Virus record (IMG/VR): IMGVR_UViG_3300021256_000066
Span: 32,001-96,000 of that record
Source: a virus
Taxonomy: Duplodnaviria > Caudoviricetes
Reading direction: 5' to 3' (one strand)
Length of the DNA stretch: 64,000 bases
The notes below the pieces were generated by a model, which did no database searches, was not told the origin of the DNA, and saw only the letters and a program-made list of their open reading frames with translations. The translations under genes were made by a program, and so were the position numbers. The first letter of the stretch is position 1. Every line of letters starts with the position of its first letter. Shown piece after piece: positions 1 through 64,000 of this stretch.

Positions 1-3000
1 CGCGAACTCGACAAGATGTCGGCCAACGACCCTCGCCGCACCAAGATGATTAGCGACATGCGCAAATTGCAGGCGCAGATTGATGCCAACACGGGCTCCC
101 TCAAGAAACAGCAGTCTGCCTGGGGCTCTCTTGGCACTACAATGAAGAATCTGTTTGCATACGCAGGTGTCTTCGCGGGTTTCAACAAGATCAAGTCGCT
201 CATCGAGGACGTGTTCCAGTCGAACCTCAAACTCAGCGACTCGCTCGCCGATATCCGCAAGGTCAGCGGACTGGCCATGACCGACATCAACCGACTGTAT
301 CGTAACATCACGCAGATAGACACTCGCAACACCATCGAGGCGCTCAACCAACTGGCCTACACTGGCGCCAAGCTCGGTATCGGCCAGAACTACGGCGTGG
401 AGGGACTGACGGGCTTCGTCAAGGCCGCAGAGCAGGTGCAGATGGCCCTCGGCGAGGATATGGGCGAGAAAGCACTGCCCGAACTGGCCAAGATGACCGA
501 GGTGATGGGACTGATAGACAAGTACGGCGTAGAGCAGGCCATGCAGAAAGCCGCTTCGGCCATCTTCCAGCTCGGCGCAACCTCTACCGCCACAGGTACT
601 AACATTGTGGAGTTCTCAAAGCGACTCTACGGTCTGGCCAACGTCACCCGCGTATCGACCGACGACCTGCTGGCACTCGGCTCGGCTGCCGACGCAATGG
701 GACTGATGCCCGAAGTAGCCGCCACGGCCTTCAACAAACTGTTTACTTCGGTTCAGAAGAACCACAACATGATTGAAAAGACGTTGGGATTGCAGCAAGG
801 TCTTATCAAGAGCTATTACGACCAGGGCCGCACGATGGAGGCTATCGTAGCCATCTTCGAGAAGATGAACCAGACTGGCAACCTCAACCTGCTCGGCGGC
901 GTGTTCAAAGACCTCGGTAGCGACGGTGCCCGACTGGTGAACGTCATGGCAACGATGGCCGACCGCGTGGATATTCTGAAGAAACACCTCGAAACCTCGC
1001 GCACGGCATTCAAGGAGGGCGAGGCAGTCATTGGCGAGTACATGATTCAGAACCAGACCGCCGCCGCTATGGTGGAGCGTGCCTCCAACCTCTGGGCCAA
1101 GGCGTTCACCAACCCAGAGGGCGTGACGATGGTGCAGACACTGGCAAAGGAGTGGTACGACCTGTCGAAGGAGATGACCAGCAGCCAGTCAACGATGCTC
1201 TCGCTGAAGTCCGCAATCGAGGGCGTGGCTTTGGCACTGCGCACTATCATTAGCCTCGCACCGTTCCTGATCAAGGCTTTCGCCTGGGGAGGCATACTGG
1301 CCATGATCCGTGGCGTAGGCTTCGGCTTATACGGTCTGATTACGCAGTTGCGTGCCGCCACGGGAGCCGCCATGACGCTGCAGGTGGCACTGAAGAGCAA
1401 CTGGGTGCTGGCAGGCGTCAGTGCCGTGGCGGCAGCCATGACCATGCTCTACGAGAAGTCGCAGGCAGCCGCACAGGCCGCAGAAGCCGCCCGTGAGCGG
1501 CAGGCAGAACTCGACAAGGCGTTCGCGTCGTCGAAGGAGGCTGTGCAGAACGTTGTCAAGCCGTTGGAAACCTACAAGCGCGTGCTCGACGATGCCAACC
1601 TCTCCGAGAAGCAGAAGATGGACTTGGTGAAGGACTTCAACAGCACCTACAGCGAGTATCTCGACTTCCTCGGCATCGAGGTCAAGTCTGTCGATGACCT
1701 CCGCGATGCCTATGCCCGCGTGGTAGAGGTGATGCGCATCAAGAAAGCCTACGAGGAGCGGGAGTCATACCGCACGCAGGTCAACGGCACCAACCGCATG
1801 GACCGCATCGGCGCACAGGCACAGGCCGAGAGCGAGGCACGCTCGCTGGGCGTAGAGGGCATCAACAAAGAATACCTGGAGGGCACGCAGAACATCCACC
1901 GCAACGGCCACGTAGTGCGTCAGGGCTCCGACAAAGTGGTGCTCGACATCCTGAGAAAGCGGTACGGCAACAACGTCGGCATGTCGGCCAGCGGACAGGT
2001 GTACCGCATCGAGACCATCGACAAGAGCCAGCCCGTATCGGCCAACAACCAGCGGGTGGTCAATATCGACGTCGATGTGAGCGGACTGCGCTCTGCCGTC
2101 AGCAAGTACGTCAGCAGCTATCGCACAGAGAAACAGACCGACCAAGAGGTTGATCAGAAGTTCGACAGCGAGTTCTCGTGGACCGACGGCACGGGCAGGA
2201 AGCGCAGCCTCTCGGAGTTCAACATCGACGAGTACAACCAGAAGGTGATGGAGGGCCGTTACAAGCGCAAAGGCTCGCTCGACCGTGAGGCCCCCGACAA
2301 AGCCGCCATTCGTGCCGCCAAGAAGGCCGAGGCGGATCACAAGCAGGCGATTCGCAAGGAGCTGCAGGATGCAAAGCAGGAGTCGGATGCCATCATCGCG
2401 AAGATTGAGGAGTGGTACCGGCTGCAGGAGACGGTGGTGACAGGATTCGCCGCCGACGGGAAGTGGACGCAGCAGCAGGCGGAGATGGTGAACCGCGAAC
2501 TGGAGGCGGCGAAGAACGAGGCGCTGGCCAATGCCCGACTGGCCATCAGCGGGCGCGACACCCAGACGTGGGAGCAGACCAAGGAGAGCCTGCGCGTGAT
2601 GATGTTCGACACGGGCGAGTGGTCGCAAGAGCTCTTCAAGCAGATATTGGACGTTTCGATGTCCGCCATCAGCAACAAACTCGCAAAGATCGACGCAGCT
2701 GGCGGCAAGTACGGCATCACCACCTCGTCGCTGAAGGACGGACTCGACAAGAACGCCGCCGGCAACCGCCGCAAGGTGCAGGAACTGCGCAACAAGACCG
2801 CCAAGGAGGTGGAGAAGATGCTCAAGCAGTACGACTTCTTGCAGCAGGCGATGGACGCTTTCGACAACCGCCTCGCCCAGTTGGGGCTGCTTACTGACAG
2901 TGCCGTGGCCGCTGCCAACCGTATCCGTCAGGCTGCGGAGAACCCGGACGAGGCACTGAAGGCTGGCTATCAGGCACCGCCAACCGCAGAGCAGGTACAG

Positions 3001-4782
3001 CAGCAGCGCCGACAGGGACTGGAGACCGCCGCCACCAGGTTTATCGCCGGAGGCGGCAAGTCAATGGCTGTGAACTACAACGACAGCAAGGAACTCAACG
3101 ACTGGCTGCGCGAACTGACCAATGCCACCGTCAGCATGGGTGCCAACGGTATGGAGTTTAAGTTTGAATCGTGGGCAGATGCCTTCAAAGAGGATTTCGA
3201 CAAGTGGTTGCACAACACTGAGAAATACAAGTCGGAGATTCAGGCATTCTATCTCTCGCTCGTTCAGGCCAGCGACGACTACACCGAGGCCACGAAGAAA
3301 GCCTACGAGCGCGAAAAGAAACTGCAAGACCAGCGATTCCAGTTGGCTGGCTACCGTGATCAGGAAGAGCAGACCGACAAGTCGTTGGAGCGTCAAGGTA
3401 TCTTAAAGGATGCGGGTATCGGGCAGACTATTCCTGAACAACTCGGACTTGATAAGATTGCCGACGATCCTGAAATCCTGCGCATACAAAACCGCATCCA
3501 TTGGCGAAAGGTGGAATACGATGATGCCAAACGTAATCTCGAAGCACAGATGGAACTCGACCGTCTGCGCATAGAGGAAATGCAGCGCAACGGAGCCACT
3601 GAGCAGGAGATAGAAGATGCCAAGATGACGCTGAAGCAACAGCGGTCAGGACTGGAGGAACTGATGAAAGAGCGCGAGACGGCGCTTATCAACGAGACCT
3701 ACAATCTGACATCTCAGGTAGCCCAGCAGATGCAGAAGCGCGTAGATTCCATCAAGAACTTCGTCAAGCCCGTCACCGACTTCACGCAGGCCGCAGGTCG
3801 CAAGATTGGCGACATGATATTCAACATGAAGAGTGAAGAAGCCACTTGGGAAGAGTTGTGGAAGAATATGGCTCTGGCCGTTGGACAGGCCGTCATTGAG
3901 ATGGGAGCGCAGTATATGCAGAACTTTATCATGCAACAGTCTATCAACCGTGCCAGCGAGAGCGAGGCCGTCAGCGACGCAACGGTGAAGACCACGGCAG
4001 GTATCGCAGCCGGTTCGGCCAAGACCATCGGTGAACTCGGATGGTGGGGCATTCCGCTCGTAGCCGTTATCTCTGCCTTGCTGATGGGATTGTTGCAGGC
4101 TGCCCTTTCCACCAACCGCGATAGTGGCAGTAACGCCAATGCTGCCAAGCCGAAGATTAAGCTCGCACAGGGGATGCTGACGTATGATTCCGGCAACCTG
4201 CAAGAGGTTGCCGGTGAAGGACGCTCGACCTCTGGTCGCTTGCTACCAACGGGACGCAAGAACGTGCAGACCGTCGTGGGCGATGACGGACGGGTGTATC
4301 GGGCTCGCGAGCAGCAGTCGTTGCCGGATGGTGTGTCGATGGTGACGGAGCCGATTGCCACCCGCGTGAACGGTCAGCAGGCGCTCGTCGGTGAGCGCGG
4401 ACCTGAGATTGTCATCGGGCGACGCACGACAAGGGCGATCCAGATGAACCGTCCCGACCTGTTGCGCGACCTGGCGATGATCGACCGTGGCATCACGACG
4501 CGCAAAGTCAGAACCTTCGATGAAGGTAATATCAGCGACATGGCGAGTGCCTTCGCAGGGCAGCTGCCTGCCACGCAGCAGGGGCAGCAGGGTGGCGGCG
4601 ACGCCCAGCGTGAGCGCGACCAGGCGATGTTGGCGACGCTCGGTACGCTGTCGCAGACCATCGGTCAGTTGCAGCAGCAGCTTGCGGCTGGCATCCATGC
4701 CGAGATGAATATGTACGGTGACAACGGGGCTTACAAGAAGTTCCAGCAGGCTGATAAGTACTATAAAAAGTATGGCGGTTAG
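1..4782 (+). CDS. Phage tail tape measure protein (frame is open from base 1, so probably 5'-truncated; first ATG at 16)
   Basis: 1588-aa Ala/Gln-rich helical ORF with TMP-like core (LSDSLADIRKVSGL...LALGSAADAMGLMPEVAATAFNKL), hydrophobic stretches, and C-terminal ALVGERGPEIVI motif. Confidence 0.9.
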   Translation, partial: RELDKMSANDPRRTKMISDMRKLQAQIDANTGSLKKQQSAWGSLGTTMKNLFAYAGVFAGFNKIKSLIEDVFQSNLKLSDSLADIRKVSGLAMTDINRLYRNITQIDTRNTIEALNQLAYTGAKLGIGQNYGVEGLTGFVKAAEQVQMALGEDMGEKALPELAKMTEVMGLIDKYGVEQAMQKAASAIFQLGATSTATGTNIVEFSKRLYGLANVTRVSTDDLLALGSAADAMGLMPEVAATAFNKLFTSVQKNHNMIEKTLGLQQGLIKSYYDQGRTMEAIVAIFEKMNQTGNLNLLGGVFKDLGSDGARLVNVMATMADRVDILKKHLETSRTAFKEGEAVIGEYMIQNQTAAAMVERASNLWAKAFTNPEGVTMVQTLAKEWYDLSKEMTSSQSTMLSLKSAIEGVALALRTIISLAPFLIKAFAWGGILAMIRGVGFGLYGLITQLRAATGAAMTLQVALKSNWVLAGVSAVAAAMTMLYEKSQAAAQAAEAARERQAELDKAFASSKEAVQNVVKPLETYKRVLDDANLSEKQKMDLVKDFNSTYSEYLDFLGIEVKSVDDLRDAYARVVEVMRIKKAYEERESYRTQVNGTNRMDRIGAQAQAESEARSLGVEGINKEYLEGTQNIHRNGHVVRQGSDKVVLDILRKRYGNNVGMSASGQVYRIETIDKSQPVSANNQRVVNIDVDVSGLRSAVSKYVSSYRTEKQTDQEVDQKFDSEFSWTDGTGRKRSLSEFNIDEYNQKVMEGRYKRKGSLDREAPDKAAIRAAKKAEADHKQAIRKELQDAKQESDAIIAKIEEWYRLQETVVTGFAADGKWTQQQAEMVNRELEAAKNEALANARLAISGRDTQTWEQTKESLRVMMFDTGEWSQELFKQILDVSMSAISNKLAKIDAAGGKYGITTSSLKDGLDKNAAGNRRKVQELRNKTAKEVEKMLKQYDFLQQAMDAFDNRLAQLGLLTDSAVAAANRIRQAAENPDEALKAGYQAPPTAEQVQQQRRQGLETAATRFIAGGGKSMAVNYNDSKELNDWLRELTNATVSMGANGMEFKFESWADAFKEDFDKWLHNTEKYKSEIQAFYLSLVQASDDYTEATKKAYEREKKLQDQRFQLAGYRDQEEQTDKSLERQGILKDAGIGQTIPEQLGLDKIADDPEILRIQNRIHWRKVEYDDAKRNLEAQMELDRLRIEEMQRNGATEQEIEDAKMTLKQQRSGLEELMKERETALINETYNLTSQVAQQMQKRVDSIKNFVKPVTDFTQAAGRKIGDMIFNMKSEEATWEELWKNMALAVGQAVIEMGAQYMQNFIMQQSINRASESEAVSDATVKTTAGIAAGSAKTIGELGWWGIPLVAVISALLMGLLQAALSTNRDSGSNANAAKPKIKLAQGMLTYDSGNLQEVAGEGRSTSGRLLPTGRKNVQTVVGDDGRVYRAREQQSLPDGVSMVTEPIATRVNGQQALVGERGPEIVIGRRTTRAIQMNRPDLLRDLAMIDRGITTRKVRTFDEGNISDMASAFAGQLPATQQGQQGGGDAQRERDQAMLATLGTLSQTIGQLQQQLAAGIHAEMNMYGDNGAYKKFQQADKYYKKYGG

Positions 4783-4834
4783 CGAGATTTCCCTACCTAC
4801 CTTTTTTGTAGGGCGCGTGCCCTACGGTTCCCCG

Positions 4835-4914
4835 TTCATTTTCTCGCTCGCTCCGAGAAAACGAACCAAAAGAGGGGCGCTACCCCCAAGGCCCCCTTCA
4901 AAGGGGGATGCAAC
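4835..4914 (+). repeat. REP/MITE-like double-hairpin repeat, copy 1 (related copies on the - strand at about 5177-5223 and 9509-9589)
   Basis: TTCATTTTCTCG-ctcgctc-CGAGAAAACGAACCAAAAGA...CCAAGGCCCCCTTCAAAGGGGGATGCAAC resembles the reverse complement of 9509-9589 with different but still pairing stems. Confidence 0.65.
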
Positions 4915-5226
4915 ACGAAAAGTCGCAGAGACCGCCGACTTTTCTCCGTTTTGGTATCGCGGGACACGCGATAATCTTTTTTTGTTTTATAAATTCTCGA
5001 AAACATTCCGCACGAAGAGGTCTTTAGAGGATGTACTATTATCGGAATCTTCTTCGATTCTTGTGTCGCATAAGCGAGACAAGCAAATCGACATGAGATG
5101 CTGTCTGAGCGAAGCGAGTTCATCGAATGATTACGATAATCGGACAGCCGGCCTCTGAGACAGGACGTTTTCGCGCTCTTTCTTTTGATTCGGTTTTCTT
5201 TCTGGCGACAGAAAGAAAATGAATGC

Positions 5227-5262
5227 TTGTCCCATTTTCCAATGGTCGCGACATTAATTTTG
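5227..5262 (+). promoter_or_regulatory. Candidate late promoter (TTGTCCCA ... TAATTTTG) upstream of portal
   Basis: Bacteroidetes -7 box TAnnTTTG at 5255 with GTCCCA 26 nt upstream; same arrangement at 28400 and 36560. Confidence 0.55.
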
Positions 5263-5298
5263 GAGCAATGATACAAATAAATAAAAAGGTATAACGAT

Positions 5299-7215
5299 AT
5301 GAGAAAGAAGAAAAAAGACCACCCCAACGTGACGGTGGTGACGAGCCGCGAGGAGTTTGAGCGCGAGGCGCAGCGGCTGCGCGAGAGCGGATTTACGGAA
5401 GTGCCGGGTGCGCTCGGCGGCGGCAGCGGCGGCGGCATCAGCCCCGACTATGCCGACTACCTCGAAGCGAAGTTGTCGTGCGAGGCGAAGACCGGCAGCG
5501 GCAAGACCTCTCTGCCCCTGCTCCACGTGAGCAGCGGCTGTGCCCAGCCCGTGACGGCGGCCAACGGCCACAAGGGAAGCTACATCACCTGGGGCGCGGG
5601 CAACCGCATCCCGAACGTCATCTCACTGCTCTGTTCGCTGCTGCCCTACACGGCGGCTGCGCTGAAGTTCAACATCGACCTCTGTTGCGGGATGGGGCCA
5701 CGCCCGATGTACGCCTACACGCAGTATATTGGAGGTAACGTCTCGCAGAAGTCGATACCATACGACCAGGCCGACAAGCTCATCCTCGGACAGATACGCG
5801 ACCTGCAGCTGCAACTGGTGAAGCTGGAGGCAGAACATCCGGAGTTGACTGAGGATGACGGCGCAGCAGGCATAGCGCTTGTTCAGACCACCCCACCTGT
5901 CGGCACCCCTCCTAACTCAGGAGGGGAAACAGATACCTCGAAGCCTCGCAAGTCTGCCGCCGAGGAGATGCGCGACGAACTGCGGGAGCAGATAGAGAGC
6001 CTGCGCAAGGACCTCGCCACGTGGCAGCTGACGATGAAGCAGCTCTACGGCGACCCCGACGCGACGGAGGCCGAAGACCGCATCGGATTCCTCGGGCGCA
6101 ACAACCTGCTGCAGACCTTCCAGCAGCTCTACGCCGACATGCTGCAGTACAACATCTGCTTCCCCGAGTTCGAGTTGCAGAAGTCGTACCTCGTGCCCTC
6201 GCAGCAGACCGACCCCGCGACCGGCAAGACGGTGATGAAGGACGTGCCCGCCTCGCAGTGGTCGCCCAAGGTGGTCGGACTGAAATGGCGCAACGCCAAG
6301 ACCATGCGCCTCGAAATGATGTCGAACCAAAACCGTATAGAACATGTTTACATCTCAAACCAGTGGCTTTCATCGCCCGAACAGACCATCCCAACGCAGG
6401 ATAGTGATTTCAAGATCGACGCTCTTCCGGCACTCTCCTATCAACAGCCAGCCCAAGACCTGGAACGGCTTGCGCGAGACGCCCGAACCGCTCGAACTGG
6501 CAAAGCTGCCAGACCCACTCATGTAGTGATGCCCGTCACGTACAACGAGTACGGCCACCCTTATTACCCCGTGCCGGCGTGGTACTCCGTCTTCAGCGGC
6601 GATGTCTATACCTACGCCTCGCTGCTCATCTCCGACCGCAAGAAGCGCCGCGACAATGCCAATGTGATAGGCAGGATTCTGTATGTTTCGGACGAATACA
6701 TACAACGAATGTATATCCAAAGGCATCTCGACACGCCCGAACAGCGCCGCGAGTTCTTCCAGAAGGAGATTGTGGAGCCCATCAACAACTTCCTGAAGAA
6801 CCGCGACCACATGGGAGAGCCGATGCTCGCCTACACGTTCAAGGATGCCGACGGCAAGGTGTATAAGTCGTGGGAGATCGTCGAGGTGCAGGAGAACAAC
6901 GCCCAGCAGGCCGAGGCCAACAAGGAGGAGCTGGCCGAGATTTCGAGCATCATCCTCTTTGCGTGGGGCGTCGATTCGCAACTGATCGGCAACACCCCCG
7001 GCACGACCACCCGCAGCGGTGGAACCGATTTGCGCGAGCGATACCTGCTGAAACAGGTGAACATGGCGCTGATGCAGCAGCTGGTGCTCAACACGCTCCA
7101 GGTCGTCAACGTCCGCAACCAGTGGGACCCGCACCTCCAGTGGCAGATCAAGAAAGAAGTGCTCACCACGCTCGACAACTCGAAGACCGGCATCACCGAG
7201 GCCGAGAGCGCGTAA
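5299..7215 (+). CDS. Phage portal protein (Bacteroidetes type)
   Basis: 638 aa; motifs WGAGNRIPN, YYPVPAW, SGGTDLRERYLL, LTTLDNSKTG; directly upstream of a DUF6712-like gene. Confidence 0.75.
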   Translation: MRKKKKDHPNVTVVTSREEFEREAQRLRESGFTEVPGALGGGSGGGISPDYADYLEAKLSCEAKTGSGKTSLPLLHVSSGCAQPVTAANGHKGSYITWGAGNRIPNVISLLCSLLPYTAAALKFNIDLCCGMGPRPMYAYTQYIGGNVSQKSIPYDQADKLILGQIRDLQLQLVKLEAEHPELTEDDGAAGIALVQTTPPVGTPPNSGGETDTSKPRKSAAEEMRDELREQIESLRKDLATWQLTMKQLYGDPDATEAEDRIGFLGRNNLLQTFQQLYADMLQYNICFPEFELQKSYLVPSQQTDPATGKTVMKDVPASQWSPKVVGLKWRNAKTMRLEMMSNQNRIEHVYISNQWLSSPEQTIPTQDSDFKIDALPALSYQQPAQDLERLARDARTARTGKAARPTHVVMPVTYNEYGHPYYPVPAWYSVFSGDVYTYASLLISDRKKRRDNANVIGRILYVSDEYIQRMYIQRHLDTPEQRREFFQKEIVEPINNFLKNRDHMGEPMLAYTFKDADGKVYKSWEIVEVQENNAQQAEANKEELAEISSIILFAWGVDSQLIGNTPGTTTRSGGTDLRERYLLKQVNMALMQQLVLNTLQVVNVRNQWDPHLQWQIKKEVLTTLDNSKTGITEAESA

Positions 7216-7249
7216 AAGAAAAAAAGTAAAAAGGTAAAACGATACAATT

Positions 7250-8425
7250 ATGTTAATTACAACAATCGAGGAATTAAGACTGTGCTTCCCCAGCCACGCC
7301 ATCGACCACATCGACGCATTTGTCGGCTATATCGACAACTCCGAGCACGAGTTTCTGCTCCAGCCCCTCGGACAGCCGCTGTATGACAAACTCTGCGACT
7401 GGTACGACCAGAACAAACCCGTGATGACCACCATCGACGACAAGCAGGCAGGCTATTACAACAAACTCCTGCTCATCGCCCAGCGCTGCGTCGCCTTCGA
7501 CGCCATGTCGAGAGCCATCGACCAGCAGGCCATCTCGATCAACGGCTCCGGCATCAACTTTGCCAGTGCCGACGACTACAAGCCTGCCGACCGCGACGCC
7601 ATCAACGCCGCCAAGCTCTCCTATCAGAAGGAAGCCCACTCAGCCCTCAACCGCCTGCTCTACACGCTGGAGCTGTGGACTTGCCAAGGGTCTGACGACA
7701 CCGAGCGCACGGAGATCACCGCCCTCTGGCGCCAGTCGCGCTACTTCTACCTCGTCGCCCAGCTGCTCATCCCCTCAGCCGTCGTGCTGCAGGAATACCT
7801 GAATATCTACGACAGCCGCGAGAAGTATATCCAGATGCTTCCCGACCTCCACTTCATCCAGGAAGAACAGATTGCCCCCGCCATCGGTGAGGACTTCTGC
7901 GACAGGCTCGTGGCGCTGCAACTCCGTGGCGGCACCCGTCGCGACCTCACCGCAGCCACCGCCGCACAGCCGAAGACCGCCGAGGACGACACGCTGCCAG
8001 CCACCGTCCGCCGACTGCTCCACAAGCTGCGCAAGATAGAGGCCACCCTGCTCGAAGGCCGCACGAAGGTGCTCCGCGTCGAGAAAGACCGCCGCATCGC
8101 CGCCCGCGACGAGGGTATGCGACTGCTCAGCGACTGGCTCGCGTGGTGCCAGCAGCATCAGCAGGCCATCCTGCACGACCTCGACACGCTTGCCGGACTG
8201 CCCGCCACCGCCGCCGCCCTGCTCTCGCCCGACGATCAGAAGAAGCTCGACCCCGCACAGCTCGCCGCCCTGCTCGAAGCCGAGCGCCCCTTCACCGACA
8301 GCCCCATGTTCCTCGCCCCCGTCTGGGAGCAGCCGCAGTCATCGGGCACAGCCCCAGATGCCTGTCCCCACGACACCCACGACTGCGAAATCGACGGCAT
8401 GCTGGTGACAGCTCCGCTTCTCTGA
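7250..8425 (+). CDS. DUF6712-like phage protein (putative head completion/adaptor)
   Basis: N-terminus MLITTIEELR...IDNSEHEFLLQPLGQPLYDKL, internal repeat IAPAIGEDFCDRL; position after portal. Confidence 0.6.
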   Translation: MLITTIEELRLCFPSHAIDHIDAFVGYIDNSEHEFLLQPLGQPLYDKLCDWYDQNKPVMTTIDDKQAGYYNKLLLIAQRCVAFDAMSRAIDQQAISINGSGINFASADDYKPADRDAINAAKLSYQKEAHSALNRLLYTLELWTCQGSDDTERTEITALWRQSRYFYLVAQLLIPSAVVLQEYLNIYDSREKYIQMLPDLHFIQEEQIAPAIGEDFCDRLVALQLRGGTRRDLTAATAAQPKTAEDDTLPATVRRLLHKLRKIEATLLEGRTKVLRVEKDRRIAARDEGMRLLSDWLAWCQQHQQAILHDLDTLAGLPATAAALLSPDDQKKLDPAQLAALLEAERPFTDSPMFLAPVWEQPQSSGTAPDACPHDTHDCEIDGMLVTAPLL

Positions 8426-8446
8426 CCCCCCCAAAAAAAAGGCGAT

Positions 8447-9427
8447 ATGAAACCGACAACATTAGATTTGAAAGTGCCTCGCGGATGGCAGCAGTGCTCC
8501 ACCCGTGAGCTTGAGATGATAGCCGAGGAGATGATCCGCTCGCAGATGATAGCATCGCTCTCCCGATTCCATCCCTTCGACTGGACCGAAATCAAGACCC
8601 GCCTCTTCTTCCGCTTCTCGGGAGTGGAGGTGACGGACATGGTGGAAGACGAATACGAAAACGACGTCTTTATCTGCCGACACCCGTCGCTCGGCAAGGA
8701 GACGTTCGAGTTGCAGACCTGGCAGGTGTATTCGTTCCTCGAACAGCTGAAGTGGCTCGACGCCACCGACGCGAAAGGCCGACCCCTGCCGATGCCGAAG
8801 ATGATGTGGCCCTACCCCGAACGGCTGTGGCGACTCCGATGGAAACGCTGGAAGCCCGAGAAAGATTACTACCGACCTGGCGAACTGCTCGACGGTCTCT
8901 CGTGGGCGCAGTACCGACTGGCGAACGACTGGATGGAGGTATATACCAATGCGGCGAACGGGCTCATCGCTGAACAAGAGAAGCACGCCAAGGCCAATCC
9001 AGAGCGCATCCGCAGCCTCGCAGAGCAGCAGGAGAACGCCCGACTGGAGGTGCTGGCGCAACTGTTCTACGTGAGCGACCCCGCAGAGCCGTCGAAGGTG
9101 AAGTCAGCCCCGCGCCGACTGCTGCGCAAGATTACCGAGGTCGAATGGCAGGTCATCATGTTCTGGTGGTCGTCGATGATGCAGTACCTGAAAGAACAAT
9201 ATCCGAAGTGCTTCAAGTCGTCGGCCAAGAATCCGAGGTCGCGCTCGAAGCAACAGCCGCTGCCGATTGAGTTATATACCCGCTCGATGGCCACGCTGCA
9301 GAAGTACCTCGGCGGCCTCACGGAAGATGAAATCAACGCCCAGACCGCCCACGCCATCCTGCGCCACCTGAACGACATGGCCGTAGAAGCCGAGGAAATG
9401 GAGAAACTCCGCCGCAAGCACAAATAA
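8447..9427 (+). CDS. Conserved phage hypothetical protein (morphogenesis module)
   Basis: 326-aa ORF, LKVPRGWQQ N-terminus, FWWSSMMQYLKEQYPKCF; follows the DUF6712-like gene. Confidence 0.65.
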   Translation: MKPTTLDLKVPRGWQQCSTRELEMIAEEMIRSQMIASLSRFHPFDWTEIKTRLFFRFSGVEVTDMVEDEYENDVFICRHPSLGKETFELQTWQVYSFLEQLKWLDATDAKGRPLPMPKMMWPYPERLWRLRWKRWKPEKDYYRPGELLDGLSWAQYRLANDWMEVYTNAANGLIAEQEKHAKANPERIRSLAEQQENARLEVLAQLFYVSDPAEPSKVKSAPRRLLRKITEVEWQVIMFWWSSMMQYLKEQYPKCFKSSAKNPRSRSKQQPLPIELYTRSMATLQKYLGGLTEDEINAQTAHAILRHLNDMAVEAEEMEKLRRKHK

Positions 9428-9508
9428 CTATGCGCCAGCCGACAAAAAACCAAGCCGACCCTTTGATGGGTCGAGCTTACCTTAATGAATGAGCGACGAG
9501 TAGGAGCG

Positions 9509-9589
9509 GTTGCATCCTTCCCTTGGGGGAAGGCCTTGGTTGGGGGAATGCTTTCTTTGGTTCGTTTCTTTCGCGCCGAAAGAAATGAA
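9509..9589 (-). repeat. REP/MITE-like double-hairpin repeat, copy 2
   Basis: Reverse complement resembles 4835-4914. Confidence 0.6.
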
Positions 9590-9623
9590 TAAACAGAATT
9601 ATAAATTTTAAAATACATAAATT

Positions 9624-10193
9624 ATGAGTTTTCTAAGCTATTTTTCAAAACAGCGCCGCGAGCAAAGGCGCAAGTTAAAAGAGTTGAAGGCCTTCGCCGA
9701 CAAGTTCTCGACCCTCGACCGCCTCGAACAGTCGGGACTCCTCGTCTGGGACCAGAATCAACGGCGCCTGTTCATCGCCCAGTCGCTCGCCCTACTGATG
9801 ATGAAGTCGGCAGAGTCGTGGACGGCCTTCGTGCAGAACGTCTATCTCTGGCTGGCTTATCAGCAGGCGCAGGAGGCTTGGAACGCCCACTTCTTGCGCT
9901 GCGAACTCGATGCCGTGCGCCGCGCCTCGGTCGGTGAGAACCACGAGACCGTCCGGCTCTCCCGCGCCGACGTCGAGCGCATCCGTCTCGCAGCCCGTCA
10001 GCAGGTCGCTGAATCAGACATCGAACCGCCGAAGGTCGAACCCTTCGAGATGTTCATCGTCGAAGATACCGTCGATGCGAAACCGAAGATTATCGCCGTC
10101 GGCTACTTCGACCCCGAGACCAACGCCCAGGAACTCGCCCCGTGGAGCGAAATCAGCGGTTTTGTAAGATCATCATCAGACGAGAAGCCATGA
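9624..10193 (+). CDS. Hypothetical protein
   Basis: 189-aa ORF, AT-rich leader, phage-like codon usage. Confidence 0.7.
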   Translation: MSFLSYFSKQRREQRRKLKELKAFADKFSTLDRLEQSGLLVWDQNQRRLFIAQSLALLMMKSAESWTAFVQNVYLWLAYQQAQEAWNAHFLRCELDAVRRASVGENHETVRLSRADVERIRLAARQQVAESDIEPPKVEPFEMFIVEDTVDAKPKIIAVGYFDPETNAQELAPWSEISGFVRSSSDEKP

Positions 10194-10441
10194 CCGACGA
10201 CAAGAAGACGCTCCAGATACAGCTGATGATGCTCGACATCGACGAGGTACTGACCCGCCACGGGGCCACGACCGAACAGCTGCTGACCGCCGCCCAGGCC
10301 ATCGCCACCGCCGCCATCGGCGACCTCGTGAACCGTGGCACCGACCCCGACGCACTTCACAAAGCCGCCGACGCCATCGCCGAGCAGATCCGCACCGCCC
10401 TGCATAAGCGCATAGAGGAAGGGAAGCTACCTGAATGGTAA
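10190..10441 (+). CDS. Hypothetical protein
   Basis: ATGA overlap with the upstream stop; 83 aa. Confidence 0.6.
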   Translation: MTDDKKTLQIQLMMLDIDEVLTRHGATTEQLLTAAQAIATAAIGDLVNRGTDPDALHKAADAIAEQIRTALHKRIEEGKLPEW

Positions 10442-10459
10442 TGTTAACAAACCTTCATC

Positions 10460-10535
10460 CGCATCAAGCGGGGTGCGTGATGCGCATCAAAGGGGGTGCG
10501 TGATGCGCATCAACCACCCCGTGCGATGCGCATCA
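10460..10535. repeat. Tandem 23-bp repeat (3 copies plus a partial) containing palindrome GATGCGCATC
   Basis: CGCATCAAGCGGGGTGCGTGATG / CGCATCAAAGGGGGTGCGTGATG / CGCATCAACCACCCCGTGCGATG. Confidence 0.8.
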
Positions 10536-10604
10536 TCCTAAAAAATGGTCATTCAGATGACACATAGTTAATATATTTATTCACCAATTAAAAGCATTAT
10601 CATT

Positions 10605-11147
10605 ATGATTAATGTAATCAAGAAAAAGGGTGCAAACCCTATCACCAAGCAGGAGCTCCACTTTATCCAGTGGACGCGAGTATCAACCGTCTTAGAGACC
10701 GCACTCGCCAAGAAGATGGCACGCGGCGGCACCTACTCAGTCGGTGAAGCCTCGGGCGTCATGCTCGACTTCCCGCAGTTTATCATCGACGAGCTGCTCA
10801 ACGGCAACGCCGTGAAGGTCTCAGGACTGGGCACGTTCAAAATCAAGGTGAGCGGCAAGGCCGACCCCGATCCAGAGAAGGTCACGACACGTGGTGCCAA
10901 GGCCAGCGTGGTGTTTGAGGTAGATGCCGAACTCGCCTCACGCATTGAGAACGAGGCTGAGTTCAAGCTCGTCACCACCCCTACACCCGAAGGACAGAAA
11001 GACGCCGACAGCGCCGAGACTCCAACGGGCAATGAGGGCGAGGGTGCCGGTGGCAACACCCAGACTGACGACTCTTCGACAGGCTCAGAGACCGCGGGCG
11101 CGGATCCGCAGAATCCCGGTGATGGGGATGGGCTTGACCAGGATTAA
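10605..11147 (+). CDS. HU-family DNA-binding protein (Bacteroidetes type) with acidic tail
   Basis: IIDELLNGNAVKVSGLGTFKI HU signature; Gly/Asp-rich C-terminal tail. Confidence 0.85.
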   Translation: MINVIKKKGANPITKQELHFIQWTRVSTVLETALAKKMARGGTYSVGEASGVMLDFPQFIIDELLNGNAVKVSGLGTFKIKVSGKADPDPEKVTTRGAKASVVFEVDAELASRIENEAEFKLVTTPTPEGQKDADSAETPTGNEGEGAGGNTQTDDSSTGSETAGADPQNPGDGDGLDQD

Positions 11148-11151
11148 TACC

Positions 11152-11245
11152 TCAAGGCTAATGCAAGTCGAGAGCAATGCCAAATCGCATTTGAGCATTG
11201 CCGAGGCGCAGCCTAAGCTCGACGCGCAAGCGTCAAGGCTAATGC
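11152..11245. repeat. Palindromic repeat CGAGAGCA...TGCCGAG flanked by 13-bp direct repeat TCAAGGCTAATGC
   Basis: Direct repeats at 11152-11164 and 11233-11245; hairpin GCAATGC...GCATTGC. Confidence 0.65.
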
Positions 11246-11264
11246 CCGACAGGGCAACCTAATC

Positions 11265-11305
11265 AAGAGCCCCCGATGGAAGCGATATCCACCGGGGGCT
11301 CTTCT
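11265..11305. terminator. Bidirectional intrinsic terminator
   Basis: AAGAGCCCCCG-ATGGA...TCCAC-CGGGGGCTCTT hairpin between convergent genes. Confidence 0.75.
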
Positions 11306-11354
11306 TCATTAAATCGCCAAATCTAATGATTGGAAGGTAAGAGAGTTTATACTG

Positions 11355-11861
11355 TCAGTTGCTCGGCTGGAAGCCGTGCTCATAGTCCACGTCCATCCAC
11401 GCCACCTTCGGGAAATACTGCCCGATGTTGTCGCGGGTGATGATGATGGTGTCGCTCGGCGAGCGGTCCATGTAGTCGATGTAGATCTCACGAGGGAATG
11501 CCGTCAACTTCATCGGATAGATGAACGACCCCGACGCCCAGCGCCCGTACTTCTTGCCCGGCTCAAAGGGGCCTACCACGTGGAAGAAGTAGTTCTTCGT
11601 GTGCTTCACGTTCGCGTTCACCGCCCCCACGATGTCGGAGCACACCGCGTCGCCCACCTGATCGACACCGCTGTAGAGCACGTTTATCGACTTGATGGCC
11701 TTGTCGCCAGTTACCTTGAACTTAGTGTCCGTCATCTTCCGTCCCGGGCAGCAGCCGAATGGTCTGTCCTGCTTGAACACGAACTTCGAGAACACCACCT
11801 GTGCCTCTGCCGCCGTCGCCACCATCAGCGCCATTGCGGCCAATACCAATATCTTTCTCAT
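11355..11861 (-). CDS. Secreted hypothetical protein
   Basis: Signal peptide MRKILVLAAMALMVATAAEAQ. Confidence 0.75.
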   Translation of the reverse strand: MRKILVLAAMALMVATAAEAQVVFSKFVFKQDRPFGCCPGRKMTDTKFKVTGDKAIKSINVLYSGVDQVGDAVCSDIVGAVNANVKHTKNYFFHVVGPFEPGKKYGRWASGSFIYPMKLTAFPREIYIDYMDRSPSDTIIITRDNIGQYFPKVAWMDVDYEHGFQPSN

Positions 11862-11909
11862 ATCGCCAAAAAATTATAGGGTTAAACAATAGCCATACCT
11901 TTATATATA

Positions 11910-12332
11910 TTACTCCTCTGCAAAGAGCCTGATAGCCCTGCCGCACTGCGGACAGCGCACCAGCCCCACCAGCGTAGTGCCCTGCGGCTGCTGCTCCTGC
12001 GCTGGCTGCTTATCGAAGGGCAACTCTTCCTGCTCTGACTGCTGACCGTCGGTCTGAGCCGATGCCGCCTGCTGCTGCCCAGCCGATGCCGATTCAGCGG
12101 CAGGCTGCTGTGCGGACTGCGACGGCTTCTGGGCGGTCTTGCCCTCGTTCTCATACCAGTCGCCGAAGAACTCGGCGGGCGAACAGCCGATGACCAGAGC
12201 GATCTCGATAAGTTTCTTCACGTTGGGCGAGCCGTTGATGGTGGCGCTGAGCGAACCTTTGGTGATGCCGAGCGCGTTGGCCACATCCTCCAGCCTGAAT
12301 CCGTGCTTTTTGATAACTGCTAATATCTGCAT
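11910..12332 (-). CDS. XRE-family HTH regulator with C-terminal CxxC
   Basis: IKKHGFRLEDVANALGITKGSLSATINGSPNVKKLIEIA; C-terminal CPQCG; -7 box TAATTTTG on - strand at 12372-12379. Confidence 0.85.
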   Translation of the reverse strand: MQILAVIKKHGFRLEDVANALGITKGSLSATINGSPNVKKLIEIALVIGCSPAEFFGDWYENEGKTAQKPSQSAQQPAAESASAGQQQAASAQTDGQQSEQEELPFDKQPAQEQQPQGTTLVGLVRCPQCGRAIRLFAEE

Positions 12333-12780
12333 AGTTTTAATATTTTTACTCGTTTTGTTGTAATTCTGCTGCAAAATTACAACTTTTCTCCAAATATCCA
12401 AACCTTTTTCTCTAAAAAGTTTGGCTGTTTTAAGATTTTTAATACTTTTGGTTTGGAAGTTTGAAAATATACTCTTAACTTTGCCGTGTTAAACATTAAC
12501 ACTTGAATTGTTAAATATCAAATCTGCTTTAACTTAACATATTAACACATGAAATGTTAAATCGGAGGTCTAAACCCTGTTAAAACGTCGTTTTAGTTGC
12601 GTATCTTTAATTAATGTAGTCAGATTGGCAATTTTTGGTATACCAATGATAATTGCTAATTTGCTGATAATCATATAGTCCTGTTTCTGGCGGAAAACCC
12701 GAAGCCTTCCAAACAGACGCGAGACCGCCGCCACACTGCCGCGCCTCGCCGGCACCCCATTGTCTGGAATGGGGTGTAAT

Positions 12781-13216
12781 ATGCGGGTGAGGGTGCGCGG
12801 TGTGGTGATCATCTCACTTTGCGGTGTGGTGCGGGTTTCTCTCTGTGTGGGTTTCGGTGTGGTGTGGTGGTGGTGTGATCCTCTCACCTCATCAGAGAGT
12901 GAGAGAGTGAGAGAGAGAAACCCCAAACAGATTGCACCCTCATTTCTTTGTGTGTGTGTTCAGGTGGTGGTGTGTGTTCCGGTGGTGGTGTGGGTTTCTC
13001 TCTGTGTGGGTTTCGGTGTGGTGAGGGTGCAATCTGATTGCAGCCATACCACCACCACCAAACCACCACCACACCACACCACAAAATGAGGTGTGAGAGA
13101 TCACCACACCACCACACCACCAAATGAGAGAGAAAACGAAACCAAATACCACCAAAAGCAACAAACAGAGAGAAACCAAAACCCAATACCACCAGAAACC
13201 CAAACAGAGAGAAACC
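12781..13216. repeat. Low-complexity GT-rich / CA-rich region with direct and inverted repeats
   Basis: GGGTTTCTCTCTGTGTGGGTTTCGGTGTGGTG at about 12833 and 12992; ACAGAGAGAAACC (its reverse complement) twice at 13165-13216; CAGATTGCACCCTCA / TGAGGGTGCAATCTG inverted pair at 12928/13022. Confidence 0.85.
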
Positions 13217-13328
13217 GCAAAAAATCGGCACACCTTATTATATATATAGGGGCAAAAACGCAAAAGTTTGAATATTTTGTAACTTTTTCGGAAAAAGTTT
13301 GGTTATTTTGAAAAATTTTCGCTCAAAA

Positions 13329-13361
13329 GTTTGGAATATTCAAAACTTATTCTTACCTTTG
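13329..13361 (+). promoter_or_regulatory. Host sigma-type promoter driving the small-gene array
   Basis: TTTG (-33) at 13329 and TACCTTTG (-7) at 13354. Confidence 0.7.
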
Positions 13362-13391
13362 CAGCGTAAAATTAAAACTTTAAGCAAAATA

Positions 13392-13432
13392 TTAAAACCG
13401 AAACCCCAATGGCATATAATAGGGGATTAAGA
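13392..13432 (+). repeat. Leader hairpin motif A, copy 1 (others at about 14423, 15994, 16351, 16912, 17690, 20450)
   Basis: AACCGAAA-CCNC-AATG..ATAA..-GNGG-ATTA just before ATG; copies 1 and 2 are identical over 41 bp. Confidence 0.85.
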
Positions 13433-13434
13433 CA

Positions 13435-13851
13435 ATGACACATTTTAATTTTAATGGTACAGAGGTAAAAGTTAGTGCATCTTTCAAAGGTGAGGTTTCA
13501 AATGTTTGGGGTGATGGTATGCAGCATTTTAAGTTCATCATTACCATTACAGCCAATGACAAAAAAACATCTTTCACTTATTATGATTCATTTGCTAATT
13601 GGCAAAAGAACAAACAGAACTTAGATTCTGACGATCTCAAATCTGCATTGGACTGTTTTTTCTCTGATGCATCATGTTATGAGAGTGCAACAGATTTGGC
13701 GGATTTTCTTTGTGAGTTTGGGTACAATGAGGACACAGAATCTTTGCGCAAAGGTATGAAAGCGTTTGACGGATGCAAACGTCATTATCAAAGTGCGGTT
13801 AGAGTGTTCGGATCTGATTGGTACGACATCGCAAACGCTATTAATGAATAG
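13435..13851 (+). CDS. Small acidic hypothetical protein (array gene 1)
   Basis: 138 aa, preceded by motif A. Confidence 0.8.
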   Translation: MTHFNFNGTEVKVSASFKGEVSNVWGDGMQHFKFIITITANDKKTSFTYYDSFANWQKNKQNLDSDDLKSALDCFFSDASCYESATDLADFLCEFGYNEDTESLRKGMKAFDGCKRHYQSAVRVFGSDWYDIANAINE

Positions 13852-13920
13852 TTACTAATTAATCCCTATTACAGAGAATCAGATAAAAAGAGTACAGAAC
13901 CATATAAAAAACATTGAGTT

Positions 13921-14148
13921 ATGACTACAAAAGATAAATATTCGTATGAGGTGAGAAAACAGGTCAAAAATGGTGTGGATTTCTCAAAGAATGTATTTGA
14001 AACCCCTATTATATTACGCATTGATTTAGCAGAGATCGCACGAAAATACCATTATAAGAAAACTAATCCTAACCACTCTTTGGGTGTGTGTTTCTATCTG
14101 CTATTGCAAAGAGTATATAACCAGTTAAGAAATGAGGGTGCAATCTGA
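13921..14148 (+). CDS. Hypothetical protein
   Basis: 75 aa, co-oriented in array. Confidence 0.7.
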   Translation: MTTKDKYSYEVRKQVKNGVDFSKNVFETPIILRIDLAEIARKYHYKKTNPNHSLGVCFYLLLQRVYNQLRNEGAI

Positions 14149-14204
14149 TTGCACCCCATACAGAGAGAGAAAAAAGAGTTATAAACAATTTAATCCGGTA
14201 AGTT

Positions 14205-14345
14205 ATGAATAAGTTATTTTTAGTGATCCTTTGTGTTGGTGGTGTGGGTATGTCGCAAATCTACTCATATAGCCCTACACAGTTACTTTGTGATTTAGTG
14301 AGAAGTGGCGAGACCATAAGCAATGTAACAATAAAGAGCGCATAA
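14205..14345 (+). CDS. Small hydrophobic protein (46 aa, not in ORF track)
   Basis: MNKLFLVILCVGGVGMSQ..., preceded by ACAATTTAATCCGGTAAGTTATG, a variant of the array leader. Confidence 0.55.
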   Translation: MNKLFLVILCVGGVGMSQIYSYSPTQLLCDLVRSGETISNVTIKSA

Positions 14346-14465
14346 AATCGGATTAGGGGCAAATATTGAACTTTGTGCGGATCGTAACCGTGTACCCCTA
14401 CAATTATAGAGTAATAGACAATTTAAAACCGAAACCCCAATGGCATATAATAGGGGATTAAGAAC

Positions 14466-14744
14466 ATGAAATATAATACATTTTATTCCCACAAACTGAA
14501 ATGTGAGGTTAGGCAAATAAATGTAAGAACCGCAAAGAAACTCTTTGAGAATGGGAAAGGTATTTTCTTTCAATCCTCAAATATGACATTTGACAATGTA
14601 TGGCACACACCATTCTTTTTTAATGCAGAGTGCGCAAATGGTCAAAGTTTCGAAACTCTTTGTAACTCATACAGATATTATAATTGCGACAATTACAGAG
14701 GGAAATATATCAATTACTTTATGAGGGTTTCGGATTTCTCATAA
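14466..14744 (+). CDS. Hypothetical protein
   Basis: 92 aa, preceded by motif A. Confidence 0.75.
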   Translation: MKYNTFYSHKLKCEVRQINVRTAKKLFENGKGIFFQSSNMTFDNVWHTPFFFNAECANGQSFETLCNSYRYYNCDNYRGKYINYFMRVSDFS

Positions 14745-14799
14745 TACCCCATACCCCTACATTATAGGCAATTTATAGAATCCCTAAAATATTGCAGAT

Positions 14800-15063
14800 A
14801 TGAAAAAAATGGCATACATCAAAGTTAATGGTACGACATTTGGCTACATTTGGCAATGTACCAAAAACAAAGAGTATTTTGTTAATTGGTGTGGGTGTAA
14901 TGGTGGTGAGTTTGCGCAATGGTGCAAACAGATTGCAGAGATACCAAACGCAATAAACTCAATCTTTGGTGTGAGGGTTTCTTTAAAACCTTTGAAATGG
15001 TGTGCAAATTCTTTCGACCAGATTGCAGCAGATCACCCCACAATTATAGAGAATATTATCTAA
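14800..15063 (+). CDS. Hypothetical protein
   Basis: 87 aa, preceded by motif B (ACATTATAG..TTATAGAATC). Confidence 0.7.
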   Translation: MKKMAYIKVNGTTFGYIWQCTKNKEYFVNWCGCNGGEFAQWCKQIAEIPNAINSIFGVRVSLKPLKWCANSFDQIAADHPTIIENII

Positions 15064-15109
15064 TCCCTACATTATAGACATATTATAGAATCACTTAAAT
15101 ATTATAGAT

Positions 15110-15559
15110 ATGGCAAAGATTGATATTTCAAAAGAGAGTTTAGAGAGTTTTAGCCACAATAAAAATGTGTGTGGTATCTCTCAAAGTGAGGTGATCACAA
15201 AGAGAATGATTGCACCCATTGATGAGAAAAACGTTACATCCGATTGGATAGAGCAAATATTTGACGGATATAATTGTACCTATACAGAGGTAAAACGCAC
15301 ACACAAATATTGCGGTTTCGTTGGTGGTGAATTGGTGATGTGTTCTTACACCTTTGGCACAAATACCCTGCAATGGTGGATTGTTATACCCTCTTATGAT
15401 AGTGAAACCGCATACCATTACAATGAGAGATTGCAGAGAGTAAACTCTATCTTATTAGAGAGATTGCAAAAATTTGAGAATGATGAGAGTGATCTGTTTT
15501 CCTACATTGATAACAAAGGTTATTTGATTTATCAGGATTTCTATTTCAAAGGTGAGTAA
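15110..15559 (+). CDS. Hypothetical protein
   Basis: 149 aa, motif B leader. Confidence 0.75.
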   Translation: MAKIDISKESLESFSHNKNVCGISQSEVITKRMIAPIDEKNVTSDWIEQIFDGYNCTYTEVKRTHKYCGFVGGELVMCSYTFGTNTLQWWIVIPSYDSETAYHYNERLQRVNSILLERLQKFENDESDLFSYIDNKGYLIYQDFYFKGE

Positions 15560-15604
15560 TCCCACATTATAGGCATATTATAGAATCACTTAAAAATTAC
15601 AGAT

Positions 15605-15955
15605 ATGGCAAAGTTTACGATAGATTTAGACTATTTCGACATTAAGAGTAAATCTTTGGTTGGTGATATGTGTTTCTTCTTTGAAACCTCATTGGAAAAC
15701 TCTATTTGGTGTGAATCTGCAAAAGAGATGCAACAGAGTTTTGAGGATGGTTTCAATGGTGGTGATATTGGCAATGAGATCGAAAACCCAGAAATCCACA
15801 ATGTATGTGAGGTGGTAGATGAGTTTGGTATGATTGGGTATCCTAAAATCTCTAATATAGTTCTGCTGCAAAATCAGAGAGATTTAGAGAATCATATCCG
15901 GAAAATGGTTTCACAGAAATACCCACAATCGGAAATCAAAGTTTGGTATAAGTGA
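15605..15955 (+). CDS. Acidic hypothetical protein
   Basis: 116 aa, motif B leader. Confidence 0.75.
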   Translation: MAKFTIDLDYFDIKSKSLVGDMCFFFETSLENSIWCESAKEMQQSFEDGFNGGDIGNEIENPEIHNVCEVVDEFGMIGYPKISNIVLLQNQRDLENHIRKMVSQKYPQSEIKVWYK

Positions 15956-16033
15956 TACCCATTATAGAGAGTTTATAGAATCACAGATAAATTTAGAACC
16001 GAAACCCCAATGTGATAACAGGGGATTACGACA

Positions 16034-16303
16034 ATGAGTAAAACAGAGATTTTAAAGAATGCTTACAACCGCATAAAGAATGGCGAAACATTGGTATGTA
16101 ATGGGTGTGTAATGTGGAAATATTATGATCCGTTTGCAGGGCATAATGTAATAGAATGGCGCAATTTCGGACAAAGTGCAAACCGCATGAATTTCGACAA
16201 TTTCAAATGGATTGTAGAGGTGATCGCAAAGAGTATAGATTACATCTTTGAAACCCCACAAGAGTATGCACAAAGAAAGAACATACCATTGTATTTGGTT
16301 TAA
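16034..16303 (+). CDS. Hypothetical protein
   Basis: 89 aa, motifs B and A. Confidence 0.75.
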   Translation: MSKTEILKNAYNRIKNGETLVCNGCVMWKYYDPFAGHNVIEWRNFGQSANRMNFDNFKWIVEVIAKSIDYIFETPQEYAQRKNIPLYLV

Positions 16304-16389
16304 TATCTCTTTATAGGTATATAGAGAGTTTATAGAATCAGAGAATTATTAGAACCGAAACCACAATGTGATAATAGTGGATTACAAAG

Positions 16390-16851
16390 ATGGCAAAGAA
16401 TTTAGAGTTTATCAATGTATTAGAGGATTCTTACCCATTGTATGAGTATTGCAAAGAGAATGGTTTTACCGATTGTGAGGATTACGATGAGTGGTTTGAC
16501 AATGGTGGTGAGTTGAGTTTCTTTGAGGGTGATCCCGACATTATCAAAGTGAATGGTGAGATAGGTTATTTCTGCAAATGTGGTGATGTGGTTTTCTACT
16601 ACTTTGATGATTGTTTCACACATGATGCAGAACAGATACTCAAAGGTTTCTTTGCAGCATTCAATGTGGGTACTACCATTGGCGGTGAGAGTTGGATGAG
16701 TGGTGAGTTACCAAAGGGTGTGAGTGATGCAGCAGAGATACAGAATTGGGATGTGTGGGAAAAGATTAGATGCGGTATTGCATACAGAGGTGGTGCCGGA
16801 TATACCTACACTATACAGAGTTGGGGTAACTATTTGAGGTATGCAGCATAA
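16390..16851 (+). CDS. Acidic hypothetical protein
   Basis: 153 aa, motifs B and A. Confidence 0.75.
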   Translation: MAKNLEFINVLEDSYPLYEYCKENGFTDCEDYDEWFDNGGELSFFEGDPDIIKVNGEIGYFCKCGDVVFYYFDDCFTHDAEQILKGFFAAFNVGTTIGGESWMSGELPKGVSDAAEIQNWDVWEKIRCGIAYRGGAGYTYTIQSWGNYLRYAA

Positions 16852-16950
16852 CCCCATATTATAGACATTATAGGAAATCAGAGATATTACAGATAAACAA
16901 TTTAATTCATAAGAACCGAAACCACAATGTGATAATAGTGGATTACAGAG

Positions 16951-17637
16951 ATGAAGAACTATAAAGTAAAGTTATTCCATTTTGATGAGTTATCAGAGGA
17001 TGCAAAAGCAAAGGTGTGCGATAAGGAGAGAGAGAGTGATTATAACTTTGGCTATCTCTCACAAGAAACAGATGCAGAGGAAAGAATCGCCACATTGGAT
17101 AAGTTCTGTGAGGTATTTGGCATTAAGTATAATATAGATTACGATCATAATCACAGATTCATCGAATGGCATTTCCTGGATGTGGATATGAATGGGTATG
17201 ATTGGTGTGATGAGGATATAGAGGGTAAGTATCTGTTGAGATTTCTCAATCGCTACTACTTTGATATTCTCTCAAAGAAATACTACTCATGCAATCAGCA
17301 TTACGATGAGAATGGCAAATTCCATTACGCACACAGATATTCACGTTTTCAGTATGAGAGAGGTAATTGTCCTTTTACCGGAATGTGTTACGATTGCGAC
17401 ATATTGGATAAGATTTTTGAGTGGTATGACAAACCTAATTGGAAAATCTCTTTGCATGATCTCTTTGAGGATGTTTTCTCTCACTATATGAGTTTGTGGG
17501 AAAGTGAGGATGATTACCGCATGAGTGATGAACACATTTCCGACATGATTTCTGCTAATTGGGGTGATAAACTCTACTTTGAGGATGGTAGAGAGTTTAA
17601 CGGCAATGAGGATGATTTAGAACCGATTGCAGCATAA
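16951..17637 (+). CDS. Acidic phage protein of the FDELSEDAK type
   Basis: N-terminal KLFHFDELSEDAKAKV, CPFTGMCYDCDIL and C-terminal YFEDG resemble a widespread mobile-element family. Confidence 0.7.
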   Translation: MKNYKVKLFHFDELSEDAKAKVCDKERESDYNFGYLSQETDAEERIATLDKFCEVFGIKYNIDYDHNHRFIEWHFLDVDMNGYDWCDEDIEGKYLLRFLNRYYFDILSKKYYSCNQHYDENGKFHYAHRYSRFQYERGNCPFTGMCYDCDILDKIFEWYDKPNWKISLHDLFEDVFSHYMSLWESEDDYRMSDEHISDMISANWGDKLYFEDGREFNGNEDDLEPIAA

Positions 17638-17732
17638 TTATAGGGTAAGTGAGAAATTAAGCGATTACAAACGATTATAGATAGGAATTAGAACCGATCC
17701 CCGAATGTGTATATAAGAGTGGGTTTATAAAG

Positions 17733-18005
17733 ATGAAGAAAAACGATATTTACAGAGAGTTTCAAAGGATTGCAGCAGAGGTAGTGGGTGACAACCGCAA
17801 AGCTCAAAAGTATTATGTGATGCAGATGTGCGAACAGTTGGGTAAGGTGAACCACAAGAACCCATTTGTGATGTGGTGCAGCAGGAAAAGATGTATGGTG
17901 TATCAGAGTGGTATGGTAGAGAAACCTACACCAAAAAACTCACAGAATGGTGCATACTACCTTTTCCGCAATAACTCACAGAGTGCAGAGAGAGTATCTT
18001 TTTAA
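17733..18005 (+). CDS. Hypothetical protein
   Basis: 90 aa, diverged motif A. Confidence 0.7.
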   Translation: MKKNDIYREFQRIAAEVVGDNRKAQKYYVMQMCEQLGKVNHKNPFVMWCSRKRCMVYQSGMVEKPTPKNSQNGAYYLFRNNSQSAERVSF

Positions 18006-18063
18006 GTGAAGAGTGAATAGTGAAGAATTACATATTATAGAACCGGTAAAATATCACAGAATT

Positions 18064-18609
18064 ATGAACAATGATGTATATATGGTGGAATACAAAGGTA
18101 AGAAATTCCCCACAAGAGAGATTGAGATTGAACACTACATTAAGGGTATGGGTGTAGTAACTATTGCCGATTGGGAATTGTGGAAAACAATAGAGGATGA
18201 TTGCCGAAATGGGGATAGCAGAGCAACCGCAATCGACAATGGCATATTCTACTACTGCAATTCGGGAATGATAGCAAGCAATCCGTCTGATACAGAACTT
18301 ATCTACTCTGTATTGAGGGGTATGCACAATGAGGATGATTTTACGGATGAGTGGTGGTACAATCTAATGCGCAATGCAACCTTTGAGATTGCACAGATGC
18401 ACGAAAGAGGTGAGATCAACTGCAATGTAGAGGGTTATGAGTGTGGTGGTTATTATTCGGTGTATGGTTATAGTGATGGTGTGAATCACTCTCTTTATGA
18501 GGGTAAGAGTGCAAAGATGGCTGCAATGGCTGCAATGAGTGCAATCACCACCATCCGGCTGATGAACTATCCGTATTGGAGTATCACAGAGGGTGTAAGT
18601 ACATTATAG
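18064..18609 (+). CDS. Hypothetical protein
   Basis: ATG after AATATCACAGAATT leader. Confidence 0.7.
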   Translation: MNNDVYMVEYKGKKFPTREIEIEHYIKGMGVVTIADWELWKTIEDDCRNGDSRATAIDNGIFYYCNSGMIASNPSDTELIYSVLRGMHNEDDFTDEWWYNLMRNATFEIAQMHERGEINCNVEGYECGGYYSVYGYSDGVNHSLYEGKSAKMAAMAAMSAITTIRLMNYPYWSITEGVSTL

Positions 18610-18660
18610 AGTTTATAGGATATTAGAGATATTACAAACAATTTAATTCAGAATAAGATT

Positions 18661-19245
18661 ATGGCACAGAAATATTCGTTTAAGACAATGTGGATTGATG
18701 ATAAGGAAATGTTTTCAGTTTCATTGTTATGCAATGGTGAGGTGGTAGAAACTCACACATTCAAAGGACACCAGGATATGATGATGTGGATTTCGGACAC
18801 AATGGCAGGGTTGCAACTCTGTGGCGATGATTGGGAATTTGTATGCAAAGAGAGAACCTATATTGAGAAACCCAAAGACAATAACCTTGATGCGCTATTC
18901 AATAGTGTGGTGGAAAAGAGACAATCAGATTACGATAAGCGCAGAGCAGAGGGTAAGGCAAAGGAAAGAGAGTGGATGCAGAGAACACAAGAGTTTTTCG
19001 CAAAGATCGAGTTCTTAAATCAGTATGGTTTCGGTTTCCACATTTCAGAGGAAAAGGAAACTGGTTGCACCTCTTATCCCGATGAACATAGAATATATAT
19101 CCGTCCTTCAAAAACTCATGGGCGTATCAATGTAATGCCGAATGGTGACATACATTGCTCTTGCTATGTAGGCACTTACGACAAGACATTCAAGAGTGTA
19201 GAGGAATTTGTGAAAGCAATGGCAGAGTGTATCAGAATGAAGTAA
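18661..19245 (+). CDS. Hypothetical protein
   Basis: 194 aa, full motif B leader ending ACAATTTAATTCAGAATAAGATTATG. Confidence 0.75.
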   Translation: MAQKYSFKTMWIDDKEMFSVSLLCNGEVVETHTFKGHQDMMMWISDTMAGLQLCGDDWEFVCKERTYIEKPKDNNLDALFNSVVEKRQSDYDKRRAEGKAKEREWMQRTQEFFAKIEFLNQYGFGFHISEEKETGCTSYPDEHRIYIRPSKTHGRINVMPNGDIHCSCYVGTYDKTFKSVEEFVKAMAECIRMK

Positions 19246-19275
19246 CATTATATAACCGATTAAAATTCACAGACT

Positions 19276-19476
19276 ATGGCACAGAACAATATGCAATCAG
19301 ACGAGTTGGTAATCACTATCCGCATTACATTTGAGCATGACGGAAGAATGGGTGATCGGGATGAACGTAATGAGTATGTGGCTGCAAAGGTGATTGGCGA
19401 TGCGCTATCGCACACCCACACCATTGAGAACGGCATACAGATACACGACATCGAGAATTGTGGTGAGAATTGGTAA
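19276..19476 (+). CDS. Hypothetical protein
   Basis: 66 aa in array. Confidence 0.65.
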   Translation: MAQNNMQSDELVITIRITFEHDGRMGDRDERNEYVAAKVIGDALSHTHTIENGIQIHDIENCGENW

Positions 19477-19537
19477 CATTATAGACATTATAGGAAATCA
19501 GAGTAATTAACGAATTAAACAATAGGAGAATTAAGTT

Positions 19538-20410
19538 ATGGCAAAAGAGATTAGTGTTTGTAAGGTAGATATGGGTAGAAACATTGAAAAACCCACAAAG
19601 GTGAATAGGTTTAAGAATTTCTGTACCTACTGCAAAGTACCCACAATAGGTTGGGGCAAGCCATTCTATGCAATCATGCAGGGTAAGTTGAGGGCAGTAA
19701 AGTTCATTCGTATTGAATACTACACCTACAATACCTTTAACAACACAGATAGTTTGGAGTGTAAGTTTGCAGTAATCTATCTTGATGTGGCAGGAATTGG
19801 TGAGGTGAAAGTTTCAGCACACTATTGGTACGACATTCCATTCTCTATCTTTGAGAGTGTAGAGGATTTCAGAAACAATGTGGAGTACGATGTTAGTCAC
19901 GATGCAGGTGAGGTACACCTTTTAGATATGCTGCATGATGTTGCAAATGGTAGGCAGATGTTTAAGCATATTAGTGCAGGAGAGAATGATACCCTATTGC
20001 AGTTTGTGTGGGATGCAGCAAAGTGTGAGGTGAGAACCGCTTACACAGAGATACCCTCATGTATCAGTTACACAGAGAGAGAGGGTTTCTATACCAAAGA
20101 GAAATGGGTATTAGGCAATGGCAGATTTGCCACAAGAGAGGATTGTGAGAATGCCAACAATGTAGAGGTGGTGGAGTTTGAGGACGATCCTACTCACATT
20201 GAAAAGGATTTGCGCAAGCAGATTCGTACTGAAGTAATGCGTACCTTTGCTGATTGGCTAACTGCATCCGACATTGAGAATATGGCAGAGAGTATCATTG
20301 ATGATTGTGTTGAGGATGTTAAGGTATGCAGCGACTACCCACACTACAATGATGATGATGTGCGTATTGCCATTCAGAGGGTAATTCTTAACAGAGTGGT
20401 TGGTGAGTAA
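19538..20410 (+). CDS. Hypothetical protein
   Basis: 290 aa, motif B leader. Confidence 0.75.
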   Translation: MAKEISVCKVDMGRNIEKPTKVNRFKNFCTYCKVPTIGWGKPFYAIMQGKLRAVKFIRIEYYTYNTFNNTDSLECKFAVIYLDVAGIGEVKVSAHYWYDIPFSIFESVEDFRNNVEYDVSHDAGEVHLLDMLHDVANGRQMFKHISAGENDTLLQFVWDAAKCEVRTAYTEIPSCISYTEREGFYTKEKWVLGNGRFATREDCENANNVEVVEFEDDPTHIEKDLRKQIRTEVMRTFADWLTASDIENMAESIIDDCVEDVKVCSDYPHYNDDDVRIAIQRVILNRVVGE

Positions 20411-20488
20411 TCTTATTATAGAGTTTATAGGATATTAGAGATACAATTCAGAACCGAAACCGCAATGCGATAATGGCGGAGTAAGACA

Positions 20489-21190
20489 ATGAAAGAGAAT
20501 ATTGCAGTATTGTTGGCAGAGAGGAACGATTTGGTGGAGAAGTTCAACAAGCGTAAGGACTATGCAGTCCAGGGTACGCAGGACAGAATGGATGAGATTT
20601 GCCGGCAGATAGACAGTCTGATGACAGAGGACAACTCCATTGAGGTGACTTTTTTAGAGTATGGTGTGGTGAGGTACACACAATCACAGATTGATGAGTT
20701 GAAAGCAAAGGGAGTGGATTTATTTCGCTATACGAAGAAAGCAGACGGGATGTACGATCATACGGAGAAGATACTCAAGCAGGGCAGGGTGATACTCTCT
20801 GATAATGACGAGAAGAATCGGTTTTTTCTCTTCTGCATTGGCTACCACAAGTATTTGGATGAGTACACTCCATTCTACCATATCCATGATCACTATCCCT
20901 GCTATCCCCACAAGATACAAAACTCTCTTGACATCTATGAGGGTACATACAAGAATCAGTTTGTGGATGATTTTGTCTATACGACTGCAAACGGAGAGTT
21001 GGCAATCAAGTATGGCAATAAGAGAGTGGATAGTTGGAATACCGCATACAACTGCGTATTGACTACCTCTATTCATGCCAACCTATTCAGCATTAGTCCT
21101 GCATTGATAAGCAAGAACCGCAAAGAGGTGCAGCGTTATGAGGGCAACCGATGGTATCACACTAACCGCATGATTGGGAGTTATCAGTAA
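20489..21190 (+). CDS. Hypothetical protein
   Basis: 233 aa, motifs B and A (CCGC/GCGG variant). Confidence 0.75.
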   Translation: MKENIAVLLAERNDLVEKFNKRKDYAVQGTQDRMDEICRQIDSLMTEDNSIEVTFLEYGVVRYTQSQIDELKAKGVDLFRYTKKADGMYDHTEKILKQGRVILSDNDEKNRFFLFCIGYHKYLDEYTPFYHIHDHYPCYPHKIQNSLDIYEGTYKNQFVDDFVYTTANGELAIKYGNKRVDSWNTAYNCVLTTSIHANLFSISPALISKNRKEVQRYEGNRWYHTNRMIGSYQ

Positions 21191-21319
21191 ACATATTATA
21201 GACATTATAGGAAATCAGAGTAATAACAACTTTTCGATTAAGCGAGTAAAATCAAATGTATTTGAATTGTCGAGCGTGAGAAAAGTCAAACGAAGTTTAA
21301 TTTAATTCAGAATAAGATT

Positions 21320-22051
21320 ATGGTACAGATTGAAAAGATAGACGGAATGTATAAGTGGGATTTGAACCGCATGGTGGATGATTGCTCAAAGAGGATTGGC
21401 GATAATGGCTACTTTGGCAGTTGGCACAAGATTCAGATAGACGGAAAGCAGACGATGGTGTATTGCGATGATAGGGATGCACTCTGCTTTACTGCAATCA
21501 ATGAGTGGTTTGACGAGGTGGTAGTGTTGGAATGGAGTGGTGACTATCGTTGGAATAGCGACAAACCCGCAATCGTAAGGAATGGCGATAAGTTCAATAT
21601 AGTGGAATGTCCCAAAGGTGGAATGTATAATAGCAGCAAGAAAATGCGCTTGCTCTGTGATGTGTGGTTTGAGTTAGTGGGTGATCCCAAATGGAAGTTT
21701 GACGATGAGCTGCATACCTACTGCATCATGGCAAAGATAGATGGCAATGTGGTGAAGATTACCAAAGAGGGTAGCATTGTAGAGGGAAACCCTCAAGAAC
21801 TGATGGCAGAGGTTAGCCATTATAGCATGGATGAGATATTAGAGAAGTGGATTCGTGCAGGCAAACGCTGCATCTATCGTGAGGGATGGGCATACAGAGG
21901 TGCAAAGTCAAAGGTTATCAGCAATGAGGATGCAGAGAGAATGTTACCTCAATACCATTTCGGCAAAGGATTCTATGAGTTGCGTTGGACGATGGATGAT
22001 GGCAAGGTAGCATTGGAGTTCAATGAACTATCAGTATTGGATATGGAGTAA
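21320..22051 (+). CDS. Hypothetical protein
   Basis: 243 aa, motif B leader with inserted palindromic repeat. Confidence 0.75.
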   Translation: MVQIEKIDGMYKWDLNRMVDDCSKRIGDNGYFGSWHKIQIDGKQTMVYCDDRDALCFTAINEWFDEVVVLEWSGDYRWNSDKPAIVRNGDKFNIVECPKGGMYNSSKKMRLLCDVWFELVGDPKWKFDDELHTYCIMAKIDGNVVKITKEGSIVEGNPQELMAEVSHYSMDEILEKWIRAGKRCIYREGWAYRGAKSKVISNEDAERMLPQYHFGKGFYELRWTMDDGKVALEFNELSVLDME

Positions 22052-22112
22052 CCCTTTATAGCGAGTGTAAGAAATCAGAGTAGAAACAATTAAAGTATAG
22101 GAGAAACAAGTT

Positions 22113-22880
22113 ATGATTATCAATATTGAGTTTACAACCGCAAGAGGTTACAAGTATGAGACGATGCGCACAGAGTTTGACCGCAACTATCGGGATGAGG
22201 AACAGGCATTGATCTTCGTGGAGAGCGAGGAGGATGATTTCAATGGCTACTTTGAGGTGAACATCCGCAAGGACAAGCAGGGCAAGGCTATCAGCGAGGG
22301 TTATGTGTGCGAGTATGCAAGCACAGAGGATAGCGACCCACAGACTATCTATGAGGATGCGAAGATTGAGGTCAAGCTGCATGACTTTGACGATGTGTTG
22401 GAGTTGGCTAATGCGGAACTGTGGCAGGATGATTTGCAGATTGTGTTGGAGTACGATGGTGAGTGTTATTGGGCTATCGGCACAGAGATTAAGGCTACAA
22501 AGGAAATTAAGTGGTATGTATCGGCAGACTTTGAGAACGAGGTGCGAGGGCATATCTATGAGTGTTGGGCACACGCAAGGGCTATGGCAAAGGAATTGGC
22601 AAAGACTGACGATAAACCGAAGATGTGGTGTGTGACTTATGTGGGTTTGTCGGATTCGGAGTACAAGGCTAATGGCTATTCAGAGGTTGCTCTGTATGCC
22701 ACAAAGGATGCAGCGAAAGCGAAACTGAAAGCATGGCGAGACAACGAGATTGCGGAACTGAAAGAGCAGGAACGTGACTATGAGATATTGGAAGATGAGG
22801 ACGATGAGTGCCGTATCAGTTGGTGCGGACATGGTGAGCAAATCCGCATTGAGGTACACGAAGTGGAGTTGAATAAGTAA
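22113..22880 (+). CDS. Highly acidic hypothetical protein
   Basis: 255 aa, D/E-rich. Confidence 0.75.
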   Translation: MIINIEFTTARGYKYETMRTEFDRNYRDEEQALIFVESEEDDFNGYFEVNIRKDKQGKAISEGYVCEYASTEDSDPQTIYEDAKIEVKLHDFDDVLELANAELWQDDLQIVLEYDGECYWAIGTEIKATKEIKWYVSADFENEVRGHIYECWAHARAMAKELAKTDDKPKMWCVTYVGLSDSEYKANGYSEVALYATKDAAKAKLKAWRDNEIAELKEQERDYEILEDEDDECRISWCGHGEQIRIEVHEVELNK

Positions 22881-22946
22881 ACCCCTACATATTATATACA
22901 TTATAGAATATTACAGAAATCAGCAACAATTTAATTCAGAAAGATT

Positions 22947-23495
22947 ATGAAGAAAGAGATTATTTTGGCAGTAGCCAATCAGATACAGAACATGATGTAT
23001 AACGACATTACTTGTGAGTATGGAGTGGAGAGTTTTGAGAGTTGGTGCAACGATGGTGAGGTGTTTGAGAACGAGGGTATGGATGCAGCCGATGTGAAAG
23101 AGTGTATGCAGTTGGTTAAGGTGGTTGCTCCATTGGTGGATAACTTGGTGATGAACAACCTCAATATCGACAATCCCGAAGTGGCGGTTGCGAAGAAAGA
23201 GTATGTGGTGCGGTCTATCTCATGGGATGATAAGTTGAATGCTATTATAGAGGCTGCGAGAAATGAGGGATTTGCCGAAGAGGTGGAGGATATAGACTTG
23301 CTCTCATATATCAAGGTGAACGACAAAGGAGAGAAAGAAACCTTTGAGGAACGTTTCGACTATATCGACACTACCACCATTCCGATATCTGTTCACTTTA
23401 TCTGTGGCACCGGCTATGAGAACTATTCCGTACCTATCGGATGGCTGACAGACGAGAGTATTGATAAACTCTATGAGTGCGTGATAAACAAGTAA
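22947..23495 (+). CDS. Acidic hypothetical protein
   Basis: 182 aa, motif B leader. Confidence 0.75.
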   Translation: MKKEIILAVANQIQNMMYNDITCEYGVESFESWCNDGEVFENEGMDAADVKECMQLVKVVAPLVDNLVMNNLNIDNPEVAVAKKEYVVRSISWDDKLNAIIEAARNEGFAEEVEDIDLLSYIKVNDKGEKETFEERFDYIDTTTIPISVHFICGTGYENYSVPIGWLTDESIDKLYECVINK

Positions 23496-23563
23496 TCACC
23501 TTTTATATATTATAGTGAGATTATAGGATTTAGTGAGAAATTAAAAGTATAGGAGATAAGATT

Positions 23564-23788
23564 ATGGGATGGATTAAAACACCAACGAAATCGAGCGAGG
23601 AAATCTTCAGCGAGATTGTCAAAGACAGACCGACTTGGAACGGACGGATTGGCGATAGCACAACACCATACGAATATTGGAGTGACTGGCTGCGTGATAA
23701 CTATGACCTCACAATAAAGCAAGCTGACGAGGTTTGCAGAGGACTTAAAGAGTATTACCATATAGAGCATTTCTATTATGGAGAGTGA
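23564..23788 (+). CDS. Hypothetical protein
   Basis: 74 aa in array. Confidence 0.7.
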   Translation: MGWIKTPTKSSEEIFSEIVKDRPTWNGRIGDSTTPYEYWSDWLRDNYDLTIKQADEVCRGLKEYYHIEHFYYGE

Positions 23789-23826
23789 GAAAAATCAGAG
23801 AAATAACAATTTAATTCAGTAAGATT

Positions 23827-24396
23827 ATGGATAAGACGAATAATACGATGTATTCAAAGGGTATGGTTGATAACATGATTGTGAGCGGTACTGCGGAGAA
23901 CCGCAAAGTGTTGAACGGCACAAACTATCAGTTTGACGAGATGGGCGAGTGCGAGATAGAGATGCGTTTCTTTGACGGATTGGCGGTGGCTACTGACGAT
24001 AGCGGAGTGGTGGTGCGCTATCCTAAGTTGAGCGAGGTGCAGGGGTCTGTAAAGATGCAGCAGGCTATCTACCGACATACGGGATTGAACTGCGCGAGTC
24101 AGTTTGATGTGGCTCTGACCTTTGGCAAGGCTGACCGCTATAAGATGGTGGCTGACTACGACATTTGGCGGTTGCAGGGCGACAACGAGGACTTGGATAT
24201 TACCGCTATACATTCTGCTGACGGAAAGTTTCTGTTTGATGTGTTGGAGGATGACTATGAGGAAATGATGAATGCTGACATCGTGGAGGATGGCTATCTG
24301 TGTGGGCAGCCTACTGACGAGCAGATCAAAGAGTGGCAGGCTAAGTATGGCATTCTGTGGACGGAGAACTTTACTAAGGAGTTGGTGGGTGCTTAA
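23827..24396 (+). CDS. Acidic hypothetical protein
   Basis: 189 aa, ACAATTTAATTCAGTAAGATTATG leader. Confidence 0.75.
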   Translation: MDKTNNTMYSKGMVDNMIVSGTAENRKVLNGTNYQFDEMGECEIEMRFFDGLAVATDDSGVVVRYPKLSEVQGSVKMQQAIYRHTGLNCASQFDVALTFGKADRYKMVADYDIWRLQGDNEDLDITAIHSADGKFLFDVLEDDYEEMMNADIVEDGYLCGQPTDEQIKEWQAKYGILWTENFTKELVGA

Positions 24397-24426
24397 CATT
24401 ATAAACTATATAGGAGATTAAGGACT

Positions 24427-24648
24427 ATGGTACATTTGGAGAGGAAGAATCCCGAAGTGAGGGAACATCTGACTGACGAGGGAGTGCAGATCGTGATGGA
24501 CGCTCTGTTGCACGAAATGGAGCGATACAACAAGGCAATGGACTTGGTGACGTACGGGAACGCACGTCATGCTATCGACTATGCGAAGAAAAAGGTTTAT
24601 CGGGTTTATCAAGTGATGAACAACCTTATGCCCGAAGATAAGGGGTGA
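24427..24648 (+). CDS. Hypothetical protein
   Basis: 73 aa in array. Confidence 0.7.
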   Translation: MVHLERKNPEVREHLTDEGVQIVMDALLHEMERYNKAMDLVTYGNARHAIDYAKKKVYRVYQVMNNLMPEDKG

Positions 24649-24705
24649 CACCACATTATAGACAATCGGAAATATCACAGAAGTTTAATTTAATTCAGTA
24701 AGATT

Positions 24706-25332
24706 ATGAGTACAAGAGCAACGATTAAGATCAAGCAGAGTTTCTATAACACAGACGAGGATTACGACAAGGGCATACTGACACCTTACGAAATCGAGTT
24801 GTATCACCATTCAGACGGATATCCCAAAGGCATTGGGGCGGACATCGTGGAGTTCCTACGCAACAGAAACGATGGCTACGACACCGACAAACCGATATGG
24901 GAAGCTGAACGCATAGCAACGGACATGGTGAGGGGTGAGGTGCTGACGAGCAAGTCGTTGAGCGAGCCAAAGGATGTGCATCGGGATATGGGCTACGATG
25001 TGGCTATCTGTCAGCATGGCGACTGCGTGTATGGCTATCTGATAGACTGCGATGAGCGCAAGGTGACGTGCTACGATATAGAGCCAGGGCAAGAGGATTG
25101 GACGGATGACTGCATTGTGGAGATACCCGACACTTGGGCGCAGTTTGGCGGTCTGCATCTCCCCGAAGAGACGGACGGACTGAAGAAGTTTAGCGAGGCT
25201 ACCGCAGTACAGAAAGCGGAGTGGCTGCTTGAGGTGGCAGAGGAGTGCAAGGTGAAACATCCCGATCTGGAGTGGGACGACATCATCAGCCGTGCCAAAG
25301 AGCGACTGGCAGAGGCAAAGGGAGAGAAATAG
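24706..25332 (+). CDS. Conserved phage protein of the MSTR...YxHxDGYP type
   Basis: MSTRATI...LYHHSDGYPKGIG...HGDCVYGYLID. Confidence 0.75.
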   Translation: MSTRATIKIKQSFYNTDEDYDKGILTPYEIELYHHSDGYPKGIGADIVEFLRNRNDGYDTDKPIWEAERIATDMVRGEVLTSKSLSEPKDVHRDMGYDVAICQHGDCVYGYLIDCDERKVTCYDIEPGQEDWTDDCIVEIPDTWAQFGGLHLPEETDGLKKFSEATAVQKAEWLLEVAEECKVKHPDLEWDDIISRAKERLAEAKGEK

Positions 25333-25366
25333 GCATATTATAGGACATCGGAAATATCACAGCATT

Positions 25367-25528
25367 ATGAGACAAGTATCAGAATCAGACGAGATCAGAA
25401 TGATTGTGCCGTTCGCAGCGTGGCTTGACCGCCACCCGGCAATCGCCAACATCATCATCGGGATTATGGCACTGGCACTCGCCTATGCCGTGTTCTCCTA
25501 CGAGTTCACCATCCCCGCCTATCAGTAG
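25367..25528 (+). CDS. Small membrane protein
   Basis: 53 aa with TM segment IANIIIGIMALALAYAVF. Confidence 0.6.
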   Translation: MRQVSESDEIRMIVPFAAWLDRHPAIANIIIGIMALALAYAVFSYEFTIPAYQ

Positions 25529-25603
25529 CCCCCACACCTTTATATATATTATACACGTTAGAGAACATCACAGAAATCACAAACAATTTAATTCGGAAAG
25601 ATT

Positions 25604-26128
25604 ATGAACACAAAGAACAATATCACGCTCAACACGCTTTGCACCGACAGCAAGTCCGTTAGCCAGGCAAAGGAGAATATCACGAAGAACTGGTGTGACA
25701 TCAACTTCGACGAGCGCACAGACAACTTCATGTTTGAAGAGCGCGACCTGCGCCACTACGATGACGGCGCAATAGAGTTTGATTACTGCTACGTTATACG
25801 CGGCTATGAATATTGGGACTGCGGACACGACGGCTGCGAGTTCTGCTACGAGCTGGCACTGGTGCCTGCATGGGACAGTCTGAGCCGTGACAATCAGGAG
25901 GCCGTGCGCCGAGCCATCGGCGACTCCGACGTTACCGAGGGCTACGCCTACGACATCGCGGAATATGGCATCGAAATCGTCATCGGCACGATCCGCACGC
26001 TCAACGAGTGGCCAGACATCGACATCGTGGCACTGGCTGCTACAGCCATCAACCATCAGGAGCAGACGCTGAAAAGCGATATCCCGCATGACTACTACCG
26101 TCTGTACGACTGGCTGAAGGCCGCGTAA
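25604..26128 (+). CDS. Acidic hypothetical protein
   Basis: 174 aa, array leader. Confidence 0.75.
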   Translation: MNTKNNITLNTLCTDSKSVSQAKENITKNWCDINFDERTDNFMFEERDLRHYDDGAIEFDYCYVIRGYEYWDCGHDGCEFCYELALVPAWDSLSRDNQEAVRRAIGDSDVTEGYAYDIAEYGIEIVIGTIRTLNEWPDIDIVALAATAINHQEQTLKSDIPHDYYRLYDWLKAA

Positions 26129-26183
26129 CACCATTTATATATTATACACCCATATTATAATCACTTTCTAAAATCAGAGCATT

Positions 26184-26978
26184 ATGAATACTTTACAGAA
26201 CAAAATAGACTGGAACAACGAAGTGAAGAACAACCCCACGCGCTTTGACGCTCGTTATTATGCGGAGTCGATTGTGGCCCCGTGGTATCAGGACACAGAC
26301 CCGCGACTCTTCGAGTTTGGCGACGTGGTGGTGAAGGCTTACAAGTGCTGCCCCGCCAACGGATTCACGGAGAAGACTGCGGGATGGCTTGTGGACTTCC
26401 AGCAGGACGTGGACGGACACACCCAGGCGCACACCGAGCGCATGACTACGGAGGTACTGGCTATGCGGCTGGCCGAGTTGTACCGCTTGAAGGCCGACGA
26501 GCAGACACCCCGCGAGGACATCAGCGAGGGTATGACGGTCTATCCTGACGACTGCCTGGCTGAGTGGCACGGACGCGCCGCAAAGGTTGTGCGCCGATGG
26601 CTGGCCGATTGGGGTACGTGGTGTCTGGAACTGGAGTTCAGCGACGGCACGCGCTACGAATACGCCGAGAAATACGTCCTGACACATCAGCCCTGGAGCG
26701 TGGTGGGCGCAACGTGTCACCACCGATGGGCAGACAACGACGTGGTCCTGAAGGTTACAGCCGTAGGCCAGTATTACGGCATCAAGGCCGAGAGCGAGGA
26801 CGGCAAGGTGAAGTGGACGGGACTTGCCCGCGACTTTGTGCCCTGCACACCTGACGGACGCGATCTGCTGCCGGAGCCGCCCGCAGAAGTCACGGAGCAG
26901 CGAGAGCAAAACGATGCTTGCTTCAGTTCTGCCGAGTCGCGACGTGATAAGGCCGAAGGCCAAGTCACCATCGACTAA
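26184..26978 (+). CDS. Hypothetical protein with in-frame palindromic repeat at the C-terminus
   Basis: 264 aa; EQREQNDACFSSAESRRDKAEGQ encoded by the CGAGAGCA...TGCCGAG repeat. Confidence 0.7.
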   Translation: MNTLQNKIDWNNEVKNNPTRFDARYYAESIVAPWYQDTDPRLFEFGDVVVKAYKCCPANGFTEKTAGWLVDFQQDVDGHTQAHTERMTTEVLAMRLAELYRLKADEQTPREDISEGMTVYPDDCLAEWHGRAAKVVRRWLADWGTWCLELEFSDGTRYEYAEKYVLTHQPWSVVGATCHHRWADNDVVLKVTAVGQYYGIKAESEDGKVKWTGLARDFVPCTPDGRDLLPEPPAEVTEQREQNDACFSSAESRRDKAEGQVTID

Positions 26979-27042
26979 TCACCCCCTTTACATTATACAC
27001 CCTTTATACAATCACTTTTTAATCACAGAAAGGAAACGAGTT

Positions 27043-27264
27043 ATGACAAAGAAGAGTAATTATAAGTTCTACATGTGCTACACCCACACCATTGATGGGA
27101 GAGTGGGAGAGGCAAAGATAATATCAGCCGACACCGACATCGTGGCACGTGTGAAGGCTGGCGGAGAGTTTGACCGCTGCGAGAACGCACGCATCGGAAT
27201 ACTCGTAAAGACTGAGGGACGTAGTGAAACCGTCGTAAGCTCGTTTGAGCGCAAAGTGATATAA
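27043..27264 (+). CDS. Hypothetical protein
   Basis: 73 aa after array leader. Confidence 0.65.
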   Translation: MTKKSNYKFYMCYTHTIDGRVGEAKIISADTDIVARVKAGGEFDRCENARIGILVKTEGRSETVVSSFERKVI

Positions 27265-27332
27265 TTTTTGAAACCAATTTTTGTATAATTTCTGCGCGAC
27301 AGCGCATCAAAAAAAAATAGGAGAAACGAATT

Positions 27333-27647
27333 ATGACATCGAACAATACGAATAGCGGCCTGGAGCCGAGAATCATCAAGGGACACAAGTTTATGTGCAA
27401 GAAGTCCGTTCAGATGTATGTTATCAGGGATAACGGAACAAGGAAAGCAACAGGCATGGAAGCCTATACCAAGGGCAAGGTGTACGAGTGTGAAGTTGAA
27501 ACGCCATATCCGGGCACAAGGTACTCCGGCGGTTGCATCACCGACAACCAGGGCGACAAAGGGCATGGATGGTCATACGACCCGGCACACCACCCATGGG
27601 CAGGCGAAAGATGGACGGACTTCTTCGAGGACTTGGGCGAGGCATGA
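27333..27647 (+). CDS. Hypothetical protein
   Basis: 104 aa. Confidence 0.7.
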   Translation: MTSNNTNSGLEPRIIKGHKFMCKKSVQMYVIRDNGTRKATGMEAYTKGKVYECEVETPYPGTRYSGGCITDNQGDKGHGWSYDPAHHPWAGERWTDFFEDLGEA

Positions 27648-27729
27648 GCCGCACGGAGAGTTGGATCTAATCACCTTTATATATATATTATACACATACG
27701 TTACAATCACTTTTAAAAATTATAAGATT

Positions 27730-28260
27730 ATGAATACAGTAAACACAAACAATATCGAGACATTGATGGGCGCGACGCTGACTTGGCAGGGCGCAAGTAA
27801 CTTGCAGAGTGAGTATCTGCTGGAGTCGTACACCAGAGCCTCCAGGGGCAAGGTGGAGGTGTGGCTGCGCGACAAGGCTAACGGGCATATCATCACAATG
27901 GACCTGAGCCGCCGCACGCTGGGCGACCTGCAGCAGAAGGGCGAACGACGCACGGACGCAGGCACCACGATAAGGGTGAGGCAGGACGCGGAACGCCCGT
28001 TGTGGATCACGATAAACAACGGCGTGGCAGGCGACATCTTCAAGAACTGGGGCATGGCCGTGAGCGACCTGCAACGCCACGTATATAACACTTTGCAGGA
28101 CTGCTGCGGGTGCGAGATACACCGCGAGAGCGCAACACGCTATCAAGCATACTTCGAGGACGATGACAAGTGGGAGGTGTCGGAGGTTGTGCCCTTCGAC
28201 CCCGCCAAGCCCGACCACCGCGAGGCTTACGAGGCGCAACGCGACCGCCTGGCTTTATAG
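27730..28260 (+). CDS. Hypothetical protein (last array gene)
   Basis: ATG after CACCTTTATATATATATTATACAC leader. Confidence 0.7.
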   Translation: MNTVNTNNIETLMGATLTWQGASNLQSEYLLESYTRASRGKVEVWLRDKANGHIITMDLSRRTLGDLQQKGERRTDAGTTIRVRQDAERPLWITINNGVAGDIFKNWGMAVSDLQRHVYNTLQDCCGCEIHRESATRYQAYFEDDDKWEVSEVVPFDPAKPDHREAYEAQRDRLAL

Positions 28261-28455
28261 CGTCGTTACAGGAGGTCTGGGAGATTTGGCTCTTCTATGA
28301 GGTTCGACACCTCGCCAGGCCACAAGTTATATATCTTAAAGGATTAAATTGTTTTTTCGGGCTGCTGGGCTGTGAAGTTCGGCAGCTCTTTTTTGTTTAG
28401 TCCCAATTTTGCGGCTGACCATCGGTAATTTAGCACCAGGAAACAAGCGATATTT

Positions 28456-28797
28456 ATGCCGAAGATGATACCGACACGGAGTTGGAATGAGGTTAGGAAC
28501 ATGACCGAGAAGTTTGAGTGGCGCGATCCTCGCACGGGGATTGTGACGCGAGGGTATAATCCCCCTGGCGGGAAGGACGGACGTGGAGTTAAGCGCGTGC
28601 CCTTCCACATCCGCTACATCACGGGTAAGGGCTGCGTGGAGGAGGGCTTTTGCATCTGTCTGAAGGTTTATCCAGAGCTGCGGCAGCGGATGATTCAGTT
28701 TGTAGGTCCTGACGGCACGGGCGGTTCGCGCCAGATTCGCCGCGTGAGGGATTATCTCATCATCGAGATCGACGGCATCCGCATCGTGACGCACTGA
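28456..28797 (+). CDS. Phage hypothetical protein
   Basis: 113 aa; C-terminal QIRRVRDYLIIEIDG; upstream of amidase. Confidence 0.7.
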   Translation: MPKMIPTRSWNEVRNMTEKFEWRDPRTGIVTRGYNPPGGKDGRGVKRVPFHIRYITGKGCVEEGFCICLKVYPELRQRMIQFVGPDGTGGSRQIRRVRDYLIIEIDGIRIVTH

Positions 28798-28917
28798 TTT
28801 AAGGGAATAGTGAATAGTGAACTTTCCGATTAAGCGAGAGCCATGATGCTTGCATCAATGGCCGAGCGTGAGGAAAGTCAAACGAATTTAATAGTGAATA
28901 GTTAAAAAATAAAGACT

Positions 28918-29670
28918 ATGGGAATGATGACTTATCGCGAGGGATCACGCGGGCCGGTTGTGGCAATGATCCAGAAGGCCGTCGGATGTTACCCCGATTC
29001 TATATGGGGTAAACTCACGACGGAGGCTCTGAAGGCATGGCAGCGGGCTCACGGGCTGACGGCTGACGGCATCGCGGGGCCGAGGACGCTGGCGGCTATG
29101 GGTATCGAGGCAATGACTCCGAAGGGCGACGGCCTGCATATAGGTCCTGACTCGGTGGTGAGCAGCTATGGCGGCAAGGCTGTCAGGCTGAAGCGGTCGC
29201 GGCGCAGGATTGACTATATCGCGGTGCATTGCACGGCGACGCCGGAGGGCAGGGACATGACCGTGGAGCAGATCCGAAAGCAGCACAAGGCGCAGGGCTG
29301 GTCAGACGTGGGCTATCATTATTTAATATATAGGGACGGCACGGTGCATCTGGGGCGTGACGTGGATATCAGCGGGGCGCACGTCTCTGGCTACAACGCA
29401 AACTCTATCGGCATCGCGTATGTCGGCGGCTTGGAGAACCGTCCAGGCGTGGCGTATAATAAGCTGAAGGCGAAGGACACGCGGACGGAGGCACAGAAGG
29501 CCTCGCTCATGGCGCTGCTGGCAGACTTGCGCAAGCTATACCCGAAGGCCGTGATTCAGGGGCACCGCGACTTCTCGCCCGACAAAAACCACGACGGCGT
29601 AATCTCGCCCGACGAGTGGGTGAAGGACTGTCCGTCGTTCGCAGCTAAATCCGAATATCGCAATATCTGA
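28918..29670 (+). CDS. Endolysin: PG-binding domain plus N-acetylmuramoyl-L-alanine amidase (Amidase_2, T7 lysozyme-like)
   Basis: LTADGIAGPRT PG-binding motif; IAVHCTAT, GWSDVGYHY, GHRDFSPD, KDCPSF zinc-amidase motifs. Confidence 0.93.
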   Translation: MGMMTYREGSRGPVVAMIQKAVGCYPDSIWGKLTTEALKAWQRAHGLTADGIAGPRTLAAMGIEAMTPKGDGLHIGPDSVVSSYGGKAVRLKRSRRRIDYIAVHCTATPEGRDMTVEQIRKQHKAQGWSDVGYHYLIYRDGTVHLGRDVDISGAHVSGYNANSIGIAYVGGLENRPGVAYNKLKAKDTRTEAQKASLMALLADLRKLYPKAVIQGHRDFSPDKNHDGVISPDEWVKDCPSFAAKSEYRNI

Positions 29671-29792
29671 AATATATCGCAATCTTTGAATTACATTTGA
29701 ACTTTTTCTTCATGCCGAGCGCGGCGAGATTTGTTTAGTAGTAGTTTTTTCATATTAGTTTAAAGTTTTAGTTATTGGTAATTTTTTCTCCG

Positions 29793-29826
29793 GACTGCCG
29801 CCTGTGAAGGCCGCAGTCTTTTTTGT
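29793..29826 (+). terminator. Intrinsic terminator
   Basis: GACTGC-CGCCTGTGAAGGCC-GCAGTC followed by a T run. Confidence 0.65.
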
Positions 29827-29991
29827 TTGTTGCTATCATTAATTGTGAATGAACGTGAAGGAATCGTGCCGTTTTGTTGCTATCACCTAAAAGATGTTAA
29901 GCGCAAGCAACTTTTCTTATTAAATGCTTGCAACAAATAGATATTTTTCGTACCTTTGCCGATGAAAATATTAATAATTAAAATTTAGTTT

Positions 29992-30468
29992 ATGGAGATT
30001 GATGTGACATACACGGCGAAGGACGGGCGGAGATTCAGCGACCCGTATGAGTGCGAGGAGTATGAGAAGCGGCTGGGTACTAAGGCGGGCACGGTTGGAC
30101 GGGCACGCATCGACCTGAAGGAACTGGGCGAGGACAGATACGTGTTCGGAATGCTGAAGGTGAGGCATGATGACTGCAACCACTACCGTACCTATGTGAC
30201 ACGGTGCGTGGACGACAAGCTGGAGGACTACGTGAACGTGAACAGTCTGGACGTGGACAAGCGGTGGATTAGGAACACTGTCGCCGACGTGCTGCGCGAC
30301 ATTGAGCAGTTCGGTGACGATGATCTCTGCGAGTATGAGTTCATCTTCTGCGATCACTGGGAGTTCGGCGGTGAGCATGCGTTCGGCTGCTGTCGCACGC
30401 ACAACCAGGAACTGTGGGACGAAATGGAGAAAGCCGCCAAGGCTGATGCTGAAAATACAAAGAAATAA
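29992..30468 (+). CDS. Hypothetical protein
   Basis: 158 aa; -7 box TACCTTTG at 29951. Confidence 0.75.
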   Translation: MEIDVTYTAKDGRRFSDPYECEEYEKRLGTKAGTVGRARIDLKELGEDRYVFGMLKVRHDDCNHYRTYVTRCVDDKLEDYVNVNSLDVDKRWIRNTVADVLRDIEQFGDDDLCEYEFIFCDHWEFGGEHAFGCCRTHNQELWDEMEKAAKADAENTKK

Positions 30469-30478
30469 TAGAAAGAAT

Positions 30479-30628
30479 ATGGAAGAGAAGAGAAGACGGG
30501 GGCGGCCTGTGACGCCCTACAAGGTGGGCGTGATGGTTCGCGTGACACCGGAGGCTGCGGAAATCCTGAAACGGCAGCCGAACCAGAGCGAGTTTATCGA
30601 CGAGCTGATCAAAAAGTCTGGAAAGTAA
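30479..30628 (+). CDS. Small DNA-binding protein (RRGRP plus RHH-like)
   Basis: MEEKRRRGRP...VRVTPEAAEILKRQPNQSEFIDELIK. Confidence 0.6.
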   Translation: MEEKRRRGRPVTPYKVGVMVRVTPEAAEILKRQPNQSEFIDELIKKSGK

Positions 30629-30657
30629 TTCATCTGTTAATTTAAAATTTTGGCGAT

Positions 30658-31098
30658 ATGAAAAAGAATTTGTTTTTTGTGTGTATGATGGTGGCCATGA
30701 TGGCCGCAAGTGTAGGACTGGGCGGCTGCTCGAAGAGTGACAGCGACAATGTAATCCCAGGCGGATATGTGGGAACATGGACGTGTGACGAATATTGTCC
30801 ATCCGACAACATGAACCTGGAGGTGGCAATGTATGAGGAGGACGGTTGGCCCCCGACTACGGTGACAATCAACGGTGACGGATCATGCAGCGGCAGCGGA
30901 CTGGTAATCAACGGCAACGGCACGTGCTCCATCAAAACTGGGAACAAATGGGAGGACGGCTATTGGGCGATTATTACCTTCTACCAGAACGGCAAGATGG
31001 TGAGCACGGCGACGGTGAAAACCTATACAAACGACCACAGAACTGGCTATGTGGCACTGCAGGGATATCCGGACAAGTTATTCATCTTTACCAAATGA
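30658..31098 (+). CDS. Lipoprotein
   Basis: Signal peptide with lipobox GLGGC-SKSDSD. Confidence 0.8.
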   Translation: MKKNLFFVCMMVAMMAASVGLGGCSKSDSDNVIPGGYVGTWTCDEYCPSDNMNLEVAMYEEDGWPPTTVTINGDGSCSGSGLVINGNGTCSIKTGNKWEDGYWAIITFYQNGKMVSTATVKTYTNDHRTGYVALQGYPDKLFIFTK

Positions 31099-31112
31099 TT
31101 GTTTGCAGAATT

Positions 31113-31150
31113 AAAAGAGAGCGGGGCTATTGAGGGCCTCGCTCTTTTTT
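31113..31150. terminator. Bidirectional intrinsic terminator
   Basis: AAAAGAGAGCGGGGC...GCCTCGCTCTTTTTT. Confidence 0.7.
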
Positions 31151-31284
31151 GAGAGTCTTGCCGACGGTTGGTATCATCGTCGGAATGGTTCCATGAGTTA
31201 GCTTGCGCTGACTCAAAAGTTCACTTGATTTTATTAACACGTCGCATCACTGCGATTTGGGGTTAGTCGGATGACCATTGATAT

Positions 31285-31842
31285 TTATGGTATCATAATG
31301 ACTATTGATTTATGACAATTCGGACATTCGTACATGGGATTTTTCTCTCCACTTCTTCCGTCAGGAATCCCTTTTTCTTTATCACAATAATGTATAACCG
31401 CACCTAATTTAACAGGAAAGCGTTGACCACAATTAGGGCATGATATATTGTGAGTTCTTCCCCATACAACTCTCCCGTAATTAGCCATCTCTCCTCTAAA
31501 TATATTTTCCGTGTCTTTTCTTGAGTTTAATGTAGGATTAAGATCTTTGATAAAACGAGATTCAGACCTTCTTAAAAACTCATTGTTTGGATGATCAAGA
31601 GCATACACATCAAAACTTTTGTTCTTATTAAATGCTTCTTGAATTTTTTTAGCTTTATATTTGCCGTTTCTTAGAGCGGAAACATATTGGCTGAACCTTC
31701 TGTGTATGTTTTTTGCAGACCCGACGTATGAATCATCTCCAATCATTATCAAATAAACAATATTGAGCGACCGCGACAAAGACCATTTTATTTCTCCGTC
31801 ACGGAACTCACCAATCTTTTCGTACTTGCTGACATCTATCAT
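31285..31842 (-). CDS. GIY-YIG nuclease with C-terminal zinc ribbons
   Basis: IVYLIMIGDDSYVGSAKNIHRRFSQY...ESRFIKDLNPTLN; CPNCG and CPNCH. Confidence 0.8.
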   Translation of the reverse strand: MIDVSKYEKIGEFRDGEIKWSLSRSLNIVYLIMIGDDSYVGSAKNIHRRFSQYVSALRNGKYKAKKIQEAFNKNKSFDVYALDHPNNEFLRRSESRFIKDLNPTLNSRKDTENIFRGEMANYGRVVWGRTHNISCPNCGQRFPVKLGAVIHYCDKEKGIPDGRSGEKNPMYECPNCHKSIVIMIP

Positions 31843-32126
31843 TGCTCTACCTTTATCTTAATGGTATTGCCACACTTATCACACTTAATAGTCAGTTCAT
31901 CCTTGGGCAGTGTTTCTTCTTGAATATAGCCAATACCTTCTGGAGCAAACAGCTGCCAGAACTCTACGTCAAGTGCTTCGGCAATACGCTCAAAAACAGC
32001 CATCGAAGCTGTATATCGGCCACTTATGGTATTATTCAGTTGCTGAATCGACATATCCAGTTTCTCGGCCAATTCTTTCTGCGTCATGCCCTTTTGTTTA
32101 ATGATTGATTTTATTTGTAAGTTCAT
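31839..32126 (-). CDS. XRE-family HTH regulator
   Basis: IKQKGMTQKELAEKLDMS...IAEALDVEFWQLF, C-terminal CDKCG. Confidence 0.88.
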   Translation of the reverse strand: MNLQIKSIIKQKGMTQKELAEKLDMSIQQLNNTISGRYTASMAVFERIAEALDVEFWQLFAPEGIGYIQEETLPKDELTIKCDKCGNTIKIKVEQ

Positions 32127-32298
32127 ATAAATCCGTCTTATTTAAATTTGCTGGTGCAAAGTTAATGCTTTTTTCTAATTAAATATATTCTATTTAGTTA
32201 AATAGCCTTAAATAAATAGACTTTATTTATTATTTTCTTGTAAGTTACATTTATTTTATGTACTTTTGCATTATCAAACAATAAAATAAATAAACGAC

Positions 32299-32589
32299 AT
32301 GAATAAATTCAAGAAATTGCTGGATGACCAGCAGAAGATTAACGAGGCGGTGAAGGCAATCTTCAACCTGTTCACGGACTGCCCCTACGCTTCGTATGTC
32401 GAAGGGATGGCTGAAGCCCAGACGCAGATTATAGGACTGATGGAAATGGCAAAGCAGCAGGCGGCCATTCACGAGGCCAGCGAAGAAATCCAAACCAACG
32501 AGATCACCATGTTCCTGATGGATATGAGCTCTTTCTTTAAGGTTCTTCGCCCGTTTGCGGATATGCTCAACGAATCAGGCAAAGATTAA
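32299..32589 (+). CDS. Hypothetical protein
   Basis: 96 aa, divergent from the HTH gene. Confidence 0.7.
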   Translation: MNKFKKLLDDQQKINEAVKAIFNLFTDCPYASYVEGMAEAQTQIIGLMEMAKQQAAIHEASEEIQTNEITMFLMDMSSFFKVLRPFADMLNESGKD

Positions 32590-32612
32590 GACGATATAAT
32601 ATATAAAGGTAT

Positions 32613-33332
32613 ATGAGACATTTCAATTTCGAGACGAATATCCAGGAACGGATGCCGCAGACGGGCAAGGTGTTCTTCGTGAAGCGCATGACCGCCGACT
32701 ATGCGGAGTGCTATCCCTTCGACGTGGACGGATTCATTGAGGACATCTATCAGAAGTATCAGCAGGTGGCCGCCGACGATCCGAGACTGGCAGCGTGGGC
32801 AAAGACCCGCGATGAACTGCGCCGTCAGTGGGTGAAGACACTGAGCGTGACTCGCAAGAGCGGTGACGCGACGATCTACCCGAATCGCGACGGACGGCAG
32901 GAGCCTGCGCTGATGGAGGTGTGGCAGAAGGCTGGAGACTACTGGGCTCGCGGACTGCGCATCGGTGACACACTGCCGCAGATTGTGCCGCCGTGCAGGA
33001 TTACGCGCTTGCCTGAAGGCGGCTGGATTGCGCTGTTCCCGAATGAAATGCACTTGTTAGAGAGTCGCTCGGAAATCACGGAGCCGACGGAAACGGCTCT
33101 GGCGTTCGACGAGCCACAGACTGACGACGAATCTACTCTCCCCAAGATAGATGGCGGTGACGGCATGGAGCGCGAGGCTCTGGAGGCCGAGGAAGCTGCA
33201 CGCGATGAAGAGCGTCGTAAGATTTTTGCGGCTGTCGGTGCGGTGGCCGTGACGGCAGTGATGATCTATTTCTTCGGGCTACTCGGTCCGGCGGTGTTCG
33301 GCCTGCTCTGCGGCGGTCTGCTGAAAGGATGA
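32613..33332 (+). CDS. Hypothetical protein with C-terminal membrane anchor
   Basis: 239 aa; hydrophobic C-terminus. Confidence 0.7.
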   Translation: MRHFNFETNIQERMPQTGKVFFVKRMTADYAECYPFDVDGFIEDIYQKYQQVAADDPRLAAWAKTRDELRRQWVKTLSVTRKSGDATIYPNRDGRQEPALMEVWQKAGDYWARGLRIGDTLPQIVPPCRITRLPEGGWIALFPNEMHLLESRSEITEPTETALAFDEPQTDDESTLPKIDGGDGMEREALEAEEAARDEERRKIFAAVGAVAVTAVMIYFFGLLGPAVFGLLCGGLLKG

Positions 33333-33341
33333 AGACAGTGA

Positions 33342-33430
33342 CAAGAAATCAAGAAAACAAGAAATCAACGTTTCAGCATTTGCGCCAAGCAACGTTTCTT
33401 GATTTCTTGCAATCGAACAAGAAAACAATG
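33342..33430. repeat. parS/centromere-like 8-bp repeats (CAAGAAAT/CAAGAAAA), upstream cluster
   Basis: CAAGAAATCAAGAAAACAAGAAATCAA plus inverted TTTCTTGATTTCTTG. Confidence 0.6.
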
Positions 33431-33453
33431 TTTAATTCAAAATATCAAGCAAG

Positions 33454-34302
33454 ATGGAAACAAAACAAAATTCAAATCAATCTGTCAATCAAATAAGATT
33501 GAAAGAAGTATTGGCAATCGTAAATCAGAAAGGTGGTGTAGGCAAGACCACCACCGTACAAAGTCTGGCTGTAGCCTTGATGCGACACTGCAAGTCGTTG
33601 CACATACTGGTTATTGACCTTGATCCGCAGGGCGACCTGTCGAAGCTGATGCACTGGGACGCCGAGTTTGGTGACAGACCGACTGTGACGGATGCCCTGG
33701 CCGACGAGCGTGGCATGCTGCCTATCTACAAGAGTGACCGAGGTGTGTATTACGTCCCGTCATCGAAGGATCTGCAGAACATCGAGCCGAAGATGATGGA
33801 CCAGATGAAGTATATCCACCCCTACCTGCTGCTGCGTCAGCGGCTGTTGGGCAAGATTGAAGACTGCACGGGCGAAGGTATCACAAGCATCCCTGAGTGG
33901 TTCGACTACGTGCTGATAGACTGCTCGCCCGCTCTGTCGATGTGTACCTATAATGCGATGGGTGCTGCCAGTGGCTTGCTTATACCCGTCCAGATGGAGG
34001 GTTTGTCGGTAGATGGCATTGGCTCTATCGTGGTGGAGATGGCTCAGATGCAGCAGGGACTGAACCCGCAGTTGCAGTTGCGTGGCTTGTTGCCTGTGAT
34101 GGTCGATGCCCGTCCAAACATCGTGAAGGGCTTTATCTCCTACCTGCGCACGGCCTACGGTGACAATGTGACGCAGACCACTATCCCCCGTTCGGTGAAG
34201 GTGAACGAGGCACAGACGAAGAAGCAGGACATCTATGAGTATAAGCAATGGAGCCCTGCGGCTTGCGCCTATGAGAGTCTGGTGAAGGAGTTGTTTGATT
34301 GA
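33454..34302 (+). CDS. parA: ParA/Soj partition ATPase
   Basis: NQKGGVGKTTT Walker A, IDLDPQG, DYVLIDCSP. Confidence 0.95.
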   Translation: METKQNSNQSVNQIRLKEVLAIVNQKGGVGKTTTVQSLAVALMRHCKSLHILVIDLDPQGDLSKLMHWDAEFGDRPTVTDALADERGMLPIYKSDRGVYYVPSSKDLQNIEPKMMDQMKYIHPYLLLRQRLLGKIEDCTGEGITSIPEWFDYVLIDCSPALSMCTYNAMGAASGLLIPVQMEGLSVDGIGSIVVEMAQMQQGLNPQLQLRGLLPVMVDARPNIVKGFISYLRTAYGDNVTQTTIPRSVKVNEAQTKKQDIYEYKQWSPAACAYESLVKELFD

Positions 34303-34356
34303 TCGACGGGAAAAGCGATGATGAAGTTGATTGCCTGAATGAAAGAAATGCGCTTT

Positions 34357-34445
34357 TCAAGAAAACAACATTTCTTTCAAGCAATATTTCAACATTTCAA
34401 GAAAACAAGAAATCAAGAAACAAAACTATCAATCAAGTATTCAAT
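34357..34445. repeat. parS/centromere-like 8-bp repeats, downstream cluster
   Basis: TCAAGAAAACAA...TCAAGAAAACAAGAAATCAAGAAACAA. Confidence 0.6.
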
Positions 34446-34465
34446 CAATTTAAATTGTAATCAAT

Positions 34466-34849
34466 ATGGCAAACAAGAATGAAACCAAGAAAGAAAACCA
34501 GTGGGACTTCCAGAAGATGCAGGAGTCGCTGGTGAGAGACCACGAGAAGAAGATTACTCAGGGTTTTGAGCATATCAAGAGTGGAAAGAGTGGGGCAGAG
34601 TTGTCTGTGGCTTCGGAGCCCGCACCGCAGGCACCTGTGCCGGGAGTGGCAAACCATCAGGCGCAGGAGGCAAGCAGACCCCATGAGAAGGTACAGGAAC
34701 CGACGAAGGGTGTGCAGACGTATATCCCGATGTCGCAGTACATCAGACTGAACAACATCCGTGCCGTGCGCGGTGAGACCATCGGCAACCTCGTGGCGCA
34801 GTCGATCGCCCTCTGGCTCGATGTGCAGGAGGGGAAGAGCAAGCCATAA
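34466..34849 (+). CDS. Putative partition partner (C-terminal RHH-like)
   Basis: Directly after parA; disordered N-terminus then VQTYIPMSQYIRLNNI...IGNLVAQSIALWL. Confidence 0.6.
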   Translation: MANKNETKKENQWDFQKMQESLVRDHEKKITQGFEHIKSGKSGAELSVASEPAPQAPVPGVANHQAQEASRPHEKVQEPTKGVQTYIPMSQYIRLNNIRAVRGETIGNLVAQSIALWLDVQEGKSKP

Positions 34850-34854
34850 CTCTA

Positions 34855-35168
34855 AATCGGTTACGCTATGACCGCGACGGAAGTGTACCTAAACTCCCAA
34901 TCGGTTACACTAAACACGGCTGAAAGGCCGATGGGCAGGGAGAATCGGGTGCGCTATAAGTCAAGACAAGACACCATCTTTATACGCTTTATAGAAAAAG
35001 AGAGAAAGCAGAGATTTCATTACATGGTATATTGTCTTACGGAAAACAGAAATGCCGACAAACAAAGGGTTTCAAGGGCGAGAAGTGTAACCAATCGGGA
35101 GTTGTGGTACACCTTTGCGGGAGTTTAGCGACACCCGCAAGTGTAACCAATCGGGAGTATAAGTACAC
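34855..35168. repeat. Iteron-like repeats / putative replication origin
   Basis: AAGTGTAACCAATCGGGAGT at 35083 and 35139; inverted ACTCCCAATCGGTTACACT at 34893; further GGGAGT..TACAC half-copies. Confidence 0.7.
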
Positions 35169-35184
35169 ATTTTATATATTATAT

Positions 35185-36450
35185 ATGGCACAACAGACAG
35201 ACAGACAGCAGCAGATGGCACTGGCACAGCAGATGGTGAGTCAGCGGGCTTGGGTGAAGACCCCGTGGAAATATACCACGCTGGGCACGGGGCTCTCGCT
35301 GGTGCAGCAACAGGCATTGCTCATGGTCAGCGAACACCTGCAGGGCTATATCCACAAGTTCTTCGACCTAAAGCTCGACAAGGCGCACGGCAAGCCGAAG
35401 TCGCTCTTTACAGACTACGTGCTGGAACAGGGCATCCCGCCGTTCCGCATCTACCTGCAAGACCTCGGCGTGCAGCCGAACCACTACAAGGAGACGCGGC
35501 GGGTGATTGAGGAAATCAACCTGAAGGTGGAGCACCCGGAGTTTGACGAGGACGGACGGCCTACGGGCAAGACCACGCTGACCAACGTCTTTTCGCAGTT
35601 CGGCTTTGAGGACACGGGCGACTACTACCACTTTACCGACGATGACGGCAAGCGCCAGCCGGTGATGATGAAGCAGCCGTATATCGATGTCAAGATCAAT
35701 CCCGACGTGGCGATGTGGGCGTTCGATATGTCACAGGGCTACGTGAGCCACCTGAAGATGATTGCACTCTATGCCACCAAGCGGCCTACACCGCGTGTCT
35801 ATCTGCTGCTGATGCGCGAACTAAAGCGCGACCAGGCGAGAGCCGACATCCGCATACCGCTGTCGGAGCTGAAGGAATATCTGGGCATCGTGCCATATAC
35901 CGACCGCAAGACGGGCGAGGTGATTACTCCCTATCCGATGTTCCGCTCGTTCAGGCAGAAGGTGCTCGATGCCGTGCAGCAGGACTTGCAGCGCATGGCA
36001 CGGGAGGTGCCGCCGCAGACCGACATCACCTTCACCTACGACCTGTGCTACCCCGGACGGCGCAAAATGGGCGACCCCGACGCGATACTCTTCCACGTGG
36101 AGCGCACCAGCCTGGGCATGGCCTACGGCATCGTGGTGAGCAAGGCGCGGTTGCCGGTAGAGCCGGATATGTTCGCCACCGACCCGCAGCAGCAGCCGTA
36201 TCGTGACGCTTTCGGACGGATGATGGCCGAACTGCTCGCCGTGGCTAAGACGGAACAGGCTCGCGAGGTGTTCCAGTCGCTGCGCTTCGAGCACTATGAC
36301 GAAGCAAGGCATACCGTGCTGGTGAAACTGACCGACAAGCGGCACTACGACTTCCTGGAGAGTGCCGCCGTGCGTCCGCATTACCTCGCTGCCCTGCGAC
36401 GGCACTTCAGCGACGATGCCGTGCCGCTGTATCGGTTGCCGAAGGACTGA
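35185..36450 (+). CDS. Plasmid-type replication initiator (Rep_3/RepB-like)
   Basis: KTPWKYTTLG..LSLVQQQALL, RVYLLL, IPLSELKEYLG, YPMFRSFRQKVLD, DITFTY; next to iterons and parA. Confidence 0.8.
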   Translation: MAQQTDRQQQMALAQQMVSQRAWVKTPWKYTTLGTGLSLVQQQALLMVSEHLQGYIHKFFDLKLDKAHGKPKSLFTDYVLEQGIPPFRIYLQDLGVQPNHYKETRRVIEEINLKVEHPEFDEDGRPTGKTTLTNVFSQFGFEDTGDYYHFTDDDGKRQPVMMKQPYIDVKINPDVAMWAFDMSQGYVSHLKMIALYATKRPTPRVYLLLMRELKRDQARADIRIPLSELKEYLGIVPYTDRKTGEVITPYPMFRSFRQKVLDAVQQDLQRMAREVPPQTDITFTYDLCYPGRRKMGDPDAILFHVERTSLGMAYGIVVSKARLPVEPDMFATDPQQQPYRDAFGRMMAELLAVAKTEQAREVFQSLRFEHYDEARHTVLVKLTDKRHYDFLESAAVRPHYLAALRRHFSDDAVPLYRLPKD

Positions 36451-36467
36451 GGCGCATCATTTTGCGG

Positions 36468-36510
36468 TGGTGACGAAAACTATCCCTCACGGGATGACTT
36501 TCGTCACGAC
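36468..36510 (+). terminator. Hairpin after rep gene
   Basis: GTGACGAAA..ATCCC-TCAC-GGGAT..TTTCGTCAC. Confidence 0.45.
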
Positions 36511-36606
36511 TCGGCAGAGCTGATGCGGGCATCGCTCTGCGCTCGCTGCTCCGAAAGTTGTCCCATTTTTTATTTTCTTAATATTACCTTTGCCAAAGAA
36601 AGATTT

Positions 36607-37344
36607 ATGAAACCGATTTTTGATATGAACAAGACAAAGCAACTATTACGCGACATCGCGGCCATCTGGCGTCGGCGATGGGAACACACGAACTGGACGG
36701 CGGCGCTGACATGGGTCGTGGGCGGCATCCTGACGGCGGCTGCCTACGTGCTGGTCGTGTCGGTCATCATGGGCATGCTCAGTTCGTGCGCCACGAAAAA
36801 GGAACTCCACGAGCATCACCAGCACACCGTCAGTGCCGACACGCTGGCCCAGGAGGCCCGTCACGACAGTCACACCAGCCATACGACCGCCAACATCGAC
36901 TCGCTCGTAACGGCCTCCGTCTGGGCGGCGATGCAGGAGTTCGTGGCGCAGGAAAAGAGCATGGAGACCACCACTGAGACGATCACGACCTGGGTGGACT
37001 CGCTCGGAAGGGAGATGCGGCAGGAACAGCGCACCACGCAGCGCGAGCTCTCGCGGCAGGAACAGCAGCGCTGGCAGCAGACCGAGGCACGCTGGCAGAA
37101 CGAGCTCCACCAGACGCTGCGGCAGATGGACTCAACGTGGAGCGACCGCATCAGCCGCTTCGAGAGCCACCTGCGCGACTCGCTCAACCACGAACTCAGC
37201 AAGCAGACCGAGACCAGCGGCGCACCCGCCCTCACGTGGTGGCAGCGAATGTGGCAGTGGCTCAAAGGCATCCTCGCGGGTGTCGCCATCTGTGGCGCCC
37301 TCTATCTTACCCGCCGTTTCTGGCAGCCTCTCATCAAACGGTAA
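36607..37344 (+). CDS. Lipoprotein with C-terminal TM helix (unimolecular spanin-like)
   Basis: Lipobox-like MLSSC-ATKK, coiled coil, LTWWQR..WLKGILAGVAICGALYL; preceded by the GTCCCA/-7 promoter. Confidence 0.55.
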   Translation: MKPIFDMNKTKQLLRDIAAIWRRRWEHTNWTAALTWVVGGILTAAAYVLVVSVIMGMLSSCATKKELHEHHQHTVSADTLAQEARHDSHTSHTTANIDSLVTASVWAAMQEFVAQEKSMETTTETITTWVDSLGREMRQEQRTTQRELSRQEQQRWQQTEARWQNELHQTLRQMDSTWSDRISRFESHLRDSLNHELSKQTETSGAPALTWWQRMWQWLKGILAGVAICGALYLTRRFWQPLIKR

Positions 37345-37349
37345 CGGCG

Positions 37350-37586
37350 ATGAATAACATGCACGGACACAGGCGCATCCAGTGGACCGACGAGCAGCTG
37401 GACTACATGCGCAAGCACTTCCCGACGGAGCCTGCGTGCGACATCGCCGACGTGCTCGGGTGCAGCAGCGCCACGGTGAGCAACCTCGCACGCAGCATGG
37501 GACTGAAGAAGTCGCCCGACTTCAAGGTGAGTAACTACACGAACCGCTACGTGCAGCGCGGCGGGGTCGTCAGAAAGGTGGAATAA
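37350..37586 (+). CDS. Small HTH protein
   Basis: WTDEQLDYMRKHFP...DIADVLGCSSATVSNLARSMGLKK. Confidence 0.7.
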   Translation: MNNMHGHRRIQWTDEQLDYMRKHFPTEPACDIADVLGCSSATVSNLARSMGLKKSPDFKVSNYTNRYVQRGGVVRKVE

Positions 37587-37621
37587 TCTATACACTTCTT
37601 TTGAATTTTATATAAGGCGAT

Positions 37622-37951
37622 ATGAAACAGACGACGGAAACAAATTACAAGCATTTCTACACCAAGGGCAACACCGACTACTTCATCACGAAGGAGGGCA
37701 CGGTGCTGAGCGCAAGCGACCCTGACAGCGACCCGCAGACGTGGCGCGAGATAGCCACCTATAACGGCAAGGGCTACCGCCGCGTCAGGCTGCAGGGTAA
37801 GACGTTCAAGGTACACCGCCTCGTGGCAGAGGCCTTCGTGCCGAACCCCTACAGCCTGCCAAACGTGCTCCACAAGGACGGCGATCGTGAGAACAATCAC
37901 TACACCAACCTGGAGTGGAGCTCACGCCAGAGTAATCATCCACGAGCATGA
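37622..37951 (+). CDS. HNH endonuclease (HNH_3 type)
   Basis: VHRLVAEAFVPNP...VLHKDGDRENNHYTNLEW. Confidence 0.9.
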   Translation: MKQTTETNYKHFYTKGNTDYFITKEGTVLSASDPDSDPQTWREIATYNGKGYRRVRLQGKTFKVHRLVAEAFVPNPYSLPNVLHKDGDRENNHYTNLEWSSRQSNHPRA

Positions 37952-38097
37952 CTGACCGACCGATGATACTGGGGCGGTACAGCCCGAGCCAGAACGGCAT
38001 AGTGGTAAGTCCATCGGGGATTGCCCTGTGCCTTGCATGGGGGGGTAACGGGCACGACACCGATAAACCGAAAATACTGATAGAGTATGATATTTAG
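37948..38097 (+). CDS. MTase variable-region-like module 1 (G7 at 38039-38045, in frame)
   Basis: MTDRPMILGRYSPSQNGIVVSPSGIALCLAWGGNGHDTDKPKILIEYDI. Confidence 0.7.
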   Translation: MTDRPMILGRYSPSQNGIVVSPSGIALCLAWGGNGHDTDKPKILIEYDI

Positions 38098-38275
38098 AGT
38101 GACCAATACTGCGCAGCCGAAGCCGATACGGGGGGGGCAAATCAGAGCAGTCAACACGACGGGCGACCTGTGTGCCGCCACGCTTACCACGAGATACGAT
38201 GCCGTCGGCCCTACGAATATAATTACGCTGGCACACTATCCGATGACCGTAATACTGATAGAGTATGAAATGTAG
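38087..38275 (+). CDS. Module 2 (G8 at 38130-38137, in frame)
   Basis: KPIRGG..VNT..ATLTTRYD..TLAHYPMTVILIEYEM; paralog of module 12. Confidence 0.7.
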   Translation: MIFRVTNTAQPKPIRGGQIRAVNTTGDLCAATLTTRYDAVGPTNIITLAHYPMTVILIEYEM

Positions 38276-38418
38276 TGGAATAATAAGAATAGGCAACCTC
38301 TTCTACGACAGTTTCCGCAGTGGATTCGACGGAAACGTTCAGGGCTGTATGGGTGTCACTCAGACGGTCTTGGCTGCCAACGGGGGGGGTATATCTTGGT
38401 AGAATATGACAACCTATA
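38265..38418 (+). pseudogene. Module 3 (G8 at 38382-38389, frameshifted; G9 restores YILVEYD end)
   Basis: MKCSGIIRIGNLFYDSFRSGFDGNVQGCMGVTQTVLAANGGG, then premature TAG. Confidence 0.65.
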
Positions 38419-38588
38419 AGGCAATCGGCTGGACGCGCAGCGGCAACGGCAGGGGCGATGTGGACCGCTACCACCTCCGCGACATCTCCAACACCATCAC
38501 CTCGTTCTGTGGGGGGGGTATTGGGAAGGATTCTGCCACCGGCATGTATAACACCACACCGTATATACTCGTAGAATATGAACTATAA
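38406..38588 (+). CDS. Module 4 (G8 at 38511-38518, in frame)
   Basis: DISNTITSFCGGG...NTTPYILVEYEL. Confidence 0.7.
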   Translation: MTTYKAIGWTRSGNGRGDVDRYHLRDISNTITSFCGGGIGKDSATGMYNTTPYILVEYEL

Positions 38589-38773
38589 CAACTCGCGACT
38601 GAACGCGATGATCATGGGGGGGGCAATGGGAGCCGAACTACCACGGCGAGATGCTCGACACCTACAACCAGCAGGCACACCGCCACACGGCGATCACCAT
38701 ACTGGCAGGCATATCGTCGCGCAACCACTACTTCGTGTGTGAAGAACGTTTACCATCAAAACTTAGAAAATAT
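38578..38773 (+). pseudogene. Module 5, continuous with the MTase frame but frameshifted at G8 (38616-38623)
   Basis: With G7 or G10: MNYNNSRLNAMIMGGQWEPNYHGEMLDTYNQQAH...NHYFV continuing into the MTase. Confidence 0.65.
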
Positions 38774-40246
38774 ATGATTGCAAAAATTTATCCTGACGGG
38801 CACCCTGACTTGCAGGGAAAGAAAGACCCTACGCACCCAGTGCGCTATTTCGACATCCGAAAACTCACTCCACGCGAGTGCTATTCACTGATGGGCGTGC
38901 CGCCGCAGCAGATCGACACGCTGATGAAAACCGAAAAGAGACCATATATGGCATGGGTGGGCGTAGATGCCGAACTGGCTGTGTTTGGACTGGAGCCGAG
39001 TGCCACGCGCCGCGAGGTGGATGAAGCATATCGCGAGGCTATCGAGAGCCTGAATAACCAGGCAGCTGACGATGCAGACGCACAGGAAGAAACCGACGAA
39101 GATACCGCACGGCTGATGGCAGAGAAGCCCGAAGACAATGCCGAGGAAACCGCGCTGATGCGACAGAACTACGAGATGAACTATCAGCGCATCATCGCTG
39201 CCAGTCAGGAGCAGCGTTACGGTGACGTGCAGATTATTGCCAACTCATCGCATTACAAGCTGGCGGGTAACTCCATCGTCTGCGACGTACTGATGTATAT
39301 CTACGAGGAATTGCTCTACCCCACGTACCGCCGACTGCCGCAGGAGCAGACCGACCTATTCGCCCAGCCACAGTTCCGCTTGACCCGAGACTGGAAGAAA
39401 GAGCCGCTGAAGTTGGTAACACTTTGCAGCGGTTACGACAGTCAGGCAATCGCTATGGATATGCTGCAACAGCGATATCCGGACTTCCGATGGGAACTGA
39501 AGGCATGGAGCGAGTTCGACCCCGAGAGCAGCCGACCATTGGAAGAGCAGCCCGCCATAGTGGCCCATAATCTGCTGTTCCCACAATACAAGGATTTGAA
39601 CCGGGGCGACATGACCAAGGCTGATTGGAGCGACCTCGCCGATGCAGGTATCGACCTGCTGACATATAGCACTCCGTGTCAGTCCATCTCACAGGCTGGC
39701 AAGCGAGAGGGTATCAAGAAAGGTAGTGGCACTCGCAGTGCCGTACTTTGGAGTACCGAAGAAGCTGTTCGCCAGATGCGACCGAAGGTGCTGCTGCAGG
39801 AGAACGTGCGGGCGCTTATCAACAGCGTGAACATGCCCGACTTCAAGGAGTGGTGCAGTCTGCTGGAGAGCCACGGCTACGTGAACTTCCTCGCGCCCTC
39901 GTTCCCGACGGTCTGGGGCACCGACAAGCGCGACAAGAAGACCGTGCCGGGCATCCTGAACGCCAAGCACTACGGCGTGCCACAGAACCGCGAAAGGGTG
40001 TATATGGTCTCCGTGCGTGCCGACATGCTCGGCGGCACGCAGTACGAGTTTCCACGTCCTTTCCCGCTCGACAAGTGCATCGCCGACGTGCTGGAGGACA
40101 ATGTGGACGAGCGCTTCTTCCTAAAGCCCGACTCGGTGATCAAGTTCCTCACCGTCAACGAACAGACCGACGGCAGCGACATACACTATATGGTAACGGA
40201 CCACAAACTGAGTGATGAGGAAATCAGACGTGCAAGAGGTGAATAG
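38651..40246 (+). CDS. Circularly permuted C5-cytosine DNA methyltransferase (motif order IX-X-I...VIII); alternative start at 38774
   Basis: IRKLTPRECYSLMG (IX), YKLAGNSIV (X), TLCSGYDSQ (I), YSTPCQSISQAG (IV), LQENVRAL (VI), GVPQNRERVY (VIII). Confidence 0.93.
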   Translation: MLDTYNQQAHRHTAITILAGISSRNHYFVCEERLPSKLRKYMIAKIYPDGHPDLQGKKDPTHPVRYFDIRKLTPRECYSLMGVPPQQIDTLMKTEKRPYMAWVGVDAELAVFGLEPSATRREVDEAYREAIESLNNQAADDADAQEETDEDTARLMAEKPEDNAEETALMRQNYEMNYQRIIAASQEQRYGDVQIIANSSHYKLAGNSIVCDVLMYIYEELLYPTYRRLPQEQTDLFAQPQFRLTRDWKKEPLKLVTLCSGYDSQAIAMDMLQQRYPDFRWELKAWSEFDPESSRPLEEQPAIVAHNLLFPQYKDLNRGDMTKADWSDLADAGIDLLTYSTPCQSISQAGKREGIKKGSGTRSAVLWSTEEAVRQMRPKVLLQENVRALINSVNMPDFKEWCSLLESHGYVNFLAPSFPTVWGTDKRDKKTVPGILNAKHYGVPQNRERVYMVSVRADMLGGTQYEFPRPFPLDKCIADVLEDNVDERFFLKPDSVIKFLTVNEQTDGSDIHYMVTDHKLSDEEIRRARGE

Positions 40247-40378
40247 GGGGGGCAAATCGGCGGTTGCTACTGGAAACAGAAGGACGGCTATGTGCGCCGT
40301 CCGCTCTGGGGACTGTCCCGCACGCTGAAAGGCGATGGCAATCATCCTGCAGGAATAATCATTGAGTATGAATTATGA
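40215..40378 (+). pseudogene. Module 6 (G7 at 40246-40252, frameshifted; G8 restores). Its 3' part is in frame with the MTase behind the TAG
   Basis: GGQIGGCYWKQKDGYVRRPLWGLSRTLKGDGNHPAGIIIEYEL. Confidence 0.65.
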
Positions 40379-40509
40379 AACAGACACCGAGAGCGTGCAT
40401 CTACTACAACTTGTCGCTGATGTATAACGACGGCATGAAGTGGGACTTGGTGGCCAAGACGGTCATCGGCGACACGCATCCACAAGCGCTATTGATAGAG
40501 TATGAGTAG
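40375..40509 (+). CDS. Module 7 (no tract)
   Basis: MKQTPRACIYYNLSLMYNDGMKWDLVAKTVIGDTHPQALLIEYE. Confidence 0.65.
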   Translation: MKQTPRACIYYNLSLMYNDGMKWDLVAKTVIGDTHPQALLIEYE

Positions 40510-40702
40510 CATTACCCCCCCCATATTGCGGCAAGTCCCTGTTCGGCGAGTGCGGACGGAGTGGGCAAAAGCCGTCAGGCGGCAGACTGGTACCAACCCT
40601 TTTCAGGCCAAGCAACTGGAGGAGTTTGTGTCGGACTACATGCCTACCATCACCGCCAGCGCAAACATCGAGAACTATATCAAAGTAGAATATGAAATAT
40701 AG
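40502..40702 (+). CDS. Module 8 (C8 at 40515-40522, in frame)
   Basis: RTEWAKAVRR...MPTITASANIENYIKVEYEI. Confidence 0.7.
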   Translation: MSSITPPILRQVPVRRVRTEWAKAVRRQTGTNPFQAKQLEEFVSDYMPTITASANIENYIKVEYEI

Positions 40703-40864
40703 AATACAGACAACAAGCACCATGCCGATATACGAAGGCCACCTGGTAAAACCCGGATGGCACCACAAGGCTTGTGAGGTGCTGAATGTGGGGGGGTATC
40801 GACATGTATTCACACCCAGAGCAACAATCTGCTTCAAAAAATCATCATAGAGTATGAGTTATGA
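40692..40864 (+). pseudogene. Module 9 (G7 at 40790-40796, frameshifted; G8 restores)
   Basis: With G8: ...EVLNVGGVSTCIHTQSNNLLQKIIIEYEL. Confidence 0.65.
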
Positions 40865-41024
40865 AACCAATTAGTTATAAACTTGGAGTCCACATCGTAG
40901 GTCATCGCCTGGAGTGGAAAGGTGGGGGGGTATTGAGAGTAATATGTGGAAGAACATCTGCCCTTGCATCCGTATGAACGATTACAAATGTCCAATGAAT
41001 TGTCTGATAGAGTATGACGATTAA
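40861..41024 (+). pseudogene. Module 10 (G7 at 40924-40930, frameshifted; G8 restores)
   Basis: With G8: ...GGGGIESNMWKNICPCIRMNDYKCPMNCLIEYDD. Confidence 0.65.
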
Positions 41025-41162
41025 GACGCGATATATCAACTGCAACTGCGACAATACGGTCAAGTCGATACTGGCCGGATGTTACAAGTTCGGTGCTGCC
41101 ACTCTGCTTAGGGGGGGCAAGCCAGTATGACATCGGTATTGTTTGAATATGAATACGATTAA
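41014..41162 (+). pseudogene. Module 11 (G7 at 41111-41117, frameshifted; G8 restores)
   Basis: With G8: ...TVKSILAGCYKFGAATLLRGGQASMTSVLFEYEYD. Confidence 0.65.
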
Positions 41163-41349
41163 ACTGCGACAGACCACATCGGCCACGGCCAAGCCTATAC
41201 GGGGGGGGTACTTCCTGCCCGTCAACACAGCATCAGGAGGTGTCGCTTGCACGCTCAACACCCGCTACGACGGCATGCAGCTGCCAGAAGACATCCTCAC
41301 GCTGGCCCATTACCCCAAGACCGTCGTGCTCAGAGAGTATCATTTATGA
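41149..41349 (+). CDS. Module 12 (G8 at 41201-41208, in frame)
   Basis: KPIRGG..VNT..ACTLNTRYD..TLAHYPKTVVLREYHL; paralog of module 2. Confidence 0.7.
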   Translation: MNTIKLRQTTSATAKPIRGGYFLPVNTASGGVACTLNTRYDGMQLPEDILTLAHYPKTVVLREYHL

Positions 41350-41461
41350 AGGACGAATCAACAGCAGTCAGGACGGCATCGTCATCAGCGCCCGAGGCAT
41401 TGCCCTCACCCATACCGCTGGTCACGGCAATTGCCCGAAGATATTGATAGAATATGAGTGA
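41339..41461 (+). pseudogene. Module 13 (ATC where the junction ATG is expected; no tract)
   Basis: IIYEGRINSSQDGIVISARGIALTHTAGHGNCPKILIEYE; paralog of module 1. Confidence 0.6.
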
Positions 41462-41708
41462 AGCGAAACGATACAGCACAGCAGGTCGCCCGTTCCTTGA
41501 AATCGCCACGAGGGGGGGGCAGACCGTACTGCGAATCCGACAAGCCACCGAACAGGGCTATATCGAGTGCGACCCGCAGGGTGTCTGCGACCTTGCCTAC
41601 CCGGAGAGCGAACTGCGCCGTGCCCGTGTCAAGGACCGAGGCCGCGTCTGCGGAACGCTGATGAGCGACAATCAGCAGTTCTGCGTCTTCATCGAACATG
41701 ACATATAG
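41454..41708 (+). CDS. Module 14 (G8 at 41512-41519, in frame)
   Basis: IRQATEQGYIEC...DLAYPESELRRARV...CGTL resembles the ATKKGY...PNSKTRRGRV segment of phage C5-MTase variable regions. Confidence 0.75.
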   Translation: MSEAKRYSTAGRPFLEIATRGGQTVLRIRQATEQGYIECDPQGVCDLAYPESELRRARVKDRGRVCGTLMSDNQQFCVFIEHDI

Positions 41709-41752
41709 TACAAAATATATACGAATATCTCAACAAACAAAACAAGAATCTT

Positions 41753-42076
41753 ATGAAACAGACATTTGAATTTGACGAAGAGCAGGTGCTGACGATTGTA
41801 ACGGCACTTGGAGTATTGAAAGACCGCATCGGTCAGAAAGGCAGCTGGTTGCAGCGCAAGCGAATGCCGACACTGCGCGGACGATTGGCCGACTGTATCA
41901 CCATTGGTGACGAAACGGAGGCCGACGGGGTGCGCAAGGCTCTGGCTAAGGCGCAGAAGGATCACCAGAGCCGCATTACCCGAGGCGAGAAGATTGCCGA
42001 ACTGATGAACGATATCAAGCAGCAGGCGGGTGTGACCACCGAAAGACTGCGTGACTACGACATCGCGGAGGGCTGA
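41753..42076 (+). CDS. Hypothetical protein
   Basis: 107 aa. Confidence 0.7.
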   Translation: MKQTFEFDEEQVLTIVTALGVLKDRIGQKGSWLQRKRMPTLRGRLADCITIGDETEADGVRKALAKAQKDHQSRITRGEKIAELMNDIKQQAGVTTERLRDYDIAEG

Positions 42077-42079
42077 CCG

Positions 42080-42247
42080 ATGGCAGACCTCACTATCACT
42101 ATCCCGAGCCAAGACCTCGGTGACTTCTATCGGATGTTGCGGGACTTCAGGCGAAATCGTGGCAACACGTTCGCCTACCTGCAAATCGAACTTGAACAGC
42201 GATACCCCAAACTGAAAGAGCGATATGGAACTGCATCTGAAGATTAA
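42080..42247 (+). CDS. Small hypothetical protein
   Basis: 55-aa ORF closely packed between its neighbours. Confidence 0.5.
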   Translation: MADLTITIPSQDLGDFYRMLRDFRRNRGNTFAYLQIELEQRYPKLKERYGTASED

Positions 42248-42605
42248 CGACGTGGTGGGCATGGACGACGAGAAGCGCCACATACTGCGAGTGGACGAGG
42301 AAAGCCTGCGCACGGCACTGATGGCTCACCCAGGATGGCTGACGCAGAACGTGGTCAAGGACTGGCTCTTGAAGCACAACACCAGACTGCTGAACGAAAT
42401 CATCGACGACCCCACGCTGCGCAACAACATCTATATGGCCGAGAAAGCCAAGCGCGACGGCAAGGCCGAGCAGCGTGAGCGGCATCGGCTGTTTGAGATT
42501 GAGAAAAAGCGCAGGCACGACCAGTTCATCGCATCGCAGAACTATCGGCAGAGCGTAGATTACATTCACAACGTATTAGGATGGAACAATGACGAAACCG
42601 ATTAA
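42225..42605 (+). CDS. Hypothetical protein
   Basis: 126 aa. Confidence 0.7.
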   Translation: MELHLKINDVVGMDDEKRHILRVDEESLRTALMAHPGWLTQNVVKDWLLKHNTRLLNEIIDDPTLRNNIYMAEKAKRDGKAEQRERHRLFEIEKKRRHDQFIASQNYRQSVDYIHNVLGWNNDETD

Positions 42606-42631
42606 GGGGTCTAACCCCGTGACTATATAAT

Positions 42632-43453
42632 ATGCGAAACTACAAGGAACTATCAGAGGAGGAGGTGGAGCAGCTGGAGCGGCTCTACCCCGTGACACCG
42701 AACAGGCGGTTGAGCCAGATGTTTGGCGTGTCGGTGGATGCCATCAACGACCACTTCGCACGACCTCGCGGCTGGCAGAAAGACCAGTCGGCCATCAAGC
42801 ACGCCACGCACGGCACCTACCACGAGTTGACGGAGAAGGAGGAGCAGTGGATCGTGCGCCACTACCACAACACCCGCAACGGCGACATCCTGGCGAAGTA
42901 CGGCATCGGCGAGAGTCAGCTGCACAAGGTGCGCAGGAAGTACGGACTGAAGAAGAGCGACCGATTCATGCAGAAGACGCGGCGCGAGGCGGTGGCGCAT
43001 AGTGTGACGGCCTTCCGCGAGCACGGTGAGAGTGAACGGGCTGCGGAGCGGGCACGGCAGGCGTGGGCCGAGCGCAAGCGCAAGGGCGACTACGGCAACG
43101 TGGGCTTTAAGAAAGGAGAATCAAACAAAGACCGCATGTCGCCAAGGCGATACAAGCAGATGATGGAGAAGGCACGGCAGAAGCGCAACGAGACCATCCG
43201 TCGCGACCGTGTGCGCATCCACTTCGGACTGGAGCCGAAGACGAAGCTGGTGAAGAACTGGGACGCCAACCGCGACTGGCGCAAGTGCCACTATCGGTAT
43301 AAGTTCCGCGAGTTCGGCTACGACGTGGAGAAGGGCGGCAACGATATCTACTACTTCGCCGACACCGTGCGCCACCCCATCATGGAGCGCAACGCACAGC
43401 GGCATGGCATCAGGATTCTGCCTGCGGAGGAAGAGGAACAACGAATTGTCTAA
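42632..43453 (+). CDS. Basic HTH-repeat DNA-binding protein
   Basis: Two LSEEE/LTEKE..Y..T.N HTH-like repeats; GFKKGE motif. Confidence 0.65.
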   Translation: MRNYKELSEEEVEQLERLYPVTPNRRLSQMFGVSVDAINDHFARPRGWQKDQSAIKHATHGTYHELTEKEEQWIVRHYHNTRNGDILAKYGIGESQLHKVRRKYGLKKSDRFMQKTRREAVAHSVTAFREHGESERAAERARQAWAERKRKGDYGNVGFKKGESNKDRMSPRRYKQMMEKARQKRNETIRRDRVRIHFGLEPKTKLVKNWDANRDWRKCHYRYKFREFGYDVEKGGNDIYYFADTVRHPIMERNAQRHGIRILPAEEEEQRIV

Positions 43454-43475
43454 CAATAATAACACTGGAAATCTT

Positions 43476-44240
43476 ATGAAACAGAACGAGAGAGAGGGGC
43501 AGACTTTGCTACCGGAGAACTATCACTACTACAAGGTGCTGGCCGAATCAGCCACGGGCAAACGGCTGATGGCGCTGCTGCACGCCTGCAAGAAGTGCGA
43601 ACAGGCCGCCGACGACTGGTGCAAGAAGTTCGGGGCGAAGTATTACTGCGACGATCCGAACTACTTTGCGGGGGGCGTGGCGTGCGTGGCTTTCGACGGC
43701 AAGCCCGACCCGAAGCTGTGGCGGGAATACACGACGGTGGAGGGTGAGCAGTATTACCTGCCGGCCTGCGAGGCGGTGGCCGACAGGGTGGAGATACCTC
43801 ACAGGGACTATGCTCTGCACGACACTTGGGACACGATGTATCTGCGCAACCAGATACGGGAGGTCACGGAGAAGGGCGACGACGGCACGGATGTGAAGCG
43901 GCTCTACGTGGCACGGCTGTCGTTCCGGCCTGCTGGCAATCAGACAGACTCGCACGGAAGGCCTGTCCAGGCCGGACGGGCACTGCGGCGGGCTATCGGG
44001 GCCGAACAGAAGCGGCTGCGCCTGCCGGTGGTGACAGTTCAGCAGGTCTATCAGGCCTTCGGGGCCGTGGTGCCCGACGGACGGCTCACTCCGCGCACAC
44101 CCATCGTGTTCCTCTGGGGAGCATCCATCTACATCGGCTCTGCCTACCCCTGCGAGGCGAAGGGACTGACGGAGATCACGATGCAGCAGTGCCGCACCGC
44201 CGCCTGCAAGTTCGAGCGAGAGGACGGACGGGGGAGTTAG
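43476..44240 (+). CDS. Hypothetical protein
   Basis: 254 aa. Confidence 0.7.
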   Translation: MKQNEREGQTLLPENYHYYKVLAESATGKRLMALLHACKKCEQAADDWCKKFGAKYYCDDPNYFAGGVACVAFDGKPDPKLWREYTTVEGEQYYLPACEAVADRVEIPHRDYALHDTWDTMYLRNQIREVTEKGDDGTDVKRLYVARLSFRPAGNQTDSHGRPVQAGRALRRAIGAEQKRLRLPVVTVQQVYQAFGAVVPDGRLTPRTPIVFLWGASIYIGSAYPCEAKGLTEITMQQCRTAACKFEREDGRGS

Positions 44241-45433
44241 GTCTTGGCGGCAGCGTCGGTGTCGAACACGCGGTCGAGCAGACGGAAATTATTGTCGTTG
44301 ATCACCGAGAAATCTTTCTGAATATAGATATCAGCCACGTCGTAACTGCCGACGTGGTTGAGTGCTTCATCGACATCGCCTTTCGAGAAGTGCATCAGGT
44401 TGCGCGAGAGCGTGGCGAAGGTATGCCGTGCCTGGTAGAACTGCAGGCCGTCGATTCCAACCGCCTCGCCGACGGTTTTCAGTCCGAGGTTCAGTGCCTT
44501 GTTGAACGTCGATTCGTCGCGGTAGCGCTCGTGGAACGAGAAGACGCGACTGCTGCCCCGATAGCGCTTGATGAGCTTGGCGATGACGGGGTGGATGCGC
44601 ACCTCGATATAGGCATCGTCCTGACGGCGGTCGCGGGTCTTTATGCGGTTATACTTTAACACACCACCCGTCAGCGTCCGTGCCTCGTACATATCCACGG
44701 AGTTCATACCCATCAGACAGAACGAAAGCACAAAGCAGTCGCGGGCCAGTTGCGGTCGGCTGTGCGCCTTGCCCTTGTAGCGATAGATGGCGAGCAACTG
44801 TTCCAGCGTGAGCGCACGGACACCCTTCTTCATCGGCTGTCGCGGCACACGGAAGCGCAGGAATGGGTCGTTCTGGATAGGCTGGTCGTAGTCGGTATTG
44901 TAGCGTCGCATGGCCTCGCGGTAGAGGTGGCGCATCTGTCCGAGGTAGAGCGACGCGGCACGGGGCTTGTCGTGCATCGTCTGCGCAAAGCTGTCGAGCA
45001 GGGGGTAGGTGATCTGCGCGAACGGCAGCGACCGCCGACCGAGGTGCTCCTCCAGTCGGTTCAGCATCGTGCGGTAGTTCTTGGCGCCCTTGATGTCGTG
45101 GCGCCGCAGCCATTCGTCGGTAAACGTGAAGAAGTCGAGCACCTGCTCTCCCTGTGTCAGTCGGGCGGCAATCTCCTGAGCGTCCATCGTCGCCGTGCCA
45201 AGCGACTCCAGTTGCAGTGCGTCGAGCCGTTCCTGCAACTCGCGTCGCTTCTGTTCAATCATCTTCGCCTTCTCCGGCTCACGGATGCGCTTGCCGTTGG
45301 TAGTCAGTTCCGAGTCGGTGGCGGTGACACCCGTCGGGATGCGCTTCTTCGTCCGGCCTTCGCACACCAGGAACGACACCGGGTGCAGCCGTTTCTTATT
45401 CTTCTTGCCAATCTCAATCGTAATTGTTGCCAT
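44237..45433 (-). CDS. int: Tyrosine integrase (Bacteroidetes type)
   Basis: LARDCFVLSFCLMGMNSVD, YNRIKT, FYQARHTFATL, EALNH, DIY; N-terminal arm-binding region. Confidence 0.93.
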   Translation of the reverse strand: MATITIEIGKKNKKRLHPVSFLVCEGRTKKRIPTGVTATDSELTTNGKRIREPEKAKMIEQKRRELQERLDALQLESLGTATMDAQEIAARLTQGEQVLDFFTFTDEWLRRHDIKGAKNYRTMLNRLEEHLGRRSLPFAQITYPLLDSFAQTMHDKPRAASLYLGQMRHLYREAMRRYNTDYDQPIQNDPFLRFRVPRQPMKKGVRALTLEQLLAIYRYKGKAHSRPQLARDCFVLSFCLMGMNSVDMYEARTLTGGVLKYNRIKTRDRRQDDAYIEVRIHPVIAKLIKRYRGSSRVFSFHERYRDESTFNKALNLGLKTVGEAVGIDGLQFYQARHTFATLSRNLMHFSKGDVDEALNHVGSYDVADIYIQKDFSVINDNNFRLLDRVFDTDAAAKT

Positions 45434-45475
45434 ACCTTTATATATATTATAGGTCCTGCGCCCGACGTCGAAAGC

Positions 45476-45530
45476 TCCCCGTAACTCCCCGTAACTCCCC
45501 GTTACTTTTGACGGAAATCTGACGGAAATT
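45476..45530. repeat. Putative integrase arm-type sites
   Basis: CTCCCCGT(A/T)A x3 and TGACGGAAAT x2; another TGACGGAAAT at about 45735 on the far side of the core. Confidence 0.6.
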
Positions 45531-45624
45531 TATCGGCCTGAAAGTGGAGATTCCATCCAAAAACGACCTCTCCAATTTTTGCCGAAAATCCACGCAAACC
45601 TTTATTTGCAGGGATTCCACGGCT

Positions 45625-45670
45625 GTGATCCCGTTGGGATTCAAACCCAAGACCTTCAGAACCGGAATCT
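45625..45670 (-). other. attP core: 3' half of tRNA-Arg(CCG)
   Basis: Reverse complement AGA-TTCCGGT-TCT GAAGGTC TTGGG-TTTGAAT-CCCAA CGGGATCAC gives anticodon arm (CCG), T arm and acceptor strand; no D arm or 5' half. Confidence 0.8.
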
Positions 45671-45761
45671 ATGCCGCAGAAACCCGCATGGAGCCTTTGC
45701 CCGTCGGTGTTTCGTTGTTTTTTGTTTGCTCGTTTGACGGAAATACAGCGGAAATCCGTCA

Positions 45762-46271
45762 CTACTCTCCCGCCGACGGGAGGTCTCCCTCACCCGTCGT
45801 TCCGAGTTTGAACGGCAGGTCGCCCATCAGTTCTTTCGAGCGGTAGGCCGCCAACTGCCGTCGCAGGTCGGCCACCTGTTCCTGCAGGTTGTCGATCAGT
45901 GCCTGCTTGTCGGCAATCCGTCCGTCTTTGTCGGCCAGCAGTGCGTCTTTGTCCTTCAACTGAGCCTTCAGTGTAGCGATGGTCTCGTTCTTTGCCGCGA
46001 GGGTGCCCTTCGCGTCGCCCTGTTCGGTCGGCTCATCCACAACAAGCATCTCCCCCTCACCGTGCATCAGCCAGTTGGCCGAGATACAGCCGTAGGAGCG
46101 CTGCACTCTCACGCAGATATTGTCGGTCAGCACTTTCGGGTCGCCTTTCAGCATCCGAGATACGTTTGGCGCCGTCGAACCGATGGCGTCCGCCATGTCT
46201 TTTTGGGTATGCAGATACCCGTGGTCACGCAGATAGTTGAACGCTGCGTTCATCCGTTCCTTCTTATCCAT
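45762..46271 (-). CDS. CI-like repressor (HTH plus coiled coil)
   Basis: TQKDMADAIG...NVSRMLKG...ISANWLMHGEGEM. Confidence 0.85.
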   Translation of the reverse strand: MDKKERMNAAFNYLRDHGYLHTQKDMADAIGSTAPNVSRMLKGDPKVLTDNICVRVQRSYGCISANWLMHGEGEMLVVDEPTEQGDAKGTLAAKNETIATLKAQLKDKDALLADKDGRIADKQALIDNLQEQVADLRRQLAAYRSKELMGDLPFKLGTTGEGDLPSAGE

Positions 46272-46329
46272 AATAACTAAAATAAGTTAAATAATAACCT
46301 AAGTTGCGATGGATAATAATATTAATTCT

Positions 46330-46460
46330 TATCTTTGCAATCCGTAAGCAAGTAGTAAACTACGAACTAATCGGGCAAAAGAATAGCCGTTGACGCATAA
46401 AGTTCTAATCCACAAGACATTTGCGCCACTTTGCAATACCAAAATCCAAGCGCAAAGATA
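46330..46460. promoter_or_regulatory. Face-to-face promoters of the lysis/lysogeny switch
   Basis: TATCTTTG on + at 46330 and on - at 46453-46460. Confidence 0.6.
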
Positions 46461-46511
46461 CGGCTTTCTTCCCGATTATTGTAAGATAGGTGTAAACTTT
46501 TTAATTAATTT

Positions 46512-46757
46512 ATGATTTGCGAAAAGGTAGGAAGAGCCGAATGGCAGAGTATGAAAGTGGGTGATGTCCGTATCTATACATTACCTGACGAGAAGGCAAA
46601 GGAAGCCGCACGGGTGGCCGCTCAGGCCGTGCAGAAGAACGACCGGTACGACTTCCAGCGTTTCTTCGAGCAGGATTTGCGACAGTTGTTGGGTGGTGAT
46701 TTCGATGCCGTGGTGCCGAACATGGACACGACCATCGCATTCAAACGTATCAGGTAG
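46512..46757 (+). CDS. Small protein in the cro position
   Basis: 81 aa, divergent from the repressor. Confidence 0.7.
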   Translation: MICEKVGRAEWQSMKVGDVRIYTLPDEKAKEAARVAAQAVQKNDRYDFQRFFEQDLRQLLGGDFDAVVPNMDTTIAFKRIR

Positions 46758-46761
46758 GCGT

Positions 46762-47073
46762 ATGAACATCGAACTGAAAGACTTGTTGTCGCTGATGACC
46801 GATGCGGTGGATGCAGGCGTACAGAAGTACGTGCGCTCTTGTGACCCGCAGGCCGACTATATCAAGCAGGCCGAGGCAAAGCGCTACCTGCAGAAGCTGG
46901 GCTTCAAGGCGGCGATGCTGCAACGGTGGGTCGATGGCGGACTGCTCACCCCCGTGAAGACGAGTGACGCGCAGAATGCGTCGGTCATTTATTCGATGGC
47001 GGACATCAAGGCGCTGGTCAGTTCGGTACGTCTGAAGACCCTTACCAACAAGTCGGACCACGACTATATATAA
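46762..47073 (+). CDS. Putative excisionase-like DNA-binding protein
   Basis: YIKQAEAKRYL...LQRWVDGGLLTP...IYSMADI. Confidence 0.55.
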   Translation: MNIELKDLLSLMTDAVDAGVQKYVRSCDPQADYIKQAEAKRYLQKLGFKAAMLQRWVDGGLLTPVKTSDAQNASVIYSMADIKALVSSVRLKTLTNKSDHDYI

Positions 47074-47255
47074 AGGTAGGTATGATTGCCGATGGTCCTA
47101 TCATCCACTTTTCGCCCGCCGACGCGCCCGACCTGCCTGAGCTCCACAATCCGAAGGAGCTTCAGCCGAAGAAACGCGAGACACCAGGGCCGAAGGACTG
47201 GCAACCGATAGGCGACATCTGGTGAAAACAGAGAAACAATAATTCATCAATCGAT

Positions 47256-48947
47256 ATGGGAATAACAGTGTTAATTGTATTCGTACTTGCAATAGCAGGG
47301 GCAATCGTGTGGTTCTTCATCAAAAACAAGAAAGAGCCGAGTGTTCAACCGGAGAAGCCATCAGAGGCTGCCTCACAGCCTTCAGCGCCACCTGTGGATG
47401 ACACATCAGCGCAACAAGAACAGCCGAAGGAAGAACCGAAGGAAGAGGTAAAGGAAGAGCAGAAGCCAGTGGAGGAAGAGAAACCAGTGGTCTCCAAGCC
47501 AAAGCCTGATGACAAACCCAAGCCCATTCCCTTTGATGACAAACCAAAGTATGACGAGGAGTTTGAAGGCTACCTTGACAAGTATAGCCAATTTGCTAAG
47601 ATAGAGAGGGATTCTTATACATATAGATACTTCTATGAGCTGTTCATAGAGGCAAAATCACAGTTGCGGATAGACACTTCTCATGGGTTGCCTATCCTTC
47701 TGAAACAAGAAAACTTTCCCACTCTCTACGAATGGGGAGACGAAGGCGATCCAAAGAAAGCACAAGACTCTCTTATTGGCTGGCTATTCGCTCTGCAACT
47801 TGCAGAACTGAAGCCCTATTACAGGGCAGACATCTTCAAGGTAGGCTATGAGATGGGTGGCTATGATAAGTATTCTAATATCTACGGCTATAAGTTTGAA
47901 CTTGACCCGAATGTTATGCGTATATTGGCTGGTGCGATCTACCCCGCAATGAAGGGTTTTTGCAAGCCAGTGACGGAGACTCTGAGAAGAGAGGTGGAAG
48001 GCTCAAAGTATAGCAAGACATTAGGTCAGCTATACACAGATGAGAAACGTGATAACGTGGCACCGAGTGGATTCTTTACTGACTTCCGTGTGTTCATGCC
48101 TACAGCACCGGCTCCATACCTCTCCACATACAGCAAGAGAAGCGACAGGACTTATCCCAATGAGCCGAGGGATGAGTATGACAATCTCAAGATTGACCGC
48201 CAGATTCACGAAATGATAGTAGAGGCATACAACCTCAATCAGCCAGAGCACTACCAGGAGGTAGTGCAAGCCATAGCCGACAAGGAGGCTAAGAAAGAGC
48301 ACCTGTTTGGTAAAAACGTTAATACAAAGCATTATCACTTCCACCCTGTATTCGGTGAGGACACGATTGGTGTTGAACTACCCTATGATGGTGTACTTGG
48401 TGACTTTGCATACCTATGCCTGCAGACCGGCAGCGCATCAAGGGGAATACTACAGAGTGCCACGATTACACCTCCGCAGTATGGCAGATTAAGACCTGGG
48501 TGTAGTTGGAGTCAAGAGGCAAAGAAAAACTCTAAAACTGACGACAGGAGGAATATCCTCACTAACTTTGAGATTGAGGATGGTGATGGATCACCAACAG
48601 GCTACTATGACAAGAATGGTAACTGGGTATATATGAACGGGATTCATAATCCCGCAGAGTTTGAAGAGTACCAGAAGACACATCTATATGCCAACTCATA
48701 TCCAAGTGGTCATTCAAGTGGTATGTTCTGCTGTTCAATGGTATTGATGGAACTGATGCCCAACAAGGCAGACCTTATTCTGAAAGCTGCCAACCAATAT
48801 GCAGTGAATCGCACGATTGCCCGTTACCACTGGACATCGGACACTATCAACGGAAGGGTGCTTGGAAGTGCCACCAATGCAATATGCCATGCGGCGAGCG
48901 ACTATTACAAGATGCTGAAAACCATCGAGAAAGAGTTGTCGTGTTAA
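47256..48947 (+). CDS. Membrane-anchored PAP2-superfamily phosphatase/haloperoxidase-like protein
   Basis: N-terminal TM, Pro/Glu/Lys linker; GRLRPG, SYPSGHS, NRTIARYHWTSD. Confidence 0.8.
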   Translation: MGITVLIVFVLAIAGAIVWFFIKNKKEPSVQPEKPSEAASQPSAPPVDDTSAQQEQPKEEPKEEVKEEQKPVEEEKPVVSKPKPDDKPKPIPFDDKPKYDEEFEGYLDKYSQFAKIERDSYTYRYFYELFIEAKSQLRIDTSHGLPILLKQENFPTLYEWGDEGDPKKAQDSLIGWLFALQLAELKPYYRADIFKVGYEMGGYDKYSNIYGYKFELDPNVMRILAGAIYPAMKGFCKPVTETLRREVEGSKYSKTLGQLYTDEKRDNVAPSGFFTDFRVFMPTAPAPYLSTYSKRSDRTYPNEPRDEYDNLKIDRQIHEMIVEAYNLNQPEHYQEVVQAIADKEAKKEHLFGKNVNTKHYHFHPVFGEDTIGVELPYDGVLGDFAYLCLQTGSASRGILQSATITPPQYGRLRPGCSWSQEAKKNSKTDDRRNILTNFEIEDGDGSPTGYYDKNGNWVYMNGIHNPAEFEEYQKTHLYANSYPSGHSSGMFCCSMVLMELMPNKADLILKAANQYAVNRTIARYHWTSDTINGRVLGSATNAICHAASDYYKMLKTIEKELSC

Positions 48948-49327
48948 AACGAGGTGATGATGACGGAGCGCATGGTAATGATAGCGATAGAACTGTTTGC
49001 CATGCTGGCAGCAGTGTCGCTCTTTTGGAACAAACCCGACAAACAATAATGAAACCCCGTTGCAGACCAGCCGCCGACGCTGCGGGGAATAATGTATAAA
49101 ACTATAAAACTTATGAAACCGATTATGAACAAAGAGACAAAGACAACGGAGCCAGACCGAAGGGGACCGTCGATGACCGACGAGTCGCCGACACCGAGTA
49201 TCTGGTACAGCTGAGTCGCGTCCGACCAACGATTCTGACTCCAGCCCCGCCGTCATCCCATTCTTGATGCTACGGCAGCCTACCACAGACGGCGGGGCAT
49301 TTTCAAACATTCAAAAGAAAAGGCGAT

Positions 49328-51610
49328 ATGCGAACTATTTTGCTATCACACAACAAGACAGCCTACGAGAAGGTGATGCGGGCATTCGAGACGAGCCGCA
49401 TGACCTGCGTGTGCCACCCGACGGGTACGGGCAAGTCGTACATCGTAGCAGCCGTGGCGGAGTCGTTCGACAAGGTGCTGATACTGGCACCCAACAACTT
49501 CATACTCCAGCAGCAGAAGAGCATCCTCGACTGGCACGGTGGCATCGACTACCGCAACTATTCTTGGCTGATTAAGAACGTATGGAATGTCACTGAGAAG
49601 TACGACCTGATAGTGCTCGACGAGTTCCACCGCGCCGGTGCCCAAGAGTGGGGTGCTGCCGTCTCCCTGTTGTTGGAGAGTCAGCCGCAGGCGAAGATAT
49701 TCGGTACGTCGGCAACCCCCATCCGCTATTCCGAGGATGAGCGCGACATGAGTGACGAGCTGTTCGACGGCCATGTGGCCAGCTATATCACCATTGCCGA
49801 GGCATGGACGGTTTACAACATCCTACCAATACCTCGCTATGTCAGTGGACTGTTCCGATGGGACAAGACTATCAGCGAGGCACAGGAGCGCATTGAGCGC
49901 AGCCGTAGTCTGAGTGACAAGGAGAAGCGCGAGCGCATCTTCCGACTGAGCAATAAGCGACTCGACTGGGATTTGTCGTATGGGATGCCGACTATTCTGA
50001 AGAAGCACATGGATAAGGATGCCCGTCGCGTCATCGTGTTCTGTGCCCATATCGAGGACTTGGAGCAGATGCGTCAGCAGGTTTGCCGTTGGTTCCGCGA
50101 GGCGGGCTTTACTATTGCCAGCATCAGCATCCTGCACAGCAAACTAAAGGATAGTGAACAGCACGAGCAGATGAACAGATTCGAGGACGATAGCACTGAT
50201 GGCGTTAAACTGATGTTTGCTATTGACATGCTGAACGAGGGCATCCATGTGCCCAATGTCAGTGCGGTCATCATGCTCCGTACAACCGAGAGCCGTATCA
50301 TCTATATGCAACAGATGGGGCGTTGTCTGACCGCTGCCAACACAGAGAATCCGCTGGTATTGGATATGGTGGACAACATCACCACAACGACGGCCATCAA
50401 AGACTTGCAGATTGAGTTTGACCGCTTGGAGCATATACAGGCCGAGCGCGAGGGACGCGAGCCCCGCAAGTTTGAGGTAATAGATTATACGCTGGGGGTT
50501 CGTGACCTTATCAGTAAGCTGGTTCCTCAACGGGTCGTGATGACCGCCGATGAACGTCTGGCACTGGTCAAGCAGTTTATCGCAGACAACGACCGCCAAC
50601 CCGTTCAAGGTAAGGATAAGGAGATGTTTGTTCATTGGCGGTGGCTCTGTATGTATGCCGCCGATAACGAAGAGGTTAAAGCACTCCGCCGCAAGTATGG
50701 TTATATACCTGTGACGATAGACGAGGCAGTAGCCGAATTAGAGGCTTATCATCAGCGCACAGGACTGTTTCTGTCGTTTCCCAACCAAAGAGAAAACAAG
50801 GAGGTTGAACGGCTGAGCGGAATATGGCAGCGGCTGCGCAGGAATCATCCGAATCACCCCGTAGTGTCTGCGTGGCTGAAACGGCTGGAAGAGCAGAAGG
50901 CCGCGAAGTTCACAGAGACGATGCAGAAGGTCAGGCAGATGGCTGAACGTGGCGAGAAGTTCATGAAGACCAACGAATATCTGTTTCTGCACCGCAACTA
51001 TGCTGACCACCCAGAGTTTGTGGCTTTCTACAAGCAGTATTGTAAGCAGAATGTCATCATGACCGTTGACGAACATCTGGATGTGCTTGATGCGTTCTGT
51101 CATCATACTGACCGGCTACCAACCCATGAGACCGACGGACAGGCATACAACTCGTATAACTATCTGCGGCGGCATTGTGCTGATCATCCACGACTGAAAG
51201 CCATCGTTGAGTGCTACCATAAAGACAACAAACTGGCACGTCGCAGGGCAGAAGACCTGAAAGCCATCGAGCAGTTTTATTGCGAGAACGGCTACCTGCC
51301 GCTGACACGCACATCACTCGGTCTGAGATGGTCGAGACTAAAGCGGTCATACCCCGATGACCCTGACGTGCAGCGCATCGAACAGAACTGCCGCTATAAG
51401 CAGACCCGTACAGCCTATGTGAAGGAGGATGTTCGGATATACTGTGAGATGAACGGCGAACTGCCGACGAAAACAAAGAACCGCCAGCTTTACAATCAAT
51501 GGCGCGGTCTGCGTATGCGACATCCACACGACCCAGACGTACTGGACCTGATTGCCAAATACGGTAATCCAAGACAACAGCCAAGGAAGAATAAACAAAA
51601 GCAAAAATAA
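49328..51610 (+). CDS. SF2 DExH helicase with helicase-associated C-terminal repeats
   Basis: PTGTGKS, LDEFHR, SATP, MLNEGIH, QQMGR. Confidence 0.9.
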   Translation: MRTILLSHNKTAYEKVMRAFETSRMTCVCHPTGTGKSYIVAAVAESFDKVLILAPNNFILQQQKSILDWHGGIDYRNYSWLIKNVWNVTEKYDLIVLDEFHRAGAQEWGAAVSLLLESQPQAKIFGTSATPIRYSEDERDMSDELFDGHVASYITIAEAWTVYNILPIPRYVSGLFRWDKTISEAQERIERSRSLSDKEKRERIFRLSNKRLDWDLSYGMPTILKKHMDKDARRVIVFCAHIEDLEQMRQQVCRWFREAGFTIASISILHSKLKDSEQHEQMNRFEDDSTDGVKLMFAIDMLNEGIHVPNVSAVIMLRTTESRIIYMQQMGRCLTAANTENPLVLDMVDNITTTTAIKDLQIEFDRLEHIQAEREGREPRKFEVIDYTLGVRDLISKLVPQRVVMTADERLALVKQFIADNDRQPVQGKDKEMFVHWRWLCMYAADNEEVKALRRKYGYIPVTIDEAVAELEAYHQRTGLFLSFPNQRENKEVERLSGIWQRLRRNHPNHPVVSAWLKRLEEQKAAKFTETMQKVRQMAERGEKFMKTNEYLFLHRNYADHPEFVAFYKQYCKQNVIMTVDEHLDVLDAFCHHTDRLPTHETDGQAYNSYNYLRRHCADHPRLKAIVECYHKDNKLARRRAEDLKAIEQFYCENGYLPLTRTSLGLRWSRLKRSYPDDPDVQRIEQNCRYKQTRTAYVKEDVRIYCEMNGELPTKTKNRQLYNQWRGLRMRHPHDPDVLDLIAKYGNPRQQPRKNKQKQK

Positions 51611-51750
51611 TGATTATGGAACAGAAGAAAAAGGATGAAATGACCGATGCCACCCGTGCCGCATTTCGCGATGTGCTCGATATCTATTATGCGCAAGGTT
51701 TTGAAGCAATGCTCGACAAGGTGAAGGAACTAAGCGGAGTGGAGAGGTGA
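51610..51750 (+). CDS. Small hypothetical protein
   Basis: 46 aa, overlaps the helicase stop. Confidence 0.5.
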   Translation: MIMEQKKKDEMTDATRAAFRDVLDIYYAQGFEAMLDKVKELSGVER

Positions 51751-51752
51751 TT

Positions 51753-52715
51753 ATGAGCAAGACATTAAAGATACTTTCCCGACCAAAGGGGAATGCCGAG
51801 GAATACGGACGATGGAGCGTGAACCCGTACATCGGATGCAGTCACGGCTGCCTGTACTGCTATCTGAAGAAAGGCCCGTCCGGGGCCTATCTCGGGCAGG
51901 ACAAGCCCGTGCTGAAAAAGGGTGTGGTGAGCCAGGGACATGCCTACCATCTGGCGATGGCGGAGATTATCGAGAATCGCGAGGAAATCGTGAAAGACGG
52001 CGGGCTGTTTATGACGTTCACAAGTGATCCGTATCTGCCGGAAACACGCAAGTTGACATCATGTATCGTTAAAGAGTGCATACAAACATACAAGGTGCCA
52101 GTAACCCTTCTGACCAAGCGTGCAGACTTCTTGCCGCTTGTGAAAAATCCAAGATTTGAAGATGTCGAACGCTGCAAGGAGTGGGCAACATCAGTCGGGT
52201 GTTTTGTAAAAGAGTTGGAAACGCTGAACAAATTACTCGCTACGGGATTTACCTTGACTGGTCACGACGAACTGGAGCCTAATGCTTCGCCAAACGCAGA
52301 CCGCATTAAGGCAATGCGCTTCCTGAACGAACTGAAATTGAACGTCTGGGCATCCATCGAGCCGGTGATCGACTTCCCTTCTTCGCTCGACATGATATAC
52401 CAGGCACTGAACGCTGGATGCCAGCACTTCAAGATCGGACTGCTGACGAACAACACTCGTGTGGTGCGCAAGGACTTCCAGATAGGCGAGCATCAGTTCA
52501 AGGCTTACGATTTGCGCGGCCTCCTGCACTTCGTCGATGACGTGATGCGGATGACCGACGGCAAGGCGACGGTGTATTGGAAGCAATCGGTCGTTGACTT
52601 CTGTACGACGGGAGCTGCGCATTACAGATTCTCCGAGAGAGAAGTCAGGAAGGCGATTATGGATTACCCGCACTCCGTCGGCAAGGACTGGAGTATGTTC
52701 AAGAAGGAGGACTGA
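51753..52715 (+). CDS. Radical SAM protein (SplB-like)
   Basis: NPYIGCSHGCLYCY, TSDPY, LTK, ASIEPV. Confidence 0.88.
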   Translation: MSKTLKILSRPKGNAEEYGRWSVNPYIGCSHGCLYCYLKKGPSGAYLGQDKPVLKKGVVSQGHAYHLAMAEIIENREEIVKDGGLFMTFTSDPYLPETRKLTSCIVKECIQTYKVPVTLLTKRADFLPLVKNPRFEDVERCKEWATSVGCFVKELETLNKLLATGFTLTGHDELEPNASPNADRIKAMRFLNELKLNVWASIEPVIDFPSSLDMIYQALNAGCQHFKIGLLTNNTRVVRKDFQIGEHQFKAYDLRGLLHFVDDVMRMTDGKATVYWKQSVVDFCTTGAAHYRFSEREVRKAIMDYPHSVGKDWSMFKKED

Positions 52716-52718
52716 CCT

Positions 52719-53123
52719 ATGGCAAAGAAAAAGAACCAGAAGACATCGACAGAGATGCTGCAGGAGATGGCCGACGACTTCGGCAGGATGGCGGAAGACA
52801 TGAAAGCGCTGATGGAGGGCTATATCGGACCGACACAGCAGGAGTACATCGACAAGATCAATGCCGACTGGAACGGCTATAACTTCATCGTCGTCTTCGG
52901 TCACGTGTACCGTCTGACCAACGAGAAGAAATACAAGGAGAACGGCTCGCTGCGCTGCCCCTGCGAGGTGTGCGAACTGAACGGCAGTTGCTGTCAGGAC
53001 TCCGACAAGACGCTCTGCGGCATCCTTCGTGCTGATACCGACGAGTATTTCTACGATGCAGGCGAGCTGGTCATCGACAAGCGCGGCAAGATGAAGGTTA
53101 AAAAATGGTATGGTGATAAATAA
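52719..53123 (+). CDS. Cys-rich hypothetical protein
   Basis: 134 aa. Confidence 0.7.
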   Translation: MAKKKNQKTSTEMLQEMADDFGRMAEDMKALMEGYIGPTQQEYIDKINADWNGYNFIVVFGHVYRLTNEKKYKENGSLRCPCEVCELNGSCCQDSDKTLCGILRADTDEYFYDAGELVIDKRGKMKVKKWYGDK

Positions 53124-53135
53124 AGACTAAGATAT

Positions 53136-53346
53136 ATGGCAAAGAAAGTATTTCTCGGAAATGGACTAAGCCGCACGGCGATGGTGTTCAAGATTGCGAC
53201 GCTGGCAGGACATAAGCTGACAGTGCCTGAAATGAACCGCATCAAAGATATCAACCCCCGCGCCCTGGAGCGAGTCTATGACTCCGTATTGGGGGGGGGT
53301 AAGTAAGGGCGACGCGCTGTTTGCACTCAGACTTGTATTGAAATAA
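53136..53346 (+). CDS. Small protein truncated at a G9 tract (stop at 53306; G8 would extend it to 53346)
   Basis: MAKKVFLGNG...VYDSVLGGGK* versus ...LGGVSKGDALFALRLVLK*. Confidence 0.55.
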
Positions 53347-53367
53347 TATAAAGGTATATAGACGATT

Positions 53368-53955
53368 ATGGAAGAAGACATAAGACCGGAAGATTATGGC
53401 TACGATAGTGAGGCCATTGCTGAACAGGCACGGGAGATTCTGAAGCACAACAGGCCCTATCAGAAAATCTACGAGCAACTGGAGCGACTCGATCCACGAA
53501 CTGACTTCGTGAAGCGCAACTACCTGTTGACACAGGCTCGGCTGATGGAAGAAAATGAAATCAAGCGGCTGATGGATCTCACTAACAAGCGCCGTCAGGA
53601 CGTGCGTCGCATCGGTGACTATCTGGAGCAACACAACCCCGAGGACAGCGAGAAATATGAGACGTTGATGGCTGGCTTTGCCTTCCTGCTCGACATGATA
53701 GATTTCACGCTCCACGACATCAACGAAATCCTCTTCCGCAACAAGACCGACATCAAGATGGAGAACTTTCCCGAAATCGTGAAGTGCCGCAAGTTGGCAG
53801 AGGAAATGGCAGGTAATGACATCCAGAAGATGCCCGAATGGCAGCGCAATATGTGGATGTATGAGAGCGACCGTCTGTTCAATTACCTCAAGACGCGTTC
53901 TGCAGATTATCTCCGACGGGCCGAGCGGGAAGAGAAGAAACGTATCAAAAAGTAG
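53368..53955 (+). CDS. Hypothetical protein
   Basis: 195 aa. Confidence 0.75.
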   Translation: MEEDIRPEDYGYDSEAIAEQAREILKHNRPYQKIYEQLERLDPRTDFVKRNYLLTQARLMEENEIKRLMDLTNKRRQDVRRIGDYLEQHNPEDSEKYETLMAGFAFLLDMIDFTLHDINEILFRNKTDIKMENFPEIVKCRKLAEEMAGNDIQKMPEWQRNMWMYESDRLFNYLKTRSADYLRRAEREEKKRIKK

Positions 53956-53965
53956 CCGACTGACC

Positions 53966-55219
53966 ATGCCGAAACCGAAGGGAGTGATGAGAACGGCGCT
54001 GCCCGTCAGGCCACGAAGGAACGTGGCACTTGCGATGGACTGGCAGGGCGATGGCGACGGAGAACTGGCCGTCATCACGGCGGGTGCCGACGTGGAGTGG
54101 CTAAAGGAGATATTCACAAGTCTGTGCAGTTCCATGAACGGCGTGGCCAGAGGCTTCCGTATCGAGAGCCAGCGACCGCCGATGTGCCGCAACGGTTTCG
54201 TGAACGAGCGGCTGGCCGTGGTGCTGGAGGGCTACGATAGCAACCTGCTGATGCCAGACGGAGTACTTACGGTCGTGCAACTTATGTTGGAGCGCTACGT
54301 GAACGGAGGCTATGTGGACTGCTACCGGCTCGATGACCTGCTGAACCTGTCCGGGCGCGATGAATGGAAGATTATTGTGCCGCAGGCTATATCCGTGCCG
54401 AAGACCAGGCGTAAGCCGCAAAAGAGAAAGACCGGCGGGCTGTCGGCACGACCTGACAATGAAACAAAAGAGAAAATGGCAAACATATATTTGAGAGTAC
54501 CTTGGTATGTGGCTGCGTACTATCGTGGCCGAGAGGAGAACAACCAGCTGACCGAATGGCAGCCGGTGGAGTTCGCCGAATATACGCATGAGTATATGAT
54601 CCTTCAGAACAACCTGCGCTATATGCCGGAGCAGGTGCAGTCGCGTAACTGCTACTCGCAGCGGGCATGGAACAACATCCTGAAAGGCAAGAGCCCAGAC
54701 GGCAGTCAGACCATCCTGCGCCGCGACCCTGGCGAGTGGCCGTCAATACAGGAGGTATCGACGCTCATCGGTGCCGCCTGCCACGGCAAGCAGTCTGGCT
54801 CGGAGTACCTCTGTATCAGGATGCCCCGCGAGGTGTACTACAACAAGCATGTGTACCGCACCACTGCCGACTACTGCCTGTCCTACGACATCGGCATCCA
54901 CCTGTCGGCGGTGCTCATGCAGAAGTTCTGCTATGAGTACCTTGAGTGGACCGAATACCGCAAGGAGTTCTGTCGCCGTCAGGGGTTCAGGGCGAAGACC
55001 ATAGACATCGTGGAGATGTTCTTTACCCAGTTCAATTTCCCTGCGGCCATCCTGCCGACGGAGCGCGAGTCGCTCAGACGCTACCACACCCGCTGGCTCT
55101 CGAACGCCCGGCGACGAGCCGCCTACCACTACCAGTTCGAGGACACTTCTTTCCTTGAACACATCAGTGACGATGACCAGCGCCGTCTCGAACGCGAAAA
55201 GAAGAAAAAGGATTCATAA
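53966..55219 (+). CDS. Hypothetical protein (possibly two fused genes; internal start at about 54476)
   Basis: Long ORF; A-rich leader before MANIYLRVPWY. Confidence 0.65.
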   Translation: MPKPKGVMRTALPVRPRRNVALAMDWQGDGDGELAVITAGADVEWLKEIFTSLCSSMNGVARGFRIESQRPPMCRNGFVNERLAVVLEGYDSNLLMPDGVLTVVQLMLERYVNGGYVDCYRLDDLLNLSGRDEWKIIVPQAISVPKTRRKPQKRKTGGLSARPDNETKEKMANIYLRVPWYVAAYYRGREENNQLTEWQPVEFAEYTHEYMILQNNLRYMPEQVQSRNCYSQRAWNNILKGKSPDGSQTILRRDPGEWPSIQEVSTLIGAACHGKQSGSEYLCIRMPREVYYNKHVYRTTADYCLSYDIGIHLSAVLMQKFCYEYLEWTEYRKEFCRRQGFRAKTIDIVEMFFTQFNFPAAILPTERESLRRYHTRWLSNARRRAAYHYQFEDTSFLEHISDDDQRRLEREKKKKDS

Positions 55220-55252
55220 ACATAAACATGACAGAATAAAAATAAGGAAATT

Positions 55253-55723
55253 ATGAAACAAGAAGAGTATTTGTCTGGCATCAAGAAGCAGCAGAGTTTG
55301 ATTAGGAAGTTGTTTGCCAACCGCAAGCGCCGCTCAGAGGTGATTGACGAAATAACCCGTGAGCGCTACGGACACCTGAGAGGAAAGTTCTTTAAGGCAG
55401 GGGGTGAGTACTTTAAGAGGCAAGACGGCGTGACCTATTATATTGCTGCCGTGCATGGTGACAGCAAGGACACCGTTACAGACGAAGTGTCCGTCAGACT
55501 TGAATGTCGGTTTATCATGCCGTCGGCTGTTATTCCTGGCTTTCACATCGAGTGCGACGAAACCAACGACAACATCGGTTTCTATACAGAAACATTCCGA
55601 TTTGCCGTCACCGACAACCTCGACGACATCCTGGCACCACTCTATATCACAGAGGAAAAAGCTGCCAATGAGCTCAGGGTGATGTACGACAAGTTTGTCA
55701 GGAAATTCCTGAAGAAAGGCTGA
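55253..55723 (+). CDS. Hypothetical protein
   Basis: 156 aa. Confidence 0.7.
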   Translation: MKQEEYLSGIKKQQSLIRKLFANRKRRSEVIDEITRERYGHLRGKFFKAGGEYFKRQDGVTYYIAAVHGDSKDTVTDEVSVRLECRFIMPSAVIPGFHIECDETNDNIGFYTETFRFAVTDNLDDILAPLYITEEKAANELRVMYDKFVRKFLKKG

Positions 55724-55755
55724 AGGACAAATCATAACATATAATCAAAGGCGAT

Positions 55756-56418
55756 ATGAACGAAAGAAAAATGACCATCGGCGAGGTCAAACAGCTTGTC
55801 GAGAATGTATTGAGTGAGAACAGCAACGTGACCGTGGAAAGTATTGAACCGAACAGCGACGGCGACTATTGCACCGTGGTTCTGAATGGCGACGTGTGGC
55901 TGAATGTATTGAATGCCATCGCTAAGGCTGTCGGCGATGAACTTATTATCAGTGGCGAGGACTATAATCAGATCAACCTGTTCTTCCGCATGCCTGAAGC
56001 TGGTAAGGCTGGTGTTGGCTACGACAATCATGAAAAGAAAGCTGCACCAGCCATCCCTGCCGACATGAGGCACAAGAAAGAGTTCTACGACTCCGAAGAA
56101 ATTATAATCCCCGGTACGGATGTGAAACGCAGTCGTACCGAGGAAAACGAACAGGTGGTGGCGTGGATGAAAGAGACAGGGCATTATCCCATCGTGTATC
56201 TCCGCCTTGACGACGTTGTGCATGTGGAGGTGAGCGACATCTATGACCAGAAGGTGCGCGACATCCTGGAGCGCGGCGCGGCGGTAGGCGGCGACGGTCG
56301 CAAATATAAGATCGAGAATCCCGACAACATCTTCCCCATCGGCGACAGCATCTGCGTCCGTGCCACCTGCGTCGATACGGGTCGCAGCGATGTCTATGGA
56401 CTGGATTTCTTGGTGTAA
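55756..56418 (+). CDS. Hypothetical protein
   Basis: 220 aa. Confidence 0.7.
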   Translation: MNERKMTIGEVKQLVENVLSENSNVTVESIEPNSDGDYCTVVLNGDVWLNVLNAIAKAVGDELIISGEDYNQINLFFRMPEAGKAGVGYDNHEKKAAPAIPADMRHKKEFYDSEEIIIPGTDVKRSRTEENEQVVAWMKETGHYPIVYLRLDDVVHVEVSDIYDQKVRDILERGAAVGGDGRKYKIENPDNIFPIGDSICVRATCVDTGRSDVYGLDFLV

Positions 56419-56433
56419 GGATGGACTGACAGT

Positions 56434-57204
56434 ATGATCACAAAGGTGGTAATCAACAACAACGTGGACACGCCCATCGAGTATCTGAGCGGACTCGGGG
56501 CGTTCAAGAACGGCAAGACGTATGAGTTCAAGCCCGGCGTGAACATCATCGTCGGCAAGAACGGCTGCGGCAAGACCACGCTGATGAACCTGATAAGGAA
56601 GTATCTGCTGGTGGACCTGTCGGAGTGCTCAGCGGGTGCGCTCAACCACAACATCAATGCCATCTGCTTCGGCCTTGGCGACGACAAGCACATGTATGCA
56701 GGTGCCGACGTGTATGCCGACTACCGGCGCAACACGTTCCGCCTGTGCCATGCGGGGGAGAGGCAGCACAACGACGAGATATTCGAGAACGATCACTCCA
56801 TCAGCGAGTTCTTCGGGCAGCGGGAGTCGTCAACGGGCGAGGGCGTTATCGTGGCACTGAACGCGCTCTTCACCAGGATGTTCAGCAAGGGCGCGAACCT
56901 GACGTTCGACTACACGCGGTTCAAGGACAACTACAAGCCCTATACGGATTACGTTGCCGACCACATCGTCGATGGCGACGAGTGGACCATCCTGATGGAC
57001 GAGCCCGACAGGAACCTCGACATCGAGAACATCGGGCATATCAAGTCCGTGCTCGACTTCCACAAGCCGCACACGCAGATTATCGCCGTGGTGCATAACC
57101 CGCTGCTCATCTGCGCCCTCTCGAAGAACCCGGAGGTCAACTTCATCGAAATGACGCGAGGGTATGTGAAGAATATCAGGAAAATGGTAAAGGAGCTGGT
57201 GTGA
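56434..57204 (+). CDS. ABC/AAA-type ATPase
   Basis: GKNGCGKTT, SSTGE signature, ILMDEPDRNLD, IIAVVHNP. Confidence 0.88.
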   Translation: MITKVVINNNVDTPIEYLSGLGAFKNGKTYEFKPGVNIIVGKNGCGKTTLMNLIRKYLLVDLSECSAGALNHNINAICFGLGDDKHMYAGADVYADYRRNTFRLCHAGERQHNDEIFENDHSISEFFGQRESSTGEGVIVALNALFTRMFSKGANLTFDYTRFKDNYKPYTDYVADHIVDGDEWTILMDEPDRNLDIENIGHIKSVLDFHKPHTQIIAVVHNPLLICALSKNPEVNFIEMTRGYVKNIRKMVKELV

Positions 57205-57210
57205 GTGGCA

Positions 57211-57723
57211 ATGATTGACAAGAAAGAACTGCAAGACAGTGGGGAGACGATGCGCTGGAACGAGGACGTGGAGCGCAGGCGCAGGGAGTACCACGAGCAG
57301 CGGTGCGCCGAGAATGCACTGTACCGCCGTGCATACGAGCGGCAGCAGGAAATGCGGCGGCGCATGCAGAGACAGGTCAGCGAAGCCCTGACACAGTTGG
57401 CCGACGCGATGCACACGGACTGTATGCAGCGTGTGAACAGCATAACGGAGGATGCCTGTTGTCAGCCGGTAAAGACGCATGAGGAAGTGATGCGCGAGCA
57501 GGCCCTGATGGACAGCATGAGTAGGAACCCGACCGAGTGGTTTGCGCATAGCACGGGCTTCGGACTTGGCTTTGCCGTGGCAGCGATGATGTTTGCCGAC
57601 GGCGAGAAGATGAAACGCCAGATGCAGGAGATAGAAGAAGAACGTCCGTACCTCGAAGAAATCAACCGCATCGACGCGCAGTTTGACAGAGAAATCATTC
57701 GCATGAGCGGGTTTGAATGGTAA
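57211..57723 (+). CDS. Hypothetical coiled-coil protein
   Basis: About 170 aa. Confidence 0.65.
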   Translation: MIDKKELQDSGETMRWNEDVERRRREYHEQRCAENALYRRAYERQQEMRRRMQRQVSEALTQLADAMHTDCMQRVNSITEDACCQPVKTHEEVMREQALMDSMSRNPTEWFAHSTGFGLGFAVAAMMFADGEKMKRQMQEIEEERPYLEEINRIDAQFDREIIRMSGFEW

Positions 57724-59630
57724 AAACAATAGAATGTATGAGCAACATTATTAAACATTCGGATGTGGTATTGGCCACGAAGCAGCCGCACGAGGGATTC
57801 CGCATCGGCGACTACATCACCGACAGCAGGTTTGAAGCGTTCTATCTGATAGAGTCGGTTGAGACAAGACAGTGGGACGGACGAGACCATGAGGTGTACG
57901 TCTGCAAGGGGGTGAACCCTATTACGCTGGAAATGGACGGCAACGACCGAAACTTGAGCATCGACGAACTGACGAGGTACTATCAGGTGGTGGATGCCGA
58001 CGTGGTTAAGCTGCGCGATATTGCCCACCGCGTACTGAACGAGGGTGCAAGCATTGAGGACATGCAGGAGTCGAGCGACACGTCACTGATGGCACTCGGC
58101 AACAAGCAGTCGCTCATTGCTTTGAGACAGAAGATAGATGAGACACAGCGGTCGGTGACGCTGGTGAAGAACTACTGCCACATGATGCAGACACAGGTGA
58201 TGAACGAGCTTAAAAAGAAGATTAGTCAGGTGAACGGTATCGTTGAGAAGATGGGACGCGAAATAAAGAGGTTGGACTACGTGATTCAGACCATCGAGAC
58301 CTACGCAGGCATCAAGGAGGAGATTATCACCTTGCAGTGCGGCGAACCCGCTCCAGAGACGGAACCGATAGTCATCCGGCAGGCCGTGCTGTTCATGGAC
58401 GAGGAGTTTGCCTTAATAGACGATGATTTCGATTGGGAAAAGATAGAGTCGTTTGATAAGTGGCTGACCGAGGACGGGAACTTCAAGATACTGCTGCCCG
58501 ATGCCAAGAGCGTGGTGGCCATCAAGCCGCGCCGCACGGACAAGAAATATAGCGACGACTGGTGGGAGAATAAGATTATGAACCGTCCGAACCATGTCAC
58601 GCTCTTCCTGATTCGCAACGGCGAGAACCTATATCGTCTCGACAGCGAGCACATCTATCTCGAAGACCGCATGTTCCCTAATCTTGACGAGTATCAGCAG
58701 ACGCTGGAGAAGGAGCAGAAGAATGGATGGTATGAGATTAACAAGGAGAAGGACAATCTGGCATCCGACAGAATGCGCCGCCGCTTCACCAAGGTAGCTT
58801 TCCTACTGCAAGGCTTGTTGGATCGTAGTGACGTGTTCACACCACACAATGTCAAATGTTCGTTCCTGAAGATGGAGGGGTTGAACGAACAGGTGAAGAT
58901 GGACTATGAGCTCGACACGTCGCATCTGCTGATGGACGGTCGCCCCAGTGTCACCGAATGGATCAAGCAGACCAATGCTGGAATCAAGGAGGGCAGTCGC
59001 ATCCTGCTCGTTAGTTGCAGCGATATGAACAGCGAAATGTTCCTGCGCTATTACAGCGACCGCTACAGCGTGCCCGGCTACCCCTCGTTAGGTGTATATA
59101 CCGTCAAGAAAAATCCAAAATATACTACAGACAAAGACCACCAGTGGCGTGAAGCATATCGTCGTCCGTTCTATATATCCTATATGCCTAAGCAGGATGC
59201 CTATTCGTGGACGGACGGGCCGCACGACCGCAAAATCAAGTCGGGTATATGTTTCAATGAGAACGGCTACGATATCTTGAACTATGATAATCTGAATATC
59301 GACGAACTTGACTATTACCTGAACAGCCGACTATATCGGTCGCAGTATTATCTCTACGTGCGATTGCTGAAGACGGCGCGGTCACTGGTCGAGAGGGAGT
59401 ATCGCCAAGAAACTGACTTCATCAACATGCTATGCGGTGAACTCATTGCCGAAAGCCTTTGGCCCAAGGACGGCTACACCCACGACGGCATCGCTCGCAT
59501 CGCCCTGCAGACCGTCAAAGACCGCCTGAAATGGAAACGCCCTATCTCGTCGAAGGAGCGCGAGACCTACTATCTTGTCCGCCGCACCTTATTTTCGGAA
59601 GCATTCAGGAAGAAGTATTTTAAGGCATAG
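57717..59630 (+). CDS. Large phage hypothetical protein with coiled coil
   Basis: 637 aa; IETYAGIKEE...IRQAVLFMDEE, FLIRNGENLYR, LQGLLDRS. Confidence 0.75.
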   Translation: MVKTIECMSNIIKHSDVVLATKQPHEGFRIGDYITDSRFEAFYLIESVETRQWDGRDHEVYVCKGVNPITLEMDGNDRNLSIDELTRYYQVVDADVVKLRDIAHRVLNEGASIEDMQESSDTSLMALGNKQSLIALRQKIDETQRSVTLVKNYCHMMQTQVMNELKKKISQVNGIVEKMGREIKRLDYVIQTIETYAGIKEEIITLQCGEPAPETEPIVIRQAVLFMDEEFALIDDDFDWEKIESFDKWLTEDGNFKILLPDAKSVVAIKPRRTDKKYSDDWWENKIMNRPNHVTLFLIRNGENLYRLDSEHIYLEDRMFPNLDEYQQTLEKEQKNGWYEINKEKDNLASDRMRRRFTKVAFLLQGLLDRSDVFTPHNVKCSFLKMEGLNEQVKMDYELDTSHLLMDGRPSVTEWIKQTNAGIKEGSRILLVSCSDMNSEMFLRYYSDRYSVPGYPSLGVYTVKKNPKYTTDKDHQWREAYRRPFYISYMPKQDAYSWTDGPHDRKIKSGICFNENGYDILNYDNLNIDELDYYLNSRLYRSQYYLYVRLLKTARSLVEREYRQETDFINMLCGELIAESLWPKDGYTHDGIARIALQTVKDRLKWKRPISSKERETYYLVRRTLFSEAFRKKYFKA

Positions 59631-59667
59631 GATTGACACAAAATCTTTAGTATAAAGATAAAAGATT

Positions 59668-60054
59668 ATGAAATGTAAACAATGCGGAGAAGAGAACGGT
59701 GATGCAAAGAGGACTTGCAGCCGTTGCGGAGCCTTCCTGGAGGGCTACACGCTGAACAATGTGACGGGCGAATACGGCTACCGTGGTGCTGACGGCGGGT
59801 GGTATAAGTCCGAAGAAGAGTACCGCGCTCACTGTCCGGGTGCGACGCACAGCGATGCCATCGACACAGCAAAGTTAGCGATGCGTCTGGCGATGACCGA
59901 GCGTGTCAAGACGGTAACGCAGACGGCAATGCGCGAGAAAATCAGTCCGATAGTCAGTCAGATGACCGCCCTAATAGCCGAAGCCTTCCAAGTTGGTTTC
60001 GACGCAGGAATGGAGTGCGGCAGATATACGGACTATAGCACAAAGGAAGGCTGA
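59668..60054 (+). CDS. Zinc-ribbon protein
   Basis: MKCKQCGEEN....TCSRCG. Confidence 0.75.
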   Translation: MKCKQCGEENGDAKRTCSRCGAFLEGYTLNNVTGEYGYRGADGGWYKSEEEYRAHCPGATHSDAIDTAKLAMRLAMTERVKTVTQTAMREKISPIVSQMTALIAEAFQVGFDAGMECGRYTDYSTKEG

Positions 60055-60058
60055 CACG

Positions 60059-60676
60059 ATGCAGAAACTATTCAAGCGATTACTCGATCTGCTGAATATC
60101 CACCCCGACGAGAACCAGCTGTGGACGCTATCTACATTGTTCATCGTCGGGCTGCTGGATGCCTATGTCGGCCCGGCCATCTCGAAGGCGTGGGTGACCG
60201 AACTGCCTGCCGAATGGCTCGCGTTCCAGTCACTCGTCTATTCCGTGGTCGGACTGTTCATCGGTATGATATGGAAAGGTTGGGTGCGCCGCAAGGCTAT
60301 CCAATGGTTCACAGTGCTCTGCATCATCGAGTCGGCAGCAGGCTTCTGCGTCGGCATGTGGCTCTGCTTCGTGGAGTACAACGTGTGGGTGCTGGCCATC
60401 GCCTGCCTGCTCTACGGCACGCTGGTGTCTGAGTTCATCGGCAAGTGTCTGATGACGTTCCGTCCGAAGCTATGGAACGAGCACGAACGCGAGGTATATG
60501 ACAACAACAACGACGTGGTGTGCGGCATCTACTGCATCGCCGGCTACGTCTGCGCCCTGCTGTTCATGCCCTCTCTAAAGGTGGCCATGTTCATCTGGGG
60601 CCTGTGCTGCGCCATCGACAACATCGGCTGGCTGGTAGTGTATCACAGAAACAAGGATAAATTTACGGAGGACTGA
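60059..60676 (+). CDS. Polytopic membrane protein
   Basis: About 6 hydrophobic segments. Confidence 0.75.
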   Translation: MQKLFKRLLDLLNIHPDENQLWTLSTLFIVGLLDAYVGPAISKAWVTELPAEWLAFQSLVYSVVGLFIGMIWKGWVRRKAIQWFTVLCIIESAAGFCVGMWLCFVEYNVWVLAIACLLYGTLVSEFIGKCLMTFRPKLWNEHEREVYDNNNDVVCGIYCIAGYVCALLFMPSLKVAMFIWGLCCAIDNIGWLVVYHRNKDKFTED

Positions 60677-60679
60677 CGT

Positions 60680-60739
60680 ATGCGACAAATAAGATTTAGA
60701 GCAAAGCCCAGCATATGGGCGGTAATCAAACGACATTAA
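60680..60739 (+). pseudogene. YopX-like N-terminal remnant
   Basis: MRQIRFRAK matches the YopX start motif; stops after 19 aa. Confidence 0.45.
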
Positions 60740-60743
60740 GCGT

Positions 60744-61076
60744 ATGGCACAGCATCAGTATTATTGCGAAGAGTGCGGCATGCACCTCTTCGACAGCGAG
60801 AAGGATGGCGGCGCGGCTGGCGCAGAGGCGCAGCGGAAGGGCTTTGTGTTCAAGATGCCGATTCTCTTTGGTATCGAGGGCTGTCACTTCTTCTGTTCAA
60901 AGGACTGCTGGAACAAGTGGCTCAACAGCCGCACCACTGAGCAGGAGCGTGCCGACGGCAACCGCTCCGCCCGTGAGATAAGGCAGCGTATAGAGGCCGA
61001 CAAACCGAAACTCATAGAGGGGCTGCAGCGAATACAGCGAGCCTTTGAGATAGCGAGAATTCGCCGAAAGAAGTAA
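60744..61076 (+). CDS. Cys-rich hypothetical protein
   Basis: CEECG...FCSKDC. Confidence 0.7.
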   Translation: MAQHQYYCEECGMHLFDSEKDGGAAGAEAQRKGFVFKMPILFGIEGCHFFCSKDCWNKWLNSRTTEQERADGNRSAREIRQRIEADKPKLIEGLQRIQRAFEIARIRRKK

Positions 61077-61098
61077 ATAACTTAAAAGAAATACGATT

Positions 61099-61824
61099 AT
61101 GGAAGAACAAAACAAAAAGAACCAGCGTCCTGATGCGGTACCTGCATCTTTATCGGTGGACGCAGTAGAGCCAAAATATAAGAAGGGCGACCACGTGTGG
61201 GCCAAGCAGCCGAAAGAGTTGGCAGGGCGCACAGGCTATGTGATGGCGGTTGACACCTATCGCATGGTATATGAAGTGAGGTTCGGAACAGAGTTGTGGA
61301 AGATGTTGGAGGATGACCTCGAACTTGTTGACCCAGCGACGGAAGAAGTCCGTCAGGCCGTCTTTAAGCGCGAGGATGATGCCGACCAACCACTTACAGA
61401 ACAGGCGGCTTACGACGAGTATCAGGAGCGCAGTAAGGTGTCTGCCGACCAACCACTCACAGAGCAGGCGGCCTACGACGAATATCAGGAGCGCAGCAAG
61501 ACGTCTGGCGACCGTGCCGAGCAGCTGGCATGGGCGATGATTGTCCTGCTGGCGGGTCAGCTCATCGGCGGCTCGAAGTATGCGGAGTTCTACGTGCTGG
61601 GCGGTGCAGCATTGCTCTACTTGTTGCTGTCAACCATGCAGTATGTGTGGCAGTCGGTGACTATCTGGCTTGTCAAGCGCCGCATCAAGCGCACGGGCAT
61701 CAAGCTCAACGACTATCCCGACTGGGTAGGTTTCGGCGCATGGGTGTTCTATTGGCTGAAGATGATCATCATCGCCCTCGGAGCCATCTACGGCGCAAGC
61801 CACTTCATTTCGTTTGCAATGTAA
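61099..61824 (+). CDS. Chimeric protein: KOW/SH3-like N-terminus, 21-aa duplication, membrane C-terminus
   Basis: PKYKKGDHV; ADQPLTEQAAYDEYQERSK x2; 3 TM segments. Confidence 0.7.
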   Translation: MEEQNKKNQRPDAVPASLSVDAVEPKYKKGDHVWAKQPKELAGRTGYVMAVDTYRMVYEVRFGTELWKMLEDDLELVDPATEEVRQAVFKREDDADQPLTEQAAYDEYQERSKVSADQPLTEQAAYDEYQERSKTSGDRAEQLAWAMIVLLAGQLIGGSKYAEFYVLGGAALLYLLLSTMQYVWQSVTIWLVKRRIKRTGIKLNDYPDWVGFGAWVFYWLKMIIIALGAIYGASHFISFAM

Positions 61825-61838
61825 AGGGGGACTGAGCG

Positions 61839-62351
61839 ATGAATTTATCAGAAGATATCAGGAAAGATATCTGGCAAATGGCTTCCGGCCCTGAAAGTGT
61901 ATGCTATATAGAGAAGCACGACGGCGAGGGATTCAAGGTGGAAGAGATTGACGGCGACTACTGTCATCTCTGTGCCACCGAGAAAGCGAGGGAGCTCGAC
62001 AAAGAGGATGGCGGCAAGTATTATCATCAGGTATGTGAAGAGACATCGCCGGAGAGCGACCATTTCAGCCATTGCGCGGAGTGCGGCTGCCTGCTCAATG
62101 CCGCGCTAATCGTCAGCAGCTGGAATGAAGATGACATCAACTGCATTGTTGAAGATTTGAAGCAGGTGAAATCTTTTGAGGACATCAAAGGCGACCTTGC
62201 GTGGAAAATCGACCAGGTACTCGACAGCGAGGATGAAGCCTGCGAGTTATTCCCCAAACAGATGAAGTACATTGCGAGGAGACTGACTAACCTTTATAAG
62301 AAACAGAATCACACGGGGTCTGTCCCCCTTGTGAGTACGGCGCAAGAATAA
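61839..62351 (+). CDS. Hypothetical protein
   Basis: 170 aa with CxxC pairs. Confidence 0.7.
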   Translation: MNLSEDIRKDIWQMASGPESVCYIEKHDGEGFKVEEIDGDYCHLCATEKARELDKEDGGKYYHQVCEETSPESDHFSHCAECGCLLNAALIVSSWNEDDINCIVEDLKQVKSFEDIKGDLAWKIDQVLDSEDEACELFPKQMKYIARRLTNLYKKQNHTGSVPLVSTAQE

Positions 62352-62367
62352 ATAAAATAAAGGAATT

Positions 62368-62949
62368 ATGGCAGAAAAGAAACAAATAGAGTTAAAGGTT
62401 CTGAAGAAAGACCAGTACGGGTACAGATGGATATTGGAGCCCAAGGAGCGCATCAAGTTCCGCGAGAAGTGCAAGCACAACAAGCTGGGCACGCTCTGCG
62501 ATAAAGGCTACGAGTGCTACGTTGACGGTGGCGTACTGTTGGGCTGCACACCAGACGTGTCATGTCCGCGACTGAGGATGTGGGATAAGAAACACGGACT
62601 GGAGAGACCTTTTACGATGGTCGAGAACAAATACCCAGACATGAAGCCGACCTCATTCACATGGCAGCCTGCCACCGAGAGTCCCGGAAAGCGACGGGTG
62701 CTGATGGCGCTTACGAGAAAAGACTTGGAAAAAGGTCAGTACGTGTTTGAATCCGTGCGGTTTCTCTCTCCCAATGTGCGGCCAGCCGAGTGTGAATTTC
62801 ACGACAGCGAGGGGCGTAAGCAGTTGCCTGTTGCGTGGGCATACTACGACGAGATTATCAAAGGTATCGAACCTTGGATGATCAGCCGCGCCGAGAGTGC
62901 AGCGTGGGCTTGGTGGCCCGACAAGGAAGAAAACAAGCAGGAGGACTGA
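62368..62949 (+). CDS. Hypothetical protein
   Basis: 193 aa. Confidence 0.7.
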   Translation: MAEKKQIELKVLKKDQYGYRWILEPKERIKFREKCKHNKLGTLCDKGYECYVDGGVLLGCTPDVSCPRLRMWDKKHGLERPFTMVENKYPDMKPTSFTWQPATESPGKRRVLMALTRKDLEKGQYVFESVRFLSPNVRPAECEFHDSEGRKQLPVAWAYYDEIIKGIEPWMISRAESAAWAWWPDKEENKQED

Positions 62950-62952
62950 CGT

Positions 62953-63660
62953 ATGAACGAACCGATTTGTGCCGACTGCAAGAAATGGGAGATGGGCGAG
63001 ACGTGGGGAACGGGACGCGGCAAGACCATCGTGGAGTGCCGTGGGTGGTGCTGCAAGACACCGTGGCGCAAACCCCGATGGAACTACCAGTCTGTTTGTG
63101 GCAGCTTCGATCCCCGCGAGCAAACGAGCCTGATACTGCACGGGCAGGGCTACCCGACCGAAGAGCAGTTGCAGGAGATTGACGAAGAGATTATGAACTT
63201 CTTAAACAAAGATGGTATGGAACAACAGGAACCACCCAAGCGGGACAAGGCGGCTGAGTATGCCCAGGTCGCAGGCCGACGCTTCCGACCGACGTTCGAC
63301 TCGCCGATTGACTATTTCGAGATTCGCGGCTACGATGCCGAGCGCGACATGGTGCTGACCACGGCGCACCCCAAAGGCGGCAGTGCTTTCGACGACGAGA
63401 TTGAGGAGCGCTACCTCGTGGGAGCCTTCGAGACGGGCGATTACGTGGCGCTGCCGATGGCGGCTCAGCCGGGCGAGACCGTCTATGTGCTGCACACCTA
63501 CCACATGCCTGAGACCACCCGCGCCGTGCGCCAACAGAAGTTCTGTGGCCCCTCGTGCGCCCGCTGCCACCACCGTTTCGGCACGACGAGCAACGCCGCG
63601 TGGTGCGAGACCCACTGGCAGCAATCCCGCTGCTATCGGTTTAAGTTAGAAAAACGATAA
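62953..63660 (+). CDS. Cys-rich hypothetical protein
   Basis: 235 aa. Confidence 0.7.
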   Translation: MNEPICADCKKWEMGETWGTGRGKTIVECRGWCCKTPWRKPRWNYQSVCGSFDPREQTSLILHGQGYPTEEQLQEIDEEIMNFLNKDGMEQQEPPKRDKAAEYAQVAGRRFRPTFDSPIDYFEIRGYDAERDMVLTTAHPKGGSAFDDEIEERYLVGAFETGDYVALPMAAQPGETVYVLHTYHMPETTRAVRQQKFCGPSCARCHHRFGTTSNAAWCETHWQQSRCYRFKLEKR

Positions 63661-63680
63661 TTATTAAAAGATATAGGATT

Positions 63681-63995
63681 ATGGCAAGACGAAAGAAGAA
63701 ATCACGGGGGCTGTACGACGAGTTCATCAGCGAGTACAACCGCCTGAAACTGACGAAACTGGAGCCGTATGTGCTGGCCGACATCATCGTGCAGGCTAAC
63801 CGCCGACGCAAGCGGGAGGTTGCGAAGTGGAAGCACGAGACCACGGCATACCGCAGGCAGTTCATTCGCGAGAGGGATGCGCATGTCAGGACGCAGAACA
63901 ACTTCCGCAAGTACCTCGATGAATGCGAGCGCCGCGAACAGGACGGTAGTCATCTGCCCGAAGAGTGGAGCGACTTAAAGGAGAAGGAGGATTGA
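63681..63995 (+). CDS. Hypothetical protein
   Basis: 104 aa. Confidence 0.7.
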   Translation: MARRKKKSRGLYDEFISEYNRLKLTKLEPYVLADIIVQANRRRKREVAKWKHETTAYRRQFIRERDAHVRTQNNFRKYLDECERREQDGSHLPEEWSDLKEKED

Positions 63996-64000
63996 GCGTA

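Follow-up and report, generated by a model that had tools for sequence, protein, structure and literature searches.

A probable stop-start joint between specificity cassettes of a split phage C5 cytosine methyltransferase

Several phages (SPR, phi3T, rho11s, H2) encode multispecific C5 cytosine methyltransferases, in which one core is combined with serial target-recognition domains (TRDs) of about 40-60 aa; M.phiBssHII is a further case. In permuted enzymes of type H (M.BssHII, M.Alw26I, M2.Eco31I, M.Esp3I, M2.BsaI) motifs IX-X precede motifs I-VIII, with the N-terminus inside the variable region (PMC5944983). M.AquI alpha/beta and the artificially bisected M.HhaI, M.SssI and M.MpeI provide precedents for a split enzyme. 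The locus described here lies on a 129.5-kb viral contig, of which a window of 64,000 nucleotides was analysed. It contains 14 TRD-like mini-ORFs of 45-85 aa, most of them with a G7-G8 tract, which flank a circularly permuted C5 cytosine methyltransferase core and are connected by a short recurrent motif. We consider it probable that this motif is an overlapping stop-start joint, with more than one job, between specificity cassettes of a split phage C5 methyltransferase. The cassettes appear to give the phage DNA methylase its target specificities. In window coordinates the array reads as follows:

37622..37951, + strand: HNH endonuclease ORF (Pfam HNH_3, E=1.5e-9)
37948..38097, + strand: cassette M1, TRD-like mini-ORF; G7 38039-38045, in frame; C-terminus LIEYDI
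38080..38090, + strand: junction M1/M2, ATAGAGTATGA; ATG 38087
38087..38275, + strand: cassette M2; G8 38130-38137, in frame
38258..38268, + strand: junction M2/M3, ATAGAGTATGA; ATG 38265
38265..38419, + strand: cassette M3; frameshifted at G8 38382-38389
38399..38409, + strand: junction M3/M4, GTAGAATATGA; ATG 38406
38406..38588, + strand: cassette M4; G8 38511-38518, in frame
38571..38581, + strand: junction M4/M5, GTAGAATATGA; ATG 38578
38578..40246, + strand: N-terminal part of M5 and methyltransferase core (Pfam PF00145, E=1.3e-37)
40215..40378, + strand: cassette M6; frameshifted at G7 40246-40252
40361..40371, + strand: junction M6/M7, ATTGAGTATGA; M7 starts at stop-overlapping ATG 40375
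40375..40509, + strand: cassette M7, without homopolymer tract
40495..40505, + strand: junction M7/M8, ATAGAGTATGA; ATG 40502
40502..40702, + strand: cassette M8; C8 40515-40522, in frame
40685..40695, + strand: junction M8/M9, GTAGAATATGA; ATG 40692
40692..40864, + strand: cassette M9; frameshifted at G7 40790-40796
40847..40857, + strand: junction M9/M10, ATAGAGTATGA; M10 starts at stop-overlapping ATG 40861
40861..41024, + strand: cassette M10; frameshifted at G7 40924-40930
41007..41017, + strand: junction M10/M11, ATAGAGTATGA; ATG 41014
41014..41162, + strand: cassette M11; frameshifted at G7 41111-41117
41142..41152, + strand: junction M11/M12, TTTGAATATGA; ATG 41149
41149..41349, + strand: cassette M12; G8 41201-41208, in frame
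41201..41461, + strand: alternative frame from the M12 G tract into cassette M13 (TRD part about 41333-41461)
41447..41457, + strand: junction M13/M14, ATAGAATATGA; ATG 41454
41454..41708, + strand: cassette M14, the last of the array; G8 41512-41519, in frame; C-terminus FIEHDI

Up to 12 homopolymer tracts, one per cassette, are found within one 3.6-kb phage locus. The stop of the HNH ORF overlaps the ATG of M1 (ATGA at 37948-37951), and in at least 19 related loci the array is likewise preceded by an HNH homologue. Purifying selection acts on the mini-ORFs, whose dN/dS is about 0.15 from the junction ATG onward.

The core has the motif order IX, X, I, IV, VI, VIII, a permutation seen in its HMMER alignment to 4dkj. 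Its open frame extends over 38612-40246 and includes ATGs at 38651 and 38774. The N-terminal part of M5, which starts at ATG 38578, is offset from this frame by one base at a G8 tract (38616-38623); a relative with G7 (L005) has both fused in frame. Other cores (L001, L003, L004, L008, L009) have no fused TRD at all and begin at MIAKIY, so that DNA recognition by the enzyme would require at least some cassettes to be expressed. In the natural fusion protein P0003 a cassette end leads into the core (...LIEYE-TNDNI-MIAQI...), a five-residue turn separating the C-terminal strand of the cassette from the strand with which the permuted core begins (MIAKIY/MIAQI). The core and the first downstream cassette are connected by the same device as the cassettes themselves, an ATG in xAT-GAx in the +1 frame; here the ATG of M6 lies within the D-E codons of the core (GAT-GAG).

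The consensus DTWGARTATGA has 11 matches in the window; every one is on the + strand and falls inside 38080-41457. The chance expectation is 0.45; among 100 dinucleotide-preserving shuffles the largest count was 4 and none reached 11. The positions and variants reported in the initial annotation are all correct, including the 17-mer ending in the motif, which has the same letters at 38074 and 38252. The ORF positions likewise agree with its statements that the ATG inside TAT-GA starts the next mini-ORF in the +1 frame and that modules 7 (ATG 40375) and 10 (ATG 40861) start at an ATG overlapping the upstream stop (TTATGA). The motif occurs in the same arrangement in 16 related viral contigs and 50 metagenome contigs. 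The cassettes end in a conserved L-(I/V)-E-Y-(D/E), which the motif encodes, and 0-5 codons separate EY(D/E) from a stop in 286 of 302 cases; 15 of the 16 exceptions belong to an unrelated gene and one (L058) is unexplained.

Nucleotide-level selection on the ATG of the motif is confined to joints that have a cassette downstream. In 10 loci it lies in the Tyr/His codon at 75 of 80 internal joints, versus 2 of 13 joints that end an array or immediately precede the ATG of the core itself (Fisher p=5e-9), and 77 of the 80 internal Tyr/His codons end in T (background 0.50). Among 67 loci (unique contexts, GC>=0.46), 192 of 207 internal joints have the ATG in the Tyr/His codon, 12 another stop-overlapping ATG and 3 none, versus 4, 0 and 25 of 29 array ends; this test (p=2e-19), like the others here on joints and HSP ends, treats as independent what in many cases is homologous, for which dropping identical 100-nt contexts is only a partial correction. 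Joints with nothing downstream have TAC or CAC in this position or have lost the Asp or Glu that follows, and homologues of the terminal cassette M14 in relatives end in TAC or CAC without an ATG.

These counts bear on the idea that the motif is a mere footprint of the conserved peptide LIEYE, with ATG and stops as by-products. The peptide is indeed conserved and homologous to the strand preceding the core in fused forms, and GAR-TAY-GAN yields TATGA with moderate probability. However, TAT or CAT is used at 199 of 207 internal joints versus 11 of 29 ends (background 0.50), the Asp/Glu after the Tyr is often lost at ends, and the Leu and Ile codons deviate far from background, as given below. 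The idea also takes the downstream mini-ORFs to start elsewhere or to be unexpressed, as silent donors or remains of a decayed multi-TRD gene; the low dN/dS downstream of the junction ATG and the cores devoid of a TRD speak against this. We regard the footprint reading as highly improbable.

Stops likewise surround the ATG. In its frame, TGA at -9 and/or TAG at -6 are present in 124 of 133 L-(I/V)-E-Y joints (93%), and a stop lies at most 12 nt upstream in 178 of 208 joints; the TGA of ATGA shuts the third frame, and the cassette's own stop follows 0-4 codons past the motif, after variable sequence. The Leu codon is xTG in 100 of 133 joints (background 0.44) and the Ile codon ATA in 82 of 113 (background 0.25), while the Glu codon is free (GAA:GAG 76:57, background 0.46). 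Free variation at synonymous sites, named in the initial annotation as evidence against its inference, is found at the Glu codon but not at the other synonymous sites. The bias towards TTG, ATA and ATT and against ATC also fits an A/T-rich start region lacking a Shine-Dalgarno sequence, so that selection for upstream stops is not separated from such a preference. In the C-terminal half of the cassettes the alternative frames reach the joint without a stop more frequently than after codon shuffling (48% vs 25% and 35% vs 24%). The out-of-frame readings of M3 and M9 terminate at the TAG of the M3/M4 and M9/M10 (40848-40850) junctions; those of M6, M10 and M11 stop 19-47 nt before the next ATG, which indicates that the frame reset is imperfect.

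A programmed +1 ribosomal frameshift, also proposed in the initial annotation, would join cassettes and core into one multi-TRD polyprotein resembling the multispecific Bacillus-phage methyltransferases. Each junction is a +1 step, tandem TRDs in one chain are described for known multispecific C5 enzymes (titles in the references of PMC8936443), and a database protein of 128 aa (P0001) contains two cassette-like units in one frame. In addition, the step from M12 to M13 has no ATG: the C-terminal joint of M12 is degenerate (TAT-CAT, a Tyr codon without ATG), and M13 has no start codon of its own. This exception is accounted for by the poly-G tract, as the M13 frame is open back to the M12 tract in 12 of 12 unique loci and forms one continuous ORF from that tract through M13 in L022 (G7); M13 would be reached via a change of tract length in M12. 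The conserved item elsewhere is an initiation codon, present only before a cassette, which a slip site does not need. The closure of the +1 frame 2-3 codons before the ATG in 93% of the L-(I/V)-E-Y joints leaves GAR-TAT-GAN alone for the slip, where by inspection no codon re-pairs in +1, and the zero-frame stop lies 0-4 codons off in variable sequence, hence there is no fixed slow codon. Furthermore, cassettes occur on either side of the core in any order, and as many as 13 slips in a row would be required to make a polyprotein. Concatenation by frameshifting is thus unsupported, and we give it hardly any credence.

We interpret the motif instead as a stop-start joint in which the same bases do several jobs. 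In the protein they specify the conserved strand that closes each TRD-like cassette. T-GA, made up of the last base of the Tyr/His codon and the start of the Asp/Glu codon, is maintained and supplies the +1-frame ATG of the next cassette, and the Leu and Ile/Val codons, with their bias to xTG-ATA or GTA, place TGA and/or TAG in the ATG frame 2-3 codons ahead of it. The frame of an arriving ribosome is presumably set by the length of the cassette's poly-G tract. In any frame it would terminate within about 20 nt of the next ATG and could restart there, so that each cassette would be a separate, independently switchable (phase-variable) mini-gene without polar effect downstream. Translational coupling, as initially suggested, is supported by an ATG that is selected, overlaps the last codons of the upstream ORF and is surrounded by stops in three frames; judged from this geometry, translation probably passes the joint by termination-reinitiation. 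The cassette peptides are predicted to exist and may act in trans on the core; a detached TRD-bearing piece is plausible given the split C5 methyltransferases.

The shared ends of the cassettes, the same 11-17 nt on both sides, would also mark where cassettes are exchanged. Nearly every relative has its own order and set of cassettes, and for M2, M3, M4 and M9 the side of the core, upstream or downstream, varies between genomes. Copies of M4 in eight contexts have homology that starts at the motif of the M3/M4 junction (38399..38409) and likewise stops at a motif, and of 228 blastn HSP endpoints 108 fall no more than 12 nt from the centre of a motif (null 13.5%, p=5e-35), with no enrichment of the same endpoint set at G tracts. 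Gains and losses are clean and cassette-sized: M9-M11 are missing between M8 and M12 in L022, M11 is missing between M10 and M12 in L026, and M9 adjoins the core in L029. Rearrangements breaking at the motif, which the initial annotation advised looking for, are thus present in relatives, and the fixed module order that it held to be adverse is not what the relatives have. The joint can be taken as the boundary of cassette gain, loss and movement between genomes, and microhomology recombination may be the shuffling mechanism.

The same pattern would be expected if the motif were primarily a DNA-level crossover sequence, either microhomology or an enzyme site, e.g., for the neighbouring HNH endonuclease, whose gene is conserved beside the array, with the start and stop features secondary. 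The short crossover site of the initial annotation agrees with the variable order and the breakpoints, but sites inside the motif vary at synonymous positions (GAA/GAG; second codon ATA, ATT, GTA, GTT, TTT), which is unexpected for a sequence-specific site. Only the ATG is fully fixed, and this constraint is relaxed at array ends, although a site for recombination would have its use there too. A recombinase gene was not seen beside the array, and breakpoints clustered at gene boundaries would also arise if selection for intact overlapping genes removes recombinants with broken cassettes. We therefore regard a primary crossover role as unlikely.

As a stop-start joint, the motif resembles ATGA-type operon overlaps (termination-reinitiation) in that a selected start falls within or adjoins the final codons of the preceding ORF, without a spacer. 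It differs in lying inside a conserved peptide motif, in occurring up to about 14 times in series and always in +1, and in having stops in all three frames, a feature that would be pointless if the upstream ORFs did not each carry a slippage-prone G tract; literature searches did not find a three-frame reset joint of this kind. The multispecific phage enzymes are likewise phage-encoded, with one core and serial TRDs, but have these in one polypeptide, whereas the units here have their own ATG and a stop 0-5 codons past the motif, lie on both sides of a permuted core and mostly carry a G tract. The arrangement of motifs IX-X before I-VIII is shared with type H enzymes, which keep the TRD in the chain; several cores here start at the post-TRD strand and have none. 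In split C5 methyltransferases the TRD stays with motifs IX-X, whereas here the TRD alone would be a free subunit, cut at both ends and present in many versions. Phasevarions (Type III mod, Type I hsdS/hsdM) are similar in that repeat slippage shifts the frame and thereby methylation specificity or activity, and tract lengths do differ among close relatives. The known cases, however, have one tract per gene in bacterial chromosomes, as opposed to up to 12 in a phage locus, where the junction motif would insulate the tracts from each other. Finally, short shared sequences also edge exchangeable modules in the boundary and linker sequences of phage mosaic joints, and breakpoints coincide with them; the shared sequence here is, by contrast, coding, 11-17 nt long, and located inside overlapping genes rather than between them.

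The 11-base junction motif DTWGARTATGA is real and highly non-random. The 64-kb window holds 11 matches, all on the + strand and all within 38080-41457, against 0.45 expected by chance, and none of 100 dinucleotide-preserving shuffles reached 11; the 17-mer copies at 38074 and 38252 are identical. As the initial annotation had proposed, the ATG inside TAT-GA is the start of the next small open reading frame (ORF), in the +1 frame, and modules 7 and 10 start instead at the ATG that overlaps the stop (40375 and 40861). At 11 of 11 window junctions the new start falls within the last codons of the upstream ORF or touches its end, with the ATG 2-17 nt before the upstream stop, a geometry consistent with the translational coupling suggested there.

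The window belongs to a 129.5-kb viral contig. Fourteen mini-ORFs resembling target-recognition domains (TRDs), here called cassettes M1-M14 and numbered along the + strand, lie five upstream and nine downstream of a methyltransferase core, with an endonuclease gene adjoining M1 upstream:

37622-37951: HNH_3 endonuclease gene, joined to the first cassette, M1, by an ATGA overlap
38612-40246: open frame of the core, a C5 cytosine DNA methyltransferase (PF00145, E=1.3e-37, residues 313-515)

Catalytic motifs I, IV (PCQ), VI (ENV) and VIII (QxRxR) are visible in the core translation and are invariant across a 12-sequence alignment. Their order is circularly permuted, with motifs IX and X preceding motif I. 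In the HMMER alignment to M.MpeI (4dkj), core residues 28-53 and 146-186 correspond to chain positions 335-360 and 355-395, and residues 275-448 to positions 110-274; the N-terminal part of the core matches M.MpeI motifs IX and X and the later part motifs IV-VIII. This is the type H permutation, which occurs naturally in M.BssHII and a few other enzymes (PMC5944983). In the related loci L001, L003, L004, L008 and L009 the core starts at MIAKIY and has no TRD at all. In L005, which has a G7 tract, the core is fused in frame to cassette M5 through the tract, and in the window a G8 tract puts M5 one base out of frame with the core, where the C-terminal part of a TRD precedes the core only in the frame from 38612/38651. 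The core of L010-L013 is fused to an M4-like TRD.

Two further features of the core are worth recording. An acidic insertion of ~110 aa between motifs IX and X (window ~38930-39240; residues ~55-155 counted from 38774) had no Pfam match; L010-L013, whose cores are shorter (373 aa vs 490 aa), lack it. The core of several relatives carries a poly-C tract of C8-C10 in V-P-P-P codons just after motif IX (L002 6215, L003 193, L004 6107, L005 6250, L006 6218, L007 4048), and the frame is broken by the C10 of L005 and by the C9 of L007. At this position the window core has CCGCCG and no tract.

The mini-ORFs are 45-85 aa long, carry T-L-type motifs followed by Gly-Gly and end in L-(I/V)-E-Y-(D/E), and to judge from these features they have the look of TRDs. 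Their assignment to the TRDs of the C5 methyltransferase family is supported by a natural fusion, the database protein P0003 (603 aa, PF00145), in which an M12-like unit is joined in frame to a permuted core, the cassette end LIEYE being followed by a five-residue turn and MIAQI of the core. The M1 sequence and an M2/M12 profile gave no match to PDB chains at E<=10, and blastn of the locus found no match in the GenBank phage collection. An AlphaFold2 model of P0003 from a 26-row alignment has a pLDDT below 50 across the TRD part, including the LIEYE strand, and is uninformative on strand packing. Because six cassette families are under purifying selection (dN/dS ~0.15), we regard the mini-ORFs as probable translated genes. 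Silent donor cassettes of the pilS/vls type were rejected on the same ratio, and since each cassette keeps a selected start codon; recoding of TAG was also rejected, as TAA, TAG and TGA all serve as cassette stops and translation table 11 gives good readings of every ORF. Successive cassettes in the window are read in different frames. A rare in-frame tandem form is seen in the database protein P0001 (128 aa), which has two cassette-like units in one frame and no stop at the joint.

Eleven mini-ORFs contain a G7 or G8 tract and one a C8; the 3.6-kb array thereby holds 12 tracts, versus two G/C runs of at least 7 in the other 60 kb. These other long homopolymers of the window, at 53291-53299 (G9) and 8426-8440 (C7 followed by A8), may be slippage-prone sites in other genes. 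As in contingency loci, tract length varies among the relatives and toggles the frame in the assemblies. In particular, cassette M4 has G6, G7, G8 or G9 in different loci, and by assembly tract lengths the unique cassettes with G8 are in frame in 49 cases and out of frame in 8, those with G7 in 3 and 64, and those with G9 in 6 and 14.

Cassette ends were located at the protein level, so that codons were not presupposed, and the codon use of the same loci served as background. In the window and nine relatives, the Y/H codon together with the base after it makes an ATG at 75 of 80 internal joints, i.e., those followed by a cassette, and at 2 of 13 array ends or sites directly before the core's own ATG (Fisher p=5e-9, kinship ignored). 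The addition of 50 metagenome loci (67 loci in all; unique contexts, GC at least 0.46) gave the following counts.

Start codons at internal joints and array ends of 67 loci
Internal joints: ATG in Y/H codon, 192; other stop-overlapping ATG, 12; none, 3
Array ends: ATG in Y/H codon, 4; other stop-overlapping ATG, 0; none, 25

This contrast has p=2e-19 (kinship ignored), and an ATG overlaps or abuts the upstream ORF end at 204 of the 207 internal joints. Where His replaces Tyr, its codon is CAT with a cassette after it and CAC without one, and at array ends the residue after Y is often non-acidic (N, F, L, S). The C-terminal D-E codons of the core lead into the first downstream cassette by the same +1 ATG in xAT-GAx (ATG 40215 in the window, likewise in relatives).

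In its frame-0 reading the motif encodes the strand with which each cassette ends, and this protein motif accounts for the skeleton of the DNA motif. The conservation of synonymous positions, which the initial annotation had put forward as a check, is divided: the Glu codon is free (GAA:GAG 76:57, background 0.46), and the ATG and the Leu and Ile codons are constrained, with xTG at 100 of 133 Leu codons (background 0.44) and ATA at 82 of 113 Ile codons (background 0.25). We interpret this as nucleotide-level selection on the ATG and on the stop-creating bases, the ATG apparently being selected only where another cassette needs one. Alternatively, hosts that initiate without Shine-Dalgarno sequences could favour A/T-rich start sites, and this preference could account for the codon choice at the joint.

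Through this bias in the Leu and Ile codons, TGA and TAG fall upstream of the start in the ATG frame: a TGA at -9 and/or a TAG at -6 is found at 124 of 133 joints, and a stop in that frame lies at most 12 nt upstream at 178 of 208. The third frame is stopped by the TGA within ATGA, and the stop of the cassette itself comes 0-4 codons on. Counted over all loci, the peptide motif occurs 302 times and has a stop 0-5 codons on in 286 of them; 15 of the 16 exceptions without a nearby stop sit in an unrelated gene, and one (L058) is unexplained. In the window, out-of-frame readings of M3 and M9 terminate exactly on the junction TAG, and three others end 19-47 nt short of the next ATG. In both alternative frames, the C-terminal halves are open to the joint more often than in codon shuffles (48% vs 25% and 35% vs 24%).

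These observations suggest how the joint may work. Because tract length varies, the frame in which a ribosome leaves a G tract may be any of the three. Whichever it is, the ribosome would meet a stop at the joint no more than ~20 nt from the next ATG; reinitiation after termination would carry translation past the joint, and one cassette's state would not matter to the next. In our view the motif is best explained as the stop-start, frame-reset joint and the cassette boundary in a phase-variable array of methyltransferase specificity cassettes, and we consider the start and stop function itself likely. The non-polarity of the joint, and an exchange by microhomology at it, are proposed with less confidence.

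The initial annotation had also offered a programmed +1 ribosomal frameshift that concatenates the cassettes. This explanation is not supported, on five points: what is conserved is an ATG, which slippage would not require; a stop 2-3 codons upstream closes the +1 frame; GAR, TAT and GAN cannot, on inspection, re-pair in +1; the 0-frame stop is unfixed, 0-4 codons away; and the cassettes seem to function on either side of the core.

The joint between M12 and M13 differs from the others. It has no ATG in any locus with M13. M13 itself lacks a start codon, and its frame stays open as far back as the M12 G tract in 12 of 12 unique loci (50-92 codons; the window, L022, L001, L003, L004, L021, L023, L028, L029, L033, L034 and L043). 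In L022, where the tract is G7 (G8 in the window), one continuous ORF starts at the M12 ATG, passes through the alternative frame and continues into M13 (6186-6503; window counterpart 41149-41461). By this reading of the frames, it is a change in tract length that gives access to M13, and neither initiation nor a ribosomal frameshift at the joint is involved; the missing ATG agrees with an ATG being retained only at joints that use it. M12 and M13 would together form a three-state switch on one G tract, in which one length gives M12, another an S/T/P-rich alternative frame of the C-terminal half of M12 followed by M13, and the third a short or junk product.

In a more distant AT-rich clade (L010-L016, L048-L058; core ~55% identical), both the array of cassettes and the junction motif are retained. 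This clade has almost no G tracts, and the Gly-Gly of the cassettes is replaced, e.g., by W-G. The joint therefore seems to be older than the hypermutable tracts.

Module order differs among the relatives, with breakpoints at the motif, as had been anticipated. M4 precedes the core in the window, L002, L004 and L009 and follows it in L001, L005, L006 and L007; M2 and M3 likewise occur on either side, and M9 adjoins the core in L029. L022 is without M9-M11 between M8 and M12, L026 is without M11, and in L027 M8 directly follows the core. Eight M4 copies aligned with their flanks are similar from one motif to the next, and 108 of 228 blastn HSP ends in the arrays lie within 12 nt of a motif centre (null 13.5%, p=5e-35, kinship ignored). 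The variable order and the breakpoints at the motif indicate that it is the cassette boundary. G tracts were rejected as crossover points, with 10.5% of HSP ends there vs a null of 9.2%.

The earlier suggestion of a crossover site holds in so far as cassettes are rearranged at the motif. A site for site-specific recombination is contradicted by synonymous variation in the Glu and second codons, by the direct, never inverted orientation of all motif copies, and by the genes beside the array, which include only an HNH endonuclease and no recombinase. For a shufflon- or inverton-type site in particular, neither conservation of the motif beyond coding needs nor an adjacent recombinase was found. 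The motif is the only sequence common to all cassettes, and their exchange may use it as microhomology or may involve the neighbouring HNH endonuclease; alternatively, exchange may simply have been filtered by selection. The HNH gene adjoins the array upstream in at least 19 relatives, a conserved position; it may take part in the exchange of cassettes, or it may be a homing element. In L009 it lies between two cassettes.

It is conceivable, though we hold it only tentatively, that the motif is the universal adapter of a plug-and-play specificity system, with the cassettes as free-standing, trans-acting TRD peptides. Each peptide would act like a specificity subunit for a C5 methyltransferase without a TRD of its own and dock by its last strand (LIEYE) beside the first strand of the core; the joint would then supply the docking strand, the next start, the three-frame stop and the microhomology for exchange. 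If so, out of a dozen methylation specificities the phage population could express any subset at random, and it could exchange cassettes with its relatives. This suggests bet-hedging between escape from methylation-sensitive restriction and avoidance of methylation-dependent restriction, and the cassettes with their joint could supply ready-made natural parts for building methyltransferases whose specificity can be swapped. The joint would explain how a dozen hypermutable mini-genes can stand head-to-tail without mutual interference, a compact solution to the general problem of independent phase variation of many units in one operon. It points to a C5 methyltransferase whose TRD comes as exchangeable small proteins, which to our knowledge have not been described for this class.

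Overlapping stop-start coupling is known, as is the homopolymer phase variation of methyltransferases. Multispecific enzymes of the SPR / M.phiBssHII type carry tandem TRDs in one polypeptide, whereas in the present array stops follow within 0-5 codons and frames differ. Titles on tandem-TRD multispecific phage methyltransferases appear in the reference list of PMC8936443, and fragment complementation has been reported for enzymes split next to the TRD (PMC5944983). In the literature we found no description of a phase-variable or split multispecific phage C5 methyltransferase. The parts are known singly; the combination appears to be new, namely detached TRD-like mini-genes, each insulated by one joint that would be at once peptide end, start, three-frame stop and exchange boundary. 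For phages, such a system would be the equivalent of the phase-variable specificity subunits found in Type I systems.

Follow-up and report, generated by a model that had tools for sequence, protein, structure and literature searches.

An open reading frame in the window, here the whole 64,000-nucleotide stretch of viral DNA that was analysed, encodes a C5 DNA methyltransferase (MTase) that is circularly permuted, with motifs IX and X preceding motifs I to VIII. We give a probability of roughly 0.6 to the reading that this enzyme serves as the catalytic core in a modular, multispecific C5-MTase encoded by the phage, with its recognition domains (TRDs) supplied in trans. The permutation is confirmed, and the absence of a recognition segment from the chain, the TRD homology of small modules surrounding it, selection on these modules and polymorphism in the length of their homopolymer tracts are established as well. 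The locus lies in a 129.5-kb virus record with tape measure, HNH, helicase and integrase genes.

Motif order and the missing recognition segment

The features of the MTase gene are as follows:
38651..40246, plus strand: C5-MTase ORF as first drawn, 531 aa, in the order IX, acidic insert, X, I, IV, VI, VIII, 82-aa tail
38915..39238, plus strand: acidic variable insertion separating motif IX from motif X, ~105 aa, D+E content 24%
38774..40246, plus strand: probable core ORF, 490 aa, beginning MIAKIYPDG, a start shared with about half of the family
38578..38773, plus strand: N-terminal TRD module with a 9-aa linker, own ATG at 38578 and a G8 tract at 38616-38623

Translation of the ORF as first drawn places motif IX (RKLTPREC) at residues 70-77 (window 38858-38881) and motif X (GNSI) at residues 206-209 (window 39266-39277). 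These are followed by the motif I position (CSGYDS, residues 259-264), motif IV (PCQ, 342-344), motif VI (ENV, 384-386) and motif VIII (QNRER, 445-449). The order of motifs given in the preliminary description was thus borne out, while the tail behind motif VIII counts 82 residues instead of about 70. The same ORF matches Pfam DNA_methylase (PF00145) at E=1.3e-37, the best stretch beginning at profile position 42, and TIGR00675 dcm at 1.3e-34 (120 bits versus a cut-off of 100.65). At the position aligned to FxGxG, the putative AdoMet-binding motif I reads LCSGYDS, in which only the first G is kept; this form is invariant across the family. Alignment to M.HhaI, proposed earlier as a check together with the Pfam family, was performed with phmmer and paired MTase residues 69-85 with HhaI 271-287 (motif IX, RxLTxxE), residues 198-218 with HhaI 295-315 (motif X) and residues 315-494 with HhaI 55-210. 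Because these HhaI blocks align in permuted order, the permutation is real and not a chance match of motifs. The acidic insertion between IX and X is absent from the compact relatives L015 and P0271.

Both by sequence and by predicted fold, the MTase chain spans M.HhaI 1-236 and 271-315, and no stretch of it matches HhaI ~237-270, the site of the recognition loops. Structure prediction, also suggested at the outset, agreed with this for a relative: the AF2 model of compact P0271 (pLDDT 83.8) superposes, from residue 1 onwards, on HhaI 1-236/237 only (Z 17-19), the recognition-loop segment being missing. The model of the 555-aa relative P0003, made from a shallow alignment, was poor (pLDDT 60), and the fused N-terminal TRD was modelled at pLDDT <50 in both proteins. 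Because of the permutation, motifs IX, X and I to VIII lie in one chain and the position of the recognition loops falls at the chain ends.

As a separate observation, GGQ and T-L motifs of the modules described below may correspond to Gln237 and Thr250-Leu251 of HhaI, a likeness that leans on the structural end-point at HhaI 236/237 and not on an alignment.

TRD-like modules, tracts and junctions

About 14 TRD-like modules of 44-84 aa lie on both sides of the core, and 7 of the 14 are out of frame as assembled. Apart from the N-terminal module listed above, the locus comprises:
37948..38097, plus strand: U1, TRD mini-ORF, G7 at 38039, in frame, local phmmer match to a multi-TRD protein
38087..38275, plus strand: U2, in frame, RGGQ motif encoded by the G8 tract at 38130
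38265..38419, plus strand: U3, G8 at 38382, out of frame, stop at 38402
38406..38588, plus strand: U4, G8 at 38511, in frame
40215..40378, plus strand: D1, ATG within the MTase 3' end, G7 at 40246-40252, out of frame, restored by G8
40375..40509, plus strand: D2, no tract, in frame
40502..40702, plus strand: D3, C8 at 40515, in frame
40692..40864, plus strand: D4, G7 at 40790, out of frame, restored by +1
40861..41024, plus strand: D5, G7 at 40924, out of frame, restored by +1
41014..41162, plus strand: D6, G7 at 41111, out of frame, restored by +1
41149..41349, plus strand: D7, G8 at 41201, in frame
41336..41461, plus strand: D8, without ATG or tract of its own, read from the D7 ATG with G7 at 41201
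41454..41708, plus strand: D9, G8 at 41512, in frame, homologous to the TRD between VIII and IX of canonical C5-MTases
38080..41460, plus strand: junction cores GARTATGA, eleven copies with the consensus (A/G)TAGA(G/A)TATGA, and at 41335 a variant junction that closes D7

Eleven of the twelve tracts of at least seven G in the whole window, plus a C8, are found within 38039-41519, which makes 12 tracts in the ~3.5-3.7 kb of the module locus. Of the 46 modules that bear a tract, 13 can be read in frame as they stand; of the other 33, 28 regain the frame through a change of ±1 at the tract. U3 with G9 would regain a ..GGGYILVEYDNL ending, and this module type is in frame in L009. The first G of the D1 tract is the G of the TAG stop of the MTase. 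The route from the D7 ATG into D8 forms an open alternative frame of 102 codons; D8 is read from this ATG at G7, and D7 and D8 therefore constitute a toggle, an arrangement that recurs in L001, L005 and L006.

Comparison of related loci revealed that tract length is polymorphic. All seven 1-2-nt indels in array and MTase of L008 and L009, which are 96.8% identical, fall at tracts, and length differences were also found for L001 compared with L005 and L006. Frameshifts between near-identical loci occur only at G/C tracts and are reversed in sister loci. The tract lengths were read from metagenome assemblies, not from reads. A sequencing artefact was considered and rejected, since independent assemblies have the tracts at identical codons and since 11 of 12 tracts within 3.5 kb is no error pattern. 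When metagenome contigs were scanned for the exact pattern around tract 38616, no match was obtained.

Successive modules are separated by the junction, which in frame 0 is read as (I/V)-E-Y-(E/D) followed by a stop, in frame +1 yields TAG and then the next ATG, and in frame +2 yields TGA. All three frames are stopped at 62 of 103 junctions, compared to 1.5% of random positions. The all-frame-stop junction with its ATG is kept across loci down to 55% core identity.

Free or fused modules

The core more likely begins at ATG 38774 than at ATG 38651. The 40 nt upstream of ATG 38774 have an A+T content of 68%, versus 44% in the gene, and I54 and A55 are invariant in the family alignment. MIAK is the exact start of 99 of 193 family proteins; TRD-less ORFs begin MIAKI(Y/F)P, and the core-only ORF is the commonest form in the family. 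In L020 and L021 the core and the preceding TRD mini-ORF share a junction: the mini-ORF ends in it, and the ATG of this junction starts the core.

The first 32 residues of the ORF from ATG 38651 correspond to the C-terminal two thirds of the N-terminal TRD module, and at the G8 tract they are one base off the frame of ATG 38578. As assembled, with G8, this module does not share the frame of the core and runs into a stop at 38742. A G7 tract at 38616 joins it to the core in frame, in a protein of 555 aa; only in the G7 or G10 state does a TRD precede motif IX in the same chain. Relatives of 555 aa exist, and the N-terminus of P0002 is identical to the G7 reading. P0271 bears a different module type at its N-terminus, and a single N-terminal module type is found throughout the close clade. 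The enzyme, described earlier as having no internal TRD, is not simply devoid of one: in the G7 state it bears an N-terminal TRD (cf. P0002).

In the model proposed here, the permuted chain would comprise all but the two DNA-recognition loops, its C- and N-termini flanking the empty loop position, and the loops would be encoded by the ~14 small TRD modules on both sides of the core. The module directly upstream would be fused N-terminally at G7 instead of G8. Each module would be translated alone, from an ATG inside a junction stopping all three frames, and slippage in G7-G9 (or C8) tracts would put most of them in or out of frame. In-frame modules may bind the core non-covalently and one at a time, each guiding methylation to a target sequence of its own; the DNA of phage progeny or of a lysogen would then bear one pattern out of many, a bet-hedge against host restriction systems. 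Comparative data support the supply of TRDs by separate ORFs, and we infer that these act in trans. The more specific proposal, that the core accepts any of a dozen free 44-84-aa mini-proteins as recognition loops, each switched independently by its tract in a miniature of the Type I arrangement, is narrowly favoured.

The suggestion in the preliminary description that permutation frees the TRD to be supplied by separate ORFs agrees with the presence of all motifs in one chain, with the TRD-less relatives and with the arrays. Supply in trans is our interpretation of these data, and an engineered split has failed: permuted M.MpeI and M.SssI, split into large- and small-domain pieces, showed no activity in vivo (PMC5944983). 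In that split motif IX was left on the small piece, whereas the window core keeps IX on the catalytic chain. The inactivity of the engineered split would fit a reading in which only covalently attached TRDs work. The enzyme would then be an ordinary Type-H MTase whose adjoining upstream module is fused to it by recombination, by the state of the tract or by a +1 shift at the junction, and the other mini-ORFs would be spare cassettes, moved over evolutionary time. The fused forms mentioned above (555-aa relatives, and P0271 with its different N-terminal module) are as expected from this, and a +1 shift would fuse neighbouring modules, each following ATG being in the +1 frame relative to the module before it. 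Module order also differs among phages, types found upstream in one occurring downstream in another, and the chimeric module P0123 suggests recombination. However, silent cassettes need no ATG of their own, no all-frame-stop junction and no individual tracts. Downstream modules are equally conserved, yet their N-terminal fusion requires rearrangement, and the constancy of the N-terminal module type in the close clade indicates that cassettes are not often swapped in. Together with the predominance of core-only ORFs, this renders an exclusively covalent mechanism unlikely.

Supply in trans by free modules draws also on the homology of the modules and on their constant neighbourhood to the core. 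A search with D9 matched 373 proteins, including stand-alone proteins of 70-117 aa and, at the VIII-IX interval, full-length canonical MTases (e.g. P0148, residues 220-274). Seven further modules match separate positions in tandem multi-TRD proteins, and D6 matches a TRD position in P0221 at 3.7e-11. Single-chain relatives with tandem TRDs of the same types were found in P0140, P0143 and P0231. Stand-alone N-type modules occurred in 2 clusters only in a short-query search. PDB sequence searches with the single modules D9, U1 and U2 and with a 7-sequence U1/D8-type profile returned no methyltransferase match, and curated families returned none for the mini-ORFs, which are too small. TRD mini-ORFs adjoin the permuted core in each of the 23 related loci whose flanking DNA extends far enough, and they lie beside the core in 6 of 6 loci reached via core-only proteins. 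The co-occurrence of permuted homologues and mini-ORF arrays that had been put forward as a check was thus found; since arrays adjoin the core in all of these loci, permuted homologues lacking them were not encountered there. A search of genome contigs yielded one true relative only, in a Prevotellaceae rumen MAG, and GenBank phage records contain no close relative, the best match covering 65% at <46% identity.

The mini-proteins might instead be made without guiding the MTase, for example as decoys or regulators that bind DNA or host restriction enzymes. That they are too small for any curated-family match leaves room for such a role. It is nevertheless regarded as very improbable, given that the modules are homologous to TRDs working inside C5-MTases, that arrays adjoin the permuted core wherever a related locus has sufficient flanking DNA, and that the core is without exactly the segment that the modules resemble.

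The module pairs that could be compared show purifying selection, with a pooled dN/dS of ~0.17 over 89 pairs (pS 0.5-0.9), a ratio biased downwards by pre-selection of pairs at ≥60% amino acid identity; the D3 module and its L003 copy share 94% amino acid identity at pS 0.43. Decay of a frameshift-broken tandem multi-TRD MTase into mini-ORFs, with the core inactive or served only by its own N-terminal module, would account for the tandem single-chain relatives with the same TRD types and for the 7 of 14 modules out of frame in the window, but it was rejected as most improbable on module selection (this dN/dS at near-saturated synonymous sites) and junction conservation (ATG and all-frame stop kept down to 55% core identity), and likewise frameshifts occur at tracts only, reversed in sister loci, and the array of L015, which has no tracts, is fully intact.

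Significance and comparison with known systems

The textbook C5-MTase is a monomer with the recognition domain inside its chain. If the model of free modules is true, exchangeable specificity subunits would be seen for the first time in a C5-MTase, here one from a family of roughly 7,500 members, with thousands in gut and rumen viromes. At least one tract would toggle two modules, and one phage lineage could sample thousands of methylation patterns, a combinatorial bet-hedging mechanism for epigenetic arms races between phage and host. Prediction of m5C specificity from sequence would change, as pipelines would annotate a specificity-less core and overlook the mini-ORFs, and a large unannotated class of small phage ORFs would be explained. 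An old question, by what means a multispecific MTase presents its TRDs singly, would become directly testable. The system would also offer a natural scaffold for programmable cytosine methylation, given that engineered split or permuted MTases have proved hard to get working.

No description of a permuted core with an array of TRD mini-ORFs was found in the literature or in curated families. The topology of the permutation itself is already known from the M.BssHII group. Natural permutation is not confined to M.BssHII, as had first been supposed: a 2018 listing gives 27 REBASE entries, in all of which the permutation falls in the variable region, and Type H members include M.BssHII, M.Alw26I, M2.Eco31IC, M.Esp3I and M2.BsaI (PMC5944983). 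Type H enzymes and the window MTase have in common that IX and X precede I to VIII and that the chain ends lie in the variable region, a likeness of topology. At G7 the window MTase reads TRD-IX-X-I..VIII, exactly the Type H order. In Type H, however, the TRD is in the chain and provides one specificity, whereas the commonest form in the window family is a TRD-less core flanked by many TRD genes.

Multispecific C5-MTases are described for the Bacillus temperate phages SPR, phi3T and rho11s (Trautner et al. 1996, cited in PMC12707154). They share with the window system that they are phage-encoded, provide each core with several independent TRDs of ~40-60 aa and presumably give protection from many restriction systems. 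The SPR-type TRDs lie in one polypeptide between VIII and IX and are always co-expressed, whereas the window TRDs are separate ORFs with a switch of their own, ended by all-frame-stop junctions, and their core is permuted.

The activity of split C5-MTases such as M.AquI (alpha/beta) and M.EcoHK31I is assembled from two or more polypeptides. In M.AquI the break falls between VIII and the TRD, so that the second chain bears TRD, IX and X; in the window system IX and X remain on the catalytic chain and the recognition part alone is separate, with many alternative partners. Phase-variable MTases of bacteria (Type III mod and Type I hsdS phasevarions) are switched by simple sequence repeats. Like these, the window locus has coding homopolymer tracts, length differences among close relatives and on/off control by frame. 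Phasevarions switch one adenine methylase or shuffle hsdS halves, whereas in the window locus up to 12 tracts within 3.7 kb would turn specificity modules of a cytosine-5 methylase on and off, one module per tract. The likeness to Type I HsdS is conceptual: a catalytic methylase takes its DNA specificity from a separate, exchangeable protein. A large scaffold with two TRDs, HsdS is unrelated in fold and enzyme class to the window modules; these are mini-proteins of 44-84 aa and would make the small domain of a monomeric C5-MTase complete.

Permuted methyltransferase core

The features on which the analysis rests are the following.
37622-37951: HNH endonuclease ORF (PHROG 59, 1e-26), its stop overlapping the ATG of the first TRD module
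38578 (ATG) to 38742 (stop), + strand: N-terminal target recognition domain (TRD) module, with a G8 tract at 38616-38623, out of frame by one base
38651-40246, + strand: C5-methyltransferase (MTase) ORF, 531 aa
residues 70-77 of this ORF: motif IX, RKLTPREC
residues 206-209: motif X, GNSI
residues 259-264: motif I position, CSGYDS
residues 342-344: motif IV, PCQ
residues 384-386: motif VI, ENV
residues 445-449: motif VIII, QNRER

The product of 38651-40246 matches Pfam PF00145 (E=1.3e-37) and TIGR00675 (120 bits) and is, judged by sequence, a DNA cytosine-5 methyltransferase. The preliminary description placed motifs IX and X ahead of I-VIII. This order is borne out by the motif positions and by phmmer alignment with the canonical M.HhaI, in which ORF residues 69-85 and 198-218 correspond to HhaI 271-287 and 295-315, and residues 315-494 to HhaI 55-210; on these alignments the protein is truly circularly permuted. 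Motifs IX and X are separated by an acidic, variable insertion of ~105 residues that compact relatives lack, and the tail beyond motif VIII counts 82 residues instead of the ~70 given earlier. Some core relatives of 717-743 aa (P0295, P0299, P0302, P0305, P0310, P0318 and P0332) carry intein and LAGLIDADG domains (PF14890, PF13403, PF14528) within the methylase. Two relatives, P0019 and P0024, otherwise 83-88% identical, have 50-100 extra residues after GDMTK(I)DW, ahead of motif IV.

A structure model of P0271, a compact relative lacking the acidic insert (pLDDT 83.8; residues 53-427 confident), found M.HhaI, M.MpeI and M.HaeIII as best Foldseek matches and superposed on M.HhaI from residue 1 to 236/237 (Z 17-19, rmsd about 2.9 Å). 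Combined with the alignment of motifs IX and X on HhaI 271-315, the model indicates that the MTase chain spans all of HhaI except roughly 237-270, the segment of the two recognition loops (Gln237; Thr250-Leu251). PDB titles among the Foldseek matches mention Q237 and T250 mutants. The claim that the chain has no internal TRD is therefore right in substance, and a permuted core without recognition segment is established; the two ends of the chain would flank the recognition part.

Residues 1-32 of the ORF drawn from 38651 are the tail of the N-terminal module. A G7 tract at 38616 joins this module through a 9-residue linker to the core, giving a protein of 555 aa with the order TRD-IX-X-I..VIII; some relatives have exactly this length, and one relative, P0002, has an N-terminus identical to the G7 reading. 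The linker has 68% A+T versus 44% for the gene, and its last residue is the Met opening MIAKIYPDG, which is exactly where 99 of 193 family proteins start. With the tract as assembled, the core probably starts at ATG 38774. The earlier view of a TRD-less core had the architecture right and overlooked this N-terminal TRD, conditional on G7 at 38616.

Mini-ORF array and related loci

Beside the core lie 13 further mini-ORFs on the same strand, at 37948-38588 (U1-U4, upstream) and 40215-41708 (D1-D9, downstream), each with the C-terminal ending hydrophobic-x-hydrophobic-E-Y-(E/D). The junction consensus, (A/G)TAGA(G/A)TATGA, combines the start codon (ATG) of the following ORF with stops in two frames, TAG in +1 and TGA in +2; a frame-0 stop comes within a few codons. 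All three frames are stopped within 30 nt at 62 of 103 junctions (16 loci), compared to 1.5% of random positions. At 40244-40378 the G of the MTase TAG stop is the first G of a G7 tract, and the TRD part of D1 keeps to the MTase frame over the 43 codons that follow this stop. In relatives such as P0088 the core C-terminus reads through the tract (..VRQGGHIAG).

Searching with D9 (84 aa) among 1.8 billion representatives matched 373 proteins, including stand-alone proteins of 70-117 aa, tandem multi-TRD proteins (e.g. P0140, P0143) and the VIII-IX interval of full-length canonical C5-MTases, e.g. residues 220-274 of P0148, in which Pfam coverage spans the whole protein. In local searches U1, U3, U4, D1, D5, D6 and D8 each matched a separate position in multi-TRD proteins; P0231 has D5 at 189-223, D9 at 367-423 and D1 at 441-476. 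In the PHROG 16427 profile D9 corresponds to positions 61-106 and core motif IX to 111-137. The modules have no family of their own in Pfam, PHROG or NCBIfam. Pooled module dN/dS was 0.17 (89 pairs from different loci, pS 0.5-0.9), a ratio biased downwards because pairs were pre-selected at at least 60% amino acid identity; the peptides are kept though synonymous sites are near saturation. It is established that these mini-genes are TRD-homologous, under selection and separately startable. One D9 match, P0123 (89 aa), is a chimera of a U1-type N-half and a D9-type C-half joined at Gly-Gly, a sequence that suggests recombination between modules at G tracts.

The core family is large (>6,800 matches in one search, 7,589 in another). 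Loci were examined in 16 viral contigs, one rumen MAG of the Prevotellaceae and another 7 contigs; L017, which holds part of the gene only, was left out of locus parsing. The proposed co-occurrence of permuted core and mini-ORF arrays held wherever a locus had sufficient flanking DNA: TRD mini-ORFs sharing this junction flank the core on one side or on both, and no permuted homologue without an array was found among these loci. Module types recur in altered order and on either side of the core. In two loci (L020, L021) the MIAKIYP ATG is the ATG of the junction closing the preceding module, and the core is the next ORF of the array. In locus L015 and for P0271 another module type is fused N-terminally, followed by five intact tract-free mini-ORFs.

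The window is taken from a virus record of 129.5 kb (bases 32001-96000) and also encodes a tape measure protein, a helicase and an integrase. No restriction endonuclease was seen adjoining the array in the window. Locus L025 has an HNH_3 gene immediately upstream of its array; the HNH gene may be a homing element tied to the array. At 13000-25000 lies a 12-kb island of 35-43% G+C (about 55% elsewhere) with strong G-over-C skew (+0.2 to +0.33) and roughly a dozen ORFs (150-290 aa) in a single orientation, of which the ten tested had no Pfam match.

Homopolymer tracts and reading frames

Eleven of the 12 G tracts of at least 7 nt in the window, and one C8, fall in 38039-41519. Tracts are present in 12 of 14 modules, the N-terminal one counted; D2 and D8 lack one. 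As assembled, U1, U2, U4, D2, D3, D7 and D9 are in frame, while U3, the N-terminal module, D1, D4, D5 and D6 are out of frame, and a one-base difference in its own tract brings each back into frame. D8 has no ATG of its own. The tract at 41201-41208 (within 41149-41461) gives D7 as G8, and as G7 it reads from the ATG of D7 into D8 via a 102-codon open alternative frame, so that it appears to toggle between the two modules; this layout is preserved in L001, L005 and L006.

Between the sister loci L008 and L009 (96.8% identical) all seven 1-2-nt indels in the array and MTase gene sit at G/C tracts, and L001, L005 and L006 behave likewise. A census of 46 tract-bearing modules lying between consecutive junctions in 20 loci found 13 in frame, mostly G8, and 28 out of frame (G7 or G9) and restored by ±1 at the tract; 5 were unresolved. 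That tract-length polymorphism sets the frame of the mini-genes is established. In L001 and L004-L009 a C7-C10 tract within the motif IX codons (RKLTPPEC = ACC CCC CCC), at around +100 to +250 relative to the start of the MTase match, differs in length between sister loci and would turn the whole core on or off as a master switch; RKLTPREC of the window lacks it. Outside the array, a G9 and an A9 tract (53291-53299 and 27309-27317) may be further slippage sites.

Proposed mechanism and known systems

In the proposed mechanism, in-frame modules would dock non-covalently between the two termini of the core, one at a time, each conferring one target sequence. Mixed tract states would diversify phage DNA methylation against the restriction systems of hosts, and perhaps also against methylation-dependent ones. 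Permutation makes a two-piece design possible; canonical order with the TRD excised would yield three pieces. We give this mechanism as a whole a probability of roughly 60%. Permuted M.MpeI and M.SssI, supplied as large-domain and small-domain fragments with motif IX on the small one, showed no activity in E. coli (PMC5944983), which is evidence against the trans step. The main alternative, that only fused modules function and the array is a reservoir, seems unlikely to us, as modules have their own start codons, junctions are frame-proof, tracts are individual to modules and downstream modules are conserved. Of the preliminary description, the permuted MTase is confirmed. Its interpretation of TRDs supplied by modules is partly supported: architecture and co-occurrence stand, the account of the N-terminal TRD and of the commonness of the topology was incomplete, and action in trans is what we infer.

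Literature searches found no published description of a core with switched TRD genes, and the GenBank phage collection held no close relative. Natural permutation, described earlier as rare, extends from M.BssHII to 26 further enzymes in REBASE, all with chain ends in the variable region: M.Alw26I, M2.Eco31IC, M.Esp3I, M2.BsaI and 22 more (PMC5944983). None of these combines a TRD-free core with separate, individually switched TRD genes. Multispecific Bacillus phage MTases array several TRDs within one polypeptide (PMC12707154), whereas here the TRDs appear as separate ORFs, most with a tract of their own.

In M.AquI the split falls between VIII and the TRD, and homopolymer phase variation is known for Type I and Type III methylases; neither has the TRD-less core with individually switched TRD genes found here.
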